From: a virus
Taxonomy: Duplodnaviria > Caudoviricetes
Reading direction: 5' to 3' (one strand)
Length of the DNA: 58,087 nucleotides
IMG/VR virus record: IMGVR_UViG_3300022912_000001
Coordinates: 1 to 58,087 of that record
Shown: positions 1-58,087 of the stretch, in pieces
How positions within the stretch are numbered: position 1 is the stretch's first letter
How the letters are laid out: each line of letters starts with the position of its first letter
Position numbers and translations under genes: made by a program
Notes under the pieces: generated by a model
What the model saw: the letters and a program-made list of their open reading frames with translations, nothing else
Told to the model about the DNA's origin: nothing
The model's database searches: none

Positions 1-92
1 GGCGCATAAAAGAATATGGCTACAGCAAGAGGGCGAGACTACTTGGTGTCAGGATAAAATTAACGATGATGATATTGAGTACGTTTTAGCCA
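1..92. repeat. Terminal direct repeat, left copy (circular assembly overlap)
   Basis: 1-92 (ggcgcataaa...ttttagcca) is identical to 57996-58087. Confidence 0.95.
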
Positions 93-292
93 CTCCCCCA
101 CAATCCCCAGAGGCGAAGATAGCGGAAGGGTTGGAAGCGTTGGTTAAAGATGGAGACATTGGTTATCTCATTTCTCTTGATGTCAGAAATAAGTTGATGG
201 AATCGAGAATAGAACATGAGCCTTATGAAATATCACTATTTATTGATGCCCTTTTAGCTGTCTGTGAAACCGATAAGGAGGAAGAGGGATGA
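1..292 (+). CDS. 3' part of the junction-spanning hypothetical protein starting at 57970
   Basis: Manual translation is open to TGA at 290-292, with ATGA overlap to the next gene. Confidence 0.8.
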   Translation, partial: AHKRIWLQQEGETTWCQDKINDDDIEYVLATPPQSPEAKIAEGLEALVKDGDIGYLISLDVRNKLMESRIEHEPYEISLFIDALLAVCETDKEEEG

Positions 293-489
293 AATTAAAA
301 GTAAGTTTAATGCGAAGATTCACGGCTCTTGGTGGCGATAAGAAGGGGCAGAAAGTTGGTCATATTGATGGCAAGTTTGAATATTCTGAAGATGAAATAT
401 TGGCATTAATCCTTGCAGACATAGACCCAACCAAACGCCACGATGATGATGAGTTTGAGTTGTGGCTCGATGCGGTCATACATGATTAA
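289..489 (+). CDS. Hypothetical protein (66 aa)
   Basis: ATGA-coupled start, purine-rich RBS. Confidence 0.7.
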   Translation: MKLKVSLMRRFTALGGDKKGQKVGHIDGKFEYSEDEILALILADIDPTKRHDDDEFELWLDAVIHD

Positions 490-517
490 CCCTAACCCCA
501 TAGAATCGGAGTGAGAG

Positions 518-997
518 ATGAATTTATTAAGAATACGAATTAAAGATGTACCACATGAAATACGAGACTTGTACGAAAAGCAAATAAAAGAGCGTGATGT
601 TATGGATGCAGGGTTTGACTTGTTCATCCCAGATACACATGTTCTATTAGGCTCAAGAACTTCAATTAAACTAGACCATAAAGTACAAATTGAATATTAT
701 AAAACTACACATCATGATGGAATACCAGTCAGCAAGCCATCACACATAATGATGATACCACGCTCAAGCATGAGTAAAACGTCTATTCGCCTTGCTAACT
801 CTGTTGGCCTTATAGATGCAGGATATAGAGGCAATCTCATGGCCTTTGTTGATAACTTAGGCAAGCAGAGAGATGTTGATGCAGGCACAGCTTTATTCCA
901 ACTAATAGTAGGAGAGAATTGTGAAATTCAAATCGTTGACACACTATCAGAATCAAAACGTGGAACTGGTGGCTTTGGTTCTACAGGGAATATTTAA
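518..997 (+). CDS. dut: Trimeric dUTPase
   Basis: Motifs AGFDL, PRSS, GLIDAGYRG, FQL, RGTGGFGSTG. Confidence 0.95.
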   Translation: MNLLRIRIKDVPHEIRDLYEKQIKERDVMDAGFDLFIPDTHVLLGSRTSIKLDHKVQIEYYKTTHHDGIPVSKPSHIMMIPRSSMSKTSIRLANSVGLIDAGYRGNLMAFVDNLGKQRDVDAGTALFQLIVGENCEIQIVDTLSESKRGTGGFGSTGNI

Positions 998-1202
998 AGT
1001 TCTTGTAATTACGCTTTTGTGTCTTATATTGACAGCATATCGAGAAAGCAATCAGTTACGAAAAGATATACTGAACCAGCAAAAGATATTTAATTCACGC
1101 ATAAACACACTCCAGAATACAAAATCTAGAATACATTATAAGAGTAATCTTAGACTAGCTATTAAAATAGCTAAAACTATGAGAGGAAATGTTGGTGGCT
1201 AG
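921..1202 (+). CDS. Possible small membrane protein; start uncertain
   Basis: Fills the gap between dut and the next gene; hydrophobic segment; overlaps dut by 77 nt. Confidence 0.35.
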   Translation: MKFKSLTHYQNQNVELVALVLQGIFKVLVITLLCLILTAYRESNQLRKDILNQQKIFNSRINTLQNTKSRIHYKSNLRLAIKIAKTMRGNVGG

Positions 1203-1608
1203 AACATTCTTTTTAGGTACATGTCCTCGGTGCGGGTTTACTAATGGGAAGCAACAAGACGACCCTACTAATGAACTGAACTCGCTCTGGGGACAACGTG
1301 GCGAATCTGCAAAGAAGTCGCTGAAGAAAGCCTCTGAGCTTATAGGGGCTAACATACCATCAGACAATACAGTAAAAGCTAAACTAGCATTCATGCACAA
1401 AATATCAGACATTAAAGACCCTGAGTTAATTCGTGGATTACAGCAATATATTAATTCAACTCATTGGCAAACAGGCAAGGGTTGGCACTACTTAGCGGCT
1501 ATTATTCGCAACGTAGGTCAGAACTCTGAAAGGTTTAAATATAACGAAAAGAAACGGATAGGCACTAGTCCTCCAGTAAGGAAACTTGATGGGAATGATG
1601 GAACGTAA
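1189..1608 (+). CDS. Hypothetical protein with CPRC motif; weak DnaD-like C-terminal motif
   Basis: GAGG RBS; CPRCG; YLAAIIRN. Confidence 0.6.
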   Translation: MLVARTFFLGTCPRCGFTNGKQQDDPTNELNSLWGQRGESAKKSLKKASELIGANIPSDNTVKAKLAFMHKISDIKDPELIRGLQQYINSTHWQTGKGWHYLAAIIRNVGQNSERFKYNEKKRIGTSPPVRKLDGNDGT

Positions 1609-1945
1609 ATATCAAGTAATAAACAACACATCATATCATATAGAAACACCAAGAGATTTATGTCTAATACTTGAAATACTGAGAAATGACAAAACGAGAA
1701 TAAAGCTAAATTATGGTGATGTAAAAACAGGAAAGTCATGGGAAGATAAATATGACATTACTGGAACAATAGGTCGTTCAACAGGAACATCTAAGATACC
1801 GCTATTGATTCATAATATTCGGTCATTAGGCGGTGGTGCAATACTAGACCATTGCATTATTGAAATAACTGAATCAAGAAAGCCGTATAGAAAATTCTAT
1901 ACCTGCAAAGCTTTACAACAAAAAAGGAAGTTAAACAATGATTGA
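1586..1945 (+). CDS. Hypothetical phage protein
   Basis: 119-aa ORF tiling the operon. Confidence 0.75.
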   Translation: MMGMMERKYQVINNTSYHIETPRDLCLILEILRNDKTRIKLNYGDVKTGKSWEDKYDITGTIGRSTGTSKIPLLIHNIRSLGGGAILDHCIIEITESRKPYRKFYTCKALQQKRKLNND

Positions 1946-2741
1946 TATTGCAAACTATGAAGATGTAATTTTTCCAGTAACAGAAGTACCAATACCTTTG
2001 CCACAAATGCCAAATAATTCATATATATTGGATTCTGGCTATGGCGATGATTCACAATTTAAAATGATAGTCAGGGAAGATACAGGAGAACCTATTTCCG
2101 TCATGTCTAAGGACTATCGCCTTGTAAGCAATCAGGACTTATTGATGGCTGCTTTACCTCACCTTAATAAGTTCGGTGCTGTAATGGCAAATGATGACCT
2201 TGAAATGCGGTCAAACCATGTGTTCGGCAATGCTCGCTCACAGTTTTCGTTTGACTTTCCCCTGAGTGAGATAGCAATAGCAAAGGGTGATGACCTTCAT
2301 CCACGCTTAACCCTCATCAATAGCTACGATGGTACAAAACGTGTAGGCTTTAAATACGGAGCCTTTCGCCTTGTATGTAGCAACGGAATGATGATAGGTG
2401 ATGCTAAGACTGAAACGTATATGCACATTGGAGCAAGGACTGAGCTTGATGACATTGGCAACATCATTGAACGTGCTGTTGGTAATATGCAAGAGATGCT
2501 TGGCGAGAAGTTCGGCCCACTGCTTGAGCAGAACCTTGAGATGCACAAAATCTCTAAACTCATTGAGATGTTTCCTAAAGTTCATCGTGGCCCAATGTAT
2601 GCTCAAATACAGTCTCAGAATGCATGGGATGTTTACAACGCAGTTACATTCATGACTACACATATGATGGACAGCAACAAAGAGTCCACACACAAACTAG
2701 AGAGTGATGCATACAGATTCATTAAAAGGAATGCTGCATAA
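1938..2741 (+). CDS. DUF932/DUF945-family protein
   Basis: VREDTGEPISVMSKDYRLVSN, NSYDGT, FRLVCSNG, WDVYNAVT motifs. Confidence 0.85.
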   Translation: MIDIANYEDVIFPVTEVPIPLPQMPNNSYILDSGYGDDSQFKMIVREDTGEPISVMSKDYRLVSNQDLLMAALPHLNKFGAVMANDDLEMRSNHVFGNARSQFSFDFPLSEIAIAKGDDLHPRLTLINSYDGTKRVGFKYGAFRLVCSNGMMIGDAKTETYMHIGARTELDDIGNIIERAVGNMQEMLGEKFGPLLEQNLEMHKISKLIEMFPKVHRGPMYAQIQSQNAWDVYNAVTFMTTHMMDSNKESTHKLESDAYRFIKRNAA

Positions 2742-3328
2742 TGGTCATAGATTACAAAAAGCTCTTTAAAGATGTTGTTTCTAAAGATGAGTATAAGCCA
2801 GCATTAATGCACCCTGCATATGATTGTAAGAATGATGTATTGGTTGCAACAAATGGTCACTTACTTGTAAAAGTCGCAAAAGTATCTAATGATTTGAAAA
2901 TTATAACTGATAGAGAAGATATTGCTATTATACCAATGAGAATATTTGAAATGTTACTTGAACTAAATAAACCATATAAAAAACTACCAAAAAGAGTACA
3001 CCATCTTCATATCGGTGGAGAAAAGGCAAATATCTGGCTAGATGAGGAACTTGTCTATGGTGAAAAGCTTATTGATGAACAATATCCACAATATAGTTCA
3101 GTTATTCCTGAGCCATATACAGGTACACCAGAAGTGTCTAGTGTGGGAATTAACCTTAAATACATGAAGGCGCTTGCAATGGCATTAAGCCAGGGCATTA
3201 GTCCATTGCATGTTGAGTTTAATTTTGCAAGAGAGATTGCACCAGTATTAATGTTTTGCGAAAGCTTTAATGTTAATTTCAATGTTGAACTTACAGTGTT
3301 GCTAATGCCAGTAAGGTTACATGACTGA
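2741..3328 (+). CDS. DNA polymerase III beta-clamp-like protein (truncated, 195 aa)
   Basis: LVATNGHLL, YPQYSSVIP, VGINLKYM and C-terminal LLMPVRL match DnaN domain motifs. Confidence 0.7.
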   Translation: MVIDYKKLFKDVVSKDEYKPALMHPAYDCKNDVLVATNGHLLVKVAKVSNDLKIITDREDIAIIPMRIFEMLLELNKPYKKLPKRVHHLHIGGEKANIWLDEELVYGEKLIDEQYPQYSSVIPEPYTGTPEVSSVGINLKYMKALAMALSQGISPLHVEFNFAREIAPVLMFCESFNVNFNVELTVLLMPVRLHD

Positions 3329-4133
3329 ACTAAAGCAGAAACAAGTCTTTGCCTATTTTGGGGGCAAACAAGGTGTTGCCTCTAAAATAGTTGCAATGAT
3401 TCCACCCCATACTCATTACATCGAGATGTTTGCAGGAGGGCTTGCGGTTTTCTTCCGTAAGCCCAATGCAACGTGGAGTTGTGTAAATGACTTAAACAAA
3501 GACATAGCAAACCTATATCTCTGCCTATCCATGCCGAAGGTCTTTGCTGAAGTAGCATGGAGACTCAAATGGCTTGTACAGTCAAGAGAGCTTTATGATA
3601 TTGCAGACCGAATGAGAAAAGTTGAAGAATTTAATATACCAAACATTGAACGTGCAACACTATATCTATTCTACATATCTAACTGCTTTAACCAGCGTAT
3701 AGGAACTGGCTTTAGTGACAAGTCCTCTAACTGGAATAGCGGTATAGCTGAACGCTTAATGGAATCACGTAAGAAACTTAACAACACTATAGTTGAAAAC
3801 TTAGACTATGTAAAGCTTGTTGATAAACACAAAGACAAAGAAAACTCATTTTGGTATGTAGACCCACCCTATTGGATAACAGGTAAAGTACCATATTACA
3901 AATTCAACTTTGGCAAAGAAGACCATGAAAAATTAAAAGAACAAATGGATGTACTTGACAAAGCTAATGCAAAGTTCCTAATAAGCTATGATGATATTCC
4001 AGAGATACGAGAACTATACAAAGACTACAATGTTAAACCCTTCATGGTGAGGTACGGTTCAAATAGCGTACTGAAGCAGGAACTCGCAATAAGCAACTAC
4101 GCTTTTGCTGAACAAGAAACCTTGGAGTTGTAA
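3321..4133 (+). CDS. Dam/D12-class N6-adenine DNA methyltransferase
   Basis: YFGGK, EMFAGGLAV (motif I), NDLN, YVDPPY (motif IV), ISYDD. Confidence 0.92.
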   Translation: MTELKQKQVFAYFGGKQGVASKIVAMIPPHTHYIEMFAGGLAVFFRKPNATWSCVNDLNKDIANLYLCLSMPKVFAEVAWRLKWLVQSRELYDIADRMRKVEEFNIPNIERATLYLFYISNCFNQRIGTGFSDKSSNWNSGIAERLMESRKKLNNTIVENLDYVKLVDKHKDKENSFWYVDPPYWITGKVPYYKFNFGKEDHEKLKEQMDVLDKANAKFLISYDDIPEIRELYKDYNVKPFMVRYGSNSVLKQELAISNYAFAEQETLEL

Positions 4134-4225
4134 TGAAATATATCAATATTGAAATCGGTACAAACCTCACAATAGTTATACTGTTTGTCATCTTCTTAAT
4201 TGCAGTAATTGTCTACCCATCATGA
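4133..4225 (+). CDS. 30-aa single-TM protein (MKYINIEIGTNLTIVILFVIFLIAVIVYPS)
   Basis: TAATG overlap with the MTase stop and ATGA overlap with the dnaB start; below ORF track cutoff. Confidence 0.7.
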   Translation: MKYINIEIGTNLTIVILFVIFLIAVIVYPS

Positions 4226-5517
4226 TACCACATAGTGAAGAATCAGAAAAAGCGGTAATTGGAGCTGTCCTTGTTGACCCTGTTGTATTTGAAGAGGTTG
4301 AGGGATGGCTTAGAAAGCCAGGCATATTTTACAAGAACAACAACAAGATTATATGGAACAGAATACGCACTATGGCCAAGGAGAACAAGCCCCTTGACCA
4401 AATTACTATATATGAAGAACTCAGAGAAAACAATGAAATTGAAAAAGCAGGTGGCGGTCTTTATTTAAGCAGTCTTGCTGAAATGACACCATCAACTGCC
4501 AATGCACAATACTATGCTAAAGTCGTATATCAGAAATATGTTCAGAGGCAAGTTCTTCAGACCAGTGCTGAACTACAGAAAATGTCAGAGGAAGGCTCTT
4601 TCTCCGATACCTCAGAATTACTAAACAAGCATGCACGATATATTAATGAATTACAGGATTTGCAACCAACACGAAAAGTTGAAATTGGTGACGTACTAGA
4701 TACATCCTTTGAGTCTATTATTACAAGTGATGACATTATTAAGTTCGGAATACCTGAACTCGATGACTTCGCTGGAGGTATGACGAGAGGTGAAATAACA
4801 GCATTAGGTGGCAGACCTTCACATGGCAAAACCACTCTTATGATTAACATTGTTGACAGTCTGCTTGCACAGGGCTTGACAGTTATGGTATTCAATAGAG
4901 AGATGCGTAATGCCGCAATGATAGAGAAGCTTGTTGCCTTGCGTGGTGACTTTAAATATAGTGAATTAAGACGGAAGAACTTTACTGAATCAGACGTTGA
5001 GAGGTTGAGTAAAATAAAAGAGCAATTCAAAATTAAATACAAAAACCTTATCATGTATGATGACGTAAGAGACTTAGATGAGTCTATTAGAGAAATTAAG
5101 AGATATAAGCCAGATGTTGTTATTGATGATTACATTCAATTAACCAAAGTTGACATTAATAAGAAAGACCGCAGATTTGAAGTAGAAGAAATCATGAATG
5201 AATACAAATGGGTTGCTAAGTCATTACACCTTGCAGTTATAGCTGTGAGTCAACTCTCAAGAGAGATTGAAAAGCGTATTGACCCTAAACCTAAGATGAG
5301 TGACTTCTCAGAATCTGGCTCAATTGAGCAGGTTGCAGAGACAGCATTGTTTGTATTCAGAGGTTATGTATTCAATAGCGATGACTATAGTGAATATGCT
5401 ATGGAACTCATTGTAGGCAAGTCACGTTACGGAAGGGTTGGCACTTATGAAGTAGGCTTTAACGGCAATAGGTGTAAGTTCTATCGTGATGAAGAGTCTG
5501 CAAGGAAGGCAGCATAA
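4222..5517 (+). CDS. dnaB: Replicative DNA helicase DnaB (SF4)
   Basis: PHSEESEKAVIG N-terminus, Walker A GRPSHGKT, IDDYIQL, SQLSR, ESGSIEQVA, KSRYG. Confidence 0.95.
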   Translation: MIPHSEESEKAVIGAVLVDPVVFEEVEGWLRKPGIFYKNNNKIIWNRIRTMAKENKPLDQITIYEELRENNEIEKAGGGLYLSSLAEMTPSTANAQYYAKVVYQKYVQRQVLQTSAELQKMSEEGSFSDTSELLNKHARYINELQDLQPTRKVEIGDVLDTSFESIITSDDIIKFGIPELDDFAGGMTRGEITALGGRPSHGKTTLMINIVDSLLAQGLTVMVFNREMRNAAMIEKLVALRGDFKYSELRRKNFTESDVERLSKIKEQFKIKYKNLIMYDDVRDLDESIREIKRYKPDVVIDDYIQLTKVDINKKDRRFEVEEIMNEYKWVAKSLHLAVIAVSQLSREIEKRIDPKPKMSDFSESGSIEQVAETALFVFRGYVFNSDDYSEYAMELIVGKSRYGRVGTYEVGFNGNRCKFYRDEESARKAA

Positions 5518-5912
5518 TGACTGTATCGTATACGTTAGCAATTAAAGATAAAGATGGAAAATATCATAGGCATGAAGTAAGTGCTGAAGTTTATTTATAT
5601 GTTAAACAACTTGAAGCATATATTAAACATCCTAATGATTCTAAATTACCTGAATTTTATGCAGATAGATTTGGATGGATTCCTACGATTACAAGACCAG
5701 TAAATAATGGTATTAAAGCAACTCTTGTAGGTGGGCCATATGATACAGACAAATGTTATGTACTAGATGTTCACTTTTTAATTCCAGTCACTAAGCGAAT
5801 GGAAGAATTACCACGAAAAATGCACTTTTACAAAAGCTTTGGAGAGCTAAGAGATGATTTCTCTGAGACATTTGAATATCAGGGAATAATTGATTGGCCA
5901 TCGAGTAAATAA
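5517..5912 (+). CDS. Hypothetical protein
   Basis: TAATG-coupled ORF, 131 aa. Confidence 0.7.
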   Translation: MTVSYTLAIKDKDGKYHRHEVSAEVYLYVKQLEAYIKHPNDSKLPEFYADRFGWIPTITRPVNNGIKATLVGGPYDTDKCYVLDVHFLIPVTKRMEELPRKMHFYKSFGELRDDFSETFEYQGIIDWPSSK

Positions 5913-5915
5913 TGC

Positions 5916-5944
5916 TTGTAAGTATAAGTATACTTAATTACATT
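5916..5944 (+). promoter_or_regulatory. Putative sigma70-type promoter
   Basis: TTGTAA-N17-TACATT in the only sizeable intergenic gap of this block. Confidence 0.45.
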
Positions 5945-5988
5945 AGAGGGTTAGCAGTCGCTTGTATACTTAAAAATAAGGTGTCAAT

Positions 5989-6246
5989 ATGACCTCAGAC
6001 CCTGTTTCAGACCTGAAATCGAGAGAATATCGCAGAATAAAGTCCTGGAGGGATGATAACCCCGACAAGATAAGACAGTACAATAGAGAATACTATTTAC
6101 GAAAAAAGAATGGCTTAGTTGAGACTAAACATACAGGCGATGATGCTTGCAGATGCGGAGGAAAACTCATCTTCTCCAGAAAGGTTGGTGATGACTACAT
6201 AATGAAATGTAAAACATGCCTAAAGACTAAGGTTGTAAATGGCTAA
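5989..6246 (+). CDS. Small basic protein with zinc-ribbon-like Cys motifs
   Basis: CRCG...CKTC; AAGGTG RBS. Confidence 0.7.
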   Translation: MTSDPVSDLKSREYRRIKSWRDDNPDKIRQYNREYYLRKKNGLVETKHTGDDACRCGGKLIFSRKVGDDYIMKCKTCLKTKVVNG

Positions 6247-6466
6247 ATTCTACAGTATAGAAGAAACGAAAGAAGATAAGACTTCAAAAGTATTCACAGA
6301 CATACCACCAATGCGTTTTGAAGAATGGAAACAAATACATCCTAATTATACAACTCATGTAGGGATAGACCCAGCCTCTGAACGTGGCGATGAGTCATGG
6401 GAATTAACTATACTGCAATGTTTAGATACAAGTGTACTATTCGTAAAGAAGGCTAGAAAATTATGA
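6239..6466 (+). CDS. Hypothetical protein
   Basis: Tiles the operon. Confidence 0.65.
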   Translation: MAKFYSIEETKEDKTSKVFTDIPPMRFEEWKQIHPNYTTHVGIDPASERGDESWELTILQCLDTSVLFVKKARKL

Positions 6467-6966
6467 GAAACATATATATAGGCATTGACAACGGTGTGAC
6501 AGGCTCGATAGGAGTCGTTAGCTCTGATGGTGATGCAATACAGATTAAAACGCCTGTGAAGAAAGAGCAGGATTACATAAAGAGTAAAACTCGAATCATT
6601 AAGCGAATAGACTTTATTGCCCTGTATGAATTTCTCAAACAATTTAAAGATGATGAGACTGTAAAGAATATTACTTGCAGACTTGAGCGACCAATGATAA
6701 ACAATAGATTCTTTCATACAGCCATAAGTGCCGCAAGGTCTATGGAAGCTACAATAAATGTACTAGAACTATTACAGATTCCTTACGACTACATAGATTC
6801 AAAAGAGTGGCAACGATACATGTTCCCAAAGGGAACTAAGGACACAAAAGTTGCCAGCAATACAATAGGGAAGCGGTTCTTTCCTACTGCAAACATACAC
6901 AGCCATGAGGACTTCGATGGAATACTTATTGCTGAGTACATGAAACGAAAGGATAACAATGGATAA
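6463..6966 (+). CDS. RuvC-like Holliday junction resolvase
   Basis: YIGIDNG (first acidic residue), LERP, W-x motif, DGILIAEY C-terminal helix. Confidence 0.8.
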   Translation: MRNIYIGIDNGVTGSIGVVSSDGDAIQIKTPVKKEQDYIKSKTRIIKRIDFIALYEFLKQFKDDETVKNITCRLERPMINNRFFHTAISAARSMEATINVLELLQIPYDYIDSKEWQRYMFPKGTKDTKVASNTIGKRFFPTANIHSHEDFDGILIAEYMKRKDNNG

Positions 6967-7171
6967 AATTACAGTTGCCCTTGGACAATTTCACAAAAAA
7001 TGTTACGACAGAATGGTATATAAAGAAGATGCAGGTGTAACTGGATGGGATAAGCCTGAAGAAGTTAGTGATGCAGAACTCAAGAAAATTCTAATTGAGA
7101 ACATGCAGGCTGGAGACTTCGTTGACGTTTCTAATATCGCAATGATACTAAACTATAGGCAGAGAATATGA
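6959..7171 (+). CDS. Hypothetical protein
   Basis: Tiles the operon; GWD...GDFVDVSNIAMIL motif. Confidence 0.7.
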   Translation: MDKITVALGQFHKKCYDRMVYKEDAGVTGWDKPEEVSDAELKKILIENMQAGDFVDVSNIAMILNYRQRI

Positions 7172-7440
7172 GCAATGACCAAACAGTAGGCAGGATTACA
7201 CAACTAGCAGACAAGCCAGCATTAGAACAAATTGAACAAGAGATTAAAGACTACGGAAAAACAGACCCTAAAATATATGAAAATACTATACCACAACCAC
7301 TAGCAGGATTTGTTAAAATTTCATTTTGTAGAGAATGTGGCTTTACTGGCCCAGAAGAAATCATTGGATGTGTCTGTGAGAATTGTGCAGACGACAAGCT
7401 AATACAAGCCGTACATAGAGGCGATGGGCAAGGTTTTTGA
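7168..7440 (+). CDS. Hypothetical protein with CxxC pairs
   Basis: CRECG...CENC. Confidence 0.65.
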   Translation: MSNDQTVGRITQLADKPALEQIEQEIKDYGKTDPKIYENTIPQPLAGFVKISFCRECGFTGPEEIIGCVCENCADDKLIQAVHRGDGQGF

Positions 7441-7627
7441 GTACGCAGTAGAGTATGCTTTAGAGTCTGGGAAAGACATTGAAAGCTTTGAAACCTCTGT
7501 TGCATTCAGTCGCCATATCGCACAAAGGTCAAGAGAACTTGAACGAATACCAATAAGAATTAGGAGGACAACACTTGAAGACTTTCATAAAAGACAAAGA
7601 CGGGAACAAGGTAATCCTCCACAATGA
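7424..7627 (+). CDS. Hypothetical protein
   Basis: GAGG RBS; tiles the operon. Confidence 0.55.
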   Translation: MGKVFEYAVEYALESGKDIESFETSVAFSRHIAQRSRELERIPIRIRRTTLEDFHKRQRREQGNPPQ

Positions 7628-7958
7628 TGGAATACATTTGAAGCTAAAGGGTGACCCAAGGCTTCGCAAAATCTTCACGTTTAATAGCGGAAGAATAACG
7701 AGAATGGTACCGACTAGCAATATCATGTTGCAAAATCGGGTCAAGGGGGGCATGATAGGGTTTAACTACCATGCCCTTACTTTGATTGCCACATCGGAAC
7801 TACTATCAAAAAAACCTATATTACTATTGATTGGCAAAAATAGATATGAAGTATCAGCAGATGATGTTATCGCAGAGAAGGAATTTCTCCACTTTAAGTC
7901 AGAAGGTGCTGAACTACAATGCTTCTATCCTATACTAAAGATGAATAAAATTAAATGA
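7575..7958 (+). CDS. Hypothetical protein
   Basis: AGGAGG upstream of a TTG start; 127 aa. Confidence 0.7.
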   Translation: MKTFIKDKDGNKVILHNDGIHLKLKGDPRLRKIFTFNSGRITRMVPTSNIMLQNRVKGGMIGFNYHALTLIATSELLSKKPILLLIGKNRYEVSADDVIAEKEFLHFKSEGAELQCFYPILKMNKIK

Positions 7959-8188
7959 CAAGATTCACGTTTATATCAGAAGTGCTATGGGAGAAAAACA
8001 TATCATGGCTATTCAGTATAATATCTATACGCATAAAATCAGATGCTGGCATGCAAAGGATTACAACCCTTGAATTTGCTGGCCTTGTAATACAACTTAC
8101 TTACAGATATAAGTCTGCTTTTGAAATCTCGATAAGAGGATACAAAGAGATTGGTGTGTCTCTTGTATTCCATCTTATTCATCACTAA
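7955..8188 (+). CDS. Hypothetical protein, last gene of the + arm
   Basis: ATGA-coupled start; 3' end overlaps the convergent gene. Confidence 0.55.
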   Translation: MTRFTFISEVLWEKNISWLFSIISIRIKSDAGMQRITTLEFAGLVIQLTYRYKSAFEISIRGYKEIGVSLVFHLIHH

Positions 8189-11100
8189 AGATTTCATTAT
8201 ATAAGTCAGCACTATCTGTAATTTGGCGGAAGAGCAGTCCGATGAGTGCTGGAGTAGTAAACATTAGTATACTATTCTGAGCATTCTCGGACACTTCCCC
8301 ATACTTTTCATCATCATCATCATATCCCATCATAAACATAGCTGTGAAAGCAGCCATCTTAATTGTCTGAGATAATATTGGAGACTCACCTGAGCGAACA
8401 AGAGTTGAGCCAAAGTTAAACACACTTACCTTCCTGATAATTGTAGATAGCAATGGAACTAGACTTATGAAAGTTGACAGTCCAGATGCTAGAAACCTCG
8501 TATACATTAAACGCAACATAATGACTGCATCGCCATCAATACTTGTATCTGCATTAAACGCTATTTCAGCCTCTTGCTTATTGAAATGCTTATTGTATAA
8601 ATGCTTTAATATTTGCATTTGTGCATTGTGCAACCTCTGTATGCTGTGAGCAGAACTCCTACTACCAGCAAAGAATCCCTTCATAGTGTCAAATTCAAAT
8701 TGTGTTTGCTGTGTCTGATAGCCCTTGTACTGGTTTAGCAGTCTAAATATACCAGAGAATGCCTCACCTAAATGAGCCTCAGTCATTCCAAACATCGTTG
8801 CGTATACAGCCCGCCTTCCTATCTCAATAGCCTGCGGTGAAGTATATACCTCATCCATAGTTTTAAGGTCTTCGGGCTTAACGCCTATCCTTGAAATGAT
8901 ACCCCTGTCAATAGCATCAAAGATGGCCGCTAGTGCAGTCATCTTCCTCATGTTTTTTTCACCGCCTGTGAACGTAAATAGTTCCTTGCCAGGCAAAGAC
9001 TCAAACCACCAAGACAACTTCCATGTTACCATAGCTTTGAACCTATCCTCTGCTATATTGCCAACAAGGGCTTTAAGCCTGCCTGCAACTAACTCCCTAG
9101 AATCCCCTTTTTTGGAAGCGATGAGTTGGTGAAGCATCTTCCTCGCATAGCGAATATCCTGCTTTTTGTCGCCATGATATTTTTCCTGTATCCTTGCCAA
9201 TAGTGCATCTACTGACTTTTTCTTCCTGTCACTAAATTTACCATTGACAAAATCACTTTGACTCAGCTTTGCAAGTCTAGCCCAGTCTATCATTGTAAGC
9301 GATGGAATGTTTGTGCCTGGGATGTTAGGCGTGTCAAATGGGTCTATAGTAGAATCAGATAACAGATAGTGTTCAAAGGCTGACAGCATATTTTCAACAC
9401 CCATTTGCGCAACCCTATCATCCCAAACTTTACGCTCTTCAACAGTACCTGAATTAATAGATGACCATGCCTCACCTATCGGCTTCATCCCATAACGAAT
9501 ATAGTTGTTGAGAATCTGTGTATTATTGCCTAATGCACCCTTTGCGCCCAATACACGCATTGATACTGCGCCAGCCATAGTCAGAATTAACTTCCTTGCA
9601 GAATAGGCATCGTATGTAGAGCCACCAGTAAAGGCTTTAGGCAATTTATTTAATAGGTTTGCGACCCATATATAGTTGCCCTTGTCTTTGTTCTTACCTA
9701 ACAACCCTCTAATGCTTGGGTCGCCAAGTGTCTGCCTAACCTTCATCTCTGCATAGTCAACTACATTGTGGTTCACACCAGCCTTAGTCATGTTAAATTT
9801 AGACTCTAATAATTTCAGGGTAAGCTCATTGTTGAATTGTTGGGTAAGAGCACCCTTCATATAGTCAGACACAACATTCGCACCCTTACGCCTTTTCAGC
9901 GGGTCAGTCCATGACACTCTTGACTTAAATGAATTAATTTGCTTATTGAGGATGGTTGAATTTACAGTCTTCCCGTCATCACTACCGCTTGACCTCTCCG
10001 AGTTATATGTTCTGAGTTTTTGTATATGTGCTCTACTCTCTTTGAGTTTTTTGAATTGCTTTATATGTGCGGCCTTCTCTTCGGCAGTAAACTCAGATGT
10101 GTCAAATCTTGCGTTAGTATCCATCTGATTCTGAATACTGAGGATTTCCTTATCCATCATTTCATCAAGAACTTCACCCCTGTAACTGCGTGGAAAATAA
10201 TTCTCACGAATATAACTAAACCATGAGTTGCCAGTCTTTATACGGCCATGTCTATCACGATATACGCGATTCATGACATCGCCAGAATATAGCACATCGT
10301 TTATCCATTCATCTACATCAGTCGTAGTGCCGTTCTTCTTATCCTCTTCTGCTAACCATGCTTCTATACTATCTGCTACATTGTTAAGCTTTTGCTCTGT
10401 AATCTCATTCCTTCTTGCAGTTTCTTCTGCAAACGTTCTCAAGTCACTACGCTTGATTGCAAGTGCCTCATAGAACTCTTGTGTGAATATGCCCTTGTTT
10501 ACATCTGGCATTAGAGTGAATTTCTTATATACTGGATATTGGTTTCCATCATGAGTCTTTATATATGAAACATAGTCTGAACGATAATAGCCGTCAGCTG
10601 GCATCTCTTTGATATGAGTATTCCCACTATCTACAAGACTATGCCATTTCCCATCTGCCTCATCCTGCTCACTTACAATGTATGCATCTCCATTGCCAAC
10701 AGCATCCTTGTCCTCAATTATTACATACATGTAGTTCGTTGTGCCAATTCTAATATACTGCTTTTTACTATTCTTATCTTTATCATCTAACAGTTTACGA
10801 AACTCAGCATCATCCCTAAAGTCATCCTCAAGTCTATTGAATCTTCTGAACTTTAGCTTCTTCACTTGCCCATCAAGTATTTCCTGAGTGAATACGGCAG
10901 ATACCATAAGGGCTAATTTTTCCTTATATATCTTGTCTGTGAGGTTTGTCTCACCTGCTGTATGCCACTTCTTGTCAGTCCACATATACTCCCTGCGACC
11001 GCCAACTATACGCATATCTATAATTCGTATATCTTTATTTGCCCTGTTTTGGTTATGCATTGGGCCAAGTCCAAGATTGCCGATATTCAAAGCGTTGTCA

Positions 11101-11726
11101 GCAATCATCCCATTCAATACTTTTGTAAGCTCTGCTTCTGAGGCATTGATATTAGCCATGTACTTAAAGAAGTGTTGGTTAATAATATCAGGTGTGTCCA
11201 TAGCTAAACGCACAAGCTTCTGAGCTATACCTGACTTATCCCAGTTAAACATAACAACAGCAGGGCGACCTAAAGCTCTGTCTAATAGTGGAATATCACC
11301 CTTGCCTCCATTAGCGGCTAACGCCTTTGCAACCTTGCCATTCCTGTTCTTAATTGTCTTGTCTACTATCTTGACTAAAGCCATTGCCCTGCGTGGCCCA
11401 TTAATAACTGTTTCAGGGTTAATGCTTTGGCCGCCTGTGAACCTTGTCAACTCCTCATTCCACCCAGTAACAAGGTCTTCGATGATAGTGGTGTCATATT
11501 CCCTGAATGAGCCGACTTCTGTAATGTCAGTCACAAGCATATTGTTCAATACTCTTGCAAACTTCAGTCTCGCTGCTTCATTGCCAGTAGCGGCCTTCAC
11601 ATCAGCTTCAGTAACATTGCCTACCATCCTATTGACATGAGCCTTTGCCATCATTATATATGAATTTCTTGCAATATTCTCTAAAGACTTGTCGCGGTTG
11701 CTGTTTTTACTACACGTTGTTGCCAT
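8175..11726 (-). CDS. Large putative internal virion/ejection protein (1183 aa)
   Basis: Directly follows the RNAP-like gene; helical; hydrophobic C-terminus; function inferred from position only. Confidence 0.6.
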   Translation of the reverse strand: MATTCSKNSNRDKSLENIARNSYIMMAKAHVNRMVGNVTEADVKAATGNEAARLKFARVLNNMLVTDITEVGSFREYDTTIIEDLVTGWNEELTRFTGGQSINPETVINGPRRAMALVKIVDKTIKNRNGKVAKALAANGGKGDIPLLDRALGRPAVVMFNWDKSGIAQKLVRLAMDTPDIINQHFFKYMANINASEAELTKVLNGMIADNALNIGNLGLGPMHNQNRANKDIRIIDMRIVGGRREYMWTDKKWHTAGETNLTDKIYKEKLALMVSAVFTQEILDGQVKKLKFRRFNRLEDDFRDDAEFRKLLDDKDKNSKKQYIRIGTTNYMYVIIEDKDAVGNGDAYIVSEQDEADGKWHSLVDSGNTHIKEMPADGYYRSDYVSYIKTHDGNQYPVYKKFTLMPDVNKGIFTQEFYEALAIKRSDLRTFAEETARRNEITEQKLNNVADSIEAWLAEEDKKNGTTTDVDEWINDVLYSGDVMNRVYRDRHGRIKTGNSWFSYIRENYFPRSYRGEVLDEMMDKEILSIQNQMDTNARFDTSEFTAEEKAAHIKQFKKLKESRAHIQKLRTYNSERSSGSDDGKTVNSTILNKQINSFKSRVSWTDPLKRRKGANVVSDYMKGALTQQFNNELTLKLLESKFNMTKAGVNHNVVDYAEMKVRQTLGDPSIRGLLGKNKDKGNYIWVANLLNKLPKAFTGGSTYDAYSARKLILTMAGAVSMRVLGAKGALGNNTQILNNYIRYGMKPIGEAWSSINSGTVEERKVWDDRVAQMGVENMLSAFEHYLLSDSTIDPFDTPNIPGTNIPSLTMIDWARLAKLSQSDFVNGKFSDRKKKSVDALLARIQEKYHGDKKQDIRYARKMLHQLIASKKGDSRELVAGRLKALVGNIAEDRFKAMVTWKLSWWFESLPGKELFTFTGGEKNMRKMTALAAIFDAIDRGIISRIGVKPEDLKTMDEVYTSPQAIEIGRRAVYATMFGMTEAHLGEAFSGIFRLLNQYKGYQTQQTQFEFDTMKGFFAGSRSSAHSIQRLHNAQMQILKHLYNKHFNKQEAEIAFNADTSIDGDAVIMLRLMYTRFLASGLSTFISLVPLLSTIIRKVSVFNFGSTLVRSGESPILSQTIKMAAFTAMFMMGYDDDDEKYGEVSENAQNSILMFTTPALIGLLFRQITDSADLYNEIFSDE

Positions 11727-11728
11727 GA

Positions 11729-14700
11729 TTACACCTTACACTTATTATAATATTCATCAACCCTCTTAGACAAAGCCTCTCTTATGGCTTCCCTACCCTC
11801 AACTGTTGCAATAGCCTGTTGTATAGACTTAAACCTCCAGCCCCTTAATTGGGTATATGCATCATATATCTTCTGTGACTTCATTGTATCTGCTGGCTCT
11901 ATCAATTCATAGCCATGCTCTTCAACCATTGTCTCTATAGTTTGAGTAACATCACCATCAAACTTAACTAAGTTATTAAGAGCTTGCTGTCGTATCATTC
12001 CATACATTTGATATATCTTATTATGTTGGAACCTTACTGGGAATAGCTTTTGGAAGTCAACTTTATTCGTAGCCTTCCCTTCCTTATTCCTTGTATCTAA
12101 TGAAGTTAGCGAGTGTAGCGTAGCAATCATTTTCTGTGTATCTGTTAATGCATTCCACACAACACCAGCATCCTCAAACAACTTAGCAAAGCGGTCATTC
12201 TTGTCTATTTTCACCTTATCTGGGTCGCCAGTCTCATCAATAACTTTCATGTACTGAGAGTTAAAACCATCTGCCCAGAGAACTGCTTCGGCTAGTTCTG
12301 CATCTGTAATTCTATCACCTTCTGTAAGTGTATTATATACATCAACAAGTGCCTGCCCTGCAATGACATGAGCCGCTGTATTCATTCTTGGAGTCCAATG
12401 CAATGGGTCATATTTAAGATTGCCATTGTCTAGCTTAGATGCTTCCTCTCCGAACTTAGCAATCATTGATTCAATAGGGCTGAGTGATGGGTTGCCCATT
12501 TCAATGCTAGTCTTTTTATAATACCCACTATTTATCTTAGCAGTATAGTCTCCATCAAGCCTGTTTATAGTTTTAAGGAACTGTTCCATTTGGTCATCAA
12601 GTTGCTGTTGAAAATGCTCAGGTTCTGCATTGTATAAGTCATTCAGACTCTCAGCCATAGATACAAGGTCATTAAAGTTAAGCTGGTTGCCGCCAAGCTT
12701 ACCCTGTCTACGACCTATTTGGTTTAGGAACTTCATAGCGAACCCGCTAATTGCCTTCCTGTCCTTGTCGCCAGTCTCACTATCGTCTACTGGAAACTCT
12801 TCCGCAAACATAAGGTCTTCGATATAATTTGCAGGTAGTTTGGATAGTAAGCCAAATTTAGCATCATCTGTAGCGGCCTGTGTCAGTATTGAATATACAT
12901 GCTCTACTGTAGTTTTTAAATATACAGGGTTGTCAAGTTTGCGCAATTCTTCAACTGTAGTAAACTCAACTTCGTTACCATCAACAAGGTCATCAACTAT
13001 AATATCACCCTGAGCTATAATATACTTCTGTATGTCCTCATTACTAAGGTACTCAACGTCAAGTGGGATTGGGAATACTTCATTAGGTGCAAACGTTCCT
13101 TCTATTGGCTCACCATCTTCATCATATTCTCTTTCGTGAGGTTCTTTCATTGTGTACGTTCTGCCATTGACAGTAATTTTCACCTGTTTGTATGATAGAG
13201 ACTTGTGCAATGATGCCTGAGTCACAACTATACCAACTGCATTTTCCGCTACATCTTGATTCTGAATAACTTGCTTCATGTCGCTGTTTATCAAAAGGTT
13301 ATTCGAGCCAATCTTATCTAGCTTCCTGCTGAATAGCTCAAGCCGTAATAGCTTGTCTCTCCATTTCTTATCTACGCTCTTGCCCTCAAAAGCATCACGA
13401 TAAGCCTGGAGATAACCACTCTCAACATCCTCAGTCCTGAAGAAGTCATAGTAGCCCTTGTCACCATCCCAGTCACCCTCAAAGATTTCAGTAATGTCAG
13501 CCCATGTGTGAAATACATTTGAGCCTGCACCGAATCTGAATGGAGCAAGCTTAAAGGGTCTTGCAGTAGTCCATCTATTAACTGGCTGTCTTGAGGCTAA
13601 TACATAAACCTCTCCACCATCTGTAATCCACTTGTTAATTATTTCAACTCTAGCCTTTAATGGTTGAGCATTAAATTCTCTGAGTGTAATATCTTTGTCT
13701 AGCAGATAGTGCTTAACTGCCTGGTTCAATGCAGACTTGTTATCAACACCAAAGGCAACTTCCCCATCCTTAACTTCATCGGAGAATATGTCTGGCTGAT
13801 AGTATGCTTGAGTCTGCGAACCATCATTCCTTCGCCCCTTAAAGATATTGTTCTTGATATACTTGTTTGCAAGGTAATCAAGCATTAACGGCATGTTTGT
13901 AGGATGAGACAGCATTGAGCCTGTAGGGTCTTTAATTAATACCTGTTGTAATTCTGTAGGTATCTCTCCATCCTCAAGTGTCCTGTTGATTTCAGCCTTC
14001 ATAACAGCAGGATTTGACAACAATTCAAACAACACGCCTGAATGCTTAACAACATTAAGATTGTTATTCTCTATAATTGCATCTACAAGCGCATCTATAT
14101 GTTCATCCTGAAACCTTGTGGACATCATCTCTGCGGCCGCATATGGAAAAGCTGAAGTAGTTGTTGACTTGTTTCCGTTTGTAGTCAGTAGCTTAACATC
14201 ATTTTCATCTAGCTCATGTATTTCATACATAGCATCGAATCTACCATTGGTATTCTTTGCCTCATTCGGAGATGCAATCCTGTCGAACCGCTTGCCTCCT
14301 GCCATGAAATAAGTGCCGTCTTTAGCCTTGCCTGTAGTAGCAATAACAGTACCATCTGGGCGTTTAAATACCAAACCTTCAGGCAGTACAAACTCAGCAT
14401 GCTTCATACCTAAGTAGTCAGTAATGCCAGGCTTACTCAGCTCATGCTTGCCATTGTCATCCCTGTGGTTAATAACAGTTTTAGCATATGCTAAATTATG
14501 ACCATCGCCAGTACGCTTATACCCAAATACTTCAGCATAGGCATTCATTAAGCCGCCTGATGTAAGGGTGGCACCATCAATCTTACTGTACTCAACCTCC
14601 CTGCCGTTTGGCATCACAATAATAGTATCTTCAGGAACTATCATAATTGTATTTGTAACAGCAGTATTCTCTATATACTTATTGAGTCCAACAGGTGTCT

Positions 14701-17700
14701 TGCCCTCAGTCATATCAATACGCAAGCGGTTGAAAAAGTCTTCAATACCCTTCCACTTGCCAGGCATTAGATACTGTCTATGTCGAGTCTCTTTAGCCCA
14801 CTCATGCACACCTATAACCTGCATTAAGGCATAAGGATTCTTCTTCAATAGCGGTAAATTAGCTTCATAGATTTGGTCTGCCATTACAACTGGAATAGTC
14901 CCATCCTCAACTTCAGCATCTATGTATGCTCGATATGTTTCCTTCTGTGTTTCTATAAACTCAAGATAGTTAGCTCTCGTTACATTCTTATCAAAGGGAA
15001 CTTCAACTGAGGCAAATGTAAGTTGACTACCATCACCACCCTTAGTTGCCGCAATAGTATATAGCTTGTCGAAAGCACCGCTCTGAAAGCTCTTTGCGAA
15101 TTGCTTGTTAAGTTCATCTACAAGGGATACTGTTATGCCATCTGCATTCTTCTTGAAGAAGTTATATTTGCTCTCATCTTCGCCAACCTTTTCATCAAAG
15201 ATGTGCTCCAGTAGGTCATTCTTAGATATTGAATGGGTCTCAATTTTAAGCTTACTGTTCAGCTTCCTGCGCCTCTCTAGGAAGTTCTCGCTGACCATTA
15301 GGGCTAATAGCTTATCTGCCGCTTTATCCCATAGTCTACCCTTAACTTCAGGATGCTCTTGCTTGCGCTGAATAGTTTGAAATTCACCAGCTTTGTCAAA
15401 TATCACTTCCCACATTGTGCGTAGGATGCCTTGATTGTTTTCTGTAGTATAATACTCTGTAGCTGAAATTTTACCTGCAAACATCTGTTTCAATGAGTTC
15501 TCGAACTTGTCACTAAATTTATTCCAGTTTTCAATCTTAGATTTTGGTATTCTATCCTTAAAGCCTTCATATCTAATTTCTGTACCATCTTCATTGGACC
15601 CAAGACTCCTACCTTTCTCTCCGAACTTGCGAAAGTTATTAATAAATGTAGTGACATTCGGGCTTTCCCTGATAACGTCAACAAGCATTGCATACTCTTC
15701 GCCAGTGAAGTTTACGCCTATCTCACTAAGGAATACAACAGCATCATTACCGCCTGTACCTACTGCAATATTATTAACGTCTGAGTTTTCTTCTGTGTTC
15801 TTAGAGTAGGCAACACCATCATAATATGATTCTACCGTTTTAAGGTCTGCATTGTAGAACATCTCTCCAAGTAAGTCGCCTGTAGCATCTACATTGCCTA
15901 GAAAGCCCTTAACTGCCTGTACAAACTTCTTTAGCCAGTTACGCATCAGGTTCTTTTCGTATGTACCCTCACGCATCTTGTTTGTATAGTATTCGCCTAT
16001 CTTCTGTACAAGTGCTTCTTCTGCCTGCTTCTGTGTCATACCAGGCTTTCTGTAGCGTTTGAGACCAAGCTTGACAGCGTATGTATCACGCATCATTGAA
16101 ACCCAGATATGTGCGAACTCATGAGGAATGGTGTCAATAGTACCTTGCTCACTAATAGTAATCATATCACGAACTGCCATGCCGAATGCCTCAATGCCAT
16201 TGGCTTGAATTAGCTCTTCAATTATCTCTACCTTAACATTCGGGAACTGCTCATGTAAACGCTTGAGCATCTTAGCTGATAGTGACTGGTCATCCTTTAC
16301 AAGCGTTTCATTTTCAGTTATGGATTCTTTGAAAACATGGTCATCATTGCTTGTCTTGTTGTTACCATCAGGCGTATCGAAAAAGTCATCAACATCTTCT
16401 TTAGTTGGAGTTGTATCTTCTTTAATATCCTCTGCAAGTAATTGTTCAAGCCCCTTATCTTCTCTATATTCTTGTATAAACTGTTCGTCAACAACTCTAT
16501 CTTGGTGCCTTTCAGCTAAAGCTTTCCTAACCCTAATAGCAACAGTTGGGTCTGATTGTGCCGCCATCAATACTGCATTTTGCAAGCTTGTAGATACTCT
16601 TGCATTCATGTTTTTCCCAGTAACACGATACCTTCCATCATCAAGCCTTATAAGCGTTACGTCTGATTTTGATATACGGTCATTGTCAACTTTTGCCTGC
16701 TCAATAAATTCATTAAGAAATTCTACTGCTTCATCATCAGTATATCTATTAGTTTTCTTATTGAAATAATTACCGTGGCGAGTAAAGTCCTCTATCTCTT
16801 TTTCAATTGGAGTAAGTGATTCACGTCTAGCTCTTTCAGCAGCCAGTTTCTCGCGTGCAGTAAGCTTAGTCTCCTGAGTTGGCTTAGTTGCTTTAGTACC
16901 AAGAGCTTTTGCTAGTGTTACATCGCTTAGTCTTGTCCCTCTTGTCTTTGTACGATTGCCCTTTTCGTCAACCCTGTATTCATCAACGAACAGCATGTCT
17001 GACACTCTATTTGGAGTGCTTGTTACAACATAGACATTACCATCAACGCCAGTAAACTCATCTCCCTGAACAAAGTCCTGAATAACACTTTTACCTTCCC
17101 TGCCTGTAGTCTCTTGAGTAGTCTTTGTAGCTTGAGTAGGTGCGGTAGCTTTCGTTGCTTCTCGCTTAGTATTGATAGCCTCAACAATACTGTCCATGTT
17201 ACCAGTATATTTAACGCCTTCATCTTTGGCAAGTTTTACGAGTTCATCTCTATTCTTGAACTGCTCTTTAGTAACAGGTTCAGTGGCTTGAGTTGGTGCT
17301 GTAGCTTCAGCCTTATCAAACATAGTTGGAAGACCACGAACATATTCAGCTTCTATGATTTGCGAAAAGTCATCACTCTCAATTAACTGCTCATCAGTAA
17401 CCCCATACGGGCTTTCTTCATCTAACAGTTTATCATAGTTATCAATAAGTGCGTTTGCCTCTGAGCTAGTAAAACCTGCTTTTGTAAGTGTCTCATGGAC
17501 ATATTCTTCCTTAATATTATCCATAAGATAAGTAATGGCATTTTCTTCAGCATATTCCTCTTCAGCATCTTGGTTATCTTTTTTATTCTCCTTTGATACC
17601 AACTCTCTTACTCTATTAAGCTTTGACCTGAGTACATTCTTAGCACCCTCAACAGTACCATCTGATTCTGCGATAGGCGTTTCCTGCTGTTGCTGTTCAG

Positions 17701-20077
17701 CCTCCCTCGCTGCTTTAGCTGCTTTGAGTTGCGCGAGCTTTGAACCACTACCTGCAACTGGAGTAGCATTATCATCTGCCTCTTGGTTACCATCTGCCGT
17801 AGCATTATCTGTAGCCTGAGAGTCGTTAGCAACCTGAGAATTTGTAGTAGGCTGACTTCCTGTAGCTGGCCTTCTGCCAGTAAGTTTTTGATTCTTTCCC
17901 TTATTCTGCCCTGGAACATAAGGTGCTTTATCTGCCTTATTAAATGTTGTTGAGAATTGCTCTGCTGGAGTTTTTGGAGTAGTAGTATTGTGAGCGTTCA
18001 TTAGGAACGTATTGCTTGCGGCTACCAACGATTCCTGAGTTTTTACATCAACATAGTCTGCAAGCTGTGCTTTCGTAAGGGCAGTTGTATTCCCATCCTC
18101 AGTCCTTGCAAAATATCCAACATCGTTACCTACCCTGCCAACACCAATATCTATACTTGTCCCCTCTTCATTAACAACAGTTACAGATACTTCGCTTTCG
18201 CCAAGGTTTGTAGATACAGTTTTAATATTCTCGTTATTCTTCGCAACACGATTCTGCTCACTAACATCAACAGTATTTGTTTCTGTGCTGACTTCAGGGG
18301 CAACTACAACTGGAGCTTCTTGAGCCTTCTTAGCCTTCGCTGTCTCTTCATTAATACGAGCTATTAATTCTGGCTTGTAGCCACTATCATCAATACCCAT
18401 TGCCTGTGCATGCTCTTGAAGTTCAGCCTTATTCATCTTGCCTATAGGCTTGCTAGGCTCGACTATCTTTACTGTAGGCTCTTCTTTAGGTGTAGGTGTA
18501 GGTGTCTCAGCCTGAGTTTCAGGAGGTGTTGTAGTCGTAGCCTCTGCTGTCTCATCCTCTATCTCCTGCGCCTCACGCTTATGACGAGCTAAAGCCTCAG
18601 CCTTCGTTTCACCACGCTCACTTTGCTGACCACGCTTAACTGGAGTCATCTCACCTTCGGCAGTCATCTCACCATCTGCTGACATGCCATCAGAAGTCAT
18701 ACCGCTATCTGGGGTCATGCCTTCAGTAAATGCATCACCGCCAGTATTGCTAGTACCCTTCAACAGTTCTTCTTGTTGCTCTGGAGTTAAGTCCTCACCT
18801 AGTTGTTCATATGCATTCTTTAAAATCTTTTCAGGGTCTAGCTCTTTTTTGCCGCCAGACCTATCGGGAGTATTCCTAAGAAGTGAAGTTGGCCCAGTAA
18901 TAGCGGCACCAGTTAATAAACCGCCAAAGAATGACTCCCTTGCCTCTGGAGACCAAGCCTCACGCTTCCATGCCTCTGAGAAATTCCTGAATGCCTCTTC
19001 AGGGGAGTCTCCCCATCCCTCTTTATAGGGAACCTGAACTGCAACCTGCGCCATATACTGCAACCACTCAGTAGTACCTTCCTCTGCGGCTTGCTTTAAG
19101 CCGTCTTGAGTAAGATGGCCAGCCTTTCGTATCACAGCAGATGTACTTTTTGCAAATAGCTTTGCACCCTCCCTTTTTGTCTCGTTGAGGATGCCTGCCT
19201 TTTTGAGCATTCCTGCCATTGGCATATACTCAAAACCCCCAGAAACAAGACCATATATCATTGCAGACGGCCCAGCCGCTTTTGCTGCTTCTTCAACAGA
19301 CTGACCCTCTTCATCTACAAGATATGACATTGCCTCATTGTACTGACTTGAGCCTTCAAGCATTGTCATCCCAGCCATAGATGTTCTCTGCGCAATAGTA
19401 TCTAGTGTCAGGTCGCGTGTAGCTTTCTTAGCCGCTTCTTCAAAGCCTTCTTTAGTCATCTCTTCGCCAGACTTAGCAATCCTAAGTAATGCAAGCTTCC
19501 TGCCTTTTTCAGAGACAACCTTAGCCATTGTTTTTCCAGAGGCTTTCGTCAGTAGTGAACCGATACCTTTTGACGTTACAGCTATAGCTGCCATTTCTAC
19601 GATAGATGGAAGTGATGATGCTAGAGTTCGCGAAAGCATATCTAGTTGCCAGAAGTTATCGAAACCTATAGGTTGGTCTGCCTGCCACTCAATGAGAGCT
19701 TGTAATTCAATATCGTTTGCAATCTGCTTGCGAGTTTCTTCCTCGCCTTTAAGTTGCAATTCTCTAGCATAGTTTGAGATTACATTGTTGGGGTCTAGGC
19801 CGAGAGCACCAGCTACATAGCCAGCTATACCTACGTTACCTGAGATGAATGAGTCCATGTGTTGACCCATGTTGAACATGAATTGGTCTATGAAGTTAGG
19901 GGCTGCTTCACTACCTGATTGCTCGTAGGCTGTTTTGCCTGCGGAGTATGACTGTTGATTCTTTTCATTTTCAAAGTAAGACTTCATTACTCTGTCTACG
20001 TCATCTGGCGTGAAACTTACATTATCTTCTTTGTAGCCGGAGATAATCCTATCGCGGACGTATTGTTCTGATGGCAT
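11729..20077 (-). CDS. Giant virion protein (2782 aa), putative virion-packaged two-barrel RNA polymerase with zincin-like and HeH/SAP-like domains
   Basis: VLASRQP (RQP at 13583-13591) ~35 aa before EGDWDGDKG (DWDGD at 13460-13474), as in beta' R-x-P...DFDGD; KIDG...K...GMKH upstream; HEFAH at 16109-16123. Confidence 0.8.
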   Translation of the reverse strand: MPSEQYVRDRIISGYKEDNVSFTPDDVDRVMKSYFENEKNQQSYSAGKTAYEQSGSEAAPNFIDQFMFNMGQHMDSFISGNVGIAGYVAGALGLDPNNVISNYARELQLKGEEETRKQIANDIELQALIEWQADQPIGFDNFWQLDMLSRTLASSLPSIVEMAAIAVTSKGIGSLLTKASGKTMAKVVSEKGRKLALLRIAKSGEEMTKEGFEEAAKKATRDLTLDTIAQRTSMAGMTMLEGSSQYNEAMSYLVDEEGQSVEEAAKAAGPSAMIYGLVSGGFEYMPMAGMLKKAGILNETKREGAKLFAKSTSAVIRKAGHLTQDGLKQAAEEGTTEWLQYMAQVAVQVPYKEGWGDSPEEAFRNFSEAWKREAWSPEARESFFGGLLTGAAITGPTSLLRNTPDRSGGKKELDPEKILKNAYEQLGEDLTPEQQEELLKGTSNTGGDAFTEGMTPDSGMTSDGMSADGEMTAEGEMTPVKRGQQSERGETKAEALARHKREAQEIEDETAEATTTTPPETQAETPTPTPKEEPTVKIVEPSKPIGKMNKAELQEHAQAMGIDDSGYKPELIARINEETAKAKKAQEAPVVVAPEVSTETNTVDVSEQNRVAKNNENIKTVSTNLGESEVSVTVVNEEGTSIDIGVGRVGNDVGYFARTEDGNTTALTKAQLADYVDVKTQESLVAASNTFLMNAHNTTTPKTPAEQFSTTFNKADKAPYVPGQNKGKNQKLTGRRPATGSQPTTNSQVANDSQATDNATADGNQEADDNATPVAGSGSKLAQLKAAKAAREAEQQQQETPIAESDGTVEGAKNVLRSKLNRVRELVSKENKKDNQDAEEEYAEENAITYLMDNIKEEYVHETLTKAGFTSSEANALIDNYDKLLDEESPYGVTDEQLIESDDFSQIIEAEYVRGLPTMFDKAEATAPTQATEPVTKEQFKNRDELVKLAKDEGVKYTGNMDSIVEAINTKREATKATAPTQATKTTQETTGREGKSVIQDFVQGDEFTGVDGNVYVVTSTPNRVSDMLFVDEYRVDEKGNRTKTRGTRLSDVTLAKALGTKATKPTQETKLTAREKLAAERARRESLTPIEKEIEDFTRHGNYFNKKTNRYTDDEAVEFLNEFIEQAKVDNDRISKSDVTLIRLDDGRYRVTGKNMNARVSTSLQNAVLMAAQSDPTVAIRVRKALAERHQDRVVDEQFIQEYREDKGLEQLLAEDIKEDTTPTKEDVDDFFDTPDGNNKTSNDDHVFKESITENETLVKDDQSLSAKMLKRLHEQFPNVKVEIIEELIQANGIEAFGMAVRDMITISEQGTIDTIPHEFAHIWVSMMRDTYAVKLGLKRYRKPGMTQKQAEEALVQKIGEYYTNKMREGTYEKNLMRNWLKKFVQAVKGFLGNVDATGDLLGEMFYNADLKTVESYYDGVAYSKNTEENSDVNNIAVGTGGNDAVVFLSEIGVNFTGEEYAMLVDVIRESPNVTTFINNFRKFGEKGRSLGSNEDGTEIRYEGFKDRIPKSKIENWNKFSDKFENSLKQMFAGKISATEYYTTENNQGILRTMWEVIFDKAGEFQTIQRKQEHPEVKGRLWDKAADKLLALMVSENFLERRRKLNSKLKIETHSISKNDLLEHIFDEKVGEDESKYNFFKKNADGITVSLVDELNKQFAKSFQSGAFDKLYTIAATKGGDGSQLTFASVEVPFDKNVTRANYLEFIETQKETYRAYIDAEVEDGTIPVVMADQIYEANLPLLKKNPYALMQVIGVHEWAKETRHRQYLMPGKWKGIEDFFNRLRIDMTEGKTPVGLNKYIENTAVTNTIMIVPEDTIIVMPNGREVEYSKIDGATLTSGGLMNAYAEVFGYKRTGDGHNLAYAKTVINHRDDNGKHELSKPGITDYLGMKHAEFVLPEGLVFKRPDGTVIATTGKAKDGTYFMAGGKRFDRIASPNEAKNTNGRFDAMYEIHELDENDVKLLTTNGNKSTTTSAFPYAAAEMMSTRFQDEHIDALVDAIIENNNLNVVKHSGVLFELLSNPAVMKAEINRTLEDGEIPTELQQVLIKDPTGSMLSHPTNMPLMLDYLANKYIKNNIFKGRRNDGSQTQAYYQPDIFSDEVKDGEVAFGVDNKSALNQAVKHYLLDKDITLREFNAQPLKARVEIINKWITDGGEVYVLASRQPVNRWTTARPFKLAPFRFGAGSNVFHTWADITEIFEGDWDGDKGYYDFFRTEDVESGYLQAYRDAFEGKSVDKKWRDKLLRLELFSRKLDKIGSNNLLINSDMKQVIQNQDVAENAVGIVVTQASLHKSLSYKQVKITVNGRTYTMKEPHEREYDEDGEPIEGTFAPNEVFPIPLDVEYLSNEDIQKYIIAQGDIIVDDLVDGNEVEFTTVEELRKLDNPVYLKTTVEHVYSILTQAATDDAKFGLLSKLPANYIEDLMFAEEFPVDDSETGDKDRKAISGFAMKFLNQIGRRQGKLGGNQLNFNDLVSMAESLNDLYNAEPEHFQQQLDDQMEQFLKTINRLDGDYTAKINSGYYKKTSIEMGNPSLSPIESMIAKFGEEASKLDNGNLKYDPLHWTPRMNTAAHVIAGQALVDVYNTLTEGDRITDAELAEAVLWADGFNSQYMKVIDETGDPDKVKIDKNDRFAKLFEDAGVVWNALTDTQKMIATLHSLTSLDTRNKEGKATNKVDFQKLFPVRFQHNKIYQMYGMIRQQALNNLVKFDGDVTQTIETMVEEHGYELIEPADTMKSQKIYDAYTQLRGWRFKSIQQAIATVEGREAIREALSKRVDEYYNKCKV

Positions 20078-20092
20078 ATTCTACCTCTTTTG

Positions 20093-22501
20093 TTACATTG
20101 TTATTCCACTCCGAGCTAACCTCTCTAGGTCAGCATCAGATAATTCTTTTGTCTTGCCCTGCATTAAGGCTTCATCTATTCGGTCAACGCCAGTAAACTT
20201 TCCTGCATTGACTTCACGCCAATTCATAAGGTCTGTTTCCTTGACCCTCCTTGTGAACTCAATAAATTGCTTGACTTCAGCCATAGAGGTAATTTTGACT
20301 TCATGCATCTGGGCTTTAAACTTTTCATCTTTCCATAATTTCTCTGCCGCAACATCATCCGTTGAGGATGAAATGGTCTCCATTAGCAAATTGAATACTG
20401 GGTCGCCCTTACTCTTTGCAAGTTTATTATACTTAGTTTCAAGTGCCTTAGCATCTTCTCTTGTAATGGAACTATTTTTGTCAGCAACAAGGTTGTCAGT
20501 TTTTGTGGCTTCACGCTTTGATATTTCTTCTTTGCTAAGAGACTTTAATTCCTTAGTCTTTGCCATGCGCTCTTCTACAGTCTCATGCTTACCAAACTCG
20601 TCTATAAGATTTTCTTGACCTTCAAGATATTTGTTTTTGTCTGGCTTTTGAATGCCAGCATTAGCTGAACGTGTCTCTCTGTCCTGCTTACGCTTCAGGG
20701 TCTGTATTTGATTCTTCCAATGTTTCTCAATACGCTCTTCGCTATTCTTCTTCTGAATAGCACTCATATCAGGCTTTGGCCCAAATTCAGCAATAGCCTT
20801 ATCCATGCTAATTTTAAATTCAGCCTGCCCAGCTGGCTCTAGTTCTGCAAGTTTTGCCTTCTGAGATTTAGATTCTTTTGGAGTCCATGAGAAGTTTTTA
20901 ATTGCATCAAAAAGACTATCTCTCAATACCTTTGCTTCTGCCTCAGATGCAGTCTTGCCTGACATTATACCGCTTGCAATACTGCTTGCGCTACCAGGTT
21001 CAGATTCTTTTTCTCTTGCTACTATTGAATTAAAGGTAGCATCTGCTTTTTCTGCATCGCCATACTTTTCCTGCAAGGCTTTATACTCTTCATTCTCATC
21101 CAGCTTGGCTTTCACATCATCTGTTGATGCATTATAAGCCTCTAAAATCCTATTGTATTCAGCACGACCCTTTGCAAAGTCGGCAGATGATTCATCAGGT
21201 AATGCATTTGTTGCAGTATCTTTATCGCTATCGCCAGTGCCGTCACTATCTTTTCTTCTCTGTGCATCAATAGCATCATTAGTAGCCTTGCGTTCCTGTG
21301 CTTGCGCACTTGACTTTCCATTCATTGGATTCCAATAGTCCTCGATAACCTCAGTAAGTTTCTCAACTTCCCTTGGCTGAAGTCTGCTGTTATAGAATTT
21401 ATCTCTGTACTTATTGACTGCCGCACCAGGATTCTCAGCATTTAACATTTCAAGTGCCTGTTCTTTTGTGAAGTCTGGCTGATTCCCAAGCTCAGTATTA
21501 CGCATAACACCAAGAACCATATTTACAGTATTCGACTTGAAGTTGCCAACACTACCCTTCGCTGAACCAGTCTCGATAGTGTCTCTGGCAATCTTATTCC
21601 ATGTAATAGCACTTGAGTCTTTATCATCATCAGGAGGAAGTCTAAAACCACCTCTCCTGTTGTAGCCATGAGATTGAACAAGTGCACCTGAAAGGATGCC
21701 ATTATTTGCGTCTTCAGCTTTCTGCAACTCTGTAATATTCTCAAGCTGTAGTTTTGCCGTCTCTGCATCAGCTTTATTAATAGCAGCTTCATCCTTTGCA
21801 ATCCCAGCTTTCAAACCCTTAATTCCGAGAGCCGCTATTTCATCAGCATTCTCAAGTTTAAGTCTTGTAGCTTGAGCATCAGCGGCCGCTTCAGCATATC
21901 CTGGAGCATTCTTAGTAAAGTTATCTTTAATGTATTGAAGTTCGCGCTCATCAAAATCAGATACTTCAGCAAAAGCTTTAAATTCTTCGTCAGACATTGC
22001 AAAGTTCTTGTCTGTATCTGCCCCTGCAAACATTGCTTCTGTACCTCTATCAATAGCCGCAAACCTAGCTTCATTTGCATACAAGGCATCATTGGCTTGT
22101 GCTAAATCATCAATAAAGGCAATTAACTCATTCTTGCTTGCCTCATCATTTTTATAGCCCTGTTTTACAAGTTCAATATAACCCTTTGTATATTTATCGC
22201 CAGAGCCAGCATCTTCAATGGCGATACCCTTTAATTCCTGTGCTTCAAGTCTTTGCTTGTATGTATTGATTGACTCATCAATTTCTTTGAGTACAAGTTT
22301 ATGTGCAAACTGGTTTTCTTCATACTCACGGGCAGAATCAATTCTTGCTGTTTCATACTCCCTATTTAAAGCCGCTTGAGTTTCCTGTGAGGTAATTCTC
22401 TGGCTTTGCAGTTCAGCATTAGTAGGCTTAAACAACTGGCCAACCTGTGATATGCCACCTGTAATAGCTCTTATTAAGTCTGCATCACTTTGTCGTGCCA
22501 T
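20093..22501 (-). CDS. Putative ejection/internal virion protein (802 aa, coiled-coil rich)
   Basis: Position in the ejection cluster; Ala/Lys/Glu-rich helical composition. Confidence 0.55.
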   Translation of the reverse strand: MARQSDADLIRAITGGISQVGQLFKPTNAELQSQRITSQETQAALNREYETARIDSAREYEENQFAHKLVLKEIDESINTYKQRLEAQELKGIAIEDAGSGDKYTKGYIELVKQGYKNDEASKNELIAFIDDLAQANDALYANEARFAAIDRGTEAMFAGADTDKNFAMSDEEFKAFAEVSDFDERELQYIKDNFTKNAPGYAEAAADAQATRLKLENADEIAALGIKGLKAGIAKDEAAINKADAETAKLQLENITELQKAEDANNGILSGALVQSHGYNRRGGFRLPPDDDKDSSAITWNKIARDTIETGSAKGSVGNFKSNTVNMVLGVMRNTELGNQPDFTKEQALEMLNAENPGAAVNKYRDKFYNSRLQPREVEKLTEVIEDYWNPMNGKSSAQAQERKATNDAIDAQRRKDSDGTGDSDKDTATNALPDESSADFAKGRAEYNRILEAYNASTDDVKAKLDENEEYKALQEKYGDAEKADATFNSIVAREKESEPGSASSIASGIMSGKTASEAEAKVLRDSLFDAIKNFSWTPKESKSQKAKLAELEPAGQAEFKISMDKAIAEFGPKPDMSAIQKKNSEERIEKHWKNQIQTLKRKQDRETRSANAGIQKPDKNKYLEGQENLIDEFGKHETVEERMAKTKELKSLSKEEISKREATKTDNLVADKNSSITREDAKALETKYNKLAKSKGDPVFNLLMETISSSTDDVAAEKLWKDEKFKAQMHEVKITSMAEVKQFIEFTRRVKETDLMNWREVNAGKFTGVDRIDEALMQGKTKELSDADLERLARSGITM

Positions 22502-22989
22502 TAGACTAAACCCCCATTACCAAACTGGTCTTCTACATCAAAGTCATAGTCGCCAGCATCAAGGTTAAGCCTGTTAGACAAGAATGAAGTATATGCTTCT
22601 TGCATGCTAGACTTCACGCCAAATATACTTTCTCTCTGCGCTTTAGCCGCTTGATTCTCGCTCTGCCTCTGTTGCAACATACTCATTTTAATTGAATCAT
22701 TGAAGCTTGTGTCTGCACTAGCATTTACTGCAAAGTCTGCCTTGCCGATTTTAAAATCATATTCAGCCCTTACCCCCTTACGCTCAAACTGTCCTGACTG
22801 CCCTGCAAACTCCATAGCATTTGTATAGTCATCTGCTATACCAGCTTTTTCAGAGCTTAATAGTCCAATAGTATCTTGAAAGTTTGCGTATGATTCTTGG
22901 TCAGTTGCATAGTCTTTATCGCTTCCAGCTTTACCGCCATAGTGACCTCTCCCAAACCAACCCTTGTCTTTATTGTATAGCCAACTCAT
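22501..22989 (-). CDS. Putative internal virion protein (162 aa)
   Basis: Coupled ORF in the ejection cluster. Confidence 0.55.
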   Translation of the reverse strand: MSWLYNKDKGWFGRGHYGGKAGSDKDYATDQESYANFQDTIGLLSSEKAGIADDYTNAMEFAGQSGQFERKGVRAEYDFKIGKADFAVNASADTSFNDSIKMSMLQQRQSENQAAKAQRESIFGVKSSMQEAYTSFLSNRLNLDAGDYDFDVEDQFGNGGLV

Positions 22990-24404
22990 TATCTTCTCCC
23001 TCCCTTACTCAGCGCATTGAAGCCAAATTTACTTAGGGCCATTCCACCACCAACGATAGCACCTATCGGCCCACCAAATGTAGCGGCTCCTGTAGCAGTA
23101 AGGTCGTAAATGGCTCCAAGTCTATTCGAGTCTTTTTGTGCCTGAGTTCTACCTACCCCACCAGTAACTAAATCTTTTGCACTCATACCAGCACCTATAA
23201 GATTCAATGCTCCAACTGCCTTACCTGCAAATTTACCTACACCGCCAGTTGAGTCTGCGAGTAAATTAGTTTTGTCTGCGAGTGCAGTAGTCTTGCTGTT
23301 TAATATATCAAGAGCTTTTGGTGTTGACCCTGAATGCAATCCAATACCAGTCTCAATAGCCCTACCGCCTGCCCTTGCATGAATTGTAGCATCAGACAGT
23401 CTTGCACCTGCATTTTTTATAGCATGGGGGAAAACAACACCCTTGCCACGCTTTGCACCGGCTACAGCCTCTTTAGTAAGGCTTGAATTAACTCCAACCT
23501 GCGCTCCTGCCTGCCTAGCCTGCTTACTTACACGCATATTTGTCAAGTTATCTTCATACTTAGATACATCAGTACGAAGTTCTGGGCTACTTCTGTTGAA
23601 CGCTCTTCCAGAATACTTCTTAGCTTCTTTAATCTTTGATATTCTATCTACTATTGGCTTTGGGCTTGGCTTTTGAAACTGCATCCCCATACTACCTGTA
23701 GATTTATCTCGTATTCCTATTCCCATTACACTCATATCTAACAACTCTGGAGAACCACCCCTAACAGTAGGGTTTGCAATTTGACTAAGCACGTCTTGGT
23801 CAACAAGGTCTGTTCTAGGTGCTACTTCACCCATCAACTTATCTGAAGACTTATTAAGACCGTCAAATGTAGTCCCTCTATTCGGGTCTCTCATTGGTGG
23901 CTTAACATTCGGCCTAACCTTTTTAGCTTCTGCAGTTCTACCAAGTCCAGAATCTAACTCTGGTCTTCCAGGGTCTGTCAATAATTGTTTTGATAGGTCT
24001 GCTTCACTACGCTTAAAGCCATATTTAGCATTAAAGGCATCAGCACTTTTTTGTGGAGCAGCCTTTATTTCAGCATTTAGAGCTTCCTCTGCTTGACCAG
24101 CCTTTGTAAGTTTGAAATCTTTTTGACCTGGCAACAACTTGCGCCTAATAAGACCCAATGTAGAGTCTGGTGAGTCACCATATTCATACATCTTCTCGCC
24201 AGATTCAGTTGTCTTGCCTAGAAACTTGTCCTCAACAAGACCCTTTCTGAAGTCAGCACCCTGAGTAAGTCCTGTTACAATCATTTCACCCAATGCAATA
24301 TTGCGACTTCTGCGCTCATCCTCTTGGATTGTCTGATTTCTGAGCTGAGTTTCACGGGTTCTCATCTGCGCTCTAACAAAATTTTGATATTGGTTACCCA
24401 TCAT
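22989..24404 (-). CDS. Putative DNA pilot/ejection protein (471 aa)
   Basis: C-terminal Gly/Ala hydrophobic segment GAATFGGPIGAIVGGGMAL typical of ejection proteins. Confidence 0.55.
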   Translation of the reverse strand: MMGNQYQNFVRAQMRTRETQLRNQTIQEDERRSRNIALGEMIVTGLTQGADFRKGLVEDKFLGKTTESGEKMYEYGDSPDSTLGLIRRKLLPGQKDFKLTKAGQAEEALNAEIKAAPQKSADAFNAKYGFKRSEADLSKQLLTDPGRPELDSGLGRTAEAKKVRPNVKPPMRDPNRGTTFDGLNKSSDKLMGEVAPRTDLVDQDVLSQIANPTVRGGSPELLDMSVMGIGIRDKSTGSMGMQFQKPSPKPIVDRISKIKEAKKYSGRAFNRSSPELRTDVSKYEDNLTNMRVSKQARQAGAQVGVNSSLTKEAVAGAKRGKGVVFPHAIKNAGARLSDATIHARAGGRAIETGIGLHSGSTPKALDILNSKTTALADKTNLLADSTGGVGKFAGKAVGALNLIGAGMSAKDLVTGGVGRTQAQKDSNRLGAIYDLTATGAATFGGPIGAIVGGGMALSKFGFNALSKGGRR

Positions 24405-24420
24405 TCGCTCCTGTTACAAT

Positions 24421-24448
24421 AATATAAACATTTTCAAGCTAAATACAA
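24421..24448 (-). promoter_or_regulatory. Putative sigma70-type promoter for the ejection/RNAP genes
   Basis: - strand TTGTAT-N16-TATATT upstream of an AGGAG RBS. Confidence 0.45.
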
Positions 24449-24455
24449 TATAAAT

Positions 24456-24647
24456 CTATGTTTGGGTGTATTTAGATGATTTAAAAATCTTGTTGTTGAG
24501 CTTTACGAACTGATAAACTCCATCTCCAGGGATAAAACGTATCACTGGAACGTTTTCCTGTAGCTCATCAAGTTTAGGCCGGCCTATAGCGACCTTTTGC
24601 ATCGGTTGCTTCGTGTGGTCATTCTGCCTTTGGTTCTTATTTAACAC
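24456..24647 (-). CDS. Small hypothetical virion-module protein (63 aa)
   Basis: Overlap-coupled to the nozzle-like gene. Confidence 0.6.
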   Translation of the reverse strand: MLNKNQRQNDHTKQPMQKVAIGRPKLDELQENVPVIRFIPGDGVYQFVKLNNKIFKSSKYTQT

Positions 24648-27171
24648 TTTTTACCCTAAATATTAATGTGCAATCATTAATTTCCATGTTTGAGCTGATA
24701 GCATTGGCCCCAGCATCTATTTTAAACTGAAAGGAATAGCCAGCAGACTTGACTGAAAATACTTGCACAGCAAATGTTGCATTCGCATCAAAATATCCAG
24801 CATCAACCCATGAACCCCTGTCAACTCTATACCATAATTTCAATGTTGTGGCAAGAATACCCTTATGTGTTACATAAACCTTGTAGAATTTCTTCCTAAT
24901 ACCAGAGAACTCAAGGTCATCATCCTTAAACTCTACAATTACGTCACTATTAGACCAGATGAAGCCCATATATTCAGAATATCCATCACCGTAAAAGTAT
25001 GTAGCATAACCATCTTTATTTGTTATGAAATTACTCTTGTAAGTTGTCTGGAATAAACCATCAATTCTAGTGAAATGCTTATAAGACATTGAAAATCTAT
25101 AACCATCTGCTCCATATGGAGTATTCGCAACAAGAATATAGTCTCCCCTTGCAGAGAATCCAACAGTTGGGTTATTCATGTTCGTAGCCCATTCGTTAGC
25201 TTCTATTCTGTTATCAATAAGGTTAATAATTCCCTTATCAGAGAATAGATATAAGCCATACTCATTAACGAATACGATACCATTGTTAGTTCTGCAATAA
25301 GCGGCATCAGACCATATGCCAAGTCCTGCATGTGTAGACTCAAGATACTCAAAATCCTGTGCCGTATTTATCACATACAATGTTTTGCTTTTAAACTGGA
25401 GTAATCTATCGCCAAATGATGCTATAGCAGTTACATCTTCACCGTCATTTATAGCTACGTCAATTTTGTTCTGTAACATTAACGTATCAAACCTATTTGG
25501 TGGAGACTTTATCATTGTATCAGGATAATGCTTTCCGTATATCACTACATTACCAACATATACAGACCTATTAAGAACTTCGGCAGTTAGAAACTTAGCT
25601 GAAATCTGCTCTTCATTTGTAATTGTAGTTATATAGCCAGTCTCAGTATTGTATGTATCTGCAACAACGACTTCAGCAAGCAATACATTACATGTAACGA
25701 ATGAAGTCCCTACATATATATCTGCTGAATCATTCCATGCATTAGGTGCATCAAGCCCATTCTCAACACCGCCCTCTTCAAGGTCATATATTGCCTGCAA
25801 GTACCATTCCTTTGTGCCGTACTCTTTAGCATATACCTTGTATGAAGTAATGCGTTCACTTATTTCAGCTTGTGCATCGCACTTAACGCCAAACATTAAG
25901 TTCACAGAATTATCAACGGCAATAGAAATATAGCTATCGTATGGTGCGGCTGCATCATCTATAGCATATCCAGTTGAAGGTAGTGATAATGGAGACTCTT
26001 GGTTTCCATCGTACACAGAAGATACTGCAAACTCCCAGTTCTTAGCACCCCATGAACTCCCAGTTGTCGATACTTCTAATATATTTAATGCAATCTCACC
26101 ATTCGCTGTTGGTTCATGGATTGCTAGTCCAGCATCATCTTCATTTACTATCTTAAGGTCTGGAGGATATAGCTTATTGACAAGAGCTTTCATGCCAACT
26201 TCAGGTATTCTAATGTCAGTTAAAGATGTAGAATAGTTTTTAAACCTAACCTTGTTGACAAAGCCATACCAAAATGTATCACCACTAGCACTTCTTGGAC
26301 TTGAATTACAAATTCTTAATGCGCCATCTACAGAAAACATAGCTGGAACTGGTGCTGAGCCATCTGCATAATCAAAAGGCAATCCTGTTCCATCTGGATT
26401 CCATCCGTAGTCATGGCAATACAGGTTCAAAACACCTTCAGAATCAGCATGAACTGTATTGTCGCCATTGCCAAGCCCATATATAATATAGCCAAGAATT
26501 AAGTCTTGTTCAGTATAAGTTAATCCGCTACCATTAGTGATTGATATACCAACATAGTCTATATCTGTATAGTCTGGACTGCCAAATGAACTGCTATGTC
26601 CACCCTCTTCTAGGATAAATTCATTCCACTCACCGAATATAATATCTCCAGCACTTATATCGAAGTTATAATAATTCGCTGTCCCTGTTTGCGCCCTAAG
26701 TGTAATGCCTGCTGGAGCACTAAACAATGAAGAACCTACAAATATATTAACATAGATATGTCCACCCTCCATATTAACAGATGTAAATGCACAACGATAG
26801 TCTGCTGTCAGGTCTGCACCAACTAACTTCTGACAACCAACTCCGTATCCACCATATTTACTATCTGCATCAGGAACAACCAGTGTTATTGCAGACCCGT
26901 AAAGAAGAGTCCAGTCTGCTGTCTGCTGACTGTCATCAAGAACGTGAAATATTTTATCATTATCTAGTGTTAATGCGCCATAGCCAGGTTCTACAATGCC
27001 AGCCTTTTGTACATTATATGTATTGAAATGTCTCTGTGCGCGGATAAGCCCAGATATATCCAGGTCAACATTCTTTGCCTCTGAAAGCTCATTCGTCTTA
27101 ATATCTTTTGGGTCAGAGAATGTATTAAGTCCGCCACTGTAATTTCCATATTTCTTAGTTTTCTTTGGCAT
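24637..27171 (-). CDS. Tail nozzle/stabilisation-like protein (844 aa)
   Basis: N-terminal GGLN...P.DI...E...A.NV motif, beta-propeller-like middle, C-terminal RKKFYKVYVT; podovirus gene position. Confidence 0.65.
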   Translation of the reverse strand: MPKKTKKYGNYSGGLNTFSDPKDIKTNELSEAKNVDLDISGLIRAQRHFNTYNVQKAGIVEPGYGALTLDNDKIFHVLDDSQQTADWTLLYGSAITLVVPDADSKYGGYGVGCQKLVGADLTADYRCAFTSVNMEGGHIYVNIFVGSSLFSAPAGITLRAQTGTANYYNFDISAGDIIFGEWNEFILEEGGHSSSFGSPDYTDIDYVGISITNGSGLTYTEQDLILGYIIYGLGNGDNTVHADSEGVLNLYCHDYGWNPDGTGLPFDYADGSAPVPAMFSVDGALRICNSSPRSASGDTFWYGFVNKVRFKNYSTSLTDIRIPEVGMKALVNKLYPPDLKIVNEDDAGLAIHEPTANGEIALNILEVSTTGSSWGAKNWEFAVSSVYDGNQESPLSLPSTGYAIDDAAAPYDSYISIAVDNSVNLMFGVKCDAQAEISERITSYKVYAKEYGTKEWYLQAIYDLEEGGVENGLDAPNAWNDSADIYVGTSFVTCNVLLAEVVVADTYNTETGYITTITNEEQISAKFLTAEVLNRSVYVGNVVIYGKHYPDTMIKSPPNRFDTLMLQNKIDVAINDGEDVTAIASFGDRLLQFKSKTLYVINTAQDFEYLESTHAGLGIWSDAAYCRTNNGIVFVNEYGLYLFSDKGIINLIDNRIEANEWATNMNNPTVGFSARGDYILVANTPYGADGYRFSMSYKHFTRIDGLFQTTYKSNFITNKDGYATYFYGDGYSEYMGFIWSNSDVIVEFKDDDLEFSGIRKKFYKVYVTHKGILATTLKLWYRVDRGSWVDAGYFDANATFAVQVFSVKSAGYSFQFKIDAGANAISSNMEINDCTLIFRVKSVK

Positions 27172-27190
27172 GACTACCTCACTACTTTCT

Positions 27191-27316
27191 TAATGCACAT
27201 TTATACACCCTCATAGGTCATCTAAGCTCATCATTTTGAGAGGCTTATACAGGATAAGTTAAACATCATCAAAGTGAATCCTAGAGGTATATGATTTCTG
27301 TGTATATGTCGTCACC
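27191..27316. repeat. Degenerate duplicate of 27841-27966 (paralog 3' end plus intergenic DNA)
   Basis: ATGCAC.TTTA.ACACC...ATCTAAGCTCAT.ATTTT...TATACAGG...CTA.AGGTA.ATGA shared. Confidence 0.8.
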
Positions 27317-27352
27317 ATCATAGCGTTCAATAGGATATGGTTTTTTAGGCAT
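27281..27352 (-). pseudogene. Chimeric mini-ORF MPKKPYPIERYDGDDIYTEIIYL (23 aa), probable recombination scar
   Basis: AAGGTGGT RBS; N-terminus resembles the 844-aa gene start (MPKK), C-terminus matches paralog ends (DIYTEVIYL / DIYVEIVYL). Confidence 0.65.
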
Positions 27353-27363
27353 ACTATACCACC

Positions 27364-27828
27364 TTATAGATAAACAATTTCAACATAAATATCGTCAGTT
27401 TCGGCATCGAGATAAAATAATGCTATATCATTGATATTGGAGTTTAACTCATGTAACAACAAGCTTTCCCCGGGATATAACTGAAACATAGGATTGGCTG
27501 CCCAAGGGCCACCAAGTGCAACTGCAAGACCTTCTGTTGAAGGGGTTGGAAGCGTCTTAGCCGCATCCTTAAACCCTGTATGCTTAATGTATATAAACTT
27601 AGTTATCGTTGCTGTTCCACCAATTTTAGATTCATTTATATCCTGAACCTTACTAACATCATTGTAGGCAACATTAACACCATTATAAATTTGGAAGTCA
27701 ACATTGCCACCAAGACCCTGAACTGCTGTATCAAGTGTACTTGTCTCGACTTCAGGCTGGTCACCAGAGGTTGGAATCTTATGTAGAACCTCCACACTTT
27801 GATGAACTCTCATTCTAGTTGTAGCCAT
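27364..27828 (-). CDS. Virion structural protein, paralog of 27934-28395
   Basis: Shared TRMR, KF.YIKH.GF, PGES.LLH, DIY.E..YL. Confidence 0.8.
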   Translation of the reverse strand: MATTRMRVHQSVEVLHKIPTSGDQPEVETSTLDTAVQGLGGNVDFQIYNGVNVAYNDVSKVQDINESKIGGTATITKFIYIKHTGFKDAAKTLPTPSTEGLAVALGGPWAANPMFQLYPGESLLLHELNSNINDIALFYLDAETDDIYVEIVYL

Positions 27829-27840
27829 TATAACTCCCTA

Positions 27841-27966
27841 TGATGCACGTTTAGACACCTTGAAAGGCAATCTAAGCTCATGATTTTTATACGCCTATAC
27901 AGGTATGAAAAAAGCAATCGAATCACCTTCGCCCTATAGGTAAATGACCTCAGTATATATATCTCC
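27841..27966. repeat. Degenerate duplicate of 27191-27316
   Basis: See partner; this copy contains the - strand hairpin TTAGA-TTGCCTT-TC-AAGGTG-TCTAA. Confidence 0.8.
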
Positions 27967-28395
27967 AGAGGCTGACTCTAAATTCCAGTTTGCAATATCA
28001 TCTACACTGGTACCTAAACCGTGTAAAAGTACAGATTCGCCTGGAGCTAATGTGAAGCCTATTACATCAGGGTCGCCAACACCATACTTTAAAAGCTGAG
28101 TTGTTGCTACAGTTTTTAAAGCAGTCGTAAAACCTGAATGCTTGATGTACAGAAATTTACCTATAGCATCTGAACCAGCAATAGGAACTCCACCTGTACC
28201 TGCTACAGCCACTTTACTTGCATCAGTATATGTTACATCAGCATCGGCCTCTATCTCAAAGTCTCCCTTGCCACCAAGACCAATAACATCTTCATCGCTG
28301 GTAGCTATATCTTTCGTTGCCATGTCACCATCGGCAGGAACACGATGATAGACACTCAAGCCCTGACTGCTTCTCATTCTTGTTGCATTAGCCAT
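27934..28395 (-). CDS. Virion structural protein, paralog of 27364-27828
   Basis: Same motifs as partner. Confidence 0.8.
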   Translation of the reverse strand: MANATRMRSSQGLSVYHRVPADGDMATKDIATSDEDVIGLGGKGDFEIEADADVTYTDASKVAVAGTGGVPIAGSDAIGKFLYIKHSGFTTALKTVATTQLLKYGVGDPDVIGFTLAPGESVLLHGLGTSVDDIANWNLESASGDIYTEVIYL

Positions 28396-28396
28396 T

Positions 28397-28651
28397 TTAT
28401 AGCCTTCCCGCTATCCATCTAAGTCTTGCATCAGATGTTGATAGCATCTTTTTAAATTGCATATTTGAGCTTATGTCAATATTGTAAGTTGGCAATACGC
28501 AAAAGTCACCAATACCATTAAGCTCTGCAACTATGTTTGTTCCGTCTAAACTTATTCCTACGCTTGGCTCTGTAGAACCTAACGCCTTAACTATTTCAAT
28601 TTCTAATATCTGAACAATAGATGAAAGCAATAGTTTAGCAATATCAGCCAA
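28397..28651 (-). CDS. Small structural-module protein (84 aa)
   Basis: Coupled ORF; possibly a distant short relative of the paralog pair. Confidence 0.6.
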   Translation of the reverse strand: MADIAKLLLSSIVQILEIEIVKALGSTEPSVGISLDGTNIVAELNGIGDFCVLPTYNIDISSNMQFKKMLSTSDARLRWIAGRL

Positions 28652-29075
28652 GTAAACCTCTCAGGTAGTCCATGTTAATACTAGGGCAATTAGGTTTCTC
28701 AGGGTTAAGCTCGTAATGACCTACGACCTCAGCATCAGGGTAAGCATCCTTAACCCTTCTTATTAAGTGTGCAAGTGAAGTGTACTGCTTAGATGTGAAG
28801 TCCCTCATGCCTACAAGAGCAATGCCTACCGATTCATTATTGAACCCCTTGCAATGTGCGCCACGAGTACCGAATACCCTGCCTATTTCTATCTTGCCAT
28901 CATTCTTAAATACAGGCTTCCTATCTCTCCAGCTTGCGGCTGTAGGGAAGCAATTATCAATGAGCCAATGATAGCCACACATGTCAAACCCCCTCTCCCT
29001 GTGCCACTTGTCAACAAGCTTAATATCACCAAATTTAGATTCTGTACGATGCACAACAATATATTTAATATCCAT
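28644..29075 (-). CDS. Endolysin, N-acetylmuramoyl-L-alanine amidase (T7 lysozyme/Amidase_2 family)
   Basis: IVVH, WH.ERGF...GYH, GAHCKG.N..SVGI...G, GHYEL...K.CP. Confidence 0.92.
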   Translation of the reverse strand: MDIKYIVVHRTESKFGDIKLVDKWHRERGFDMCGYHWLIDNCFPTAASWRDRKPVFKNDGKIEIGRVFGTRGAHCKGFNNESVGIALVGMRDFTSKQYTSLAHLIRRVKDAYPDAEVVGHYELNPEKPNCPSINMDYLRGLLG

Positions 29076-29614
29076 TATCTAACTATCTCCCAAATTAGCA
29101 TTCCTGTAGGCAGCAACCACCAAACTAACTTAGCTGCTTCAAGTAGCGTTATCTCATCCTTCTCGAATGAAATGATAATATCACTTATGGTAATGTTATT
29201 CTCGATAAGGTTGACTGGACTGAAGTAGGCAGAAGTTGCAACTCTGGCAACTAGGCTATATTTAACAGTATCTTCATCTAGTACGTTAAACCCTGAAAAC
29301 TTGGCTGAGTCCCGTGCTGAGATAAATGGTATAGCGAGCCAAACAGTATCAACAATAGTAGTGTCAGAAGTGTCAACATGAGTCTCGTATTTCCAAATAG
29401 TTTTTGTAACAGTCTTGCCAAACTTCTCGATAGCTTCTTCACGACTTAATAGACCCTCCGTAGCATTGCTAATTATACTTGCAGAATCAACTGGCATTGG
29501 CACATCAACATACTGAACGTCTGTAATATGCGAAGCTGGCTTTAGAAGCCAGCCTGCATACACTAGGAGAATTGCTATCGCAATCAGAACAATATGTTGT
29601 AACTTATTTTTCAT
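29075..29614 (-). CDS. Membrane-anchored lysis-module protein, possibly spanin-like (likely start MKNKLQ)
   Basis: N-terminal TM helix and C-terminal hydrophobic segment; next to the endolysin. Confidence 0.5.
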   Translation of the reverse strand: MKNKLQHIVLIAIAILLVYAGWLLKPASHITDVQYVDVPMPVDSASIISNATEGLLSREEAIEKFGKTVTKTIWKYETHVDTSDTTIVDTVWLAIPFISARDSAKFSGFNVLDEDTVKYSLVARVATSAYFSPVNLIENNITISDIIISFEKDEITLLEAAKLVWWLLPTGMLIWEIVR

Positions 29615-29774
29615 TACCTTGGTGCTTGTGGTCAACAGCACCCTGCACACCAGAGTAGGTCATTCCTGCCAAGCCTATAGCTGGACATGAATACATGCTC
29701 GTTTCAGGCGAAGCTATTACAGCAATAAGAATAGCAATAATAGTTACAAAAAAAGCAGCGAATTTCTTGCTCAT
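29604..29774 (-). CDS. Putative holin (56 aa, MSKKFAAFFVTIIAILIAVIAS...TYSGVQGAVDHKHQGNEK)
   Basis: Not in the ORF track; ATGA-coupled; two hydrophobic segments; SKKF...Y..VQG.VD pattern; charged tail. Confidence 0.6.
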   Translation of the reverse strand: MSKKFAAFFVTIIAILIAVIASPETSMYSCPAIGLAGMTYSGVQGAVDHKHQGNEK

Positions 29775-30085
29775 TCTGCTGGCCTCCGAATAGGAAGTGC
29801 AACCTTCAACTCTTTGGCAACAGCCTCAAGTATGTCAGTATGATACACAAGGTCGCCCTTGATGTTCTTCACTTCATTTTGATTACCAGCATCAACGTCA
29901 CGCAAAGCTTCAAGCTGTATTGAATGTTCAGCAACAGCTTCTTCAACTACTACGATTTTCTTCTCATTTGCATTCGCCTTCAAGTTCCCGCCAGACACAA
30001 ATAGCAGGGCAAGAACAAACATCCCAATTAGTTGCAGTATATTCCCAAATGTTAATGAACTTAAAGCTTTGCGCACGTTAGCCAC
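29771..30085 (-). CDS. TM plus coiled-coil protein of the lysis module
   Basis: N-terminal TM helix followed by a heptad-like region. Confidence 0.6.
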   Translation of the reverse strand: MANVRKALSSLTFGNILQLIGMFVLALLFVSGGNLKANANEKKIVVVEEAVAEHSIQLEALRDVDAGNQNEVKNIKGDLVYHTDILEAVAKELKVALPIRRPAE

Positions 30086-30625
30086 CTATTTCTTCTTAAA
30101 GTTTATGAACCAGTCTAATAGCTCTATCTGCTCTCCAGTCATTGCAAACTTCTTGCCCTTCAACTCAGGTACTGTGTATGAAATGAAATTAGACTTAAAT
30201 TCACCAGCTGGTATCTTATTAACTTTCACAGTAATTTCTTTTTCATCGAGCTTATCTGCTTCTGCACGAACTATGTCCATAGTCGCATTGTATTCAGCGA
30301 TAGCCCTATTGTTCGACTCATTCATTGCTTCAACATCTTTTGCAGTCATACCCCCTTCAGGCTGTTTCAATACTGGCTGTTTAATTGCAACCATATCCCT
30401 GCCTGTTCTTGGGTCTTGCTCTTCAACTCCACCATTAGCTTTCAGTATGCTAAGATACTGCTCACGGAGTTCTTCAATTAATCCAACAGCATGTGCAAGC
30501 TCTTCCTTGACCTTCAATGCGAAGTCAAACTCCCATAGAGTTCTACTTCTAAAAGTCTTAATTACATCTTCACACGCTAACAGTTCTTTTGCCTTCATCT
30601 TTCCCATCTTAGTGTTTCCCTTCAC
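30086..30625 (-). CDS. Hypothetical protein (possible tail fibre assembly factor)
   Basis: Helical 179-aa ORF downstream of the tail fibre; function is a positional guess. Confidence 0.6.
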   Translation of the reverse strand: MKGNTKMGKMKAKELLACEDVIKTFRSRTLWEFDFALKVKEELAHAVGLIEELREQYLSILKANGGVEEQDPRTGRDMVAIKQPVLKQPEGGMTAKDVEAMNESNNRAIAEYNATMDIVRAEADKLDEKEITVKVNKIPAGEFKSNFISYTVPELKGKKFAMTGEQIELLDWFINFKKK

Positions 30626-30634
30626 TATTCGTTG

Positions 30635-31021
30635 TTATTTAAACAGCCCGAACAACCAGTCCGCAAACTGAGTAATTTTCCTTACTAACCAAAACTGCCA
30701 CAAGTATTCACTAAAGAAGTTGTGTGCAGGCGAATGGTATAATGGCTTGAATTTATGCACCTGCTCGTGGTGTTGGTCAAACCAGTCATCATAGAACAAA
30801 TACATTCCAATAAATATTAAAACTTCACCAAACAATATAGCAGAATAACTGTCAAAAGTCAATAGCCAAATTCCTAGAGGCCATAGGCCGAAGGGGTAGT
30901 AGCCATGATGTGTCTGAAAAAAATCACATCTAACATGGAAGCCTAAGATGTTATGCACAGGACAAATATCCCATGTACCATCTGCATTCCTTACTCCATC
31001 TTTATATGGTATCATTTTCAT
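30635..31021 (-). CDS. His/Trp-rich membrane protein (likely start MKMIPY)
   Basis: Two hydrophobic segments flanked by HH motifs; purine-rich RBS. Confidence 0.6.
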   Translation of the reverse strand: MKMIPYKDGVRNADGTWDICPVHNILGFHVRCDFFQTHHGYYPFGLWPLGIWLLTFDSYSAILFGEVLIFIGMYLFYDDWFDQHHEQVHKFKPLYHSPAHNFFSEYLWQFWLVRKITQFADWLFGLFK

Positions 31022-31029
31022 TCCTTCTC

Positions 31030-33582
31030 TTACCACGTTGCTATTGCGGCTCTTAGCCATGTATTTGTTGCAGAACATACATAGATGTAGTTAGCGTCCC
31101 AAGCAACTGTTCCTGCAACTCCTGTTGCTCCTGCGCTTGCTGGTGTTGAAGATGTTGGGAGAATTAGCTTATCTCCAATACTTACTCCACCTGTGCCACC
31201 ATTGAGAGTGAGCAAGTTATTTGATGTTGTTTGTATTGTTCTTGCACCAGTACCTTCAAAGGTACCATTAGATAGAATGCTCCACCGCTTTGTTGCAACG
31301 TCACCAGTTGGCTGTGTATAAAAGCTAATAACACCTGCATCATCTGCACCATCTAATGAGCATTCAACACTTGCAACATTATCAACACCACGGACAAACT
31401 GAATGTCACCAACAACACCACTACCTGTTACTGTTGCCGATGCAATTTCAAGCCTGCCACGATTTGTAGTTAAGCCTTGAATTGTGGCAACTGTGGCGGC
31501 GGTTCCTGCTGAAAGCAAATCTGCACTTCCACCAATTCCTACATCCCCACCAAAGGTTGAGCTTGCATCTGTACCATCAACATAAATGGCATTTACACCT
31601 GCATTTGAACCAACTGCGAAATCCATATCTTCAGATGTAGATGGATTGATATATATAAGCTTAGGTGATGACTGTTCATCAAAACTCATCATCGTATAAT
31701 TACCTACAACAATATCTAATTTATCAGCAGAAACTTCATGAAGGTATGTATTACTACCACCATCTAAATATAAATATTTTGTAGCTGGAATCCTTACATG
31801 ACCACCAAAGGTTGCGGCACCATCAGTATACAAATCTGTCCCATCAGAATGCCAGCCCTTGTAACTCAAGACTTCTGCACCAGTTTTGGTTCCGTGATTA
31901 TCATTACCAGAAACATCGTACCAGTATCCATCCGAAATCGAGTCTTGGGTGTATAGGGCTACTGCGCCCTTATAAATCACAGTAACATTATCAATTAACA
32001 TGACCTGCCCTGCGGCACCGTCAGCATTAAGGTACATGTCGGCATGGGAAGCAATAAAAGTAGCTTCGTAATATGTCTCTGTTCCCGTTGGGGTAAAGTG
32101 ACCGCCAATAGTGTAGTCTGTGCCATCTCCGATATAGGGAGAGAAACTTGCGCCAGTAAGTAATTTGGCTTGAAGCCGAACAGTTACCTCTTGACCAATA
32201 GTAAATACTCCCGCGATGCGAACCCCACTCCAAGAGCCACCCGTATCATAAGTGATTTTTCCAATTCCTGTACCTCCAGCGCCTGCCCAATCACCGACAA
32301 CACCCGTGAATACGCCACCCGAAAAATCAAGCCAGTTGCCTGTGTCTGTGTCAAAATCCGAATCGTCACCAGTTACTGTACTCGTCTGACTACCGTACTG
32401 CCACTTGAACGGGATATTACCTGAGATGAGGTCTTTCACCTCACTTGCTGAAAGGGCTGTGTTGTACGCCTCAACAAGTCCTATTGAGCCATTAAATAAA
32501 AGGTTGTTATCAACCCTTGCACCAATTTTGAGTGCGGAACCAGTGGTGATTGTTCTAAAAACAGATGAAATATCAACTGTTCCAACCGCCACGCCATCCA
32601 CATATCCAGTTGCATTCCCAGATCGGTCAAAAGTCACAACAATATCATATTCAGTCCCTGCTGTGAATACATCTGTTCCAATTACTGCACTTGCATCTGC
32701 GGTTGCATCATCAAAGCGAATCCATAGGTCATTAGTTCTTAATTCAATGCCATAGTCAACACCCGCAGCCCCTTTTGACACGAGATAAACCTGTGCATCT
32801 GTCACATTTTCAGGGGTATATTTTATGTGAAACGAGAAGTCTCCTGTACCAAAGTTTACGTTTGGGCCATCTGTTACAGTGATATAATCATCCACCCCAT
32901 CAAATCGGTACACCGTACCCTTCGACATCATATTGGTTGTGGTTTGGTCGTTTAGGAGGTAACCACCTGAGAAATTCAAGTCCAAGTTAGAATCAGATAC
33001 AAGTGCTCTGCTTGCTTCAACGATTCCTTCTGTTGTTGGTGCAAAAGAATCTATAGCAGACTGGACATTTGTATCGCTGAGATAACTTACAGCAGGATTA
33101 AATGTAATATCTTCTGCATCTGCAGCAGTAATATGAATCCACGCATCACCATCCCACATATACTGTTCAGCTTCACCTGGGTCTATTGTAATGGTTCTAG
33201 CACCGATAACATCAAAACTGTGACTAGAGCTATCATCGTTGACTACCCAGAATCTACTGCCTGGGTCTGTGTTCGTAGGAACACCAAAAGTTTGGTCTGC
33301 ACCTGCACCTGTAGTGAGTATGATAACACCACTATATGCATCGAGTACAGCAGTAACGAGTGCAGTATCTACAAGAGGGTCAGTCTGAGTATCCATTGGC
33401 AAGGTGCTATTGGCTGTCAGGACTTTATCCCAAGTAGCTACACCGCCTGTTACGTCAAGTAATGCGTAAAGCTCATTTGTGTCCTGCTTGAGCCAGAACT
33501 TACCTTCTCGCATTCTGTCGCCAGTTGTAGGCGCAGAAGTAAGGCTTAATTTAGCATTGTTGTTTGTGAGTTGACGAATCAT
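31030..33582 (-). CDS. Tail fibre/receptor-binding protein with LamG (concanavalin A-like) and CBM-like domains
   Basis: YRFDGVDDYI...VTFDR....YVDG...IGA...FNG.I..V..YN.ALS (LamG); C-terminal WDANYIYVC.ATNTW.R tail-fibre motif. Confidence 0.8.
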   Translation of the reverse strand: MIRQLTNNNAKLSLTSAPTTGDRMREGKFWLKQDTNELYALLDVTGGVATWDKVLTANSTLPMDTQTDPLVDTALVTAVLDAYSGVIILTTGAGADQTFGVPTNTDPGSRFWVVNDDSSSHSFDVIGARTITIDPGEAEQYMWDGDAWIHITAADAEDITFNPAVSYLSDTNVQSAIDSFAPTTEGIVEASRALVSDSNLDLNFSGGYLLNDQTTTNMMSKGTVYRFDGVDDYITVTDGPNVNFGTGDFSFHIKYTPENVTDAQVYLVSKGAAGVDYGIELRTNDLWIRFDDATADASAVIGTDVFTAGTEYDIVVTFDRSGNATGYVDGVAVGTVDISSVFRTITTGSALKIGARVDNNLLFNGSIGLVEAYNTALSASEVKDLISGNIPFKWQYGSQTSTVTGDDSDFDTDTGNWLDFSGGVFTGVVGDWAGAGGTGIGKITYDTGGSWSGVRIAGVFTIGQEVTVRLQAKLLTGASFSPYIGDGTDYTIGGHFTPTGTETYYEATFIASHADMYLNADGAAGQVMLIDNVTVIYKGAVALYTQDSISDGYWYDVSGNDNHGTKTGAEVLSYKGWHSDGTDLYTDGAATFGGHVRIPATKYLYLDGGSNTYLHEVSADKLDIVVGNYTMMSFDEQSSPKLIYINPSTSEDMDFAVGSNAGVNAIYVDGTDASSTFGGDVGIGGSADLLSAGTAATVATIQGLTTNRGRLEIASATVTGSGVVGDIQFVRGVDNVASVECSLDGADDAGVISFYTQPTGDVATKRWSILSNGTFEGTGARTIQTTSNNLLTLNGGTGGVSIGDKLILPTSSTPASAGATGVAGTVAWDANYIYVCSATNTWLRAAIATW

Positions 33583-33586
33583 AATA

Positions 33587-33976
33587 TTATCCCTTCACGA
33601 CTTTAACTGAAGTCGCTACAGCGTTTACCCTCTGAAGTTGGAGATATACACTATTCTTTGTCTCTTCGACTGCTTCGCCCCAAGGTACGTCTATCTCATA
33701 GCTCTCGCCAGCTGATAAAACATGAGCATTAGCTGTAACTATAACATCTGTTGTACTAGATGCAAAGTCAATATAAACGTCATTGTCTGGCGTTAGGATT
33801 AATGTAAGAACTGGGTTACTAGGTGTGTTTGGTGTATCGTTATCCCATGTGAGTTCTGTTGCTACTGTAGCTCCAGTTGCGAGAGAGATGGGTGCAATCG
33901 TATTCCAATTGCCCTGAACAATTTTTGAAGCAGCGTTTTTCTCTGCGCCTGCTACTCTACGGCCAAGGTTTGCCAT
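33587..33976 (-). CDS. Virion structural protein (129 aa, beta-rich)
   Basis: AGGAGG RBS; position. Confidence 0.7.
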   Translation of the reverse strand: MANLGRRVAGAEKNAASKIVQGNWNTIAPISLATGATVATELTWDNDTPNTPSNPVLTLILTPDNDVYIDFASSTTDVIVTANAHVLSAGESYEIDVPWGEAVEETKNSVYLQLQRVNAVATSVKVVKG

Positions 33977-34074
33977 AAGTGTTGCCTCCTTTTAAAGCCC
34001 CTCCGCATACGGCTACGTTAGTGAGGATGCTATGAGTTATAAAAAGCTAGGTGGGGATGAACAACACCCCCTTG

Positions 34075-34866
34075 TTATCTCATGAATGAGGTTGCTTTGT
34101 TTTTAGGTCTGGCTACATATGCGCCACGACCCTTGCGAATAACAACCGCCTGATTCGCTTTGTCTCTAAAATTTTTCATATAGTTCTCACCAAGGTTTAC
34201 ATCGCTGGACATAGCTATCTTTCCTTTGACAAATTCGATAATGGCGAGGCTAAGGTTTTCATCTGCATTAATATAGCTAAACTCATCAGGTGAAGCAATC
34301 TCAGTCACGTTCTCCCAAGTGTCGGTATCAGAGTAATCTACTGTAGTTAAGTCAGCCGAAGCCTGGTTTGCTAAAGCCTTATAGTAATTGTAGCGTTCAC
34401 CGCCTGAAGCGTGTCCATTTAGAACATATACAATTTCATCCTCTAAAACAGTCTCTGTGCCTGTGCTTGTATAGTCATAGTATGTAGCATCACCTTCAGG
34501 ATTATAGACAAACATCATGCCTAGTGAGGTATGCACAATAGCAATACCATCAGTCAAGGCTTCATCAGGTGCAATAAACTCACCTGTGTCATAACTCTTC
34601 TTGAGTATCTTTAGCTTCCTGCCCTGAATAGTCCACTGATAGTCCTCATAGTTTGTCAAGGTCTTACTTATCTCGATAGCACTATTCATGACAAAGCCCT
34701 CTGGCAAGTCATAAAGCTTTTGACCAACAACAAGGTCTATATAGTTAGTCTCAATATTCTCATGATACTTTGATTCAATTTCAAGGAATGCATCACGAAT
34801 ATTATCAATGACAACACCAGTCTCTCTTGAGCCAGCTTTCTCCATCACCTTCAATACCTGTATCAT
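34075..34866 (-). CDS. Putative head-tail adaptor/tail tubular protein
   Basis: DLV.GQ..YDLP motif; helical ends; position after the capsid genes. Confidence 0.55.
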   Translation of the reverse strand: MIQVLKVMEKAGSRETGVVIDNIRDAFLEIESKYHENIETNYIDLVVGQKLYDLPEGFVMNSAIEISKTLTNYEDYQWTIQGRKLKILKKSYDTGEFIAPDEALTDGIAIVHTSLGMMFVYNPEGDATYYDYTSTGTETVLEDEIVYVLNGHASGGERYNYYKALANQASADLTTVDYSDTDTWENVTEIASPDEFSYINADENLSLAIIEFVKGKIAMSSDVNLGENYMKNFRDKANQAVVIRKGRGAYVARPKNKATSFMR

Positions 34867-37556
34867 TGTGCCACCTGTCCTCTGGAGTTATTGATTACAG
34901 AATCTAATGATTGCCTAGCAACATTGAACATAGCCACACCGTTTTGTGAAAATTGCTGTGCAAGACCTAGAGAAGCATTAATTGAAACTTGCAATGTGCT
35001 TGCGGCATCAAGATATGATTTAGCTTTAGCAAGTTCGCCACCAAAGCGTGAATCCTCAGCCTGCACAAGTGCGCTAAATTCCTGTATCTTAGCACCCACT
35101 TCAGCACCATAAATTGCTGTATCTGCTCTAGCGGCTTCAATTTCCGCCTGCATATCTGAGGCTGAATCTTGCTGTTCTGATGCATAGACTTTAATTGTGA
35201 TGTCTGCATCTCCAGTTTTCTTAGCAAGCTCTGTGTTGTATTTCTGCAACTCAAAATTAACACGTTTAACATCAGTATCAACTTCGGATGTAAAGTCCTG
35301 CAATAGAGTTTGAACTTCCGCAGAATAGACTGCTATTTGATTCTGTGTGCTTTCTACTAATGCTTGAAGTGTTGCGCTGGCATCTGCCTGTTCTGCACCG
35401 TATGATTTCAGTAATACCTCTGAGTCTGCAATAGTTTTTTGCAATTCGGCACTATATTTTTGCAATTCAAATGATACACGCTGGACTTCAGCTTCAATAT
35501 CTGCTGAGTATTGTCCAAGTATAGACTGCACTTCTGCTGAGTAAACGGCAATTTCACTACTTGCAGTTTCTACCTCTGCTTGAAAGTCAGTTCCAGTATC
35601 TTTTTGCTCAGATGCATACGATTTCAGTAGGGCATCAACTCCAGCCACTTCTTTTTGCAGTTCAGCATTATAGCTCTGTATATCTGACTGAATGCGTTTT
35701 GCTTCTGCTTCAATATCTGACATAAATTTGTCAAGTATTGTTTTTGAATTGACGCCAAATATTGATATTTGCTGTTTGTCAGTTTCTATTTCAGCTTGCA
35801 GATTGGCAGCAGAATCCTTCTGTTCTGAAGAATAAGCTTTCAGGTTTGCATCAATATCTGCAATACCCTTCTGTAAGTCTGCATTATAGTTAGCAATCTC
35901 AGTCTGGACACGGGTTGATTCTGCTTCAACTTCCGTTTTGTACTGATTGAGTAGAGACTGAACTTCAGTTCCGTAAATAGAGATAGCGTTCTTGTCACCC
36001 TCTATACTGGCCTGCAACTCAGCACTTGCATCTTTTTGCTCTGCGCTATAATTGGCAAGTAAAGACTGTACTCTCTGGACTTCCTTTTGCACATCAGCCT
36101 GATACTTATTGATTTCAGCACCAACACGCTTTGTCTCACTATCAAGACTAACGCTAAACTTCTCAAGCAATGTTTTCTGCTTACCAAGTTCTGTGCTTGC
36201 ACGTTGAACCTCTTGAGCGGCTGACTGATTCGTTGACTGAACCATCTCTGGGTCTTCATCGTTTAGCCAGTAGCCTGCTGAGTGTGCTGTGACTGGCCCT
36301 TCTGCTGTTATACCAGTATCAATAAGAAGCTGTGCATTTGACATAGCATCTGCAAAGTTTGTAAAGTCAATAGCTGGCAATGCAGGGTTGGCAACAGTAG
36401 GCAATGATTCAGTTATTGACAATGAATCAGGTAACGTGTAACCAGTAGGGGCAGTATATGTACTACCTATAACTGGAGCAACAGGGAGTGAGGGTGGGTC
36501 TGGCATTGCAACTACAGGCAACGTCTTTGTCACGGTAATTGACTTGTCAAACGTATACCCACCTGGGGAAATATATGTGCTACCTACTGTTGGAGCATTA
36601 GGTAATGCGGGAGTAGGTGGAAATATAGGTTTGGGCAATGCTGAAGTTATTGTAATTTCAGCAGGCAATGTATAGTCACCAGGCTTAGTGTAGGAAATTG
36701 ATATAGTCGGGCTAACTGGTAACGTAGGTGAAGCAGGCATTGCGATTGTAGGCAATACAGTAGAAACTGTCAATGTTGCTGGTAATGAATAACCAACTGG
36801 GGATATATATTGAATAGATATTGTAGGTGCTGTAGGCATTGTTGGATATTCAGGTATAACTATAACAGGAAGCACAGTATCCATCTCTATACCTGAAGGC
36901 AATGCAGTAGTTGGCTTAGTATATGCTATTGCGATAGTTGGCACAGTAGGCAACACAGGGTCAACTACAGGGTCGTAGGTCGGCAAGGCAGCAACAAAGT
37001 CATCAATATATCCACCAGTACCATTGATACTTACAATATCTGCCTCAGCTTTGGCTGCATATATTGCGAATTGATGCATATAGTCAATATAGCAAGCATA
37101 GTTCATTCCAATGCTTTCATACTTGCCGAGAAAAGTTGTTGATATTGAAGATACAGTTACATCTTTAGCTATGGCACAAAGACCTAGCTCGTCATCTTCA
37201 GGGTCTGGCTTAATAAAAATTTTGTTGTTCTTAATGAATGCAAATGGGAATAGTTTAGTTGGCTTGTAGATACTGTCAATAGCAGTCTCAGTAGCATAGA
37301 AGCCATCAAGTGGCCTTATCTCTGCCTCTCTACCATTACGCTCTGCACCAAGTACGACTTCACCTGTAACGTCAATGCCAGTACCATCAGCAACACTTGC
37401 TGTCTGCCCACGAAAAGAAGTTTGTAGAATATCAAGAGGGAGTGATGCTAAGACAAACCCCTGTGCATCATCCAGAGCTTGAACAATTAAATCATCAGGC
37501 ACGTCACCAACAACGCTACCTGTTACTTGTCTAACCTTTGCTATTAAAGTAGCCAT
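34863..37556 (-). CDS. 897-aa virion protein with 5x39-aa Pro-rich and 5x72-aa helical repeats
   Basis: YTKP/YISP/YTKP/YISP/YTAP repeats and Y..EQ.D repeats visible in the translation. Confidence 0.8.
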   Translation of the reverse strand: MATLIAKVRQVTGSVVGDVPDDLIVQALDDAQGFVLASLPLDILQTSFRGQTASVADGTGIDVTGEVVLGAERNGREAEIRPLDGFYATETAIDSIYKPTKLFPFAFIKNNKIFIKPDPEDDELGLCAIAKDVTVSSISTTFLGKYESIGMNYACYIDYMHQFAIYAAKAEADIVSINGTGGYIDDFVAALPTYDPVVDPVLPTVPTIAIAYTKPTTALPSGIEMDTVLPVIVIPEYPTMPTAPTISIQYISPVGYSLPATLTVSTVLPTIAMPASPTLPVSPTISISYTKPGDYTLPAEITITSALPKPIFPPTPALPNAPTVGSTYISPGGYTFDKSITVTKTLPVVAMPDPPSLPVAPVIGSTYTAPTGYTLPDSLSITESLPTVANPALPAIDFTNFADAMSNAQLLIDTGITAEGPVTAHSAGYWLNDEDPEMVQSTNQSAAQEVQRASTELGKQKTLLEKFSVSLDSETKRVGAEINKYQADVQKEVQRVQSLLANYSAEQKDASAELQASIEGDKNAISIYGTEVQSLLNQYKTEVEAESTRVQTEIANYNADLQKGIADIDANLKAYSSEQKDSAANLQAEIETDKQQISIFGVNSKTILDKFMSDIEAEAKRIQSDIQSYNAELQKEVAGVDALLKSYASEQKDTGTDFQAEVETASSEIAVYSAEVQSILGQYSADIEAEVQRVSFELQKYSAELQKTIADSEVLLKSYGAEQADASATLQALVESTQNQIAVYSAEVQTLLQDFTSEVDTDVKRVNFELQKYNTELAKKTGDADITIKVYASEQQDSASDMQAEIEAARADTAIYGAEVGAKIQEFSALVQAEDSRFGGELAKAKSYLDAASTLQVSINASLGLAQQFSQNGVAMFNVARQSLDSVINNSRGQVAQ

Positions 37557-37574
37557 GATGCTCCCTAGTTAAAT

Positions 37575-37620
37575 GACCTTCAGGGGTGGATAGTCTGGGA
37601 AACACCCACCCCATCCGGTC
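37575..37620 (-). terminator. Stem-loop after the capsid accessory gene (terminator or mRNA stabiliser)
   Basis: - strand GACC..GGGGTGGG...TCCACCCC..GGTC; no long U-tract. Confidence 0.4.
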
Positions 37621-37637
37621 AATTTAATTTCTGATAA

Positions 37638-38069
37638 TTAAGCTATCGTCATGTGGTCATTATCATGTTCCATGCCATTGACATAGAAATAATCACCATC
37701 AAATTCGATTTCAGCCCAATCACCTGGAGCGGCCTTGCTTGCAATGAATGTTAATTCATCAACAGCAGTATCGGCAGATTCACCACCAGTAGCATCTGCT
37801 GAACATATCATTCCAAACATCAAGTCACCATCATCATCTGCAACACTAATGACAACATCTTTCGAGCTTGCAGTTTTCAAGATAAACTTGGCTTTCCAGC
37901 CAGGTTGTATCGTTGCAATCTCAGGAAGCTGTATGTCAAGTGCTGAAGTAGCGTTCTGGACAACCATGAAGATTTTACCAGCATCGCCAGCTAACAGTTG
38001 TTGGTCAGCGGATAGAGATTCTACTCGCTTATAATCCCAACCATGTGATACACCTAATTTTGTACTCAT
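37638..38069 (-). CDS. Putative capsid decoration/auxiliary protein (143 aa)
   Basis: Immediately after the MCP; beta-rich. Confidence 0.6.
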   Translation of the reverse strand: MSTKLGVSHGWDYKRVESLSADQQLLAGDAGKIFMVVQNATSALDIQLPEIATIQPGWKAKFILKTASSKDVVISVADDDGDLMFGMICSADATGGESADTAVDELTFIASKAAPGDWAEIEFDGDYFYVNGMEHDNDHMTIA

Positions 38070-38094
38070 AAGTCTTATTCCTTTCGGTTACGAC

Positions 38095-39765
38095 CTATAG
38101 CCAAACAGCGTGTAGGTAAGGTTTGCTGTGATGGAAGCCAAGGTCAGCATCAATGATGTCAACTCTGCGACTCTCGCCAGTGTTAGCTTTCGTTTTCACA
38201 CCCTGATGAACATGCACATCATTGCTGATACCGTTACCGATAAGAGGTCTGATAGCAGTTCCATTCATGTCAATACCTAACAACTTGACATTTGTGCCGT
38301 CAAGGTGAATGTCACGAACAAGTTTCATTGTCGTGCCATCTACGTCAAGTACGCGAGTTGGAACACCAACAAGCTTCTTGAGGCTACCTGATGCAGAAAT
38401 GCGGTAGTTGTTTGATTCCTCTGCAACATTCTTCATGTATGAAGTTGTACCGATTCTACCGAACCAGTTCCATACCTGTGTGTTACAGTAGTAAACCTTA
38501 CTTGAACCCATAGTTGGACTGTAGCGTGGGTCATTGAAGGCTGACATATCTTCAAGGAAATCATCATAGGTCTTTGAGGTCAGGTCAAGAGCAAACTGGT
38601 TTCCGTTGTTAAGGATGTAGTTCACAATTCCTTCAGTATATGTAATACCGTCGGCATCTGTCATCTGTTCGCCAAAGTATGCTGTGCGAGCCATATCAAG
38701 GTTCATTTCCAACATCTTGTCATTCCACTCTTCAGACCAAGGATTCTGTTCAAATTTCAGCTCTGTACTCATGGCACGATATGACATGATTGCTTCTTTT
38801 TTGAAAATCTGTGTCAAGCCATTGTCAACACGATATTCCTTGTCACGATGTACTTCACCAAAGCCAGAAAGCTCATGATAAGCAGTACCTGAAACGTAGG
38901 TACGCATAGGCTCTAGCTTCTGAGCAATACTGTTTGCGGCTGTGCCGTGTGCAGTATCAGTCAGCAATGCTGTGGTTTGGTCAAAAGTTGAACTTGCACG
39001 ATATGAAGTCGGCTTCAATGCAGTTGCAGGCCGTTTCAGTAAAAGGACATTCACCATCAATGCTTCACCATAAGCACTACCTGTCATTGTGTATGTTGAC
39101 AACACACGCACAAGGGCATAGTCTTCAACAACTACTGCGCCAGCGGCTGTAGTAGGTGTAGTTGACGTGGTAGGAATACGGAGAATTTGATTTGGATGAA
39201 TGTAATTCGGTTTCGTTCCTGCTTCACCGAGAGTAATACCATCAGATACAGCCTGACCAATACGATTCTCTTTTTGACCGATGATAGTGAAATCACCCAT
39301 CATCAAAAGGCTGAATGTTGAATCAGCGGCTGGCAATTCTGCACTTGCATACATATTTGCATTGCCATTGACAGTCGCGGCTAGGAACAGCAAGTAACGT
39401 GTTGTGTCCCAAGCTGTTGTTGCTGTTACAGTTTGGTCTGCGGCGGACACTTCACCTGCGGCTGACATGCCCATAACGTAACCAAAGCGTTTCAGAGCGG
39501 CAGACTGCTTCTTCGATGTAACCTTGAAGTTAGGGTCTGTCGTTGGAACTTTACGCATCATGTTCAAGTGATGCAGGTATGGGTCACGTAAGAAGGAAAT
39601 CTTGGTATATGAGCTACCAAAATCATACGAGCGTCTTAAATCACCAGTGTCAGGGTTTGATGCCCTGGTTACCTCTGCAACATCCGACTGGTTCAGATTT
39701 GTTGCAGGGTGCATAACGGTTAAAGGCTCATCGCCTCCAGTAATTCTACTATAATCATCTGCCAT
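38095..39765 (-). CDS. Major capsid protein (556 aa)
   Basis: Follows portal and scaffold; GDLRR.YDF...DP.....K.PT.DP.FK, N.TQIFK, D......FGE, TEGI motifs of HK97-fold DUF5309-like capsids. Confidence 0.8.
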   Translation of the reverse strand: MADDYSRITGGDEPLTVMHPATNLNQSDVAEVTRASNPDTGDLRRSYDFGSSYTKISFLRDPYLHHLNMMRKVPTTDPNFKVTSKKQSAALKRFGYVMGMSAAGEVSAADQTVTATTAWDTTRYLLFLAATVNGNANMYASAELPAADSTFSLLMMGDFTIIGQKENRIGQAVSDGITLGEAGTKPNYIHPNQILRIPTTSTTPTTAAGAVVVEDYALVRVLSTYTMTGSAYGEALMVNVLLLKRPATALKPTSYRASSTFDQTTALLTDTAHGTAANSIAQKLEPMRTYVSGTAYHELSGFGEVHRDKEYRVDNGLTQIFKKEAIMSYRAMSTELKFEQNPWSEEWNDKMLEMNLDMARTAYFGEQMTDADGITYTEGIVNYILNNGNQFALDLTSKTYDDFLEDMSAFNDPRYSPTMGSSKVYYCNTQVWNWFGRIGTTSYMKNVAEESNNYRISASGSLKKLVGVPTRVLDVDGTTMKLVRDIHLDGTNVKLLGIDMNGTAIRPLIGNGISNDVHVHQGVKTKANTGESRRVDIIDADLGFHHSKPYLHAVWL

Positions 39766-39786
39766 TGCTGGACTTCCTTATCTTAA

Positions 39787-40560
39787 TTAAGCTGTTGTCT
39801 CAAAAGTTTTGTCATCTACTCCGAAATATTTATTGAAAAGTTGAGCATCACTCAAGGGCTGTTTCGGTGCGCCAGCATTTCCAGCTAAAGAAGGAATGTA
39901 AGATGAAACCCTCTCCCTCTGTTGCGAAAACTGTTTTGCTGTGGAACGTGAAACATTCTCAGCGTACTGCTGGCGATTGATTGTAAGAAACATATCTTCA
40001 AGTGTAAATTCTCTTGCTTCCATCTGCTTCTCAAACTTAGCATAACCAGCTTCATCAAGCTTATATTTCTCCATAAGCTGTTTCTTCTGCGTGTTATACT
40101 GGTCTTCGCCTGCTTTTTGCTGTCTCTTTTCATCTTCGGAAAGCTGAAGCCGTTTTGCCTGTATAGCAATTCGTGCATTAAGATAACGACCTGAATCACT
40201 ATCAGGGTCATCAACTGCTTCTGCTTCATCATACACAAAATCCTCTGGCAAGCCGAGAGCTTCCTTTAAATTCTTAGGAGCTGGTTTCTCTTCTTTATGA
40301 GGTTGATTTGAGTTTTGTAGATTCTGGGATAGAGTTGAGACTAAAGTCTCCAACTGTTCTCCCTGTTTAGCAACTGTTTGAAGTAACGCTTCTGATTCGG
40401 ACCCGCCCTTTTTCTCAGGTTCTGCAGGCTGATTAAGCTGGTCAACAAGTTGTGGTAGTGGAGGCTTAGGGCTTCCACCGGGCATAACTATTGTCTCTGC
40501 TCTCTCATCATCCATCAATGCAAATGCATTGTCGTTAAAATCTAAGTCGTTTTCACTCAT
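39787..40560 (-). CDS. Capsid scaffolding protein
   Basis: Acidic, helical, between portal and MCP. Confidence 0.65.
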   Translation of the reverse strand: MSENDLDFNDNAFALMDDERAETIVMPGGSPKPPLPQLVDQLNQPAEPEKKGGSESEALLQTVAKQGEQLETLVSTLSQNLQNSNQPHKEEKPAPKNLKEALGLPEDFVYDEAEAVDDPDSDSGRYLNARIAIQAKRLQLSEDEKRQQKAGEDQYNTQKKQLMEKYKLDEAGYAKFEKQMEAREFTLEDMFLTINRQQYAENVSRSTAKQFSQQRERVSSYIPSLAGNAGAPKQPLSDAQLFNKYFGVDDKTFETTA

Positions 40561-40583
40561 TGTACGGTTTCCCTTTCATTGTT

Positions 40584-40612
40584 AATATACTGTCAGACTA
40601 TCCTATATACAA
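40584..40612 (-). promoter_or_regulatory. Putative sigma70-type promoter for scaffold and capsid
   Basis: - strand TTGTAT-N17-TATATT. Confidence 0.55.
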
Positions 40613-40634
40613 GCCTGTTAGCCTAGCCCAAGTG

Positions 40635-42908
40635 TCAACTTGAGCTAGGTTTTGTTGGTTTTGTAGCTAATTTAGCTTCCTTCTCAATTTGAGCCATATT
40701 AGCAATATGCTTATCAAGTGCAAGTTGTGCTTTATTCTCAAATTGCTGTAATGCAGTCTCTGTCTCAAGTACACCCTTGCGAGTTTCCATCTCTCCAGAC
40801 ATTGAATTAATCTTAATTCTTGACTGGATGACTTGACGTTCAAGTGTCTCATTGTCGCCTTTAAGCTTCTTGAGTTCATCATTGAGGCTTTCGATTTGAT
40901 TCTGCTGTTGAGCTTGGAGACTCTTCTCTTTAATCACAGCTTCTTTGTCCTCAATATCTGTGTACTTAATCATTGTAGTATCTGGAATCAATCCATCTTT
41001 GAAATACTCATAGTATTTACTCTCTCGCATCTCACGATTAGTTGGGAATGTGGAGCCTGCAACAACACGAATGTCAAAGTTTGCAGTTTCGTAGTCAAGG
41101 TATTTACCAGAGATTTCACCATTCTTGTCATACAGTGGAACATTAAGCTCGTAGTCCTCAAAGCCGTTTTCATTGACAATGCGGAAGATTTTGTGAGCCT
41201 TATATACATGTTGTGATATGTCAACAAAGACATTACCAATGTGAGTTAATGCAGGCTCGAAAACGCTATCAATCCACGCCTTCAGCTTACGAGTACCAAA
41301 CTCATCATTGGCCATTAGTGAGCGAAAGGGAATGCGGTCTGACACATCAGCCATACCCATCATTCCAGAGTTTACGCCTGCTGTATATTCCAGTTCGTTT
41401 TTGCCCTCATTCATAATGGTGTAAAAGGCGTTGTTCAAAGGCAAAGGCATGATGCGTTCAGGCTTGCTCTCAGGGCCAGAGTAAACATACTCAAGAATAC
41501 CGCCTGGCATAGTCGAGTTCTCTGTCCACACATCCATATCAATCACAGAACCTGAGTTCACTAACCACTGGCCATTAGAGGAAAGCGTAGCATTGTGAAT
41601 CATTAATTGATGAGCCTTGTTGATTTCTTCCTGCTTACCCATAAGATACTTCATAGAAGAGATAGGGTAAATGTTTCCTGTATATACATAAGGAATTGGA
41701 ACGAGGGGATAGTGCTTGTAGTCGAGGTCAATTTCATATAGCATTGTATCGTCACCAACAGAACACTCAAGCTTAACCCTCATATCCCAAAAAAGAATCT
41801 CTTCAAGAATATCTTCTGGGTTTACAACACCCTTCTTGATAGCATCTTCATATTCACTTTTGCGAATTACAACACTTTTTATCTGGGCTTTCAGTTGCTC
41901 AACAGCACTGGCAAAAGCCTCTGTTTGTGCGTCAAGCTGTTGCTCAAGTCGCCTGCGCTCTTTGGACATTTCAAGTTCCATACGAGCAGGAAGCATTTCC
42001 TGTGCATCAACCATTTTCTGAAATTGAGCCTCTTTCTCTTGTAGGCTAACGTCAACTTCCATTGCCAGTTCCTCAAGAGACACCCTGCCCTCCATCTGCA
42101 TCTCCCTGACTGCATCAGGTGAAGGAATATCACGAACCATTAGGTTGACAAATTCAACAGGAACACGCCTGTATGTTTCGATGTATGGAATTACTTCCTC
42201 ATACTGACCATCATAGCCATTAATTGCATCTGCATTAACCTGACTATTTTTAGTTTCCTTCGTTCCATCGCCACCAGTATCAGTAAGAGCAGCACCTGAA
42301 GCGGCCCATATTTCCTTGTGAAATTGTGGCAGTTTATTCGATATGCTCGTCTTTGACATATTGCGAGCTACCTGAATCCAAGCGGCATCTCTAGCAAACA
42401 TATCACGACAAGTTGGGTCTTCATATACATCTTCAGGATTGATAGTCCCAAACATGACTTCACCCATTCCCCTGTCTGCATCCTTGTCAACATATAAATA
42501 AGGAACACCTTTGGACTTCGTAAGAATGTCTAAGGCGACCTGACCCATATGCATCTTGCCATTTGATTGCTCAAAGGAATAGTCCATTAGTCTAGCGGCT
42601 ACACCTGCAATCATGGAGTCATCACCTCCGCGACCAGTAGCAGACCAACGTGGGTTGTTAGCAGTTATAAAATACTTTTGGGTATCAATAACAGGAGTAG
42701 ACCTATTAGACGTAAAAGTTGGCATATTTGCATCTTCTAAATCCTCCAATTCATCTTCATCAATTTGCTCATCTTCATAAAAGCGTTCACCCTTATGTAA
42801 GTCTCCGAGCCATTTGTTCCTTCGCCCATTATTAGCAAACTCAATGAGTTGCCTATTGCTGTGAGCAGTAGCTACCTTTGCATGTGGTACTGACTGTTGT
42901 AAAGCCAT
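40635..42908 (-). CDS. Portal protein (P22-like)
   Basis: Follows TerL; FY...Q, N...P, VYEDP, YPLVP, QEEINK motifs; C-terminal coiled coil; likely start overlaps the TerL stop. Confidence 0.85.
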   Translation of the reverse strand: MALQQSVPHAKVATAHSNRQLIEFANNGRRNKWLGDLHKGERFYEDEQIDEDELEDLEDANMPTFTSNRSTPVIDTQKYFITANNPRWSATGRGGDDSMIAGVAARLMDYSFEQSNGKMHMGQVALDILTKSKGVPYLYVDKDADRGMGEVMFGTINPEDVYEDPTCRDMFARDAAWIQVARNMSKTSISNKLPQFHKEIWAASGAALTDTGGDGTKETKNSQVNADAINGYDGQYEEVIPYIETYRRVPVEFVNLMVRDIPSPDAVREMQMEGRVSLEELAMEVDVSLQEKEAQFQKMVDAQEMLPARMELEMSKERRRLEQQLDAQTEAFASAVEQLKAQIKSVVIRKSEYEDAIKKGVVNPEDILEEILFWDMRVKLECSVGDDTMLYEIDLDYKHYPLVPIPYVYTGNIYPISSMKYLMGKQEEINKAHQLMIHNATLSSNGQWLVNSGSVIDMDVWTENSTMPGGILEYVYSGPESKPERIMPLPLNNAFYTIMNEGKNELEYTAGVNSGMMGMADVSDRIPFRSLMANDEFGTRKLKAWIDSVFEPALTHIGNVFVDISQHVYKAHKIFRIVNENGFEDYELNVPLYDKNGEISGKYLDYETANFDIRVVAGSTFPTNREMRESKYYEYFKDGLIPDTTMIKYTDIEDKEAVIKEKSLQAQQQNQIESLNDELKKLKGDNETLERQVIQSRIKINSMSGEMETRKGVLETETALQQFENKAQLALDKHIANMAQIEKEAKLATKPTKPSSS

Positions 42909-44695
42909 TACATAGTTCTCCAACTTCTTTTGCGCTTCGGTTTATTAATGTGGTTGTTAAGACGTTGTACCCTAACAAGGTGGTTGTTTGTATTATTCCC
43001 AACACCCTGCTTAGTAACTCTCTTCGGTCGTGGCGGATAAGAGCCAACGCAAGCGTAGAAGAACCCTTCTATCGTATCATCATGCGCCATGAATGGCCCA
43101 AATTTCCAAGTCTCATCTATTAATTCATAATGATTCTTCCTGTAGAATACCATCCCGTTGGAAAAGTCAGTTGATAAATGAGAGTAAATTCTATTGTGTT
43201 TGTTCGTTCCCCCTGGAGCGTGTGGTGCATATATAGCATAGTTAGCATTAAGCTTCTGCTTCAAGTCATTGAGCGCACTAAAGACACTACGATTCATCGC
43301 AACATCCTCTATGCGACCACCCTGTATATTGTAGCGTTTAGCAAAGTCAACAAGGTAGTCAACAACACCCATCTTGCCTATCAGTTCATAGTCAACTATC
43401 TCACCATCGACTATTTTGGGTTCTCGTCTTCCAGCAGTAGGTATGGAGCGGTGACGTTCATATTCAAGTACATACTTCCGCCCCTGCGCGTCAACAGCCA
43501 CCGCCATAATAACTGAATAGTCAGAACTATTGTTATCAATATCAGTAGCAGGGTCACAGCCAACGAATACATTAACAGGAAACATGTCACCATTAAAGTG
43601 TAAATAACTTTGACCTTCGATAAACATGTACTGTCCATCATGGAATCTAATGTGCTCCTTAGTCCACTTAGCATCTTCACTTGACTGTACCTCCAACTCA
43701 TATTCTTGATTGTAGCCAGATACACCCCTTGGCCCTTTTTGATAGACAGCTTTTATCTGGTCTAGTACGGCTCTAGGTCTGTGAGAGTGCCATAGGACAC
43801 CTCCAGGCATTGTAGGCTGTGTAGACTTGTAGGTAATCACCTTCCAGGGGAACGACTCTTCAGTTCCCTCTTTTGTCACCGTAGCCCAGTCATCAAGAAG
43901 ATTCTGAGCCATAGCATCAAAGTGGACAGGTGTACCTGTAAAAATCATTCTTCGTCTTGGGAAGTTCTTTTCAATTCCAGGCAGAAGTCCATTGAGCAAG
44001 CTGTCTTTAAGACTATCTCTCGACTTGGCAGTTTTGGTGTTTTCTTCGTTTTCGGCATCATCAATAAATGCCCTAGATATTCTTTGCGCACCCTTCTCAA
44101 TGTCAGGAAGTGTTTGTCCGCGAGCGGAGCGTAAAGTGGAGAATGATGAGAGCCTACAGCCATTTGAAAGGACAAGTTCTTCCTTGTTCCAAGTTTTTCC
44201 TTTCCAATTTTGACAGTAACGCTTGAACTTCTGATTCCCTTCGAGGTGCATAGCAATGTATTCAACATTTGTAAATGAGTCCTTCTGTGATTTAGCTACC
44301 CAAACATAGAATAACTTTTCGTCATAGTCACGCCAGCCCCAGTCAAAAGCAAGTTTGGCAAAGAAGAAGTCATGTAAGATACTACCTTTGACAAGGGTTG
44401 TTTTTGCGCTTTCTCTCGGAAGGATTACAGCTAGAGGTTTCTCACTATCTGAATCCAATTCGTCACATATTTCGTAGTGAAAGAATGGTGTCTCTGACTT
44501 CATAAAGTCACCTGCAAGGAACATCTTGCCAAACACTACTGTTTTCCTAAAAGCCATATAGAGCATTCGCTCTTCCTTAGAGGGATTACCTTTAAGGATA
44601 TTGAATGTTTTTATCTTGCCAGTCTTTAACTCCTCTTTGTACTCCTTCGGAGTTACAATAGGCTTGACTTGCGCTATAGGGCTTAGTGTTTCCAT
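42908..44695 (-). CDS. terL: Terminase large subunit
   Basis: PRESAKTT Walker A, RGQ, IDDAE Walker B, GTP.H.D, QEY, GCDPA...DYS nuclease, HDDTIE. Confidence 0.92.
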   Translation of the reverse strand: METLSPIAQVKPIVTPKEYKEELKTGKIKTFNILKGNPSKEERMLYMAFRKTVVFGKMFLAGDFMKSETPFFHYEICDELDSDSEKPLAVILPRESAKTTLVKGSILHDFFFAKLAFDWGWRDYDEKLFYVWVAKSQKDSFTNVEYIAMHLEGNQKFKRYCQNWKGKTWNKEELVLSNGCRLSSFSTLRSARGQTLPDIEKGAQRISRAFIDDAENEENTKTAKSRDSLKDSLLNGLLPGIEKNFPRRRMIFTGTPVHFDAMAQNLLDDWATVTKEGTEESFPWKVITYKSTQPTMPGGVLWHSHRPRAVLDQIKAVYQKGPRGVSGYNQEYELEVQSSEDAKWTKEHIRFHDGQYMFIEGQSYLHFNGDMFPVNVFVGCDPATDIDNNSSDYSVIMAVAVDAQGRKYVLEYERHRSIPTAGRREPKIVDGEIVDYELIGKMGVVDYLVDFAKRYNIQGGRIEDVAMNRSVFSALNDLKQKLNANYAIYAPHAPGGTNKHNRIYSHLSTDFSNGMVFYRKNHYELIDETWKFGPFMAHDDTIEGFFYACVGSYPPRPKRVTKQGVGNNTNNHLVRVQRLNNHINKPKRKRSWRTM

Positions 44696-44877
44696 TATTC
44701 GCTTTGCGATAAGTCGCTTAGTTTAATTGTCTGGGCTTCGCCCAATCGCTCTGCACTATTAGCTTTCTTAGAAGCAACAGCACGTTCAGGAAGGTGAGGC
44801 TGATGGTCGTCACATAAACCATTCTTGTTCATAGTAGGAGCCTCACAGTCGTGGCAATGAAAAGGTATTGGCGTCAT
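44695..44877 (-). CDS. Small Cys/His protein (60 aa)
   Basis: CHDC...CDDH; coupled ORF. Confidence 0.6.
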   Translation of the reverse strand: MTPIPFHCHDCEAPTMNKNGLCDDHQPHLPERAVASKKANSAERLGEAQTIKLSDLSQSE

Positions 44878-53181: not shown

Positions 53182-53951
53182 TGTTATACGGCCCACTTGT
53201 AAGCAACGTTTATGATAGTTACATTGATGACTTAAACGCTGCAAAGAAGGCCGACCGCTATGTGGGGCATGAAGATAAATTTCATGCCTCTAGTGCGGGT
53301 CGTTGTATAAAGATGCAGAAATACGCTGTTGACCCTACTGTAGAGCCACGCAAGCCTGATGCAAGTAAGCTGAGACTGTTTAGACTCGGTGATATTGTTC
53401 ATGAGGATATTCAAGCGGCTGTTCAGAAGATAGCTGATGAGGGTGGCTTTCCTGATGTTATTACATTGATAGAGGAAGAAATCAATATACCTGAATGGAA
53501 TGTTAGGGGATTCTTCGACCTTGCATTCTATCATGTCAAAACAGGCATCCTTGAGGTCATTGACATTAAAACTTCTGCAACATATACATGGTCTAAGACA
53601 TTCGGAAGGCAAAAGAAGCCTACTAACGGATGGTATGAGAAGCAACTCATGACATATGGCATAGGACTTGAGCGAAGTGAGCTTATTCCTGGGCCAGTTA
53701 AGACTATATTGCACAGTAATGTTTGGTATAAGAAAGAAGATAGTGCAATGAAGCATAATCCTATTTCTGCCGAGACTTGGAGACAACCTACTATTGATTA
53801 CTGGACTGCTGTTTACGGAATAGTAGAATCTGGTGAGAAATTAATTGCAGGTGAAACACATGGTTGTCCATTCTATTCATTTGAATGTAACGGATACTGT
53901 GACTATGCATATATTTGTGGCTCGCCACTTACTAAGGCTAAGAAGAAATGA
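53181..53951 (+). CDS. PD-(D/E)XK exonuclease (Cas4/RecB-like)
   Basis: ASSAGRC, G.IVHE, E..I, G..D, IDIKT, QL..Y, C-terminal Cys cluster. Confidence 0.85.
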   Translation: MLYGPLVSNVYDSYIDDLNAAKKADRYVGHEDKFHASSAGRCIKMQKYAVDPTVEPRKPDASKLRLFRLGDIVHEDIQAAVQKIADEGGFPDVITLIEEEINIPEWNVRGFFDLAFYHVKTGILEVIDIKTSATYTWSKTFGRQKKPTNGWYEKQLMTYGIGLERSELIPGPVKTILHSNVWYKKEDSAMKHNPISAETWRQPTIDYWTAVYGIVESGEKLIAGETHGCPFYSFECNGYCDYAYICGSPLTKAKKK

Positions 53952-54241
53952 TAACTGGCGTTAGAGTTATCAAAACTATAGCCTATGATATGCGAATAGG
54001 TGAAGTGCTGACTATTGGCAACCAAAAGGTTTCAATAGCTGGCTTCTCTGATGACATGAAACAAGTACAATTAACGCCAATATATGATACTGACACATTA
54101 CATGACCCTAACATTCGCAGATTGAAGGCTGGAGCACAGTACGCTCTTGACATAAATGTACTTCAACCTGAAAAGAATGTTGTAACCCTCAACGAAACAC
54201 GCTTGCCTATAGGAGATATAGCACATGGAGACAAACTCTAG
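53948..54241 (+). CDS. Hypothetical protein
   Basis: ATGA-coupled. Confidence 0.65.
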   Translation: MITGVRVIKTIAYDMRIGEVLTIGNQKVSIAGFSDDMKQVQLTPIYDTDTLHDPNIRRLKAGAQYALDINVLQPEKNVVTLNETRLPIGDIAHGDKL

Positions 54242-54977
54242 CGTTCAAACAATACCTCAAAATCAGTTGATAGGCTATAAGCCTGATGAAATAAAGGAAT
54301 TTCTCAAGTCTATTACTGACCAACATAGGCTTGTTAGTAATATACCTACTCCAACAAATGAAGTTAAGAAGGATTTTAACGGAATGGAGTATGTTGAGGT
54401 CAGTTATATGCGTAGGATTGCTAATGAGCAATTCCCTGGATGGTCTTTTACTGTCCTATCATACACTACGCACAGAGTTGACAAGTTTGAGGTCGCCTTT
54501 ACTGTGCATGGTAGGCTCACATGGTACGATAACGGCATACTAAGGCAGGGAGATATGGTTGCTAGTCATGCGAATCTCTTTGTTTACCTCAAGAAAAACG
54601 GTGTAGCTGTTGAAGATGAGGCCGGAAATAAGGTTCCATCAGGCTATCTTTCTGTGTCCAACGCATGGAAGAGTGCAGTTACAGAGTGTCAGAAGAAAGC
54701 ATTCAATAGTTATATGAATATAGCTGATGATGTTTACAGGAATGTTGACGTTTCACTCGATGAAAAAGAGCGAACAGAGCTTTTACTCATCATACAACCT
54801 ATTTCTTCAAGATGGCTAGAGGAAGAATATGGGGAAACTGTCGAATCAATGAATGATAAGGTGCTCTCAGGCACTATAAACAAGAGTAATATCAATGCCT
54901 CTCGCAGAAAAATGAACACTATGCTAGAGGATTGGAATGATAACAAGGAACAATGGGAAAAAGACAACAATTCTTAA
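54225..54977 (+). CDS. Rad52/Rad22-like ssDNA annealing protein (Sak-type)
   Basis: YV....RIANEQFPGWSF.V...V.GRLT...NAWKSA.T...KKA....IA.DVY; next to the exonuclease. Confidence 0.8.
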   Translation: METNSSVQTIPQNQLIGYKPDEIKEFLKSITDQHRLVSNIPTPTNEVKKDFNGMEYVEVSYMRRIANEQFPGWSFTVLSYTTHRVDKFEVAFTVHGRLTWYDNGILRQGDMVASHANLFVYLKKNGVAVEDEAGNKVPSGYLSVSNAWKSAVTECQKKAFNSYMNIADDVYRNVDVSLDEKERTELLLIIQPISSRWLEEEYGETVESMNDKVLSGTINKSNINASRRKMNTMLEDWNDNKEQWEKDNNS

Positions 54978-55006
54978 TGTTTTTTGACATTTTTAACAAA
55001 CAACGC

Positions 55007-55034
55007 TTGCATTATGCTAGTATAGGATTATATT
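55007..55034 (+). promoter_or_regulatory. Putative sigma70-type promoter
   Basis: TTGCAT-N16-TATATT in an intergenic gap. Confidence 0.45.
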
Positions 55035-55079
55035 AGTAGCATGATAAGCAACCTAACCGAAACACGAAAGGGAAACACA

Positions 55080-55514
55080 ATGGCAAAATCATTCTTACAG
55101 AAGATGGTTGAAGATGGTAAATATGAAGGTTCCGTAGAAATTCTTGTCGGAGCAATCAATGACAAAGAGATTACCATTTCTCTTGATGAATGTCTTACAG
55201 TCTCCAAGCTGACAAAGAAAATCAGCATTCCAGATTGCAAGAAATACATCAAAGCTGGTCTTCTGAGTGGCTCCGTAGAGTCATATCAGGATGCAGGATT
55301 TGTTCGTGCAGGTACAGTAGGTGGTGAAGGTCGTTCCGCAGGTCCAGTGCAGTTTATTCAGGTTGGCGATGCAAAAGCCATGCCTAAATTGTACTTCAAG
55401 TGGGATGGCGATAAAGCTGAAGATGCAGACCTGTCTGCTGTTGAAGCTTTGAGAACTGCCGTACAAGCTGTATTCGCAGAGCATTGCACAGTTGAAACGA
55501 AAGCGACTAAATAA
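55080..55514 (+). CDS. Hypothetical protein, apparently monocistronic (start MAKSF)
   Basis: AAAGGG RBS; promoter upstream and terminator downstream. Confidence 0.8.
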   Translation: MAKSFLQKMVEDGKYEGSVEILVGAINDKEITISLDECLTVSKLTKKISIPDCKKYIKAGLLSGSVESYQDAGFVRAGTVGGEGRSAGPVQFIQVGDAKAMPKLYFKWDGDKAEDADLSAVEALRTAVQAVFAEHCTVETKATK

Positions 55515-55560
55515 GTCAACACTGGTTTCAACGCCACATCGAACTGAATTAAAGAATAAG

Positions 55561-55592
55561 CCCCAGCGAGCATGTCTCCCTGGGGTTTTTTC
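55561..55592 (+). terminator. Rho-independent terminator
   Basis: CCCCAG...CTGGGG followed by TTTTTT. Confidence 0.75.
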
Positions 55593-55627
55593 ATCTTAAC
55601 AACACAAATGTAAAGGAAACACCAAAA

Positions 55628-56230
55628 ATGCGTGAACCTGCAAAACAACAGACCTTCGGTGACAATGACCGCAGAGCAATGTTTCAACCTGGTATATATA
55701 ATGCTCATGTATCTGAGCTTGTGACTCGTGAATTTGAAGACCACAACGAAGTGTTCAACGTGAAATTCAAGCTGGCAAGAGAAGGCTTGAAAGACATTGT
55801 AATACCTTTCGCAGTCTATGACGAAGGTGAAGAGGGTAAGCAGAAAGCTATCCTTGATAAAGATGATAACCCTGTTCTTATTGACTGCCTACGCTTTGAA
55901 GGTCGTGAGTTCAAACTGCCTAATGGCATGTGGTTCTATGAAAGCACAAAGTATGACTGGCAGACGAATGAGCAGTATGCTAATATCTGTGCTGCTATTG
56001 GCGTAGACTTCCCTGAGAAGAAAGTTGCAGGAGTAATGGTCAAAGTCTTGCAGAAGATTGATGGCGATGATATTCTCGGCAAGCCAGTAAAAATCAAAGT
56101 AGGTATGGCTAAATGGACAAACAAGAAGGCTGGTACTTCAGGTGAGTTCATGGCTGTCCTTGATGTATTGCCCTGGCCTGAAGGTAAGGCAATTACCATC
56201 GAAGAAGCTAAAGAGGAAGCACCCTTCTAA
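55628..56230 (+). CDS. Putative single-stranded DNA-binding protein
   Basis: PG.Y.A.V, ILGKPV.IKV OB-fold-like pattern; acidic C-terminus EEAPF. Confidence 0.65.
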   Translation: MREPAKQQTFGDNDRRAMFQPGIYNAHVSELVTREFEDHNEVFNVKFKLAREGLKDIVIPFAVYDEGEEGKQKAILDKDDNPVLIDCLRFEGREFKLPNGMWFYESTKYDWQTNEQYANICAAIGVDFPEKKVAGVMVKVLQKIDGDDILGKPVKIKVGMAKWTNKKAGTSGEFMAVLDVLPWPEGKAITIEEAKEEAPF

Positions 56231-56255
56231 ATTCGTGCAGGATAAGTTGGGAAAC

Positions 56256-56290
56256 AAAAAGGGGTTGTATTTATTTACAGCCCCTTTTTT
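56256..56290. terminator. Bidirectional Rho-independent terminator
   Basis: AAAAA-GGGGTTGTA...TACAGCCCC-TTTTTT. Confidence 0.8.
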
Positions 56291-56303
56291 ATAGGAGAGC
56301 ATT

Positions 56304-56492
56304 ATGCTGGATAATATGCACAACAACCACCAGATATTCATGTGGGCTAGAGGCCTGGCAGTGAATGCTAGAGTTAAGTGGGAAGCCAGACGTATGAAAA
56401 AAAGATTTGATAAAACGTGTAAGTGTGGTGTTGCCTATAAAGGACTCCGCAAATATTGCTCAACTAAATGTGAAAGGAAGTATGATGGATAA
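56304..56492 (+). CDS. Small Cys-rich protein
   Basis: AGGAGAGCA RBS; CKCG...YCSTKC. Confidence 0.7.
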   Translation: MLDNMHNNHQIFMWARGLAVNARVKWEARRMKKRFDKTCKCGVAYKGLRKYCSTKCERKYDG

Positions 56493-56955
56493 TTTTACTG
56501 TTTACATTGCAATACCTTTAATGTTTTTAGCTATTGTATTTTTATTCTTTGCCGTTGTCTATAAGAATAGTCAGGTGAAGATGTATTACAGAAAATGGCA
56601 AGAAGTTATTAAAAGCTATAACAACATGAAAGAATATTATAACCAAAGAGTAGAGCGACAAAAAAGAAATGACAGATTAAATACAGAATGGCGAAATAAG
56701 AGAGCTGAAAAAGCAGAAGCTAAAGGATATAAATATAATCATCTTGTAAGCACCATTCCAAATACAAAAGAGAATAGAGCTATTGTTGCACAACTAAACA
56801 AAATGATGAAACTTTCAGAATCGAAGTATAGACTGATTATCAAATACCGTAAACCTAAAGATGGCTATAGCAACTATCAATTCAATTCTCATGTTAGACA
56901 AGAGGATGCTTTGCTGTTTTCAGTATATTTAAGGAATAAAGTTTATGAAAACTAA
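56482..56955 (+). CDS. Membrane-anchored hypothetical protein
   Basis: AAAGGA RBS before MMDN; N-terminal TM helix. Confidence 0.7.
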   Translation: MMDNFTVYIAIPLMFLAIVFLFFAVVYKNSQVKMYYRKWQEVIKSYNNMKEYYNQRVERQKRNDRLNTEWRNKRAEKAEAKGYKYNHLVSTIPNTKENRAIVAQLNKMMKLSESKYRLIIKYRKPKDGYSNYQFNSHVRQEDALLFSVYLRNKVYEN

Positions 56956-57133
56956 AGACTTTGAATCATATAAGAATTTCTTTGGTTCTTATACTGTAGA
57001 AAATAGGAAGACAAGGAAAACTATTGAGTGGAGTATGCGTTGCCATAAAGCTTGTGACCTTGTGCGTAAATTACAGGAAGAAAAAGATATACAAGACAGA
57101 GAATATTTGGAAGAGAAAGGGGATGCAATTTGA
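56945..57133 (+). CDS. Hypothetical protein
   Basis: AAGGA RBS. Confidence 0.65.
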   Translation: MKTKDFESYKNFFGSYTVENRKTRKTIEWSMRCHKACDLVRKLQEEKDIQDREYLEEKGDAI

Positions 57134-57366
57134 AAATACAACTTGAACTTTGTGATGTAGAACATGAAGGAGATATTGAACAAGTAAGACAAGCAATATC
57201 TAATGCTGGCGGTAGCCTTGTTGACTATGACCATCATTATGATGCTGAACTTTTGATATGTACTATTGAATGTACTAATTCATCTAATTTTCTTGACTTT
57301 GAATGGATGGGAACAGAAGTTCCTATTGAGAACCAAGGAGATGGTCTAGGAGGCGCACTTATATGA
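57130..57366 (+). CDS. Hypothetical acidic protein
   Basis: TTGA-coupled. Confidence 0.6.
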   Translation: MKIQLELCDVEHEGDIEQVRQAISNAGGSLVDYDHHYDAELLICTIECTNSSNFLDFEWMGTEVPIENQGDGLGGALI

Positions 57367-57599
57367 GTTGGTCAACCTGTCCTAATTGTGGTCATAATTG
57401 GGTAGAGTTTCTTGAAACTCCTGGATATGGTATTTGTCCTAGATGTGGCCACGACAGAAATGAAGTGCCCGAACCTGAAGAACCTGAATATCTATCTAGC
57501 TGTTGTAGTATGCCAAGAATGGATGATTCTGATATATGTTCTGACTGTAAAGAACATGCAACCTTTGTTGACGAAGATGGAAATGAGGAGCCAGAATGA
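57363..57599 (+). CDS. Zinc-ribbon-rich small protein
   Basis: CPNCG, CPRCG, SSCC, CSDCKEH; AGGAGG RBS. Confidence 0.7.
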   Translation: MSWSTCPNCGHNWVEFLETPGYGICPRCGHDRNEVPEPEEPEYLSSCCSMPRMDDSDICSDCKEHATFVDEDGNEEPE

Positions 57600-57973
57600 G
57601 TAGAATACCTGACATAGGAACAGCATTTAGATGTTTAAGACAGCTACCTAAACTGTTGAAGATATATGAGCCAGAATCACCAAAGCTCAGAGAAGATGTT
57701 ATTGACTCTATTGATATGCTCGAATCCCTATGCGAGAAACAGGCTGAAGCGATTAAATCTTTGAATGAAGAACTTGACCAATCAGCTATTGACATAATAA
57801 TGGTTGGCGGTAAGGGAATGAAGATTGAATCTGAGCGTGACACATTACAGGCAAGGATTAAGGATGCGCCAAAGAGGGCATACTACAAAAAGAATGGTGA
57901 GTTATGGGAAGCCGAGAACGTACTTCAAGCCGAGATAACTTGCGCCATCGTAGAGATAAAGGAGGAATCATGA
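57596..57973 (+). CDS. Hypothetical coiled-coil protein
   Basis: GAGGAG RBS, ATGA-coupled. Confidence 0.7.
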   Translation: MSRIPDIGTAFRCLRQLPKLLKIYEPESPKLREDVIDSIDMLESLCEKQAEAIKSLNEELDQSAIDIIMVGGKGMKIESERDTLQARIKDAPKRAYYKKNGELWEAENVLQAEITCAIVEIKEES

Positions 57974-58087
57974 CTAACGAATCGGTAGAGTTGAAGGCGC
58001 ATAAAAGAATATGGCTACAGCAAGAGGGCGAGACTACTTGGTGTCAGGATAAAATTAACGATGATGATATTGAGTACGTTTTAGCCA
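57970..58087 (+). CDS. Hypothetical phage protein, 5' part; continues across the junction to 292 (~105 aa, MTNESVELKAHKRIWLQQEGETTWCQDKINDDDIEYV...KEEEG)
   Basis: GGAGG RBS at 57961, ATG at 57970 overlapping the previous stop; frame stays open through the repeat; not in the ORF track. Confidence 0.8.
   Translation, partial: MTNESVELKAHKRIWLQQEGETTWCQDKINDDDIEYVLA
57996..58087. repeat. Terminal direct repeat, right copy (circular assembly overlap)
   Basis: Identical to 1-92; an ORF reads through the junction. Confidence 0.95.

Follow-up and report, generated by a model that had tools for sequence, protein, structure and literature searches.

Gene content of the locus

The window analysed here, a stretch of 58,087 nucleotides, is the complete genome of an uncultured phage. 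The two ends share a repeat of 92 bases, and the IMG/VR record likewise lists direct terminal repeats and 100% completeness. Its largest gene is an intact giant ORF on the minus strand (11729..20077), which starts with ATG and encodes a polyvalent virion-type protein of 2,782 aa. The gene is the second-last of a minus-strand late operon containing the TerL, portal, MCP and tail genes, and a conserved partner gene of 1,183 aa (8175..11726, minus strand) starts 2 nt past its stop codon. The early arms occupy the plus strand at 48.9-58 kb and 0.5-8 kb, and each of their ORFs encodes at most 431 aa. Pfam searches of these ORFs found DnaB, Dam methylase, Rad52, PD-(D/E)XK, dUTPase, RadC and deformylase. 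No other polymerase or primase was detected by Pfam in the 20 early-arm ORFs scanned, and PF00562 likewise gave no polymerase. Ten sigma-70-like promoters were seen near the late operon, compared with 7.2 +/- 2.9 in shuffled sequences, which is no excess.

The giant protein had been predicted from the sequence to carry a set of RNA polymerase and zincin motifs. We re-translated the window and found all of them at matching coordinates: HEFAH at residue 1319, KIDG at 1832, GMKH at 1890, VLASRQP at 2159 and DWDGD at 2202-2206. The predicted spacing was also recovered, with KIDG 370 aa and GMKH 312 aa upstream of DWDGD. Pfam and PHROGs searches of the whole protein returned only sub-threshold matches to SAP, DinI and endonuclease VII.

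The N-terminal domain (aa 1-430; 18788..20077, minus strand) is conserved in alignment A1 and contains two moderately hydrophobic Gly/Ala-rich segments, at aa 76-94 and 159-177, in the hydropathy profile. Its look-alikes in the Atlas are viral hypothetical clusters, one of which has LPD22 in 12% of its members, and the domain may have a role in packaging or ejection. It is followed by a variable linker (aa 431-1240; 16358..18787, minus strand) that is acidic and Ser/Thr/Pro/Gln-rich in composition and poorly conserved in A1. Within the linker lies a SAP/HeH-like motif (aa 545-577; 18347-18445, minus strand), whose match to SAP PF02037 reached 22.7 bits, just below the cut-off of 23.9.

The zincin-like region (aa 1241-1420; 15818..16357, minus strand) contains HEFAH at aa 1319-1323 (nt 16109-16123). 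In alignment A3, which covers the HExxH region of 20 sequences, the two histidines and the glutamate are the sole invariant columns (20/20). The motif sits in a helix (H76-90) of the model of this region, which is poor (pLDDT 50.8). With this poor model, Foldseek found no match at E <= 0.001, and VIA gave weak matches to lethal factor (Z 5.1 over 119 aa), PPEP-3 (Z 5.1) and PPEP-2 (Z 4.2). Alignment by hhalign to phi14:2 gp65 placed HExxH on HExxH with a probability of 14%, a SprT-like profile matched 5 of the 20 members (best E 0.11), and hmmsearch of A3 against PDB sequences returned nothing relevant. The zincin proposed earlier is supported by the invariant HExxH, with fold and profile matches that are weak, and the domain would putatively act as a protease. 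In keeping with a polyvalent character, other family members have 2OG-Fe(II) oxygenase or GNAT domains in the corresponding region; NADAR or Rho_N domains also occur in the family.

Extent of the family

The family to which the giant protein belongs comprises 523 clusters at 50% identity. Its genomes are of the podovirus type, about 55-59 kb in size, and no isolate has been sequenced. In 50,697 GenBank phages, tblastn matched none of the following: the window polymerase, L007, L018, the MCP and the 1,183-aa partner. A single-protein search among viral contigs found no related loci. A scan of genome contigs with A1 gave 150 pattern matches and 0 relatives, so that neither a prophage nor a clue to the host was obtained.

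Sequence comparison linked the family to no characterised polymerase. The giant protein had no relevant phmmer match in PDB sequences, and hmmsearch with alignment A2 against the same sequences produced three matches, all with E of at least 0.45 and none a polymerase. By hhalign, A2 matched phi14:2 gp66 with a probability of 0.4% and a 5-sequence crAss alignment with 0.8%. When gp66 was compared with 146 family representatives, the best BLASTP match had E 0.25 and phmmer gave none. Literature searches for "DWDGD" returned unrelated papers only. The giant proteins appear to form a separate large polymerase family that family libraries miss; it may already be among the 23 two-barrel families aligned in Supplementary Data 3 of PMC10770324.

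Predicted fold of the C-terminal module

The original prediction placed a two-barrel RNA polymerase in the C-terminal part of the protein. We modelled residues 1642-2782 with AlphaFold2 (pLDDT 75, pTM 0.71) and compared the model with known structures. The best Foldseek matches in the PDB were QDE-1 (7y7t_A, E 1.4e-6) and phi14:2 gp66 (6vr4_A, E 1.8e-6, probability 1.0), followed by RDR2 and then by beta-prime chains. The VIA structure comparison covered 48,161 chains. Its 19 best rows were all two-barrel RNA polymerases (Z 13.2-7.9), among them RDR2 (Z 13.2, 539 aa aligned), QDE-1 (Z 12.3, 587 aa), phi14:2 gp66 (Z 11.3, 719 aa) and the beta-prime fragment of the AR9 nvRNAP (rmsd 3.2 A over 150 aa). 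Against BFVD, three family members came first (E 2e-35 to 4e-28), and the next named matches were crAss-like phage proteins and phi14:2 gp66. These comparisons place a single-chain two-barrel RNA polymerase module at aa ~1701-2782 (11732..14977, minus strand).

Both barrel regions are covered by these alignments. The catalytic beta-prime-like barrel (aa 2088-2212; 13442..13816, minus strand) was matched by the AR9 beta-prime fragment with Z 13.0 and by isolated DPBB domains with Z 6-7 over model residues 435-587. The upstream beta-like barrel region (aa 1810-1966; 14180..14650, minus strand), with pLDDT mostly 82-94, is covered inside the whole-chain alignments to QDE-1, gp66, RDR2 and gp62 (model residues 40-1074); by itself it gave one weak expansin row in VIA (Z 5.0). 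The model supports the view that the final ~1,000 residues share their fold with the single-chain RNA polymerases known from crAss-like phages and from eukaryotic RNA interference. The prediction had been made to depend on a barrel pair in the model and on conservation of the DxDGD motif; the best matches of the model, all single-chain two-barrel polymerases, align across both barrel regions, and the motif is conserved as described below.

The two-barrel core is not confined to RNA polymerases, and PolD has the same core according to PMC7281927. Since the genome encodes DnaB and no recognisable DNA polymerase or primase, the injected enzyme might mainly serve DNA replication, either by priming it or by synthesising DNA in the manner of PolD. 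We consider this improbable: no PolD chain occurred among the best 50 Foldseek or the best 50 VIA rows, the strong matches were all RNA polymerases, DxDGD with R-x-P is an RNA polymerase signature, and use of the host replisome accounts more simply for the missing polymerase. An RNA polymerase is the assignment we prefer for the module.

An N4-type (T7-like) polymerase was also considered for the giant protein. It was rejected for the C-terminal module, which is two-barrel, and no T7-type enzyme occurred among the Foldseek and VIA matches listed for the model of aa 1642-2782; within the preceding 1,640 residues, modelling covered aa 1239-1658.

Conservation of the catalytic residues

Alignment A2 contains 22 sequences that are 18-35% identical to the window protein. 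Its invariant columns are R1784, D1834, G1835, G1852, K1866, K1892, K1941, G2053, N2148, R2163, P2165, D2202, D2204, G2205 and D2206. The Asp triad of DxDxD, D2202/D2204/D2206 (DWDGD, nt 13460-13474), is therefore unchanged in 22/22 sequences, and R2163 and P2165 (R-Q-P, nt 13583-13591) lie 39 aa ahead of D2202. In PMC2919709, an Arg-x-Pro is placed ~35-45 residues before the motif in Rpb1 (R446/P448) and QDE-1 (R962/P964). The same paper describes eight residues that are invariant in all two-barrel polymerases, and candidates for all eight are invariant in A2. It also gives a fourth Asp, D709, and the basic residues R738 and K743 in the beta-like barrel of QDE-1. By order and spacing, D1834, K1866 and K1892 of the upstream barrel would be their equivalents; D1834-G1835 and K1941 are invariant there as well. 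The beta-prime catalytic motif and the upstream lysines of the original prediction are thus borne out by the alignment.

Among the 21 IMG/VR relatives, 20 have D[WY]DGD and the 21st has DHDGD. In the wider set, 116 of the 146 family representatives have DxDGD, and most of the other 30 are DxDxD variants or fragments; some distant representatives have DFDID or DHDID. Judged from these alignments, the motifs are not a product of chance. Trp had been noted in place of the usual Phe at the second position. It is present in the window, but is a trait of a subfamily: the 116 DxDGD representatives have W in 27, F in 23, H in 19, Y in 15, N in 11 and other residues in 21.

A helix with the pattern YLKTT...IL.Q..D..KF (aa 2386-2408; 12854..12922, minus strand) contains invariant columns in A1 and is helical in the model. 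It lies 184 aa past DxDGD and is a candidate equivalent of the bridge helix, which in phi14:2 gp66 begins 168 aa past the motif (gp66 preprint). N2452, R2457 and G2459, beside a low-confidence loop of the model, mark a candidate trigger loop.

Most of the giant protein has no assignable function and phi14:2 gp66 crystallised in a self-inhibited form (gp66 preprint), so the barrels might be no more than a structural relic, in a protein that serves ejection or forms a channel and has no polymerase activity. All candidate catalytic residues are nevertheless invariant over 22 sequences at 18-35% identity, and DxDGD or a DxDxD variant persists in most of the 146 representatives. We regard a relic as very improbable, and an active polymerase remains our preferred interpretation.

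The partner gene and the terminal cysteines

The 1,183-aa partner protein has hydrophobic helices near its C-end. BLASTP found the partner in 14/21 loci, and in locus L001 it is fused to the giant ORF. Alignment A4 of the partner gave nothing in hhalign against gp65 of phi14:2, and BLASTP of gp65 against the partner gave nothing significant.

Cysteines are almost missing from this part of the operon. The giant protein has 1 Cys in 2,782 aa, namely C2780 (11738..11740, minus strand), the third residue from its C-end. The partner has 1 in 1,183 aa, C5 (nt 11712-11714), and the three proteins encoded upstream of the giant ORF (802, 162 and 471 aa) have none. The background is 0.41% in 20 window proteins, those three included. 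The natural giant-partner fusion in L001 contains zero cysteines. According to PMC11445570, cysteine suppression is a mark of N4-like ejection proteins. For the ejection-protein-like N-terminus of the original prediction, this extreme depletion of cysteine is indirect support. We found the same terminal-cysteine pattern in gp67/gp66/gp65 of phi14:2. Its occurrence at the giant-partner junction, shared with these proteins, is a new finding. The gp66 preprint mentions neither cysteine nor disulfide, and "terminal cysteine" does not occur in the papers listed by a literature search.

We tentatively suggest, as a possibility that we rate as somewhat doubtful, that the single cysteines at the protein ends pair head to tail through a disulfide or another thiol link, which would join the polymerase protein to the next cargo protein in the virion. 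Such a link would replace the peptide bond of the fused polyproteins and would be reduced in the host cytoplasm, so that the polymerase is released or activated. The device would be common to crAss-like gp67-gp66-gp65 and would mark the two polymerase modules as one ancient ejected unit despite the lack of sequence similarity. If true, this rule could explain the ordering and release of cargo proteins during ejection. A complex prediction with the last 301 aa of the giant protein and the first 330 aa of the partner scored 0.26, against a mark of 0.32, which speaks neither for nor against binding.

Proposed role in infection

We think it likely that the giant protein is a polyvalent capsid cargo with a single-chain two-barrel polymerase, injected to start infection with the partner tethered to it. 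The analysis shows the fold, the invariant catalytic candidates, the place of the gene in the operon, the partner with its natural fusion and the cysteine pattern; for packaging, ejection, template and timing we infer the following course. The capsid would contain the protein as cargo and would expel it into the host either before the DNA or along with it. The parts of the protein are arranged in the order N-terminal domain, variable linker with the SAP-like DNA-binding motif, zincin-like HExxH domain and C-terminal polymerase, which belongs structurally to the QDE-1/crAss-gp66 class. In the active site, D2202, D2204, D2206 and D1834 would bind two Mg ions, and R2163, K1866 and K1892 would contact the NTP and the RNA 3' end. 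The polymerase would transcribe the plus-strand early arms independently of the host enzyme, and host polymerase would afterwards transcribe the late operon on the minus strand. The downstream protein of 1,183 aa would be an obligate partner, probably membrane-inserting, tethered to the C-terminus of the polymerase.

The fold is also shared with enzymes that are not carried in virions: the AR9 nvRNAP (Z 13.0), the phiKZ nvRNAP (Z 11.3) and P74-26 gp62 (Z 10.1) all match the model. An active polymerase could thus be made late, stay out of the virion and act in the producing cell, for instance on late genes, with P23-45 gp64 and the non-virion enzymes of jumbo phages as parallels. We give this only a small probability. 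The gene lies inside the virion operon, its product has 1,700 aa of non-polymerase sequence joined to the polymerase, the next gene encodes a conserved partner that has hydrophobic helices, and the single cysteine in 2,782 aa is as in ejected proteins. In addition, a late gene cannot serve the early transcription of its own genome unless its product is carried in. If the injected polymerase that we favour is real, polymerase injection would extend to a new compact phage lineage; experiments have demonstrated two-barrel RNA polymerases as virion cargo only in crAss-like phages, jumbo phages and P23-45.

Comparison with known systems

The closest phage counterpart is phi14:2 gp66, a single chain with both barrels that is a top-tier fold match to the window module. 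Like the giant ORF, its gene stands close to the end of the virion operon, with a partner gene of >1,100 aa (gp65) after it. The phi14:2 module also has a zincin HExxH, but in the downstream protein gp65, whereas in the window the HExxH precedes the polymerase within one chain. Fused polyprotein forms occur in crAss-like relatives (preprint), as in the L001 fusion of the window family, and in both systems cysteines stand only at protein termini flanking gene junctions, although the window lacks an upstream gp67-like Cys junction. Unlike these likenesses in arrangement, sequence similarity between gp66 and the window polymerase is undetectable. All crAss-like enzymes have Ile or Val at motif position 4 (gp66 preprint), and we saw the DFD(I/V)D rule in 5/5 crAss-type sequences; the window has DWDGD with the canonical Gly, G2205. 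Genomes of crAss-like phages are ~100 kb, compared with 58 kb for the window, which is without a recognisable DNA polymerase.

Membership of Crassvirales was rejected, as no sequence link was found in the polymerase, MCP, portal or TerL. BLASTP showed no similarity of MCP, portal and TerL to phi14:2, and no crAss record was among the listed tblastn matches of these three proteins in the phage collection.

QDE-1, the best Foldseek match, and RDR2 resemble the module across both barrels (VIA Z 12.3-13.2). QDE-1 shares the canonical Gly, and part of the window family has DYDGD, which is the QDE-1 motif in PMC2919709. These are, in contrast, eukaryotic cellular silencing enzymes that act on RNA or ssDNA, with no zincin and no virion context, and hmmsearch of A2 against PDB sequences found no sequence similarity to them. 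With its canonical, QDE-1-like active-site motif, the window polymerase would be a second, independent phage enzyme with which to compare eukaryotic RNAi polymerases, for which a phage origin has been proposed, and a small, expressible enzyme for biochemistry.

P23-45 gp96, a virion polymerase fused to the tape measure, and gp64/P74-26 gp62 are also phage polymerases with two barrels in a single chain, and in one of them a virion protein is the fusion partner (VIA Z 8.0-10.1; gp96 Z 8.0). They match less well than QDE-1 or gp66, come from a siphovirus and have a different fusion partner.

The polyvalent proteins of Iyer et al. 2017 (PMC5512222) resemble the giant protein in their great size, in their late-operon position and in combining a zincin metallopeptidase-like domain with effector domains that can be swapped, but the excerpted part of that survey gives only N4-type polymerase modules, not two-barrel ones. 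According to PMC5512222 and PMC11445570, N4 gp50 and the other virion RNA polymerases of the Schitoviridae are polyvalent proteins of giant size (~3,500 aa) that are ejected and lack cysteine, and a lethal-factor-like zincin domain invariably accompanies the polymerase in one chain. The window protein resembles them as a giant polyvalent protein with polymerase and zincin-like region in a similar genome size class, but N4 has a T7-type polymerase (PMC5512222) and that of the window is two-barrel. The weak tblastn matches of TerL include N4-like phages, at 24% identity.

Fold and active site of the giant protein

All motifs named in the original prediction were found in the giant ORF (11729-20077, minus strand, 2,782 aa) with the proposed spacing, and re-translation confirmed their coordinates. 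Pfam gave only SAP and DinI matches to the protein, both sub-threshold, and PHROGs a single weak match; searches of PDB sequences with the giant protein, and of 50,697 GenBank phage records with its last 1,299 aa (tblastn), gave no match. The SAP/HeH-like motif lies in a linker (window 18347-18445; PF02037, 22.7 bits against a cut-off of 23.9) and might anchor the giant protein on DNA.

We modelled the C-terminal module with AlphaFold2 from alignment A2 (C-terminal 1,141 residues, 22 sequences), and obtained a pLDDT of 75 and a pTM of 0.71, with both barrel regions mostly at 82-94. In Foldseek against the PDB, the two highest-ranking structures were QDE-1 (E 1.4e-6) and gp66, the virion polymerase of phi14:2 (6VR4, E 1.8e-6); RDR2 came next, followed by cellular beta-prime chains and then by AR9 and P23-45-type phage enzymes. 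In VIA-align (48,161 chains), rows 1-19 were exclusively two-barrel polymerases (Z 13.2-7.9), and whole-chain alignments with QDE-1 (587 aa), gp66 (719 aa), and RDR2 (539 aa) covered model residues 44-1074. Isolated DPBB domains came next (Z 6-7) on the DxDGD barrel, the upstream barrel being covered only inside the whole-chain alignments. In BFVD, the model first matched three unnamed viral members of the family (TM 0.62-0.68); the matches after these were proteins of crAss-like phages and gp66 of phi14:2. We regard the predicted polymerase fold and active site as established as far as computation allows. The family may already be among the 23 two-barrel families mentioned in PMC10770324.

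Conservation of the active site among relatives

A word-indexed search found seven homologues apart from the window protein, six with DWDGD and one (P0006) with DYDID at the aligned site. A pattern scan of IMG/VR with family alignment A1 found 21 loci, and the giant ORF carried D[WY]DGD in 20 of them and DHDGD in the other (L015). Searching with the A2 profile gave 523 clusters (50% identity) at E <= 0.001, 260 of which reached E <= 1e-30. The invariant columns of A2 were R1784, D1834, G1835, G1852, K1866, K1892, K1941, G2053, N2148, R2163, P2165, D2202, D2204, G2205, and D2206, indicating that the DxDGD motif is conserved in homologues, as the original prediction demanded. From the accessible text of PMC2919709 (Ruprich-Robert and Thuriaux), eight residues are common to all two-barrel polymerases, namely D709, R738, K743, R962, P964, D1007, D1009, and D1011 in QDE-1. 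Each has an invariant candidate in the family, with order kept and spacing similar, equivalence being assigned by order and spacing.

In lower-scoring representatives of about 1,460-1,680 aa (P0133, P0136, P0150, P0156, and others), DFDID, DHDID, or DHDHD replaces DxDGD. According to the available part of the gp66 preprint, motif position 4 is Ile or Val in all crAss-like enzymes; since such members carry DFDID or DHDID, the crAss-type Ile also occurs within the giant-protein family.

Zincin-like region and variable domains

HExxH lay 840-1,409 aa upstream of the DxDGD motif in 19 of the 21 loci; it fell outside this range in L015, and the N-end of L012 was cut off. In alignment A3 of this region, only the H, E, and H of HExxH were invariant. 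The model of the region was poor (pLDDT 50.8), and Foldseek with it found nothing significant; VIA placed its HExxH-bearing helices on anthrax lethal factor (Z 5.1, 119 aa), PPEP-2, and PPEP-3, scores that are low and non-diagnostic. With hhalign, the family HExxH aligned onto that of phi14:2 gp65 at 14% probability, and Pfam gave weak SprT-like matches in 5 of 20 members. According to the consulted part of PMC5512222 (Iyer et al.), every N4-type virion polymerase comes fused to a zincin of the lethal-factor-like type, so the pairing of polymerase and zincin has precedent. In its variable part, the giant protein of one A3 member holds a 2OG-Fe(II) oxygenase (E 1.4e-11) and that of another a GNAT acetyltransferase (E 8e-6), an example of the module swapping typical of polyvalent proteins. 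Other family members (P0006 and P0009 examined) have PF08719 or PF07498 there.

Genome layout and comparison with crAss-like phages

The database lists the record as a complete virus of 58,087 bases, giving its completeness as 100% and its ends as direct terminal repeats. The 92 bases identical at both ends (1-92 and 57996-58087) may reflect genuine terminal redundancy, or else an overlap left by assembly of a genome that is circularly permuted. Seven of the 21 related contigs measure 54-59 kb; one (L005, 111,116 bases, 111 kb) is roughly double the 55-59 kb typical of related contigs and may be a concatemer assembly. Early arms of plus-strand ORFs (0.5-8 kb and 48.9-58 kb) flank a single minus-strand operon that starts at 47.1 kb and ends at 8.2 kb, and GC skew changes sign at the borders. 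The operon encodes, in order, TerL (phrog_38, E 2e-43) and a P22-like portal (PF16510, E 2.7e-39), an SU10-type capsid protein (PF17236, E 3.9e-10), a fibre-like protein (Laminin_G_3), an 844-aa protein matching the 'internal virion protein' phrog_511, ORFs of 471, 162, and 802 aa (20093-24404), the giant ORF and, after a 2-nt spacer, the 1,183-aa partner (8175-11726) as last gene. Early-arm products include DnaB, a Dam-type methylase, Rad52, a PD-(D/E)XK nuclease, dUTPase, RadC, and deformylase; no polymerase was found in the 20 early-arm ORFs scanned, and PF00562 had no match in the whole record.

In phi14:2, gp67, gp66 (2,180 aa, DFDID), and gp65 (1,421 aa, HEIMH) end the virion operon. The accessible sections of the gp66 preprint describe gp66 as injected, transcribing early genes rifampicin-resistantly and preferring single-stranded template, gp65 as zincin-like, and the three proteins as a single polyprotein in some phages. 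The window phage shares with phi14:2 the gene position, the zincin motif, the large partner gene and, in relatives, natural fusion: in L001 a single 3,655-aa ORF (L001:6557-17521) joins giant protein and partner, and its residues 2439-3638 match the 1,183-aa protein of the window at 39% identity. Between the two phages, neither the polymerases nor the MCP, portal, and TerL have sequence similarity. The best GenBank matches were 19-24% identical for TerL, N4-like and Paenibacillus phages among them, and 22-24% for the portal; the MCP had none. Because the layout is common and sequence similarity absent, the window phage represents a lineage distinct from crAss with a like module. Position, architecture, cysteine depletion, and analogy argue strongly that the giant protein would be injected and drive early transcription.

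Terminal cysteines

The sole cysteine of the giant protein (C2780, window 11738-11740) and that of the partner (C5, window 11712-11714) lie at the C-end and N-end flanking the gene junction. The three proteins encoded upstream (802, 162, and 471 aa) have no cysteine and may likewise be ejected cargo; the next (844 aa) has eight, and the background is 36 cysteines in 8,845 residues over 20 window proteins, these three included. Cysteine suppression in ejected proteins of N4-like phages has been published (PMC11445570, available part).

In each of the 19 loci where the giant ORF has an intact C-terminus of its own, that ORF holds exactly one cysteine, 0-5 residues from the end, and the downstream ORF had one within its first 5-17 residues (stop-to-stop frame) in 18 of 18 examined, three with a second at position 27; L006/L007 and L019/L020 are near-identical, non-independent pairs. 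Among 146 family representatives, with an overall cysteine frequency of 0.051%, 132 had a cysteine <=8 residues from the C-end and 113 exactly one. Phi14:2 obeys the same rule: gp67 ends in IC, the only cysteines of gp66 are C3 and C2179, and C3 is the only one of gp65. The pattern is looser in Kehishuvirus 'tikkala', phage DAC15, Flavobacterium phage Fpv20, and crAss002 gp32, whereas crAss002 gp33 breaks it with seven cysteines. Terminal cysteine pairing was not found in the available part of the gp66 preprint or in the related literature searched. We hypothesize that the terminal cysteines form a thiol link joining consecutive cargo proteins. The fused L001 ORF has no cysteine, nor do the three representatives of fusion length (P0020, P0042, and P0045; 3,651-3,902 aa), whose lengths match the L001 fusion.

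What the first reader, a model, noticed from the sequence alone, without database searches (positions are those of the whole stretch)
35090..36990. Matched 5x39-aa proline repeats and 5x72-aa helical repeats: possible polyproline/alpha-helix hybrid stalk
Seen: five Pro-rich units with ~39-aa period (~36390-36990), a short turn region, then five helical units with 72-aa period (Y..EQ.D, ~35090-36100). Using standard rises, 39 residues of PPII/extended chain (~3 A each) and 72 residues of alpha-helix (1.5 A each) both span about 11 nm. Established: streptococcal antigen I/II builds a stalk from 39-aa P repeats wound around long helical A repeats. Inference: a ~55-nm out-and-back fibre inserted in a neck/adaptor-type protein, with length set by paired repeat number.
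Basis: partly seen in the sequence, partly recalled or inferred. Interest (0 to 1): 0.7.

Follow-up and report, generated by a model that had tools for sequence, protein, structure and literature searches.

The report
Phage neck adaptor with paired-arm stalk
The neck (head-to-tail adaptor) protein of an uncultured short-tailed phage carries a long stalk in which five proline-rich repeats seem to run alongside five helical repeats, and its relatives keep the two arms matched in physical length, a design so far known from streptococcal adhesins.

Summary
One 897-aa gene (34863-37556, minus strand) holds 5 x 39-aa Pro-rich units plus a partial sixth, a conserved turn module (YWLNDEDPEM), then a partial and 5 full 72-aa helical units. 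Both periods lie far above shuffles.

The N-terminal 186 aa is an SU10/T7-type adaptor or crAss ring-protein fold. The gene follows TerL-portal-scaffold-capsid.

Close relatives have 2+2 and 3+3 units against 5+5 here, with indels of exactly 117 aa and 216 aa. In 160 family members the helical arm grows by about 0.83 residues per helical residue of arm 1, but 2.11 per non-helical residue (R2 0.92). Sister-pair contrasts confirm this. The ratio matches helix rise (1.5 A) against extended or PPII chain (about 3.2 A).

Direct contact has only weak model support: ipSAE 0.33 against 0.00 for controls. AlphaFold2 leaves the Pro arm unmodelled and kinks the helical arm near its middle. The stalk could therefore be about 55-70 nm, or folded to half that.

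New variant of a known kind: an adaptor with a length-matched out-and-back stalk, analogous but not homologous to AgI/II.

The parts
34863..37556 (-). Whole gene, 897 aa (P0001): adaptor with inserted two-arm stalk
   Evidence: ORF list and translation. It is the only copy in the 58,087-bp virus record.
36999..37556 (-). N-domain, aa 1-186: helix bundle plus beta-sandwich, adaptor or ring-protein fold
   Evidence: AF2 pLDDT is about 80-95. Foldseek hits: 7wmp_m, 8jov_G, 8jov_2 and 7qoj_D, TM by target 0.39-0.51. PF24175 matches 9 of 61 relatives. ESM Atlas scores 0.94 to SU10-adaptor clusters.
36414..36998 (-). Arm 1: five 39-aa Pro-rich units P1-P5 (aa 187-381)
   Evidence: Lag-39 autocorrelation is 1.83 against a shuffle maximum of 0.47. 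Unit HMM finds 5 hits in register. 28 of 40 Pro share one phase modulo 3.
36366..36413 (-). Partial sixth Pro-rich unit (aa 382-397) leading into the turn module
   Evidence: Row alignment of the units.
36237..36365 (-). Turn (tip) module, aa 398-440: helix A, loop, then the conserved motif YWLNDEDPEM (aa 429-438, nt 36243-36272)
   Evidence: E434, D435 and E437 are conserved in at least 90% of 83 aligned relatives. A tip HMM gave a hit in 201 of 209 family sequences, and 193 of them passed the score and coverage cut-off used afterwards. AF2 helix 399-412 has pLDDT about 90.
36021..36236 (-). Arm 2 start: partial helical unit H0 (aa 441-512)
   Evidence: Unit HMM hit at 461-512, profile positions 21-72. 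It is the orthologue of the first helical unit of P0002/P0003, 49-54% identity.
34941..36020 (-). Arm 2: five 72-aa helical units H1-H5 (aa 513-872)
   Evidence: Lag-72 autocorrelation is 1.90 against a shuffle maximum of -0.03. Unit HMM finds 5 full hits. AF2 calls helix. Hydrophobic period is 3.60 residues.
34866..34940 (-). C-terminal tail (aa 873-897). Together with H5 it forms the conserved C-terminal segment that should return to the N-domain.
   Evidence: It is conserved with P0002-P0004. AF2 pLDDT is 84-92 for aa 810-890.
38095..39765 (-). Context: major capsid protein (SU10_MCP), two genes upstream in transcription order
   Evidence: Pfam PF17236, E 3.9e-10. A capsid homologue lies upstream of the family gene in 45 of 75 related loci.
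40635..42923 (-). Context: P22-like portal protein
   Evidence: Pfam PF16510, E 2.7e-39. PHROG 156.

Best explanation
The gene encodes the head-to-tail adaptor of a 58-kb short-tailed phage. In solved relatives this protein forms a ring of twelve on the portal.

Between its ring-forming N-domain and its conserved C-terminal segment it carries an out-and-back stalk:
- Arm 1 (five 39-aa Pro-rich, extended units) leads away from the ring.
- A conserved helix-loop-helix module with the acidic-aromatic motif YWLNDEDPEM makes the turn.
- Arm 2 (five and a half 72-aa units of straight amphipathic helix with an aromatic stripe) leads back.

The arms run antiparallel and side by side, one Pro unit per helical unit. 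Both termini must sit at the ring, so the arms must have equal physical length. Copy number on both arms therefore sets stalk length.

Shown: the repeats, the adaptor identity, the matched copy numbers and the family-wide scaling.
Inferred: physical pairing of the arms, the straight versus folded form, twelve stalks per virion, and the role.

Most likely role: a neck fibre or boom that carries the conserved tip module (a docking or sensing site) out to an adjustable distance.
For: 1. Adaptor identity.
- Foldseek with the AF2 models puts the N-domain on 8jov_G and 8jov_2 (GP4 portal-tail), 7wmp_m (KHP30 tail) and 7qoj_D (crAss001 tail barrel). Probabilities are 0.96-1.00, E 5e-3 to 0.09, TM by target 0.39-0.51.
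- Pfam SU10_adaptor matches 9 of 61 relatives, best E 4.2e-8.
- ESM Atlas: score 0.94, and structure TM 0.61-0.73 to viral clusters, some carrying PF24175.
- Gene order is TerL-portal-scaffold-MCP-143aa-this gene.
- A capsid homologue lies upstream in 45 of 75 related loci. In stalk-less L037 a homologue of the window's 844-aa gene follows directly.

2. Matched copy number.
- P0002 and P0003 (564 aa) are 72% identical to the window protein. Their loci L002/L003/L063 have neighbour genes 83-96% identical to the window's.
- They lack exactly 117 aa (3 x 39) of arm 1 and 144 + 72 aa (3 x 72) of arm 2.
- P0004 lacks 78 aa (3 + 17 + 58, i.e. 2 x 39) of arm 1 in that alignment, while holding 5 extra residues there, and 144 aa (2 x 72) of arm 2.

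3. The extra units sit next to the turn on both arms.
- The relatives' units are orthologous to P1 (67-72%) and P2 (51%), and to H0, H3/H4 and H5 (75%).
- This fits antiparallel facing.

4. Family-wide scaling, 164 distinct sequences with 4 globular-insert outliers dropped.
- Helical arm 1: n=34, slope 0.90 +/- 0.02, r 0.991.
- Pro-rich arm 1: n=66, slope 1.71 +/- 0.09.
- Joint fit: arm2 = 45 + 0.83 x helical + 2.11 x non-helical residues, R2 0.92.
- The fit is robust to thresholds: bH 0.74-0.97, bN 1.84-2.58.
- A one-slope model reaches R2 0.755. The best of 1000 permutations of the composition labels reached 0.783.
- 2.11 x 1.5 A gives 3.2 A per residue, the rise of extended or PPII chain.

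5. Sister-pair contrasts on an N-domain tree.
- 40 of 47 pairs were informative. bH 0.72 +/- 0.14, bN 2.00 +/- 0.14, R2 0.86.
- Sign agreement was 36 of 40.
- Example: P0146 has arms 172/363 with a Pro-rich arm 1. Its sister L047 has arms 299/303 with a helical arm 1.

6. Geometry of the units.
- The hydrophobic period of arm 2 is 3.60 residues: power 157, against a shuffle mean of 40 and maximum of 118 in 500. Power at 3.5 is 9.
- 27 aromatic residues lie in one stripe (Rayleigh R 0.79). 72 residues is 20 turns.
- Pro shows a period of 3: 0 of 2000 shuffles reach the observed power. 39 is 13 x 3.

7. Complex model.
- Helix aa 436-590 against Pro units aa 304-397 gave ipSAE 0.29, 0.33 and 0.34. 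The best of 3 controls was 0.00.
- Partner pLDDT was 50-55, against 32 when the helix was replaced. Runs agreed in at least 61% of contacts. Verdict: 'weak support'.
- That mark was reached by 58 of 80 solved complexes and 2 of 110 mismatched pairs. Scores of 0.60 or below were seen in only 7 of those 80 solved complexes and in both mismatches that passed.
Against: - AlphaFold2 gives the Pro arm pLDDT about 32-48 in P0001 and below 50 for aa 232-265 in P0002, with no regular structure.
- Both AF2 models break the helical arm near its midpoint: 651-656 of 436-896, and 422-425 of 318-563. The P0002 model resembles helical-hairpin bundles of ClyA-type proteins in Foldseek. The models therefore prefer arm 2 folded on itself.
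- No coordinates were available, so no contact could be inspected.
- The complex score is a weak pass, and the tool says such passes are more often wrong than right unless the guess was likely beforehand.
- 72/39 implies 2.77 A per Pro-arm residue, below ideal PPII.
- Only 10 of 67 Pro-rich relatives show a global 3-residue Pro phase.
- The mirror test of unit similarity matrices was not significant: 22 of 120 permutations did as well.
- The window protein itself has no Pfam adaptor hit.
- Only three copy-number classes exist in the close lineage.
- Some database proteins may be truncated. The largest residuals were P0142, P0132 and P0021.
Confidence: 0.7

Rival explanations
1. Same paired arms, but the stalk is folded in half. 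Each arm turns back at its middle, giving a four-stranded bundle of two helices plus two extended strands. This would be about 30-35 nm long. The conserved motif module would stay at the ring, as in stalk-less relatives.
For: - AF2 breaks arm 2 near its midpoint in both models.
- The P0002 model matches long helical-hairpin bundles in Foldseek.
- The motif is conserved even in members without arms (L049, L025, L037). That is easiest to explain if its partner sits at the ring.
- The scaling law is the same for this topology.
Against: - No turn is encoded at a fixed place in the repeats. The AF2 breaks fall at different positions within the unit: QKDTGT against SASS (read).
- Units would change partners when copy number changes between phages whose neighbouring genes are 83-96% identical.
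- Monomer AF2 often folds long lone helices back on themselves (general knowledge). pLDDT at the breaks is about 49-58.
- Stalk-less members already look like a short helix-loop-helix hairpin that only needs lengthening.
Confidence: 0.2
2. The arms do not pair. The Pro-rich array is a flexible tether or disordered spacer. The helical array forms coiled coils between subunits. Matched numbers then arise from shared ancestry or from a general tendency of both arrays to expand.
For: - The Pro arm has low AF2 confidence.
- The complex score is only weak.
- Only three copy-number classes exist in the close lineage.
Against: - Exact unit-for-unit indels.
- Two different slopes depending on arm-1 composition. 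Permuted composition labels never reach the observed R2 (0 of 1000).
- Sister-pair contrasts agree in sign in 36 of 40 pairs. This includes pairs where arm 1 shortens while arm 2 lengthens on a switch from helical to Pro-rich.
- The hydrophobic period is 3.60, not the 3.5 of canonical coiled coils.
Confidence: 0.07
3. The protein is not the adaptor. It is a tail fibre or head fibre whose N-domain merely resembles adaptors.
For: - The window protein has no Pfam adaptor hit.
- Foldseek E-values are modest, 5e-3 to 0.09.
- One relative had a weak PHROG 'tail fiber' hit on its helical part.
Against: - PF24175 matches 9 of 61 relatives down to E 4.2e-8.
- Three independent solved neck assemblies were hit on the same 165-220 columns.
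- ESM Atlas agrees.
- Stalk-less members of 236-280 aa have adaptor size and position.
- None of the other eight proteins of this block that were scanned shows an adaptor family, except a weak second hit on the portal itself (phrog_332, E 3.7e-5), and p263 is unrelated to the family profile.
Confidence: 0.03

Closest known systems
Streptococcal antigen I/II adhesins (SpaP, SspB, BspA/C; PDB 3IOX A3VP1)
   Same: Both have two separate repeat arrays, one helical and one Pro-rich, flanking a distal module. In AgI/II these pair antiparallel into a long stalk. Pro side chains pack on aromatic residues of the helix (review PMC3707005, passages read; PMC6586375, passages read). Here the helix carries an aromatic stripe. 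The family-wide ratio is about 2.1 helical residues per extended residue. That is close to 82:39, the AgI/II unit sizes as I recall them; they appear in no passage I read.
   Different: There is no homology. Only weak, composition-level hits were found: 3iox_A at E 0.024 to the family profile, and Pfam Strep_SA_rep in 4 of 61 relatives, best E 0.0017. The order is reversed, Pro arm first and helix second. The distal module is a 43-aa helix-loop motif, not a lectin-like V domain. There is no signal peptide or LPXTG. The host is a phage adaptor. The helical unit is 72 aa. The Pro unit is part PxxP, part beta-like.
SU10 gp11 / T7 gp11-type head-to-tail adaptors (Pfam PF24175); crAss001 ring proteins
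   Same: The N-domain fold is a helix bundle plus a beta domain. The gene sits after the capsid gene. Dodecameric ring formation is expected. Sources: PMC9509320 and PMC10172136, passages read; Foldseek, Pfam and Atlas results.
   Different: The PDB chains hit are 195-226 aa and the PF24175 profile has 194 positions, so known adaptors are roughly 200 aa with no long insert. This one has about 650 aa of stalk between the bundle and the C-terminal segment.
T4 fibritin (wac) whiskers and phi29 head or neck fibres (recalled, not tested here)
   Same: All are repeat-built fibres attached at the neck or head. Their length is set by the number of segments.
   Different: Those are parallel trimeric coiled coils or beta fibres encoded by separate genes. 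They are not an out-and-back two-arm insert in the adaptor itself.

Membership tests
SU10/T7-type head-to-tail adaptor (Pfam PF24175 SU10_adaptor) | Significant profile match to the family model | tested here: inconclusive
   The window protein has no hit at E <= 0.01. 9 of 61 aligned relatives match, best E 4.2e-8. P0045 matches at E 0.0096. ESM Atlas feature score is 0.94 to a cluster in which 53% of members carry PF24175.
SU10/T7-type head-to-tail adaptor (Pfam PF24175 SU10_adaptor) | Helix-bundle plus beta-domain fold like solved adaptor or ring proteins | tested here: met
   AF2 N-domain pLDDT is about 80-95. Foldseek hits 8jov_G, 8jov_2, 7wmp_m and 7qoj_D with probability 0.96-1.00 and TM by target 0.39-0.51, from two independent models. 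E-values are modest, 5e-3 to 0.09.
SU10/T7-type head-to-tail adaptor (Pfam PF24175 SU10_adaptor) | Gene placed between the capsid gene and the nozzle or tail genes | tested here: met
   Window order is TerL, portal, scaffold, MCP, 143 aa, this gene. A capsid homologue lies upstream in 45 of 75 loci.
SU10/T7-type head-to-tail adaptor (Pfam PF24175 SU10_adaptor) | Dodecameric ring bound to the portal clip through a C-terminal embracing segment | not testable with these tools
   This needs a virion structure. The 12-mer exceeds the limits of the complex tool.
Antigen I/II adhesins | Sequence homology of the A and P repeats | tested here: not met
   The window protein has no Strep_SA_rep hit. 4 of 61 relatives have weak hits, best E 0.0017, below the curated cut-off. 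3iox_A matches the family profile at E 0.024 on the helix only.
Antigen I/II adhesins | Layout N - A repeats - V domain - P repeats - C domain - LPXTG anchor | tested here: not met
   The order here is adaptor domain - P - 43-aa turn - helix - short tail. There is no V domain or anchor motif in the sequence. The AgI/II layout is taken from PMC6586375.
Antigen I/II adhesins | Alpha-helix and PPII strand in direct antiparallel contact | tested here: inconclusive
   ipSAE 0.33 against a best control of 0.00, 'weak support'. AF2 leaves the Pro arm unmodelled. The scaling law supports equal arm length.
Canonical heptad coiled coil | Hydrophobic period of 3.5 residues | tested here: not met
   Power at 3.50 is 9.1, against 157 at 3.60.

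The most novel reading that the evidence does not exclude
A very large, unnamed family of podophage adaptors (1,907 cluster representatives at E <= 1e-3) has evolved a modular, length-programmable neck fibre. It is a hairpin stalk whose two arms may be helix/helix or extended-Pro/helix. Selection holds the arms to equal physical length, so the sequences obey a two-slope 'rise-per-residue' law. The Pro/helix version would be an independent, viral invention of the alpha/PPII hybrid fibre otherwise known only from AgI/II adhesins. Paired copy number would act as a ruler that sets how far the conserved tip module is held from the neck.
Probability: 0.45. Interest if true: 0.8.

Novelty: new variant of a known kind. 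Interest (0 to 1): 0.72.

Why it matters
Adaptors are usually seen as compact ring proteins of about 200 aa. Here, and in hundreds of relatives, the adaptor itself carries a stalk of up to several hundred residues per arm.

The family gives a rare case where a structural rule can be read straight from sequence lengths: the two arms have equal physical length, at 1.5 A against about 3.2 A per residue. That makes fibre length predictable from a genome.

The rule could be tested directly:
- Delete one unit on one arm.
- Measure the isolated stalk.
- Image virions.

If the Pro/helix pairing holds, it is a second, independent origin of the AgI/II-type hybrid fibre. It would also be a natural scaffold of programmable length. 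It further flags an unnamed family, abundant among uncultured phages, whose conserved tip motif (YWLNDEDPEM) must have a conserved partner.

Tried and rejected
- tblastn against named phages found only Pseudomonas phage 8P, at 20.8% identity over the repeat and coiled part. I treated this as composition-level and did not use it. The capsid protein found nothing there.
- PHROGs gave no family for the protein or nine relatives beyond weak coiled-coil hits.
- A PDB profile search with the whole-family alignment was dominated by apolipoproteins, reflecting amphipathic-helix composition. It gave 8jov_2 only at E 0.1. The profile of stalk-less members found nothing meaningful.
- A search for more copy-number classes in the close lineage found only the 564-aa form again. 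I tried an N-domain-only word search and a metagenome scan.
- A unit HMM counts repeats only in the close lineage. For the wider family I used arm lengths instead of unit counts.
- The mirror (Mantel-like) test of P-unit against H-unit similarity matrices gave r 0.40 for the antiparallel register. 22 of 120 permutations did as well, so it is not significant.
- A global 3-residue Pro phase holds in the window protein but in only 10 of 67 Pro-rich relatives. I do not claim it as a family feature.
- The downstream 263-aa protein is not a paralogue of the family: hhalign probability 0.8%.
- A nested second copy of the tip helices occurs in helical-type members (L038, L030, L053). Scores were 42-53 against cross-controls of 23-29. 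This is suggestive only.
- Literature: no paper in the library holds 'polyproline II' + podophage + adaptor + coiled-coil together; none of the 8 papers listed of the 43 that held three of the four terms does. '8JOV' finds no relevant paper. Supplements were closed and not consulted. The chain names of 8jov, 7wmp and 7qoj were therefore not verified beyond the entry titles and 'Virion associated protein'.
- AF2 coordinates are not exposed, so arm-arm contacts in the monomer models could not be measured.
Full report
**What is there.** The flagged region lies inside one ORF, window 34863-37556 on the minus strand, 897 aa (P0001). Read in rows of 39 and 72 residues, the protein shows the following layout:
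- an N-terminal domain, aa 1-186
- five Pro-rich units of 39 aa, aa 187-381, plus a partial sixth, aa 382-397
- a 43-aa turn module, aa 398-440, ending in YWLNDEDPEM
- a partial helical unit H0, aa 441-512, then five full 72-aa units H1-H5, aa 513-872
- a short tail

Both periods are far above chance. At lag 39 the mean BLOSUM62 score is 1.83 (37% identity), against a highest value of 0.47 over all lags in 500 shuffles. At lag 72 the score is 1.90 (38% identity), against -0.03. Tandem Repeats Finder sees no such arrays at the DNA level, so the units are old.

**Context.** The window is a complete virus record of 58,087 bp with direct terminal repeats. On the minus strand the order is:
- large terminase (PHROG 38)
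- P22-like portal
- a 257-aa protein
- an SU10-type major capsid protein
- a 143-aa protein
- this gene
- a 263-aa protein whose start overlaps this gene's stop
- a 129-aa protein
- an 850-aa LamG protein
- further tail-side genes, up to ORFs of 2,782 and 1,183 aa

This is the gene order of a short-tailed phage, with our gene in the adaptor position.

**What the N-domain is.** AlphaFold2 models aa 1-190 with pLDDT about 80-95, as three helices, a beta-sandwich and a long helix. The evidence for an adaptor fold is:
- Foldseek against the PDB puts this part on a KHP30 tail chain (7wmp_m), on GP4 portal-tail chains (8jov_G, and from the second model also 8jov_2), and on a chain of the crAss001 tail barrel (7qoj_D). 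Probabilities are 0.96-1.00, TM by target 0.39-0.51, E 5e-3 to 0.09.
- The crAss001 ring proteins are described as three conserved helices plus a beta-sandwich, forming dodecameric rings on the portal (PMC10172136, passages read).
- SU10 gp11 is a dodecameric adaptor with a helix bundle, a fibre dock and an embracing loop (PMC9509320, passages read).
- Pfam SU10_adaptor does not hit the window protein. It does hit 9 of 61 aligned relatives, best E 4.2e-8.
- ESM Atlas places aa 1-190 next to SU10-adaptor clusters: feature score 0.94, structure TM 0.61-0.73.

I therefore file the N-domain as an adaptor or ring-protein fold. Membership of PF24175 is shown for relatives and inferred for this copy.

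**The family.** A profile search of 1.84 billion cluster representatives finds 1,907 proteins at E <= 1e-3 and 288 at E <= 1e-30. A scan of viral contigs gave 61 loci. All members share three elements:
- the N-domain
- a helix-loop module with the motif [S..YWLNDED.EM]; E434, D435 and E437 are conserved in at least 90% of 83 aligned sequences
- a C-terminal helical segment

Members of 236-280 aa (L049, L025, L037) have nothing else. Longer members carry two inserts:
- Arm 1 lies between the N-domain and the motif module. It can be Pro/Thr-rich and extended, helical, or mixed.
- Arm 2 lies between the motif and the C-terminal segment. It is helical.

A capsid homologue lies upstream in 45 of 75 loci. 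In stalk-less L037 a homologue of the window's 844-aa gene follows directly.

- P0002 and P0003 (564 aa) are 72% identical to the window protein overall and 85-91% in the N-domain. In their loci the neighbouring genes are 83-96% identical to the window's.
- They lack 112 + 5 = 117 aa (3 x 39) of arm 1, and 144 + 72 = 216 aa (3 x 72) of arm 2.
- P0004 (693 aa) lacks 78 aa (3 + 17 + 58, i.e. 2 x 39) of arm 1 in that alignment, while holding 5 extra residues there, and 144 aa (2 x 72) of arm 2.
- The copy-number classes are therefore 2+2, 3+3 and 5+5. I found no further class.
- Unit-by-unit comparison shows that the 2+2 proteins keep the ring-proximal units. Their units match P1 (67-72%) and P2 (51%), and on the other arm H0, H3/H4 (49-54%) and H5 (75%).
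- The window's extra units, P3-P5 and H1, H2 plus one of H3/H4, therefore sit next to the turn on both arms. That is where they would face each other in an antiparallel stalk.

**Family-wide scaling.** For the wider family I measured arm lengths instead of unit counts.
- Arm 1 runs from the end of the conserved N-domain helix (FP.E.EYLVVLYAAIK.L..L block) to the motif. Arm 2 runs from the motif to the C-terminus.
- Of 209 sequences, 193 passed the tip HMM threshold. 183 of those started with Met and aligned at the anchor. 164 were distinct. Four with a globular insert in arm 1 were dropped (L042, L044, L045, P0005).
- Where arm 1 is helical (Pro below 3%, n=34), arm 2 against arm 1 has slope 0.90 +/- 0.02 and r 0.991.
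- Where arm 1 is Pro-rich (Pro at least 10%, n=66), the slope is 1.71 +/- 0.09.
- A joint fit gives arm2 = 45 + 0.83(+/-0.06) x helical residues + 2.11(+/-0.05) x non-helical residues, R2 0.92, n=160.
- The result holds over nine window and threshold settings: bH 0.74-0.97, bN 1.84-2.58.
- It beats a one-slope model (R2 0.755). It also beats all 1000 permutations of the composition labels, whose best R2 was 0.783.

To remove shared ancestry I took the 47 sister pairs of an N-domain tree.
- On the 40 informative pairs, bH is 0.72 +/- 0.14 and bN is 2.00 +/- 0.14, R2 0.86.
- The sign of the predicted change agrees in 36 of 40 pairs.
- Some sisters switched arm type. P0146 has a Pro-rich arm 1 of 172 aa and an arm 2 of 363 aa. 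L047 has a helical arm 1 of 299 aa and an arm 2 of 303 aa.

Two helical residues per extended residue is the ratio of rises: 1.5 A against about 3.2 A. The arms are therefore kept equal in physical length, not in residue number. Independent arrays would not give this.

**Unit geometry in the window protein.**
- The hydrophobic moment of arm 2 peaks sharply at 3.60 residues per turn. Power is 157, against a shuffle mean of 40 and a maximum of 118 in 500. Power at 3.5 is 9 and at 3.67 is 0.4.
- 27 aromatic residues fall in one stripe (Rayleigh R 0.79).
- 72 residues is exactly 20 turns, so every unit presents the same face. This describes a straight helix with one docking stripe, not a heptad coiled coil.
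- In arm 1, 28 of 40 prolines share one phase modulo 3. None of 2000 shuffles reached the observed power. 39 is 13 x 3.
- Each unit is PxxPxxPxxP followed by a beta-like stretch. 'Polyproline' therefore fits only part of it, and 72/39 implies 2.77 A per residue.
- In AgI/II the Pro side chains pack on aromatic residues of the helix (PMC3707005, passages read). The stripe here would allow the same.

**Models.**
- AlphaFold2 on P0001 (83-row alignment) gives mean pLDDT 67.7. The Pro arm is below 50 for most of aa 223-377. Arm 2 is helix 436-650 and 657-896 at pLDDT 50-70, rising to about 90 at both ends.
- On P0002 (61 rows) it gives mean pLDDT 75.1. The Pro arm is below 50 at 232-265. The helices are 318-421 and 426-563.
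- Both models break arm 2 near its midpoint. The P0002 model resembles long helical-hairpin bundles.
- A two-chain test with controls (ESMFold2) used helix aa 436-590 against Pro units aa 304-397. It gave ipSAE 0.29, 0.33 and 0.34, against 0.00 for all three controls.
- In that test, partner pLDDT was 50-55, against 32 when the helix was replaced. Runs agreed in at least 61% of contacts.
- The tool's verdict was 'weak support'. It warns that passes at 0.60 or below were reached by only 7 of the 80 solved complexes and by both of the mismatched pairs that passed. The support is weak.

**How it most likely works.** In solved relatives both ends of an adaptor belong to the ring on the portal. An insert between them must therefore leave and return. 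Stalk-less members already have a short helix-loop-helix there, with the conserved motif in the loop. Longer members look like that hairpin lengthened on both strands.

I conclude with confidence 0.7 that arm 1 and arm 2 run antiparallel side by side, one 39-aa unit per 72-aa unit. On this reading, paired copy number sets the length:
- about 54 nm for the five unit pairs
- up to about 69 nm for the whole 461-residue helix, if the stalk is straight
- about half that if it is folded at its middle, as the AF2 models suggest (rival, confidence 0.2)

The role is inferred. I read it as a neck fibre or boom that holds the conserved acidic-aromatic tip away from the ring. The motif is invariant while arm type and length vary freely. 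That makes a conserved partner more likely than a variable host receptor; the partner could be a phage fibre or a common ligand.

**Comparison and novelty.** The stalk works like the AgI/II stalk but is not a member of that family. The order is reversed, there is no V domain or anchor, and only composition-level sequence hits were found. The protein is an adaptor with an insert. I found no paper describing such an insert: the search gave no paper with all four terms, and none of the listed adaptor structures mention one in the passages I read. I rate it a new variant of a known kind.

**Limits.**
- Only three copy-number classes exist in the close lineage.
- Some database proteins may be truncated.
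- The helix mask is crude.
- There are no coordinates and no experiment.
- Supplements were not consulted.

Noticed in passing
window 1-58087: The window is a whole virus record of 58,087 bp with direct terminal repeats, rated 100% complete by CheckV. The stalk gene occurs once.
   Followed up: yes
window 34863-34866: The stop codon of the adaptor gene overlaps the start codon of the next gene (263 aa, 34075-34866) in an ATGA arrangement. This suggests coupled translation. The 263-aa protein has no Pfam or PHROG family and is unrelated to the adaptor family profile.
   Followed up: partly
window 37638-38069 (-): A 143-aa protein sits directly after the capsid gene and has no family hit. A 143-residue trimeric cement protein sits near the capsid gene in phage A1002 by gene number: gp49, against MCP gp50 and adaptor gp47 (PMC13730344, passages read). 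Homologues lie between the capsid gene and the adaptor gene in 8 of 75 related loci.
   Followed up: no
window 8175-22501 (-): Three very large ORFs lie in a row: 802, 2,782 and 1,183 aa. None has a Pfam family apart from a weak SAP-domain hit at aa 545-577 of the 2,782-aa protein. They may be ejected or internal virion proteins.
   Followed up: no
window 31030-33582 (-): An 850-aa protein carries a LamG/concanavalin-like domain (PF13385, E 4e-17). It is probably a fibre or receptor-binding protein. It lies three genes downstream of the adaptor.
   Followed up: no
P0005, P0094, L041-L046: Some family members carry a roughly 250-300-aa segment before the motif module instead of a stalk arm. In P0005 Pfam places a LamG-like domain at aa 110-233 (E 8.5e-6, just under the curated cut-off), partly ahead of my N-domain anchor at aa 206; the others were not scanned. 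Their arm 2 is short, 72-116 aa. They are the only clear outliers of the scaling law.
   Followed up: partly
L038:4984-6651, L030:2529-4139, L053: In helical-type members a second copy of the pre-motif helix (V.DAL..AQNLID) lies in arm 1. A second copy of the post-motif helix (AT....A..E.QRAQ) lies in arm 2. The order is nested, A'..A-loop-B..B'. Scores were 42-53 against cross-controls of 23-29. This hints that the hairpin grew by matched additions on both strands.
   Followed up: partly
family alignment A4: Pfam Strep_SA_rep, the Ala-rich repeat of AgI/II adhesins, weakly hits 4 of 61 relatives (best E 0.0017). Apolipoprotein A1/A4/E hits 26 of 61. Both reflect long amphipathic helices rather than homology.
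   Followed up: partly
L001 (MT152150.1 22459-24351): The only named-phage match, a 'structural protein' of Pseudomonas phage 8P, aligns at 20.8% identity over the repeat part only. It lies among large structural genes. I did not settle whether it belongs to the family.
   Followed up: no
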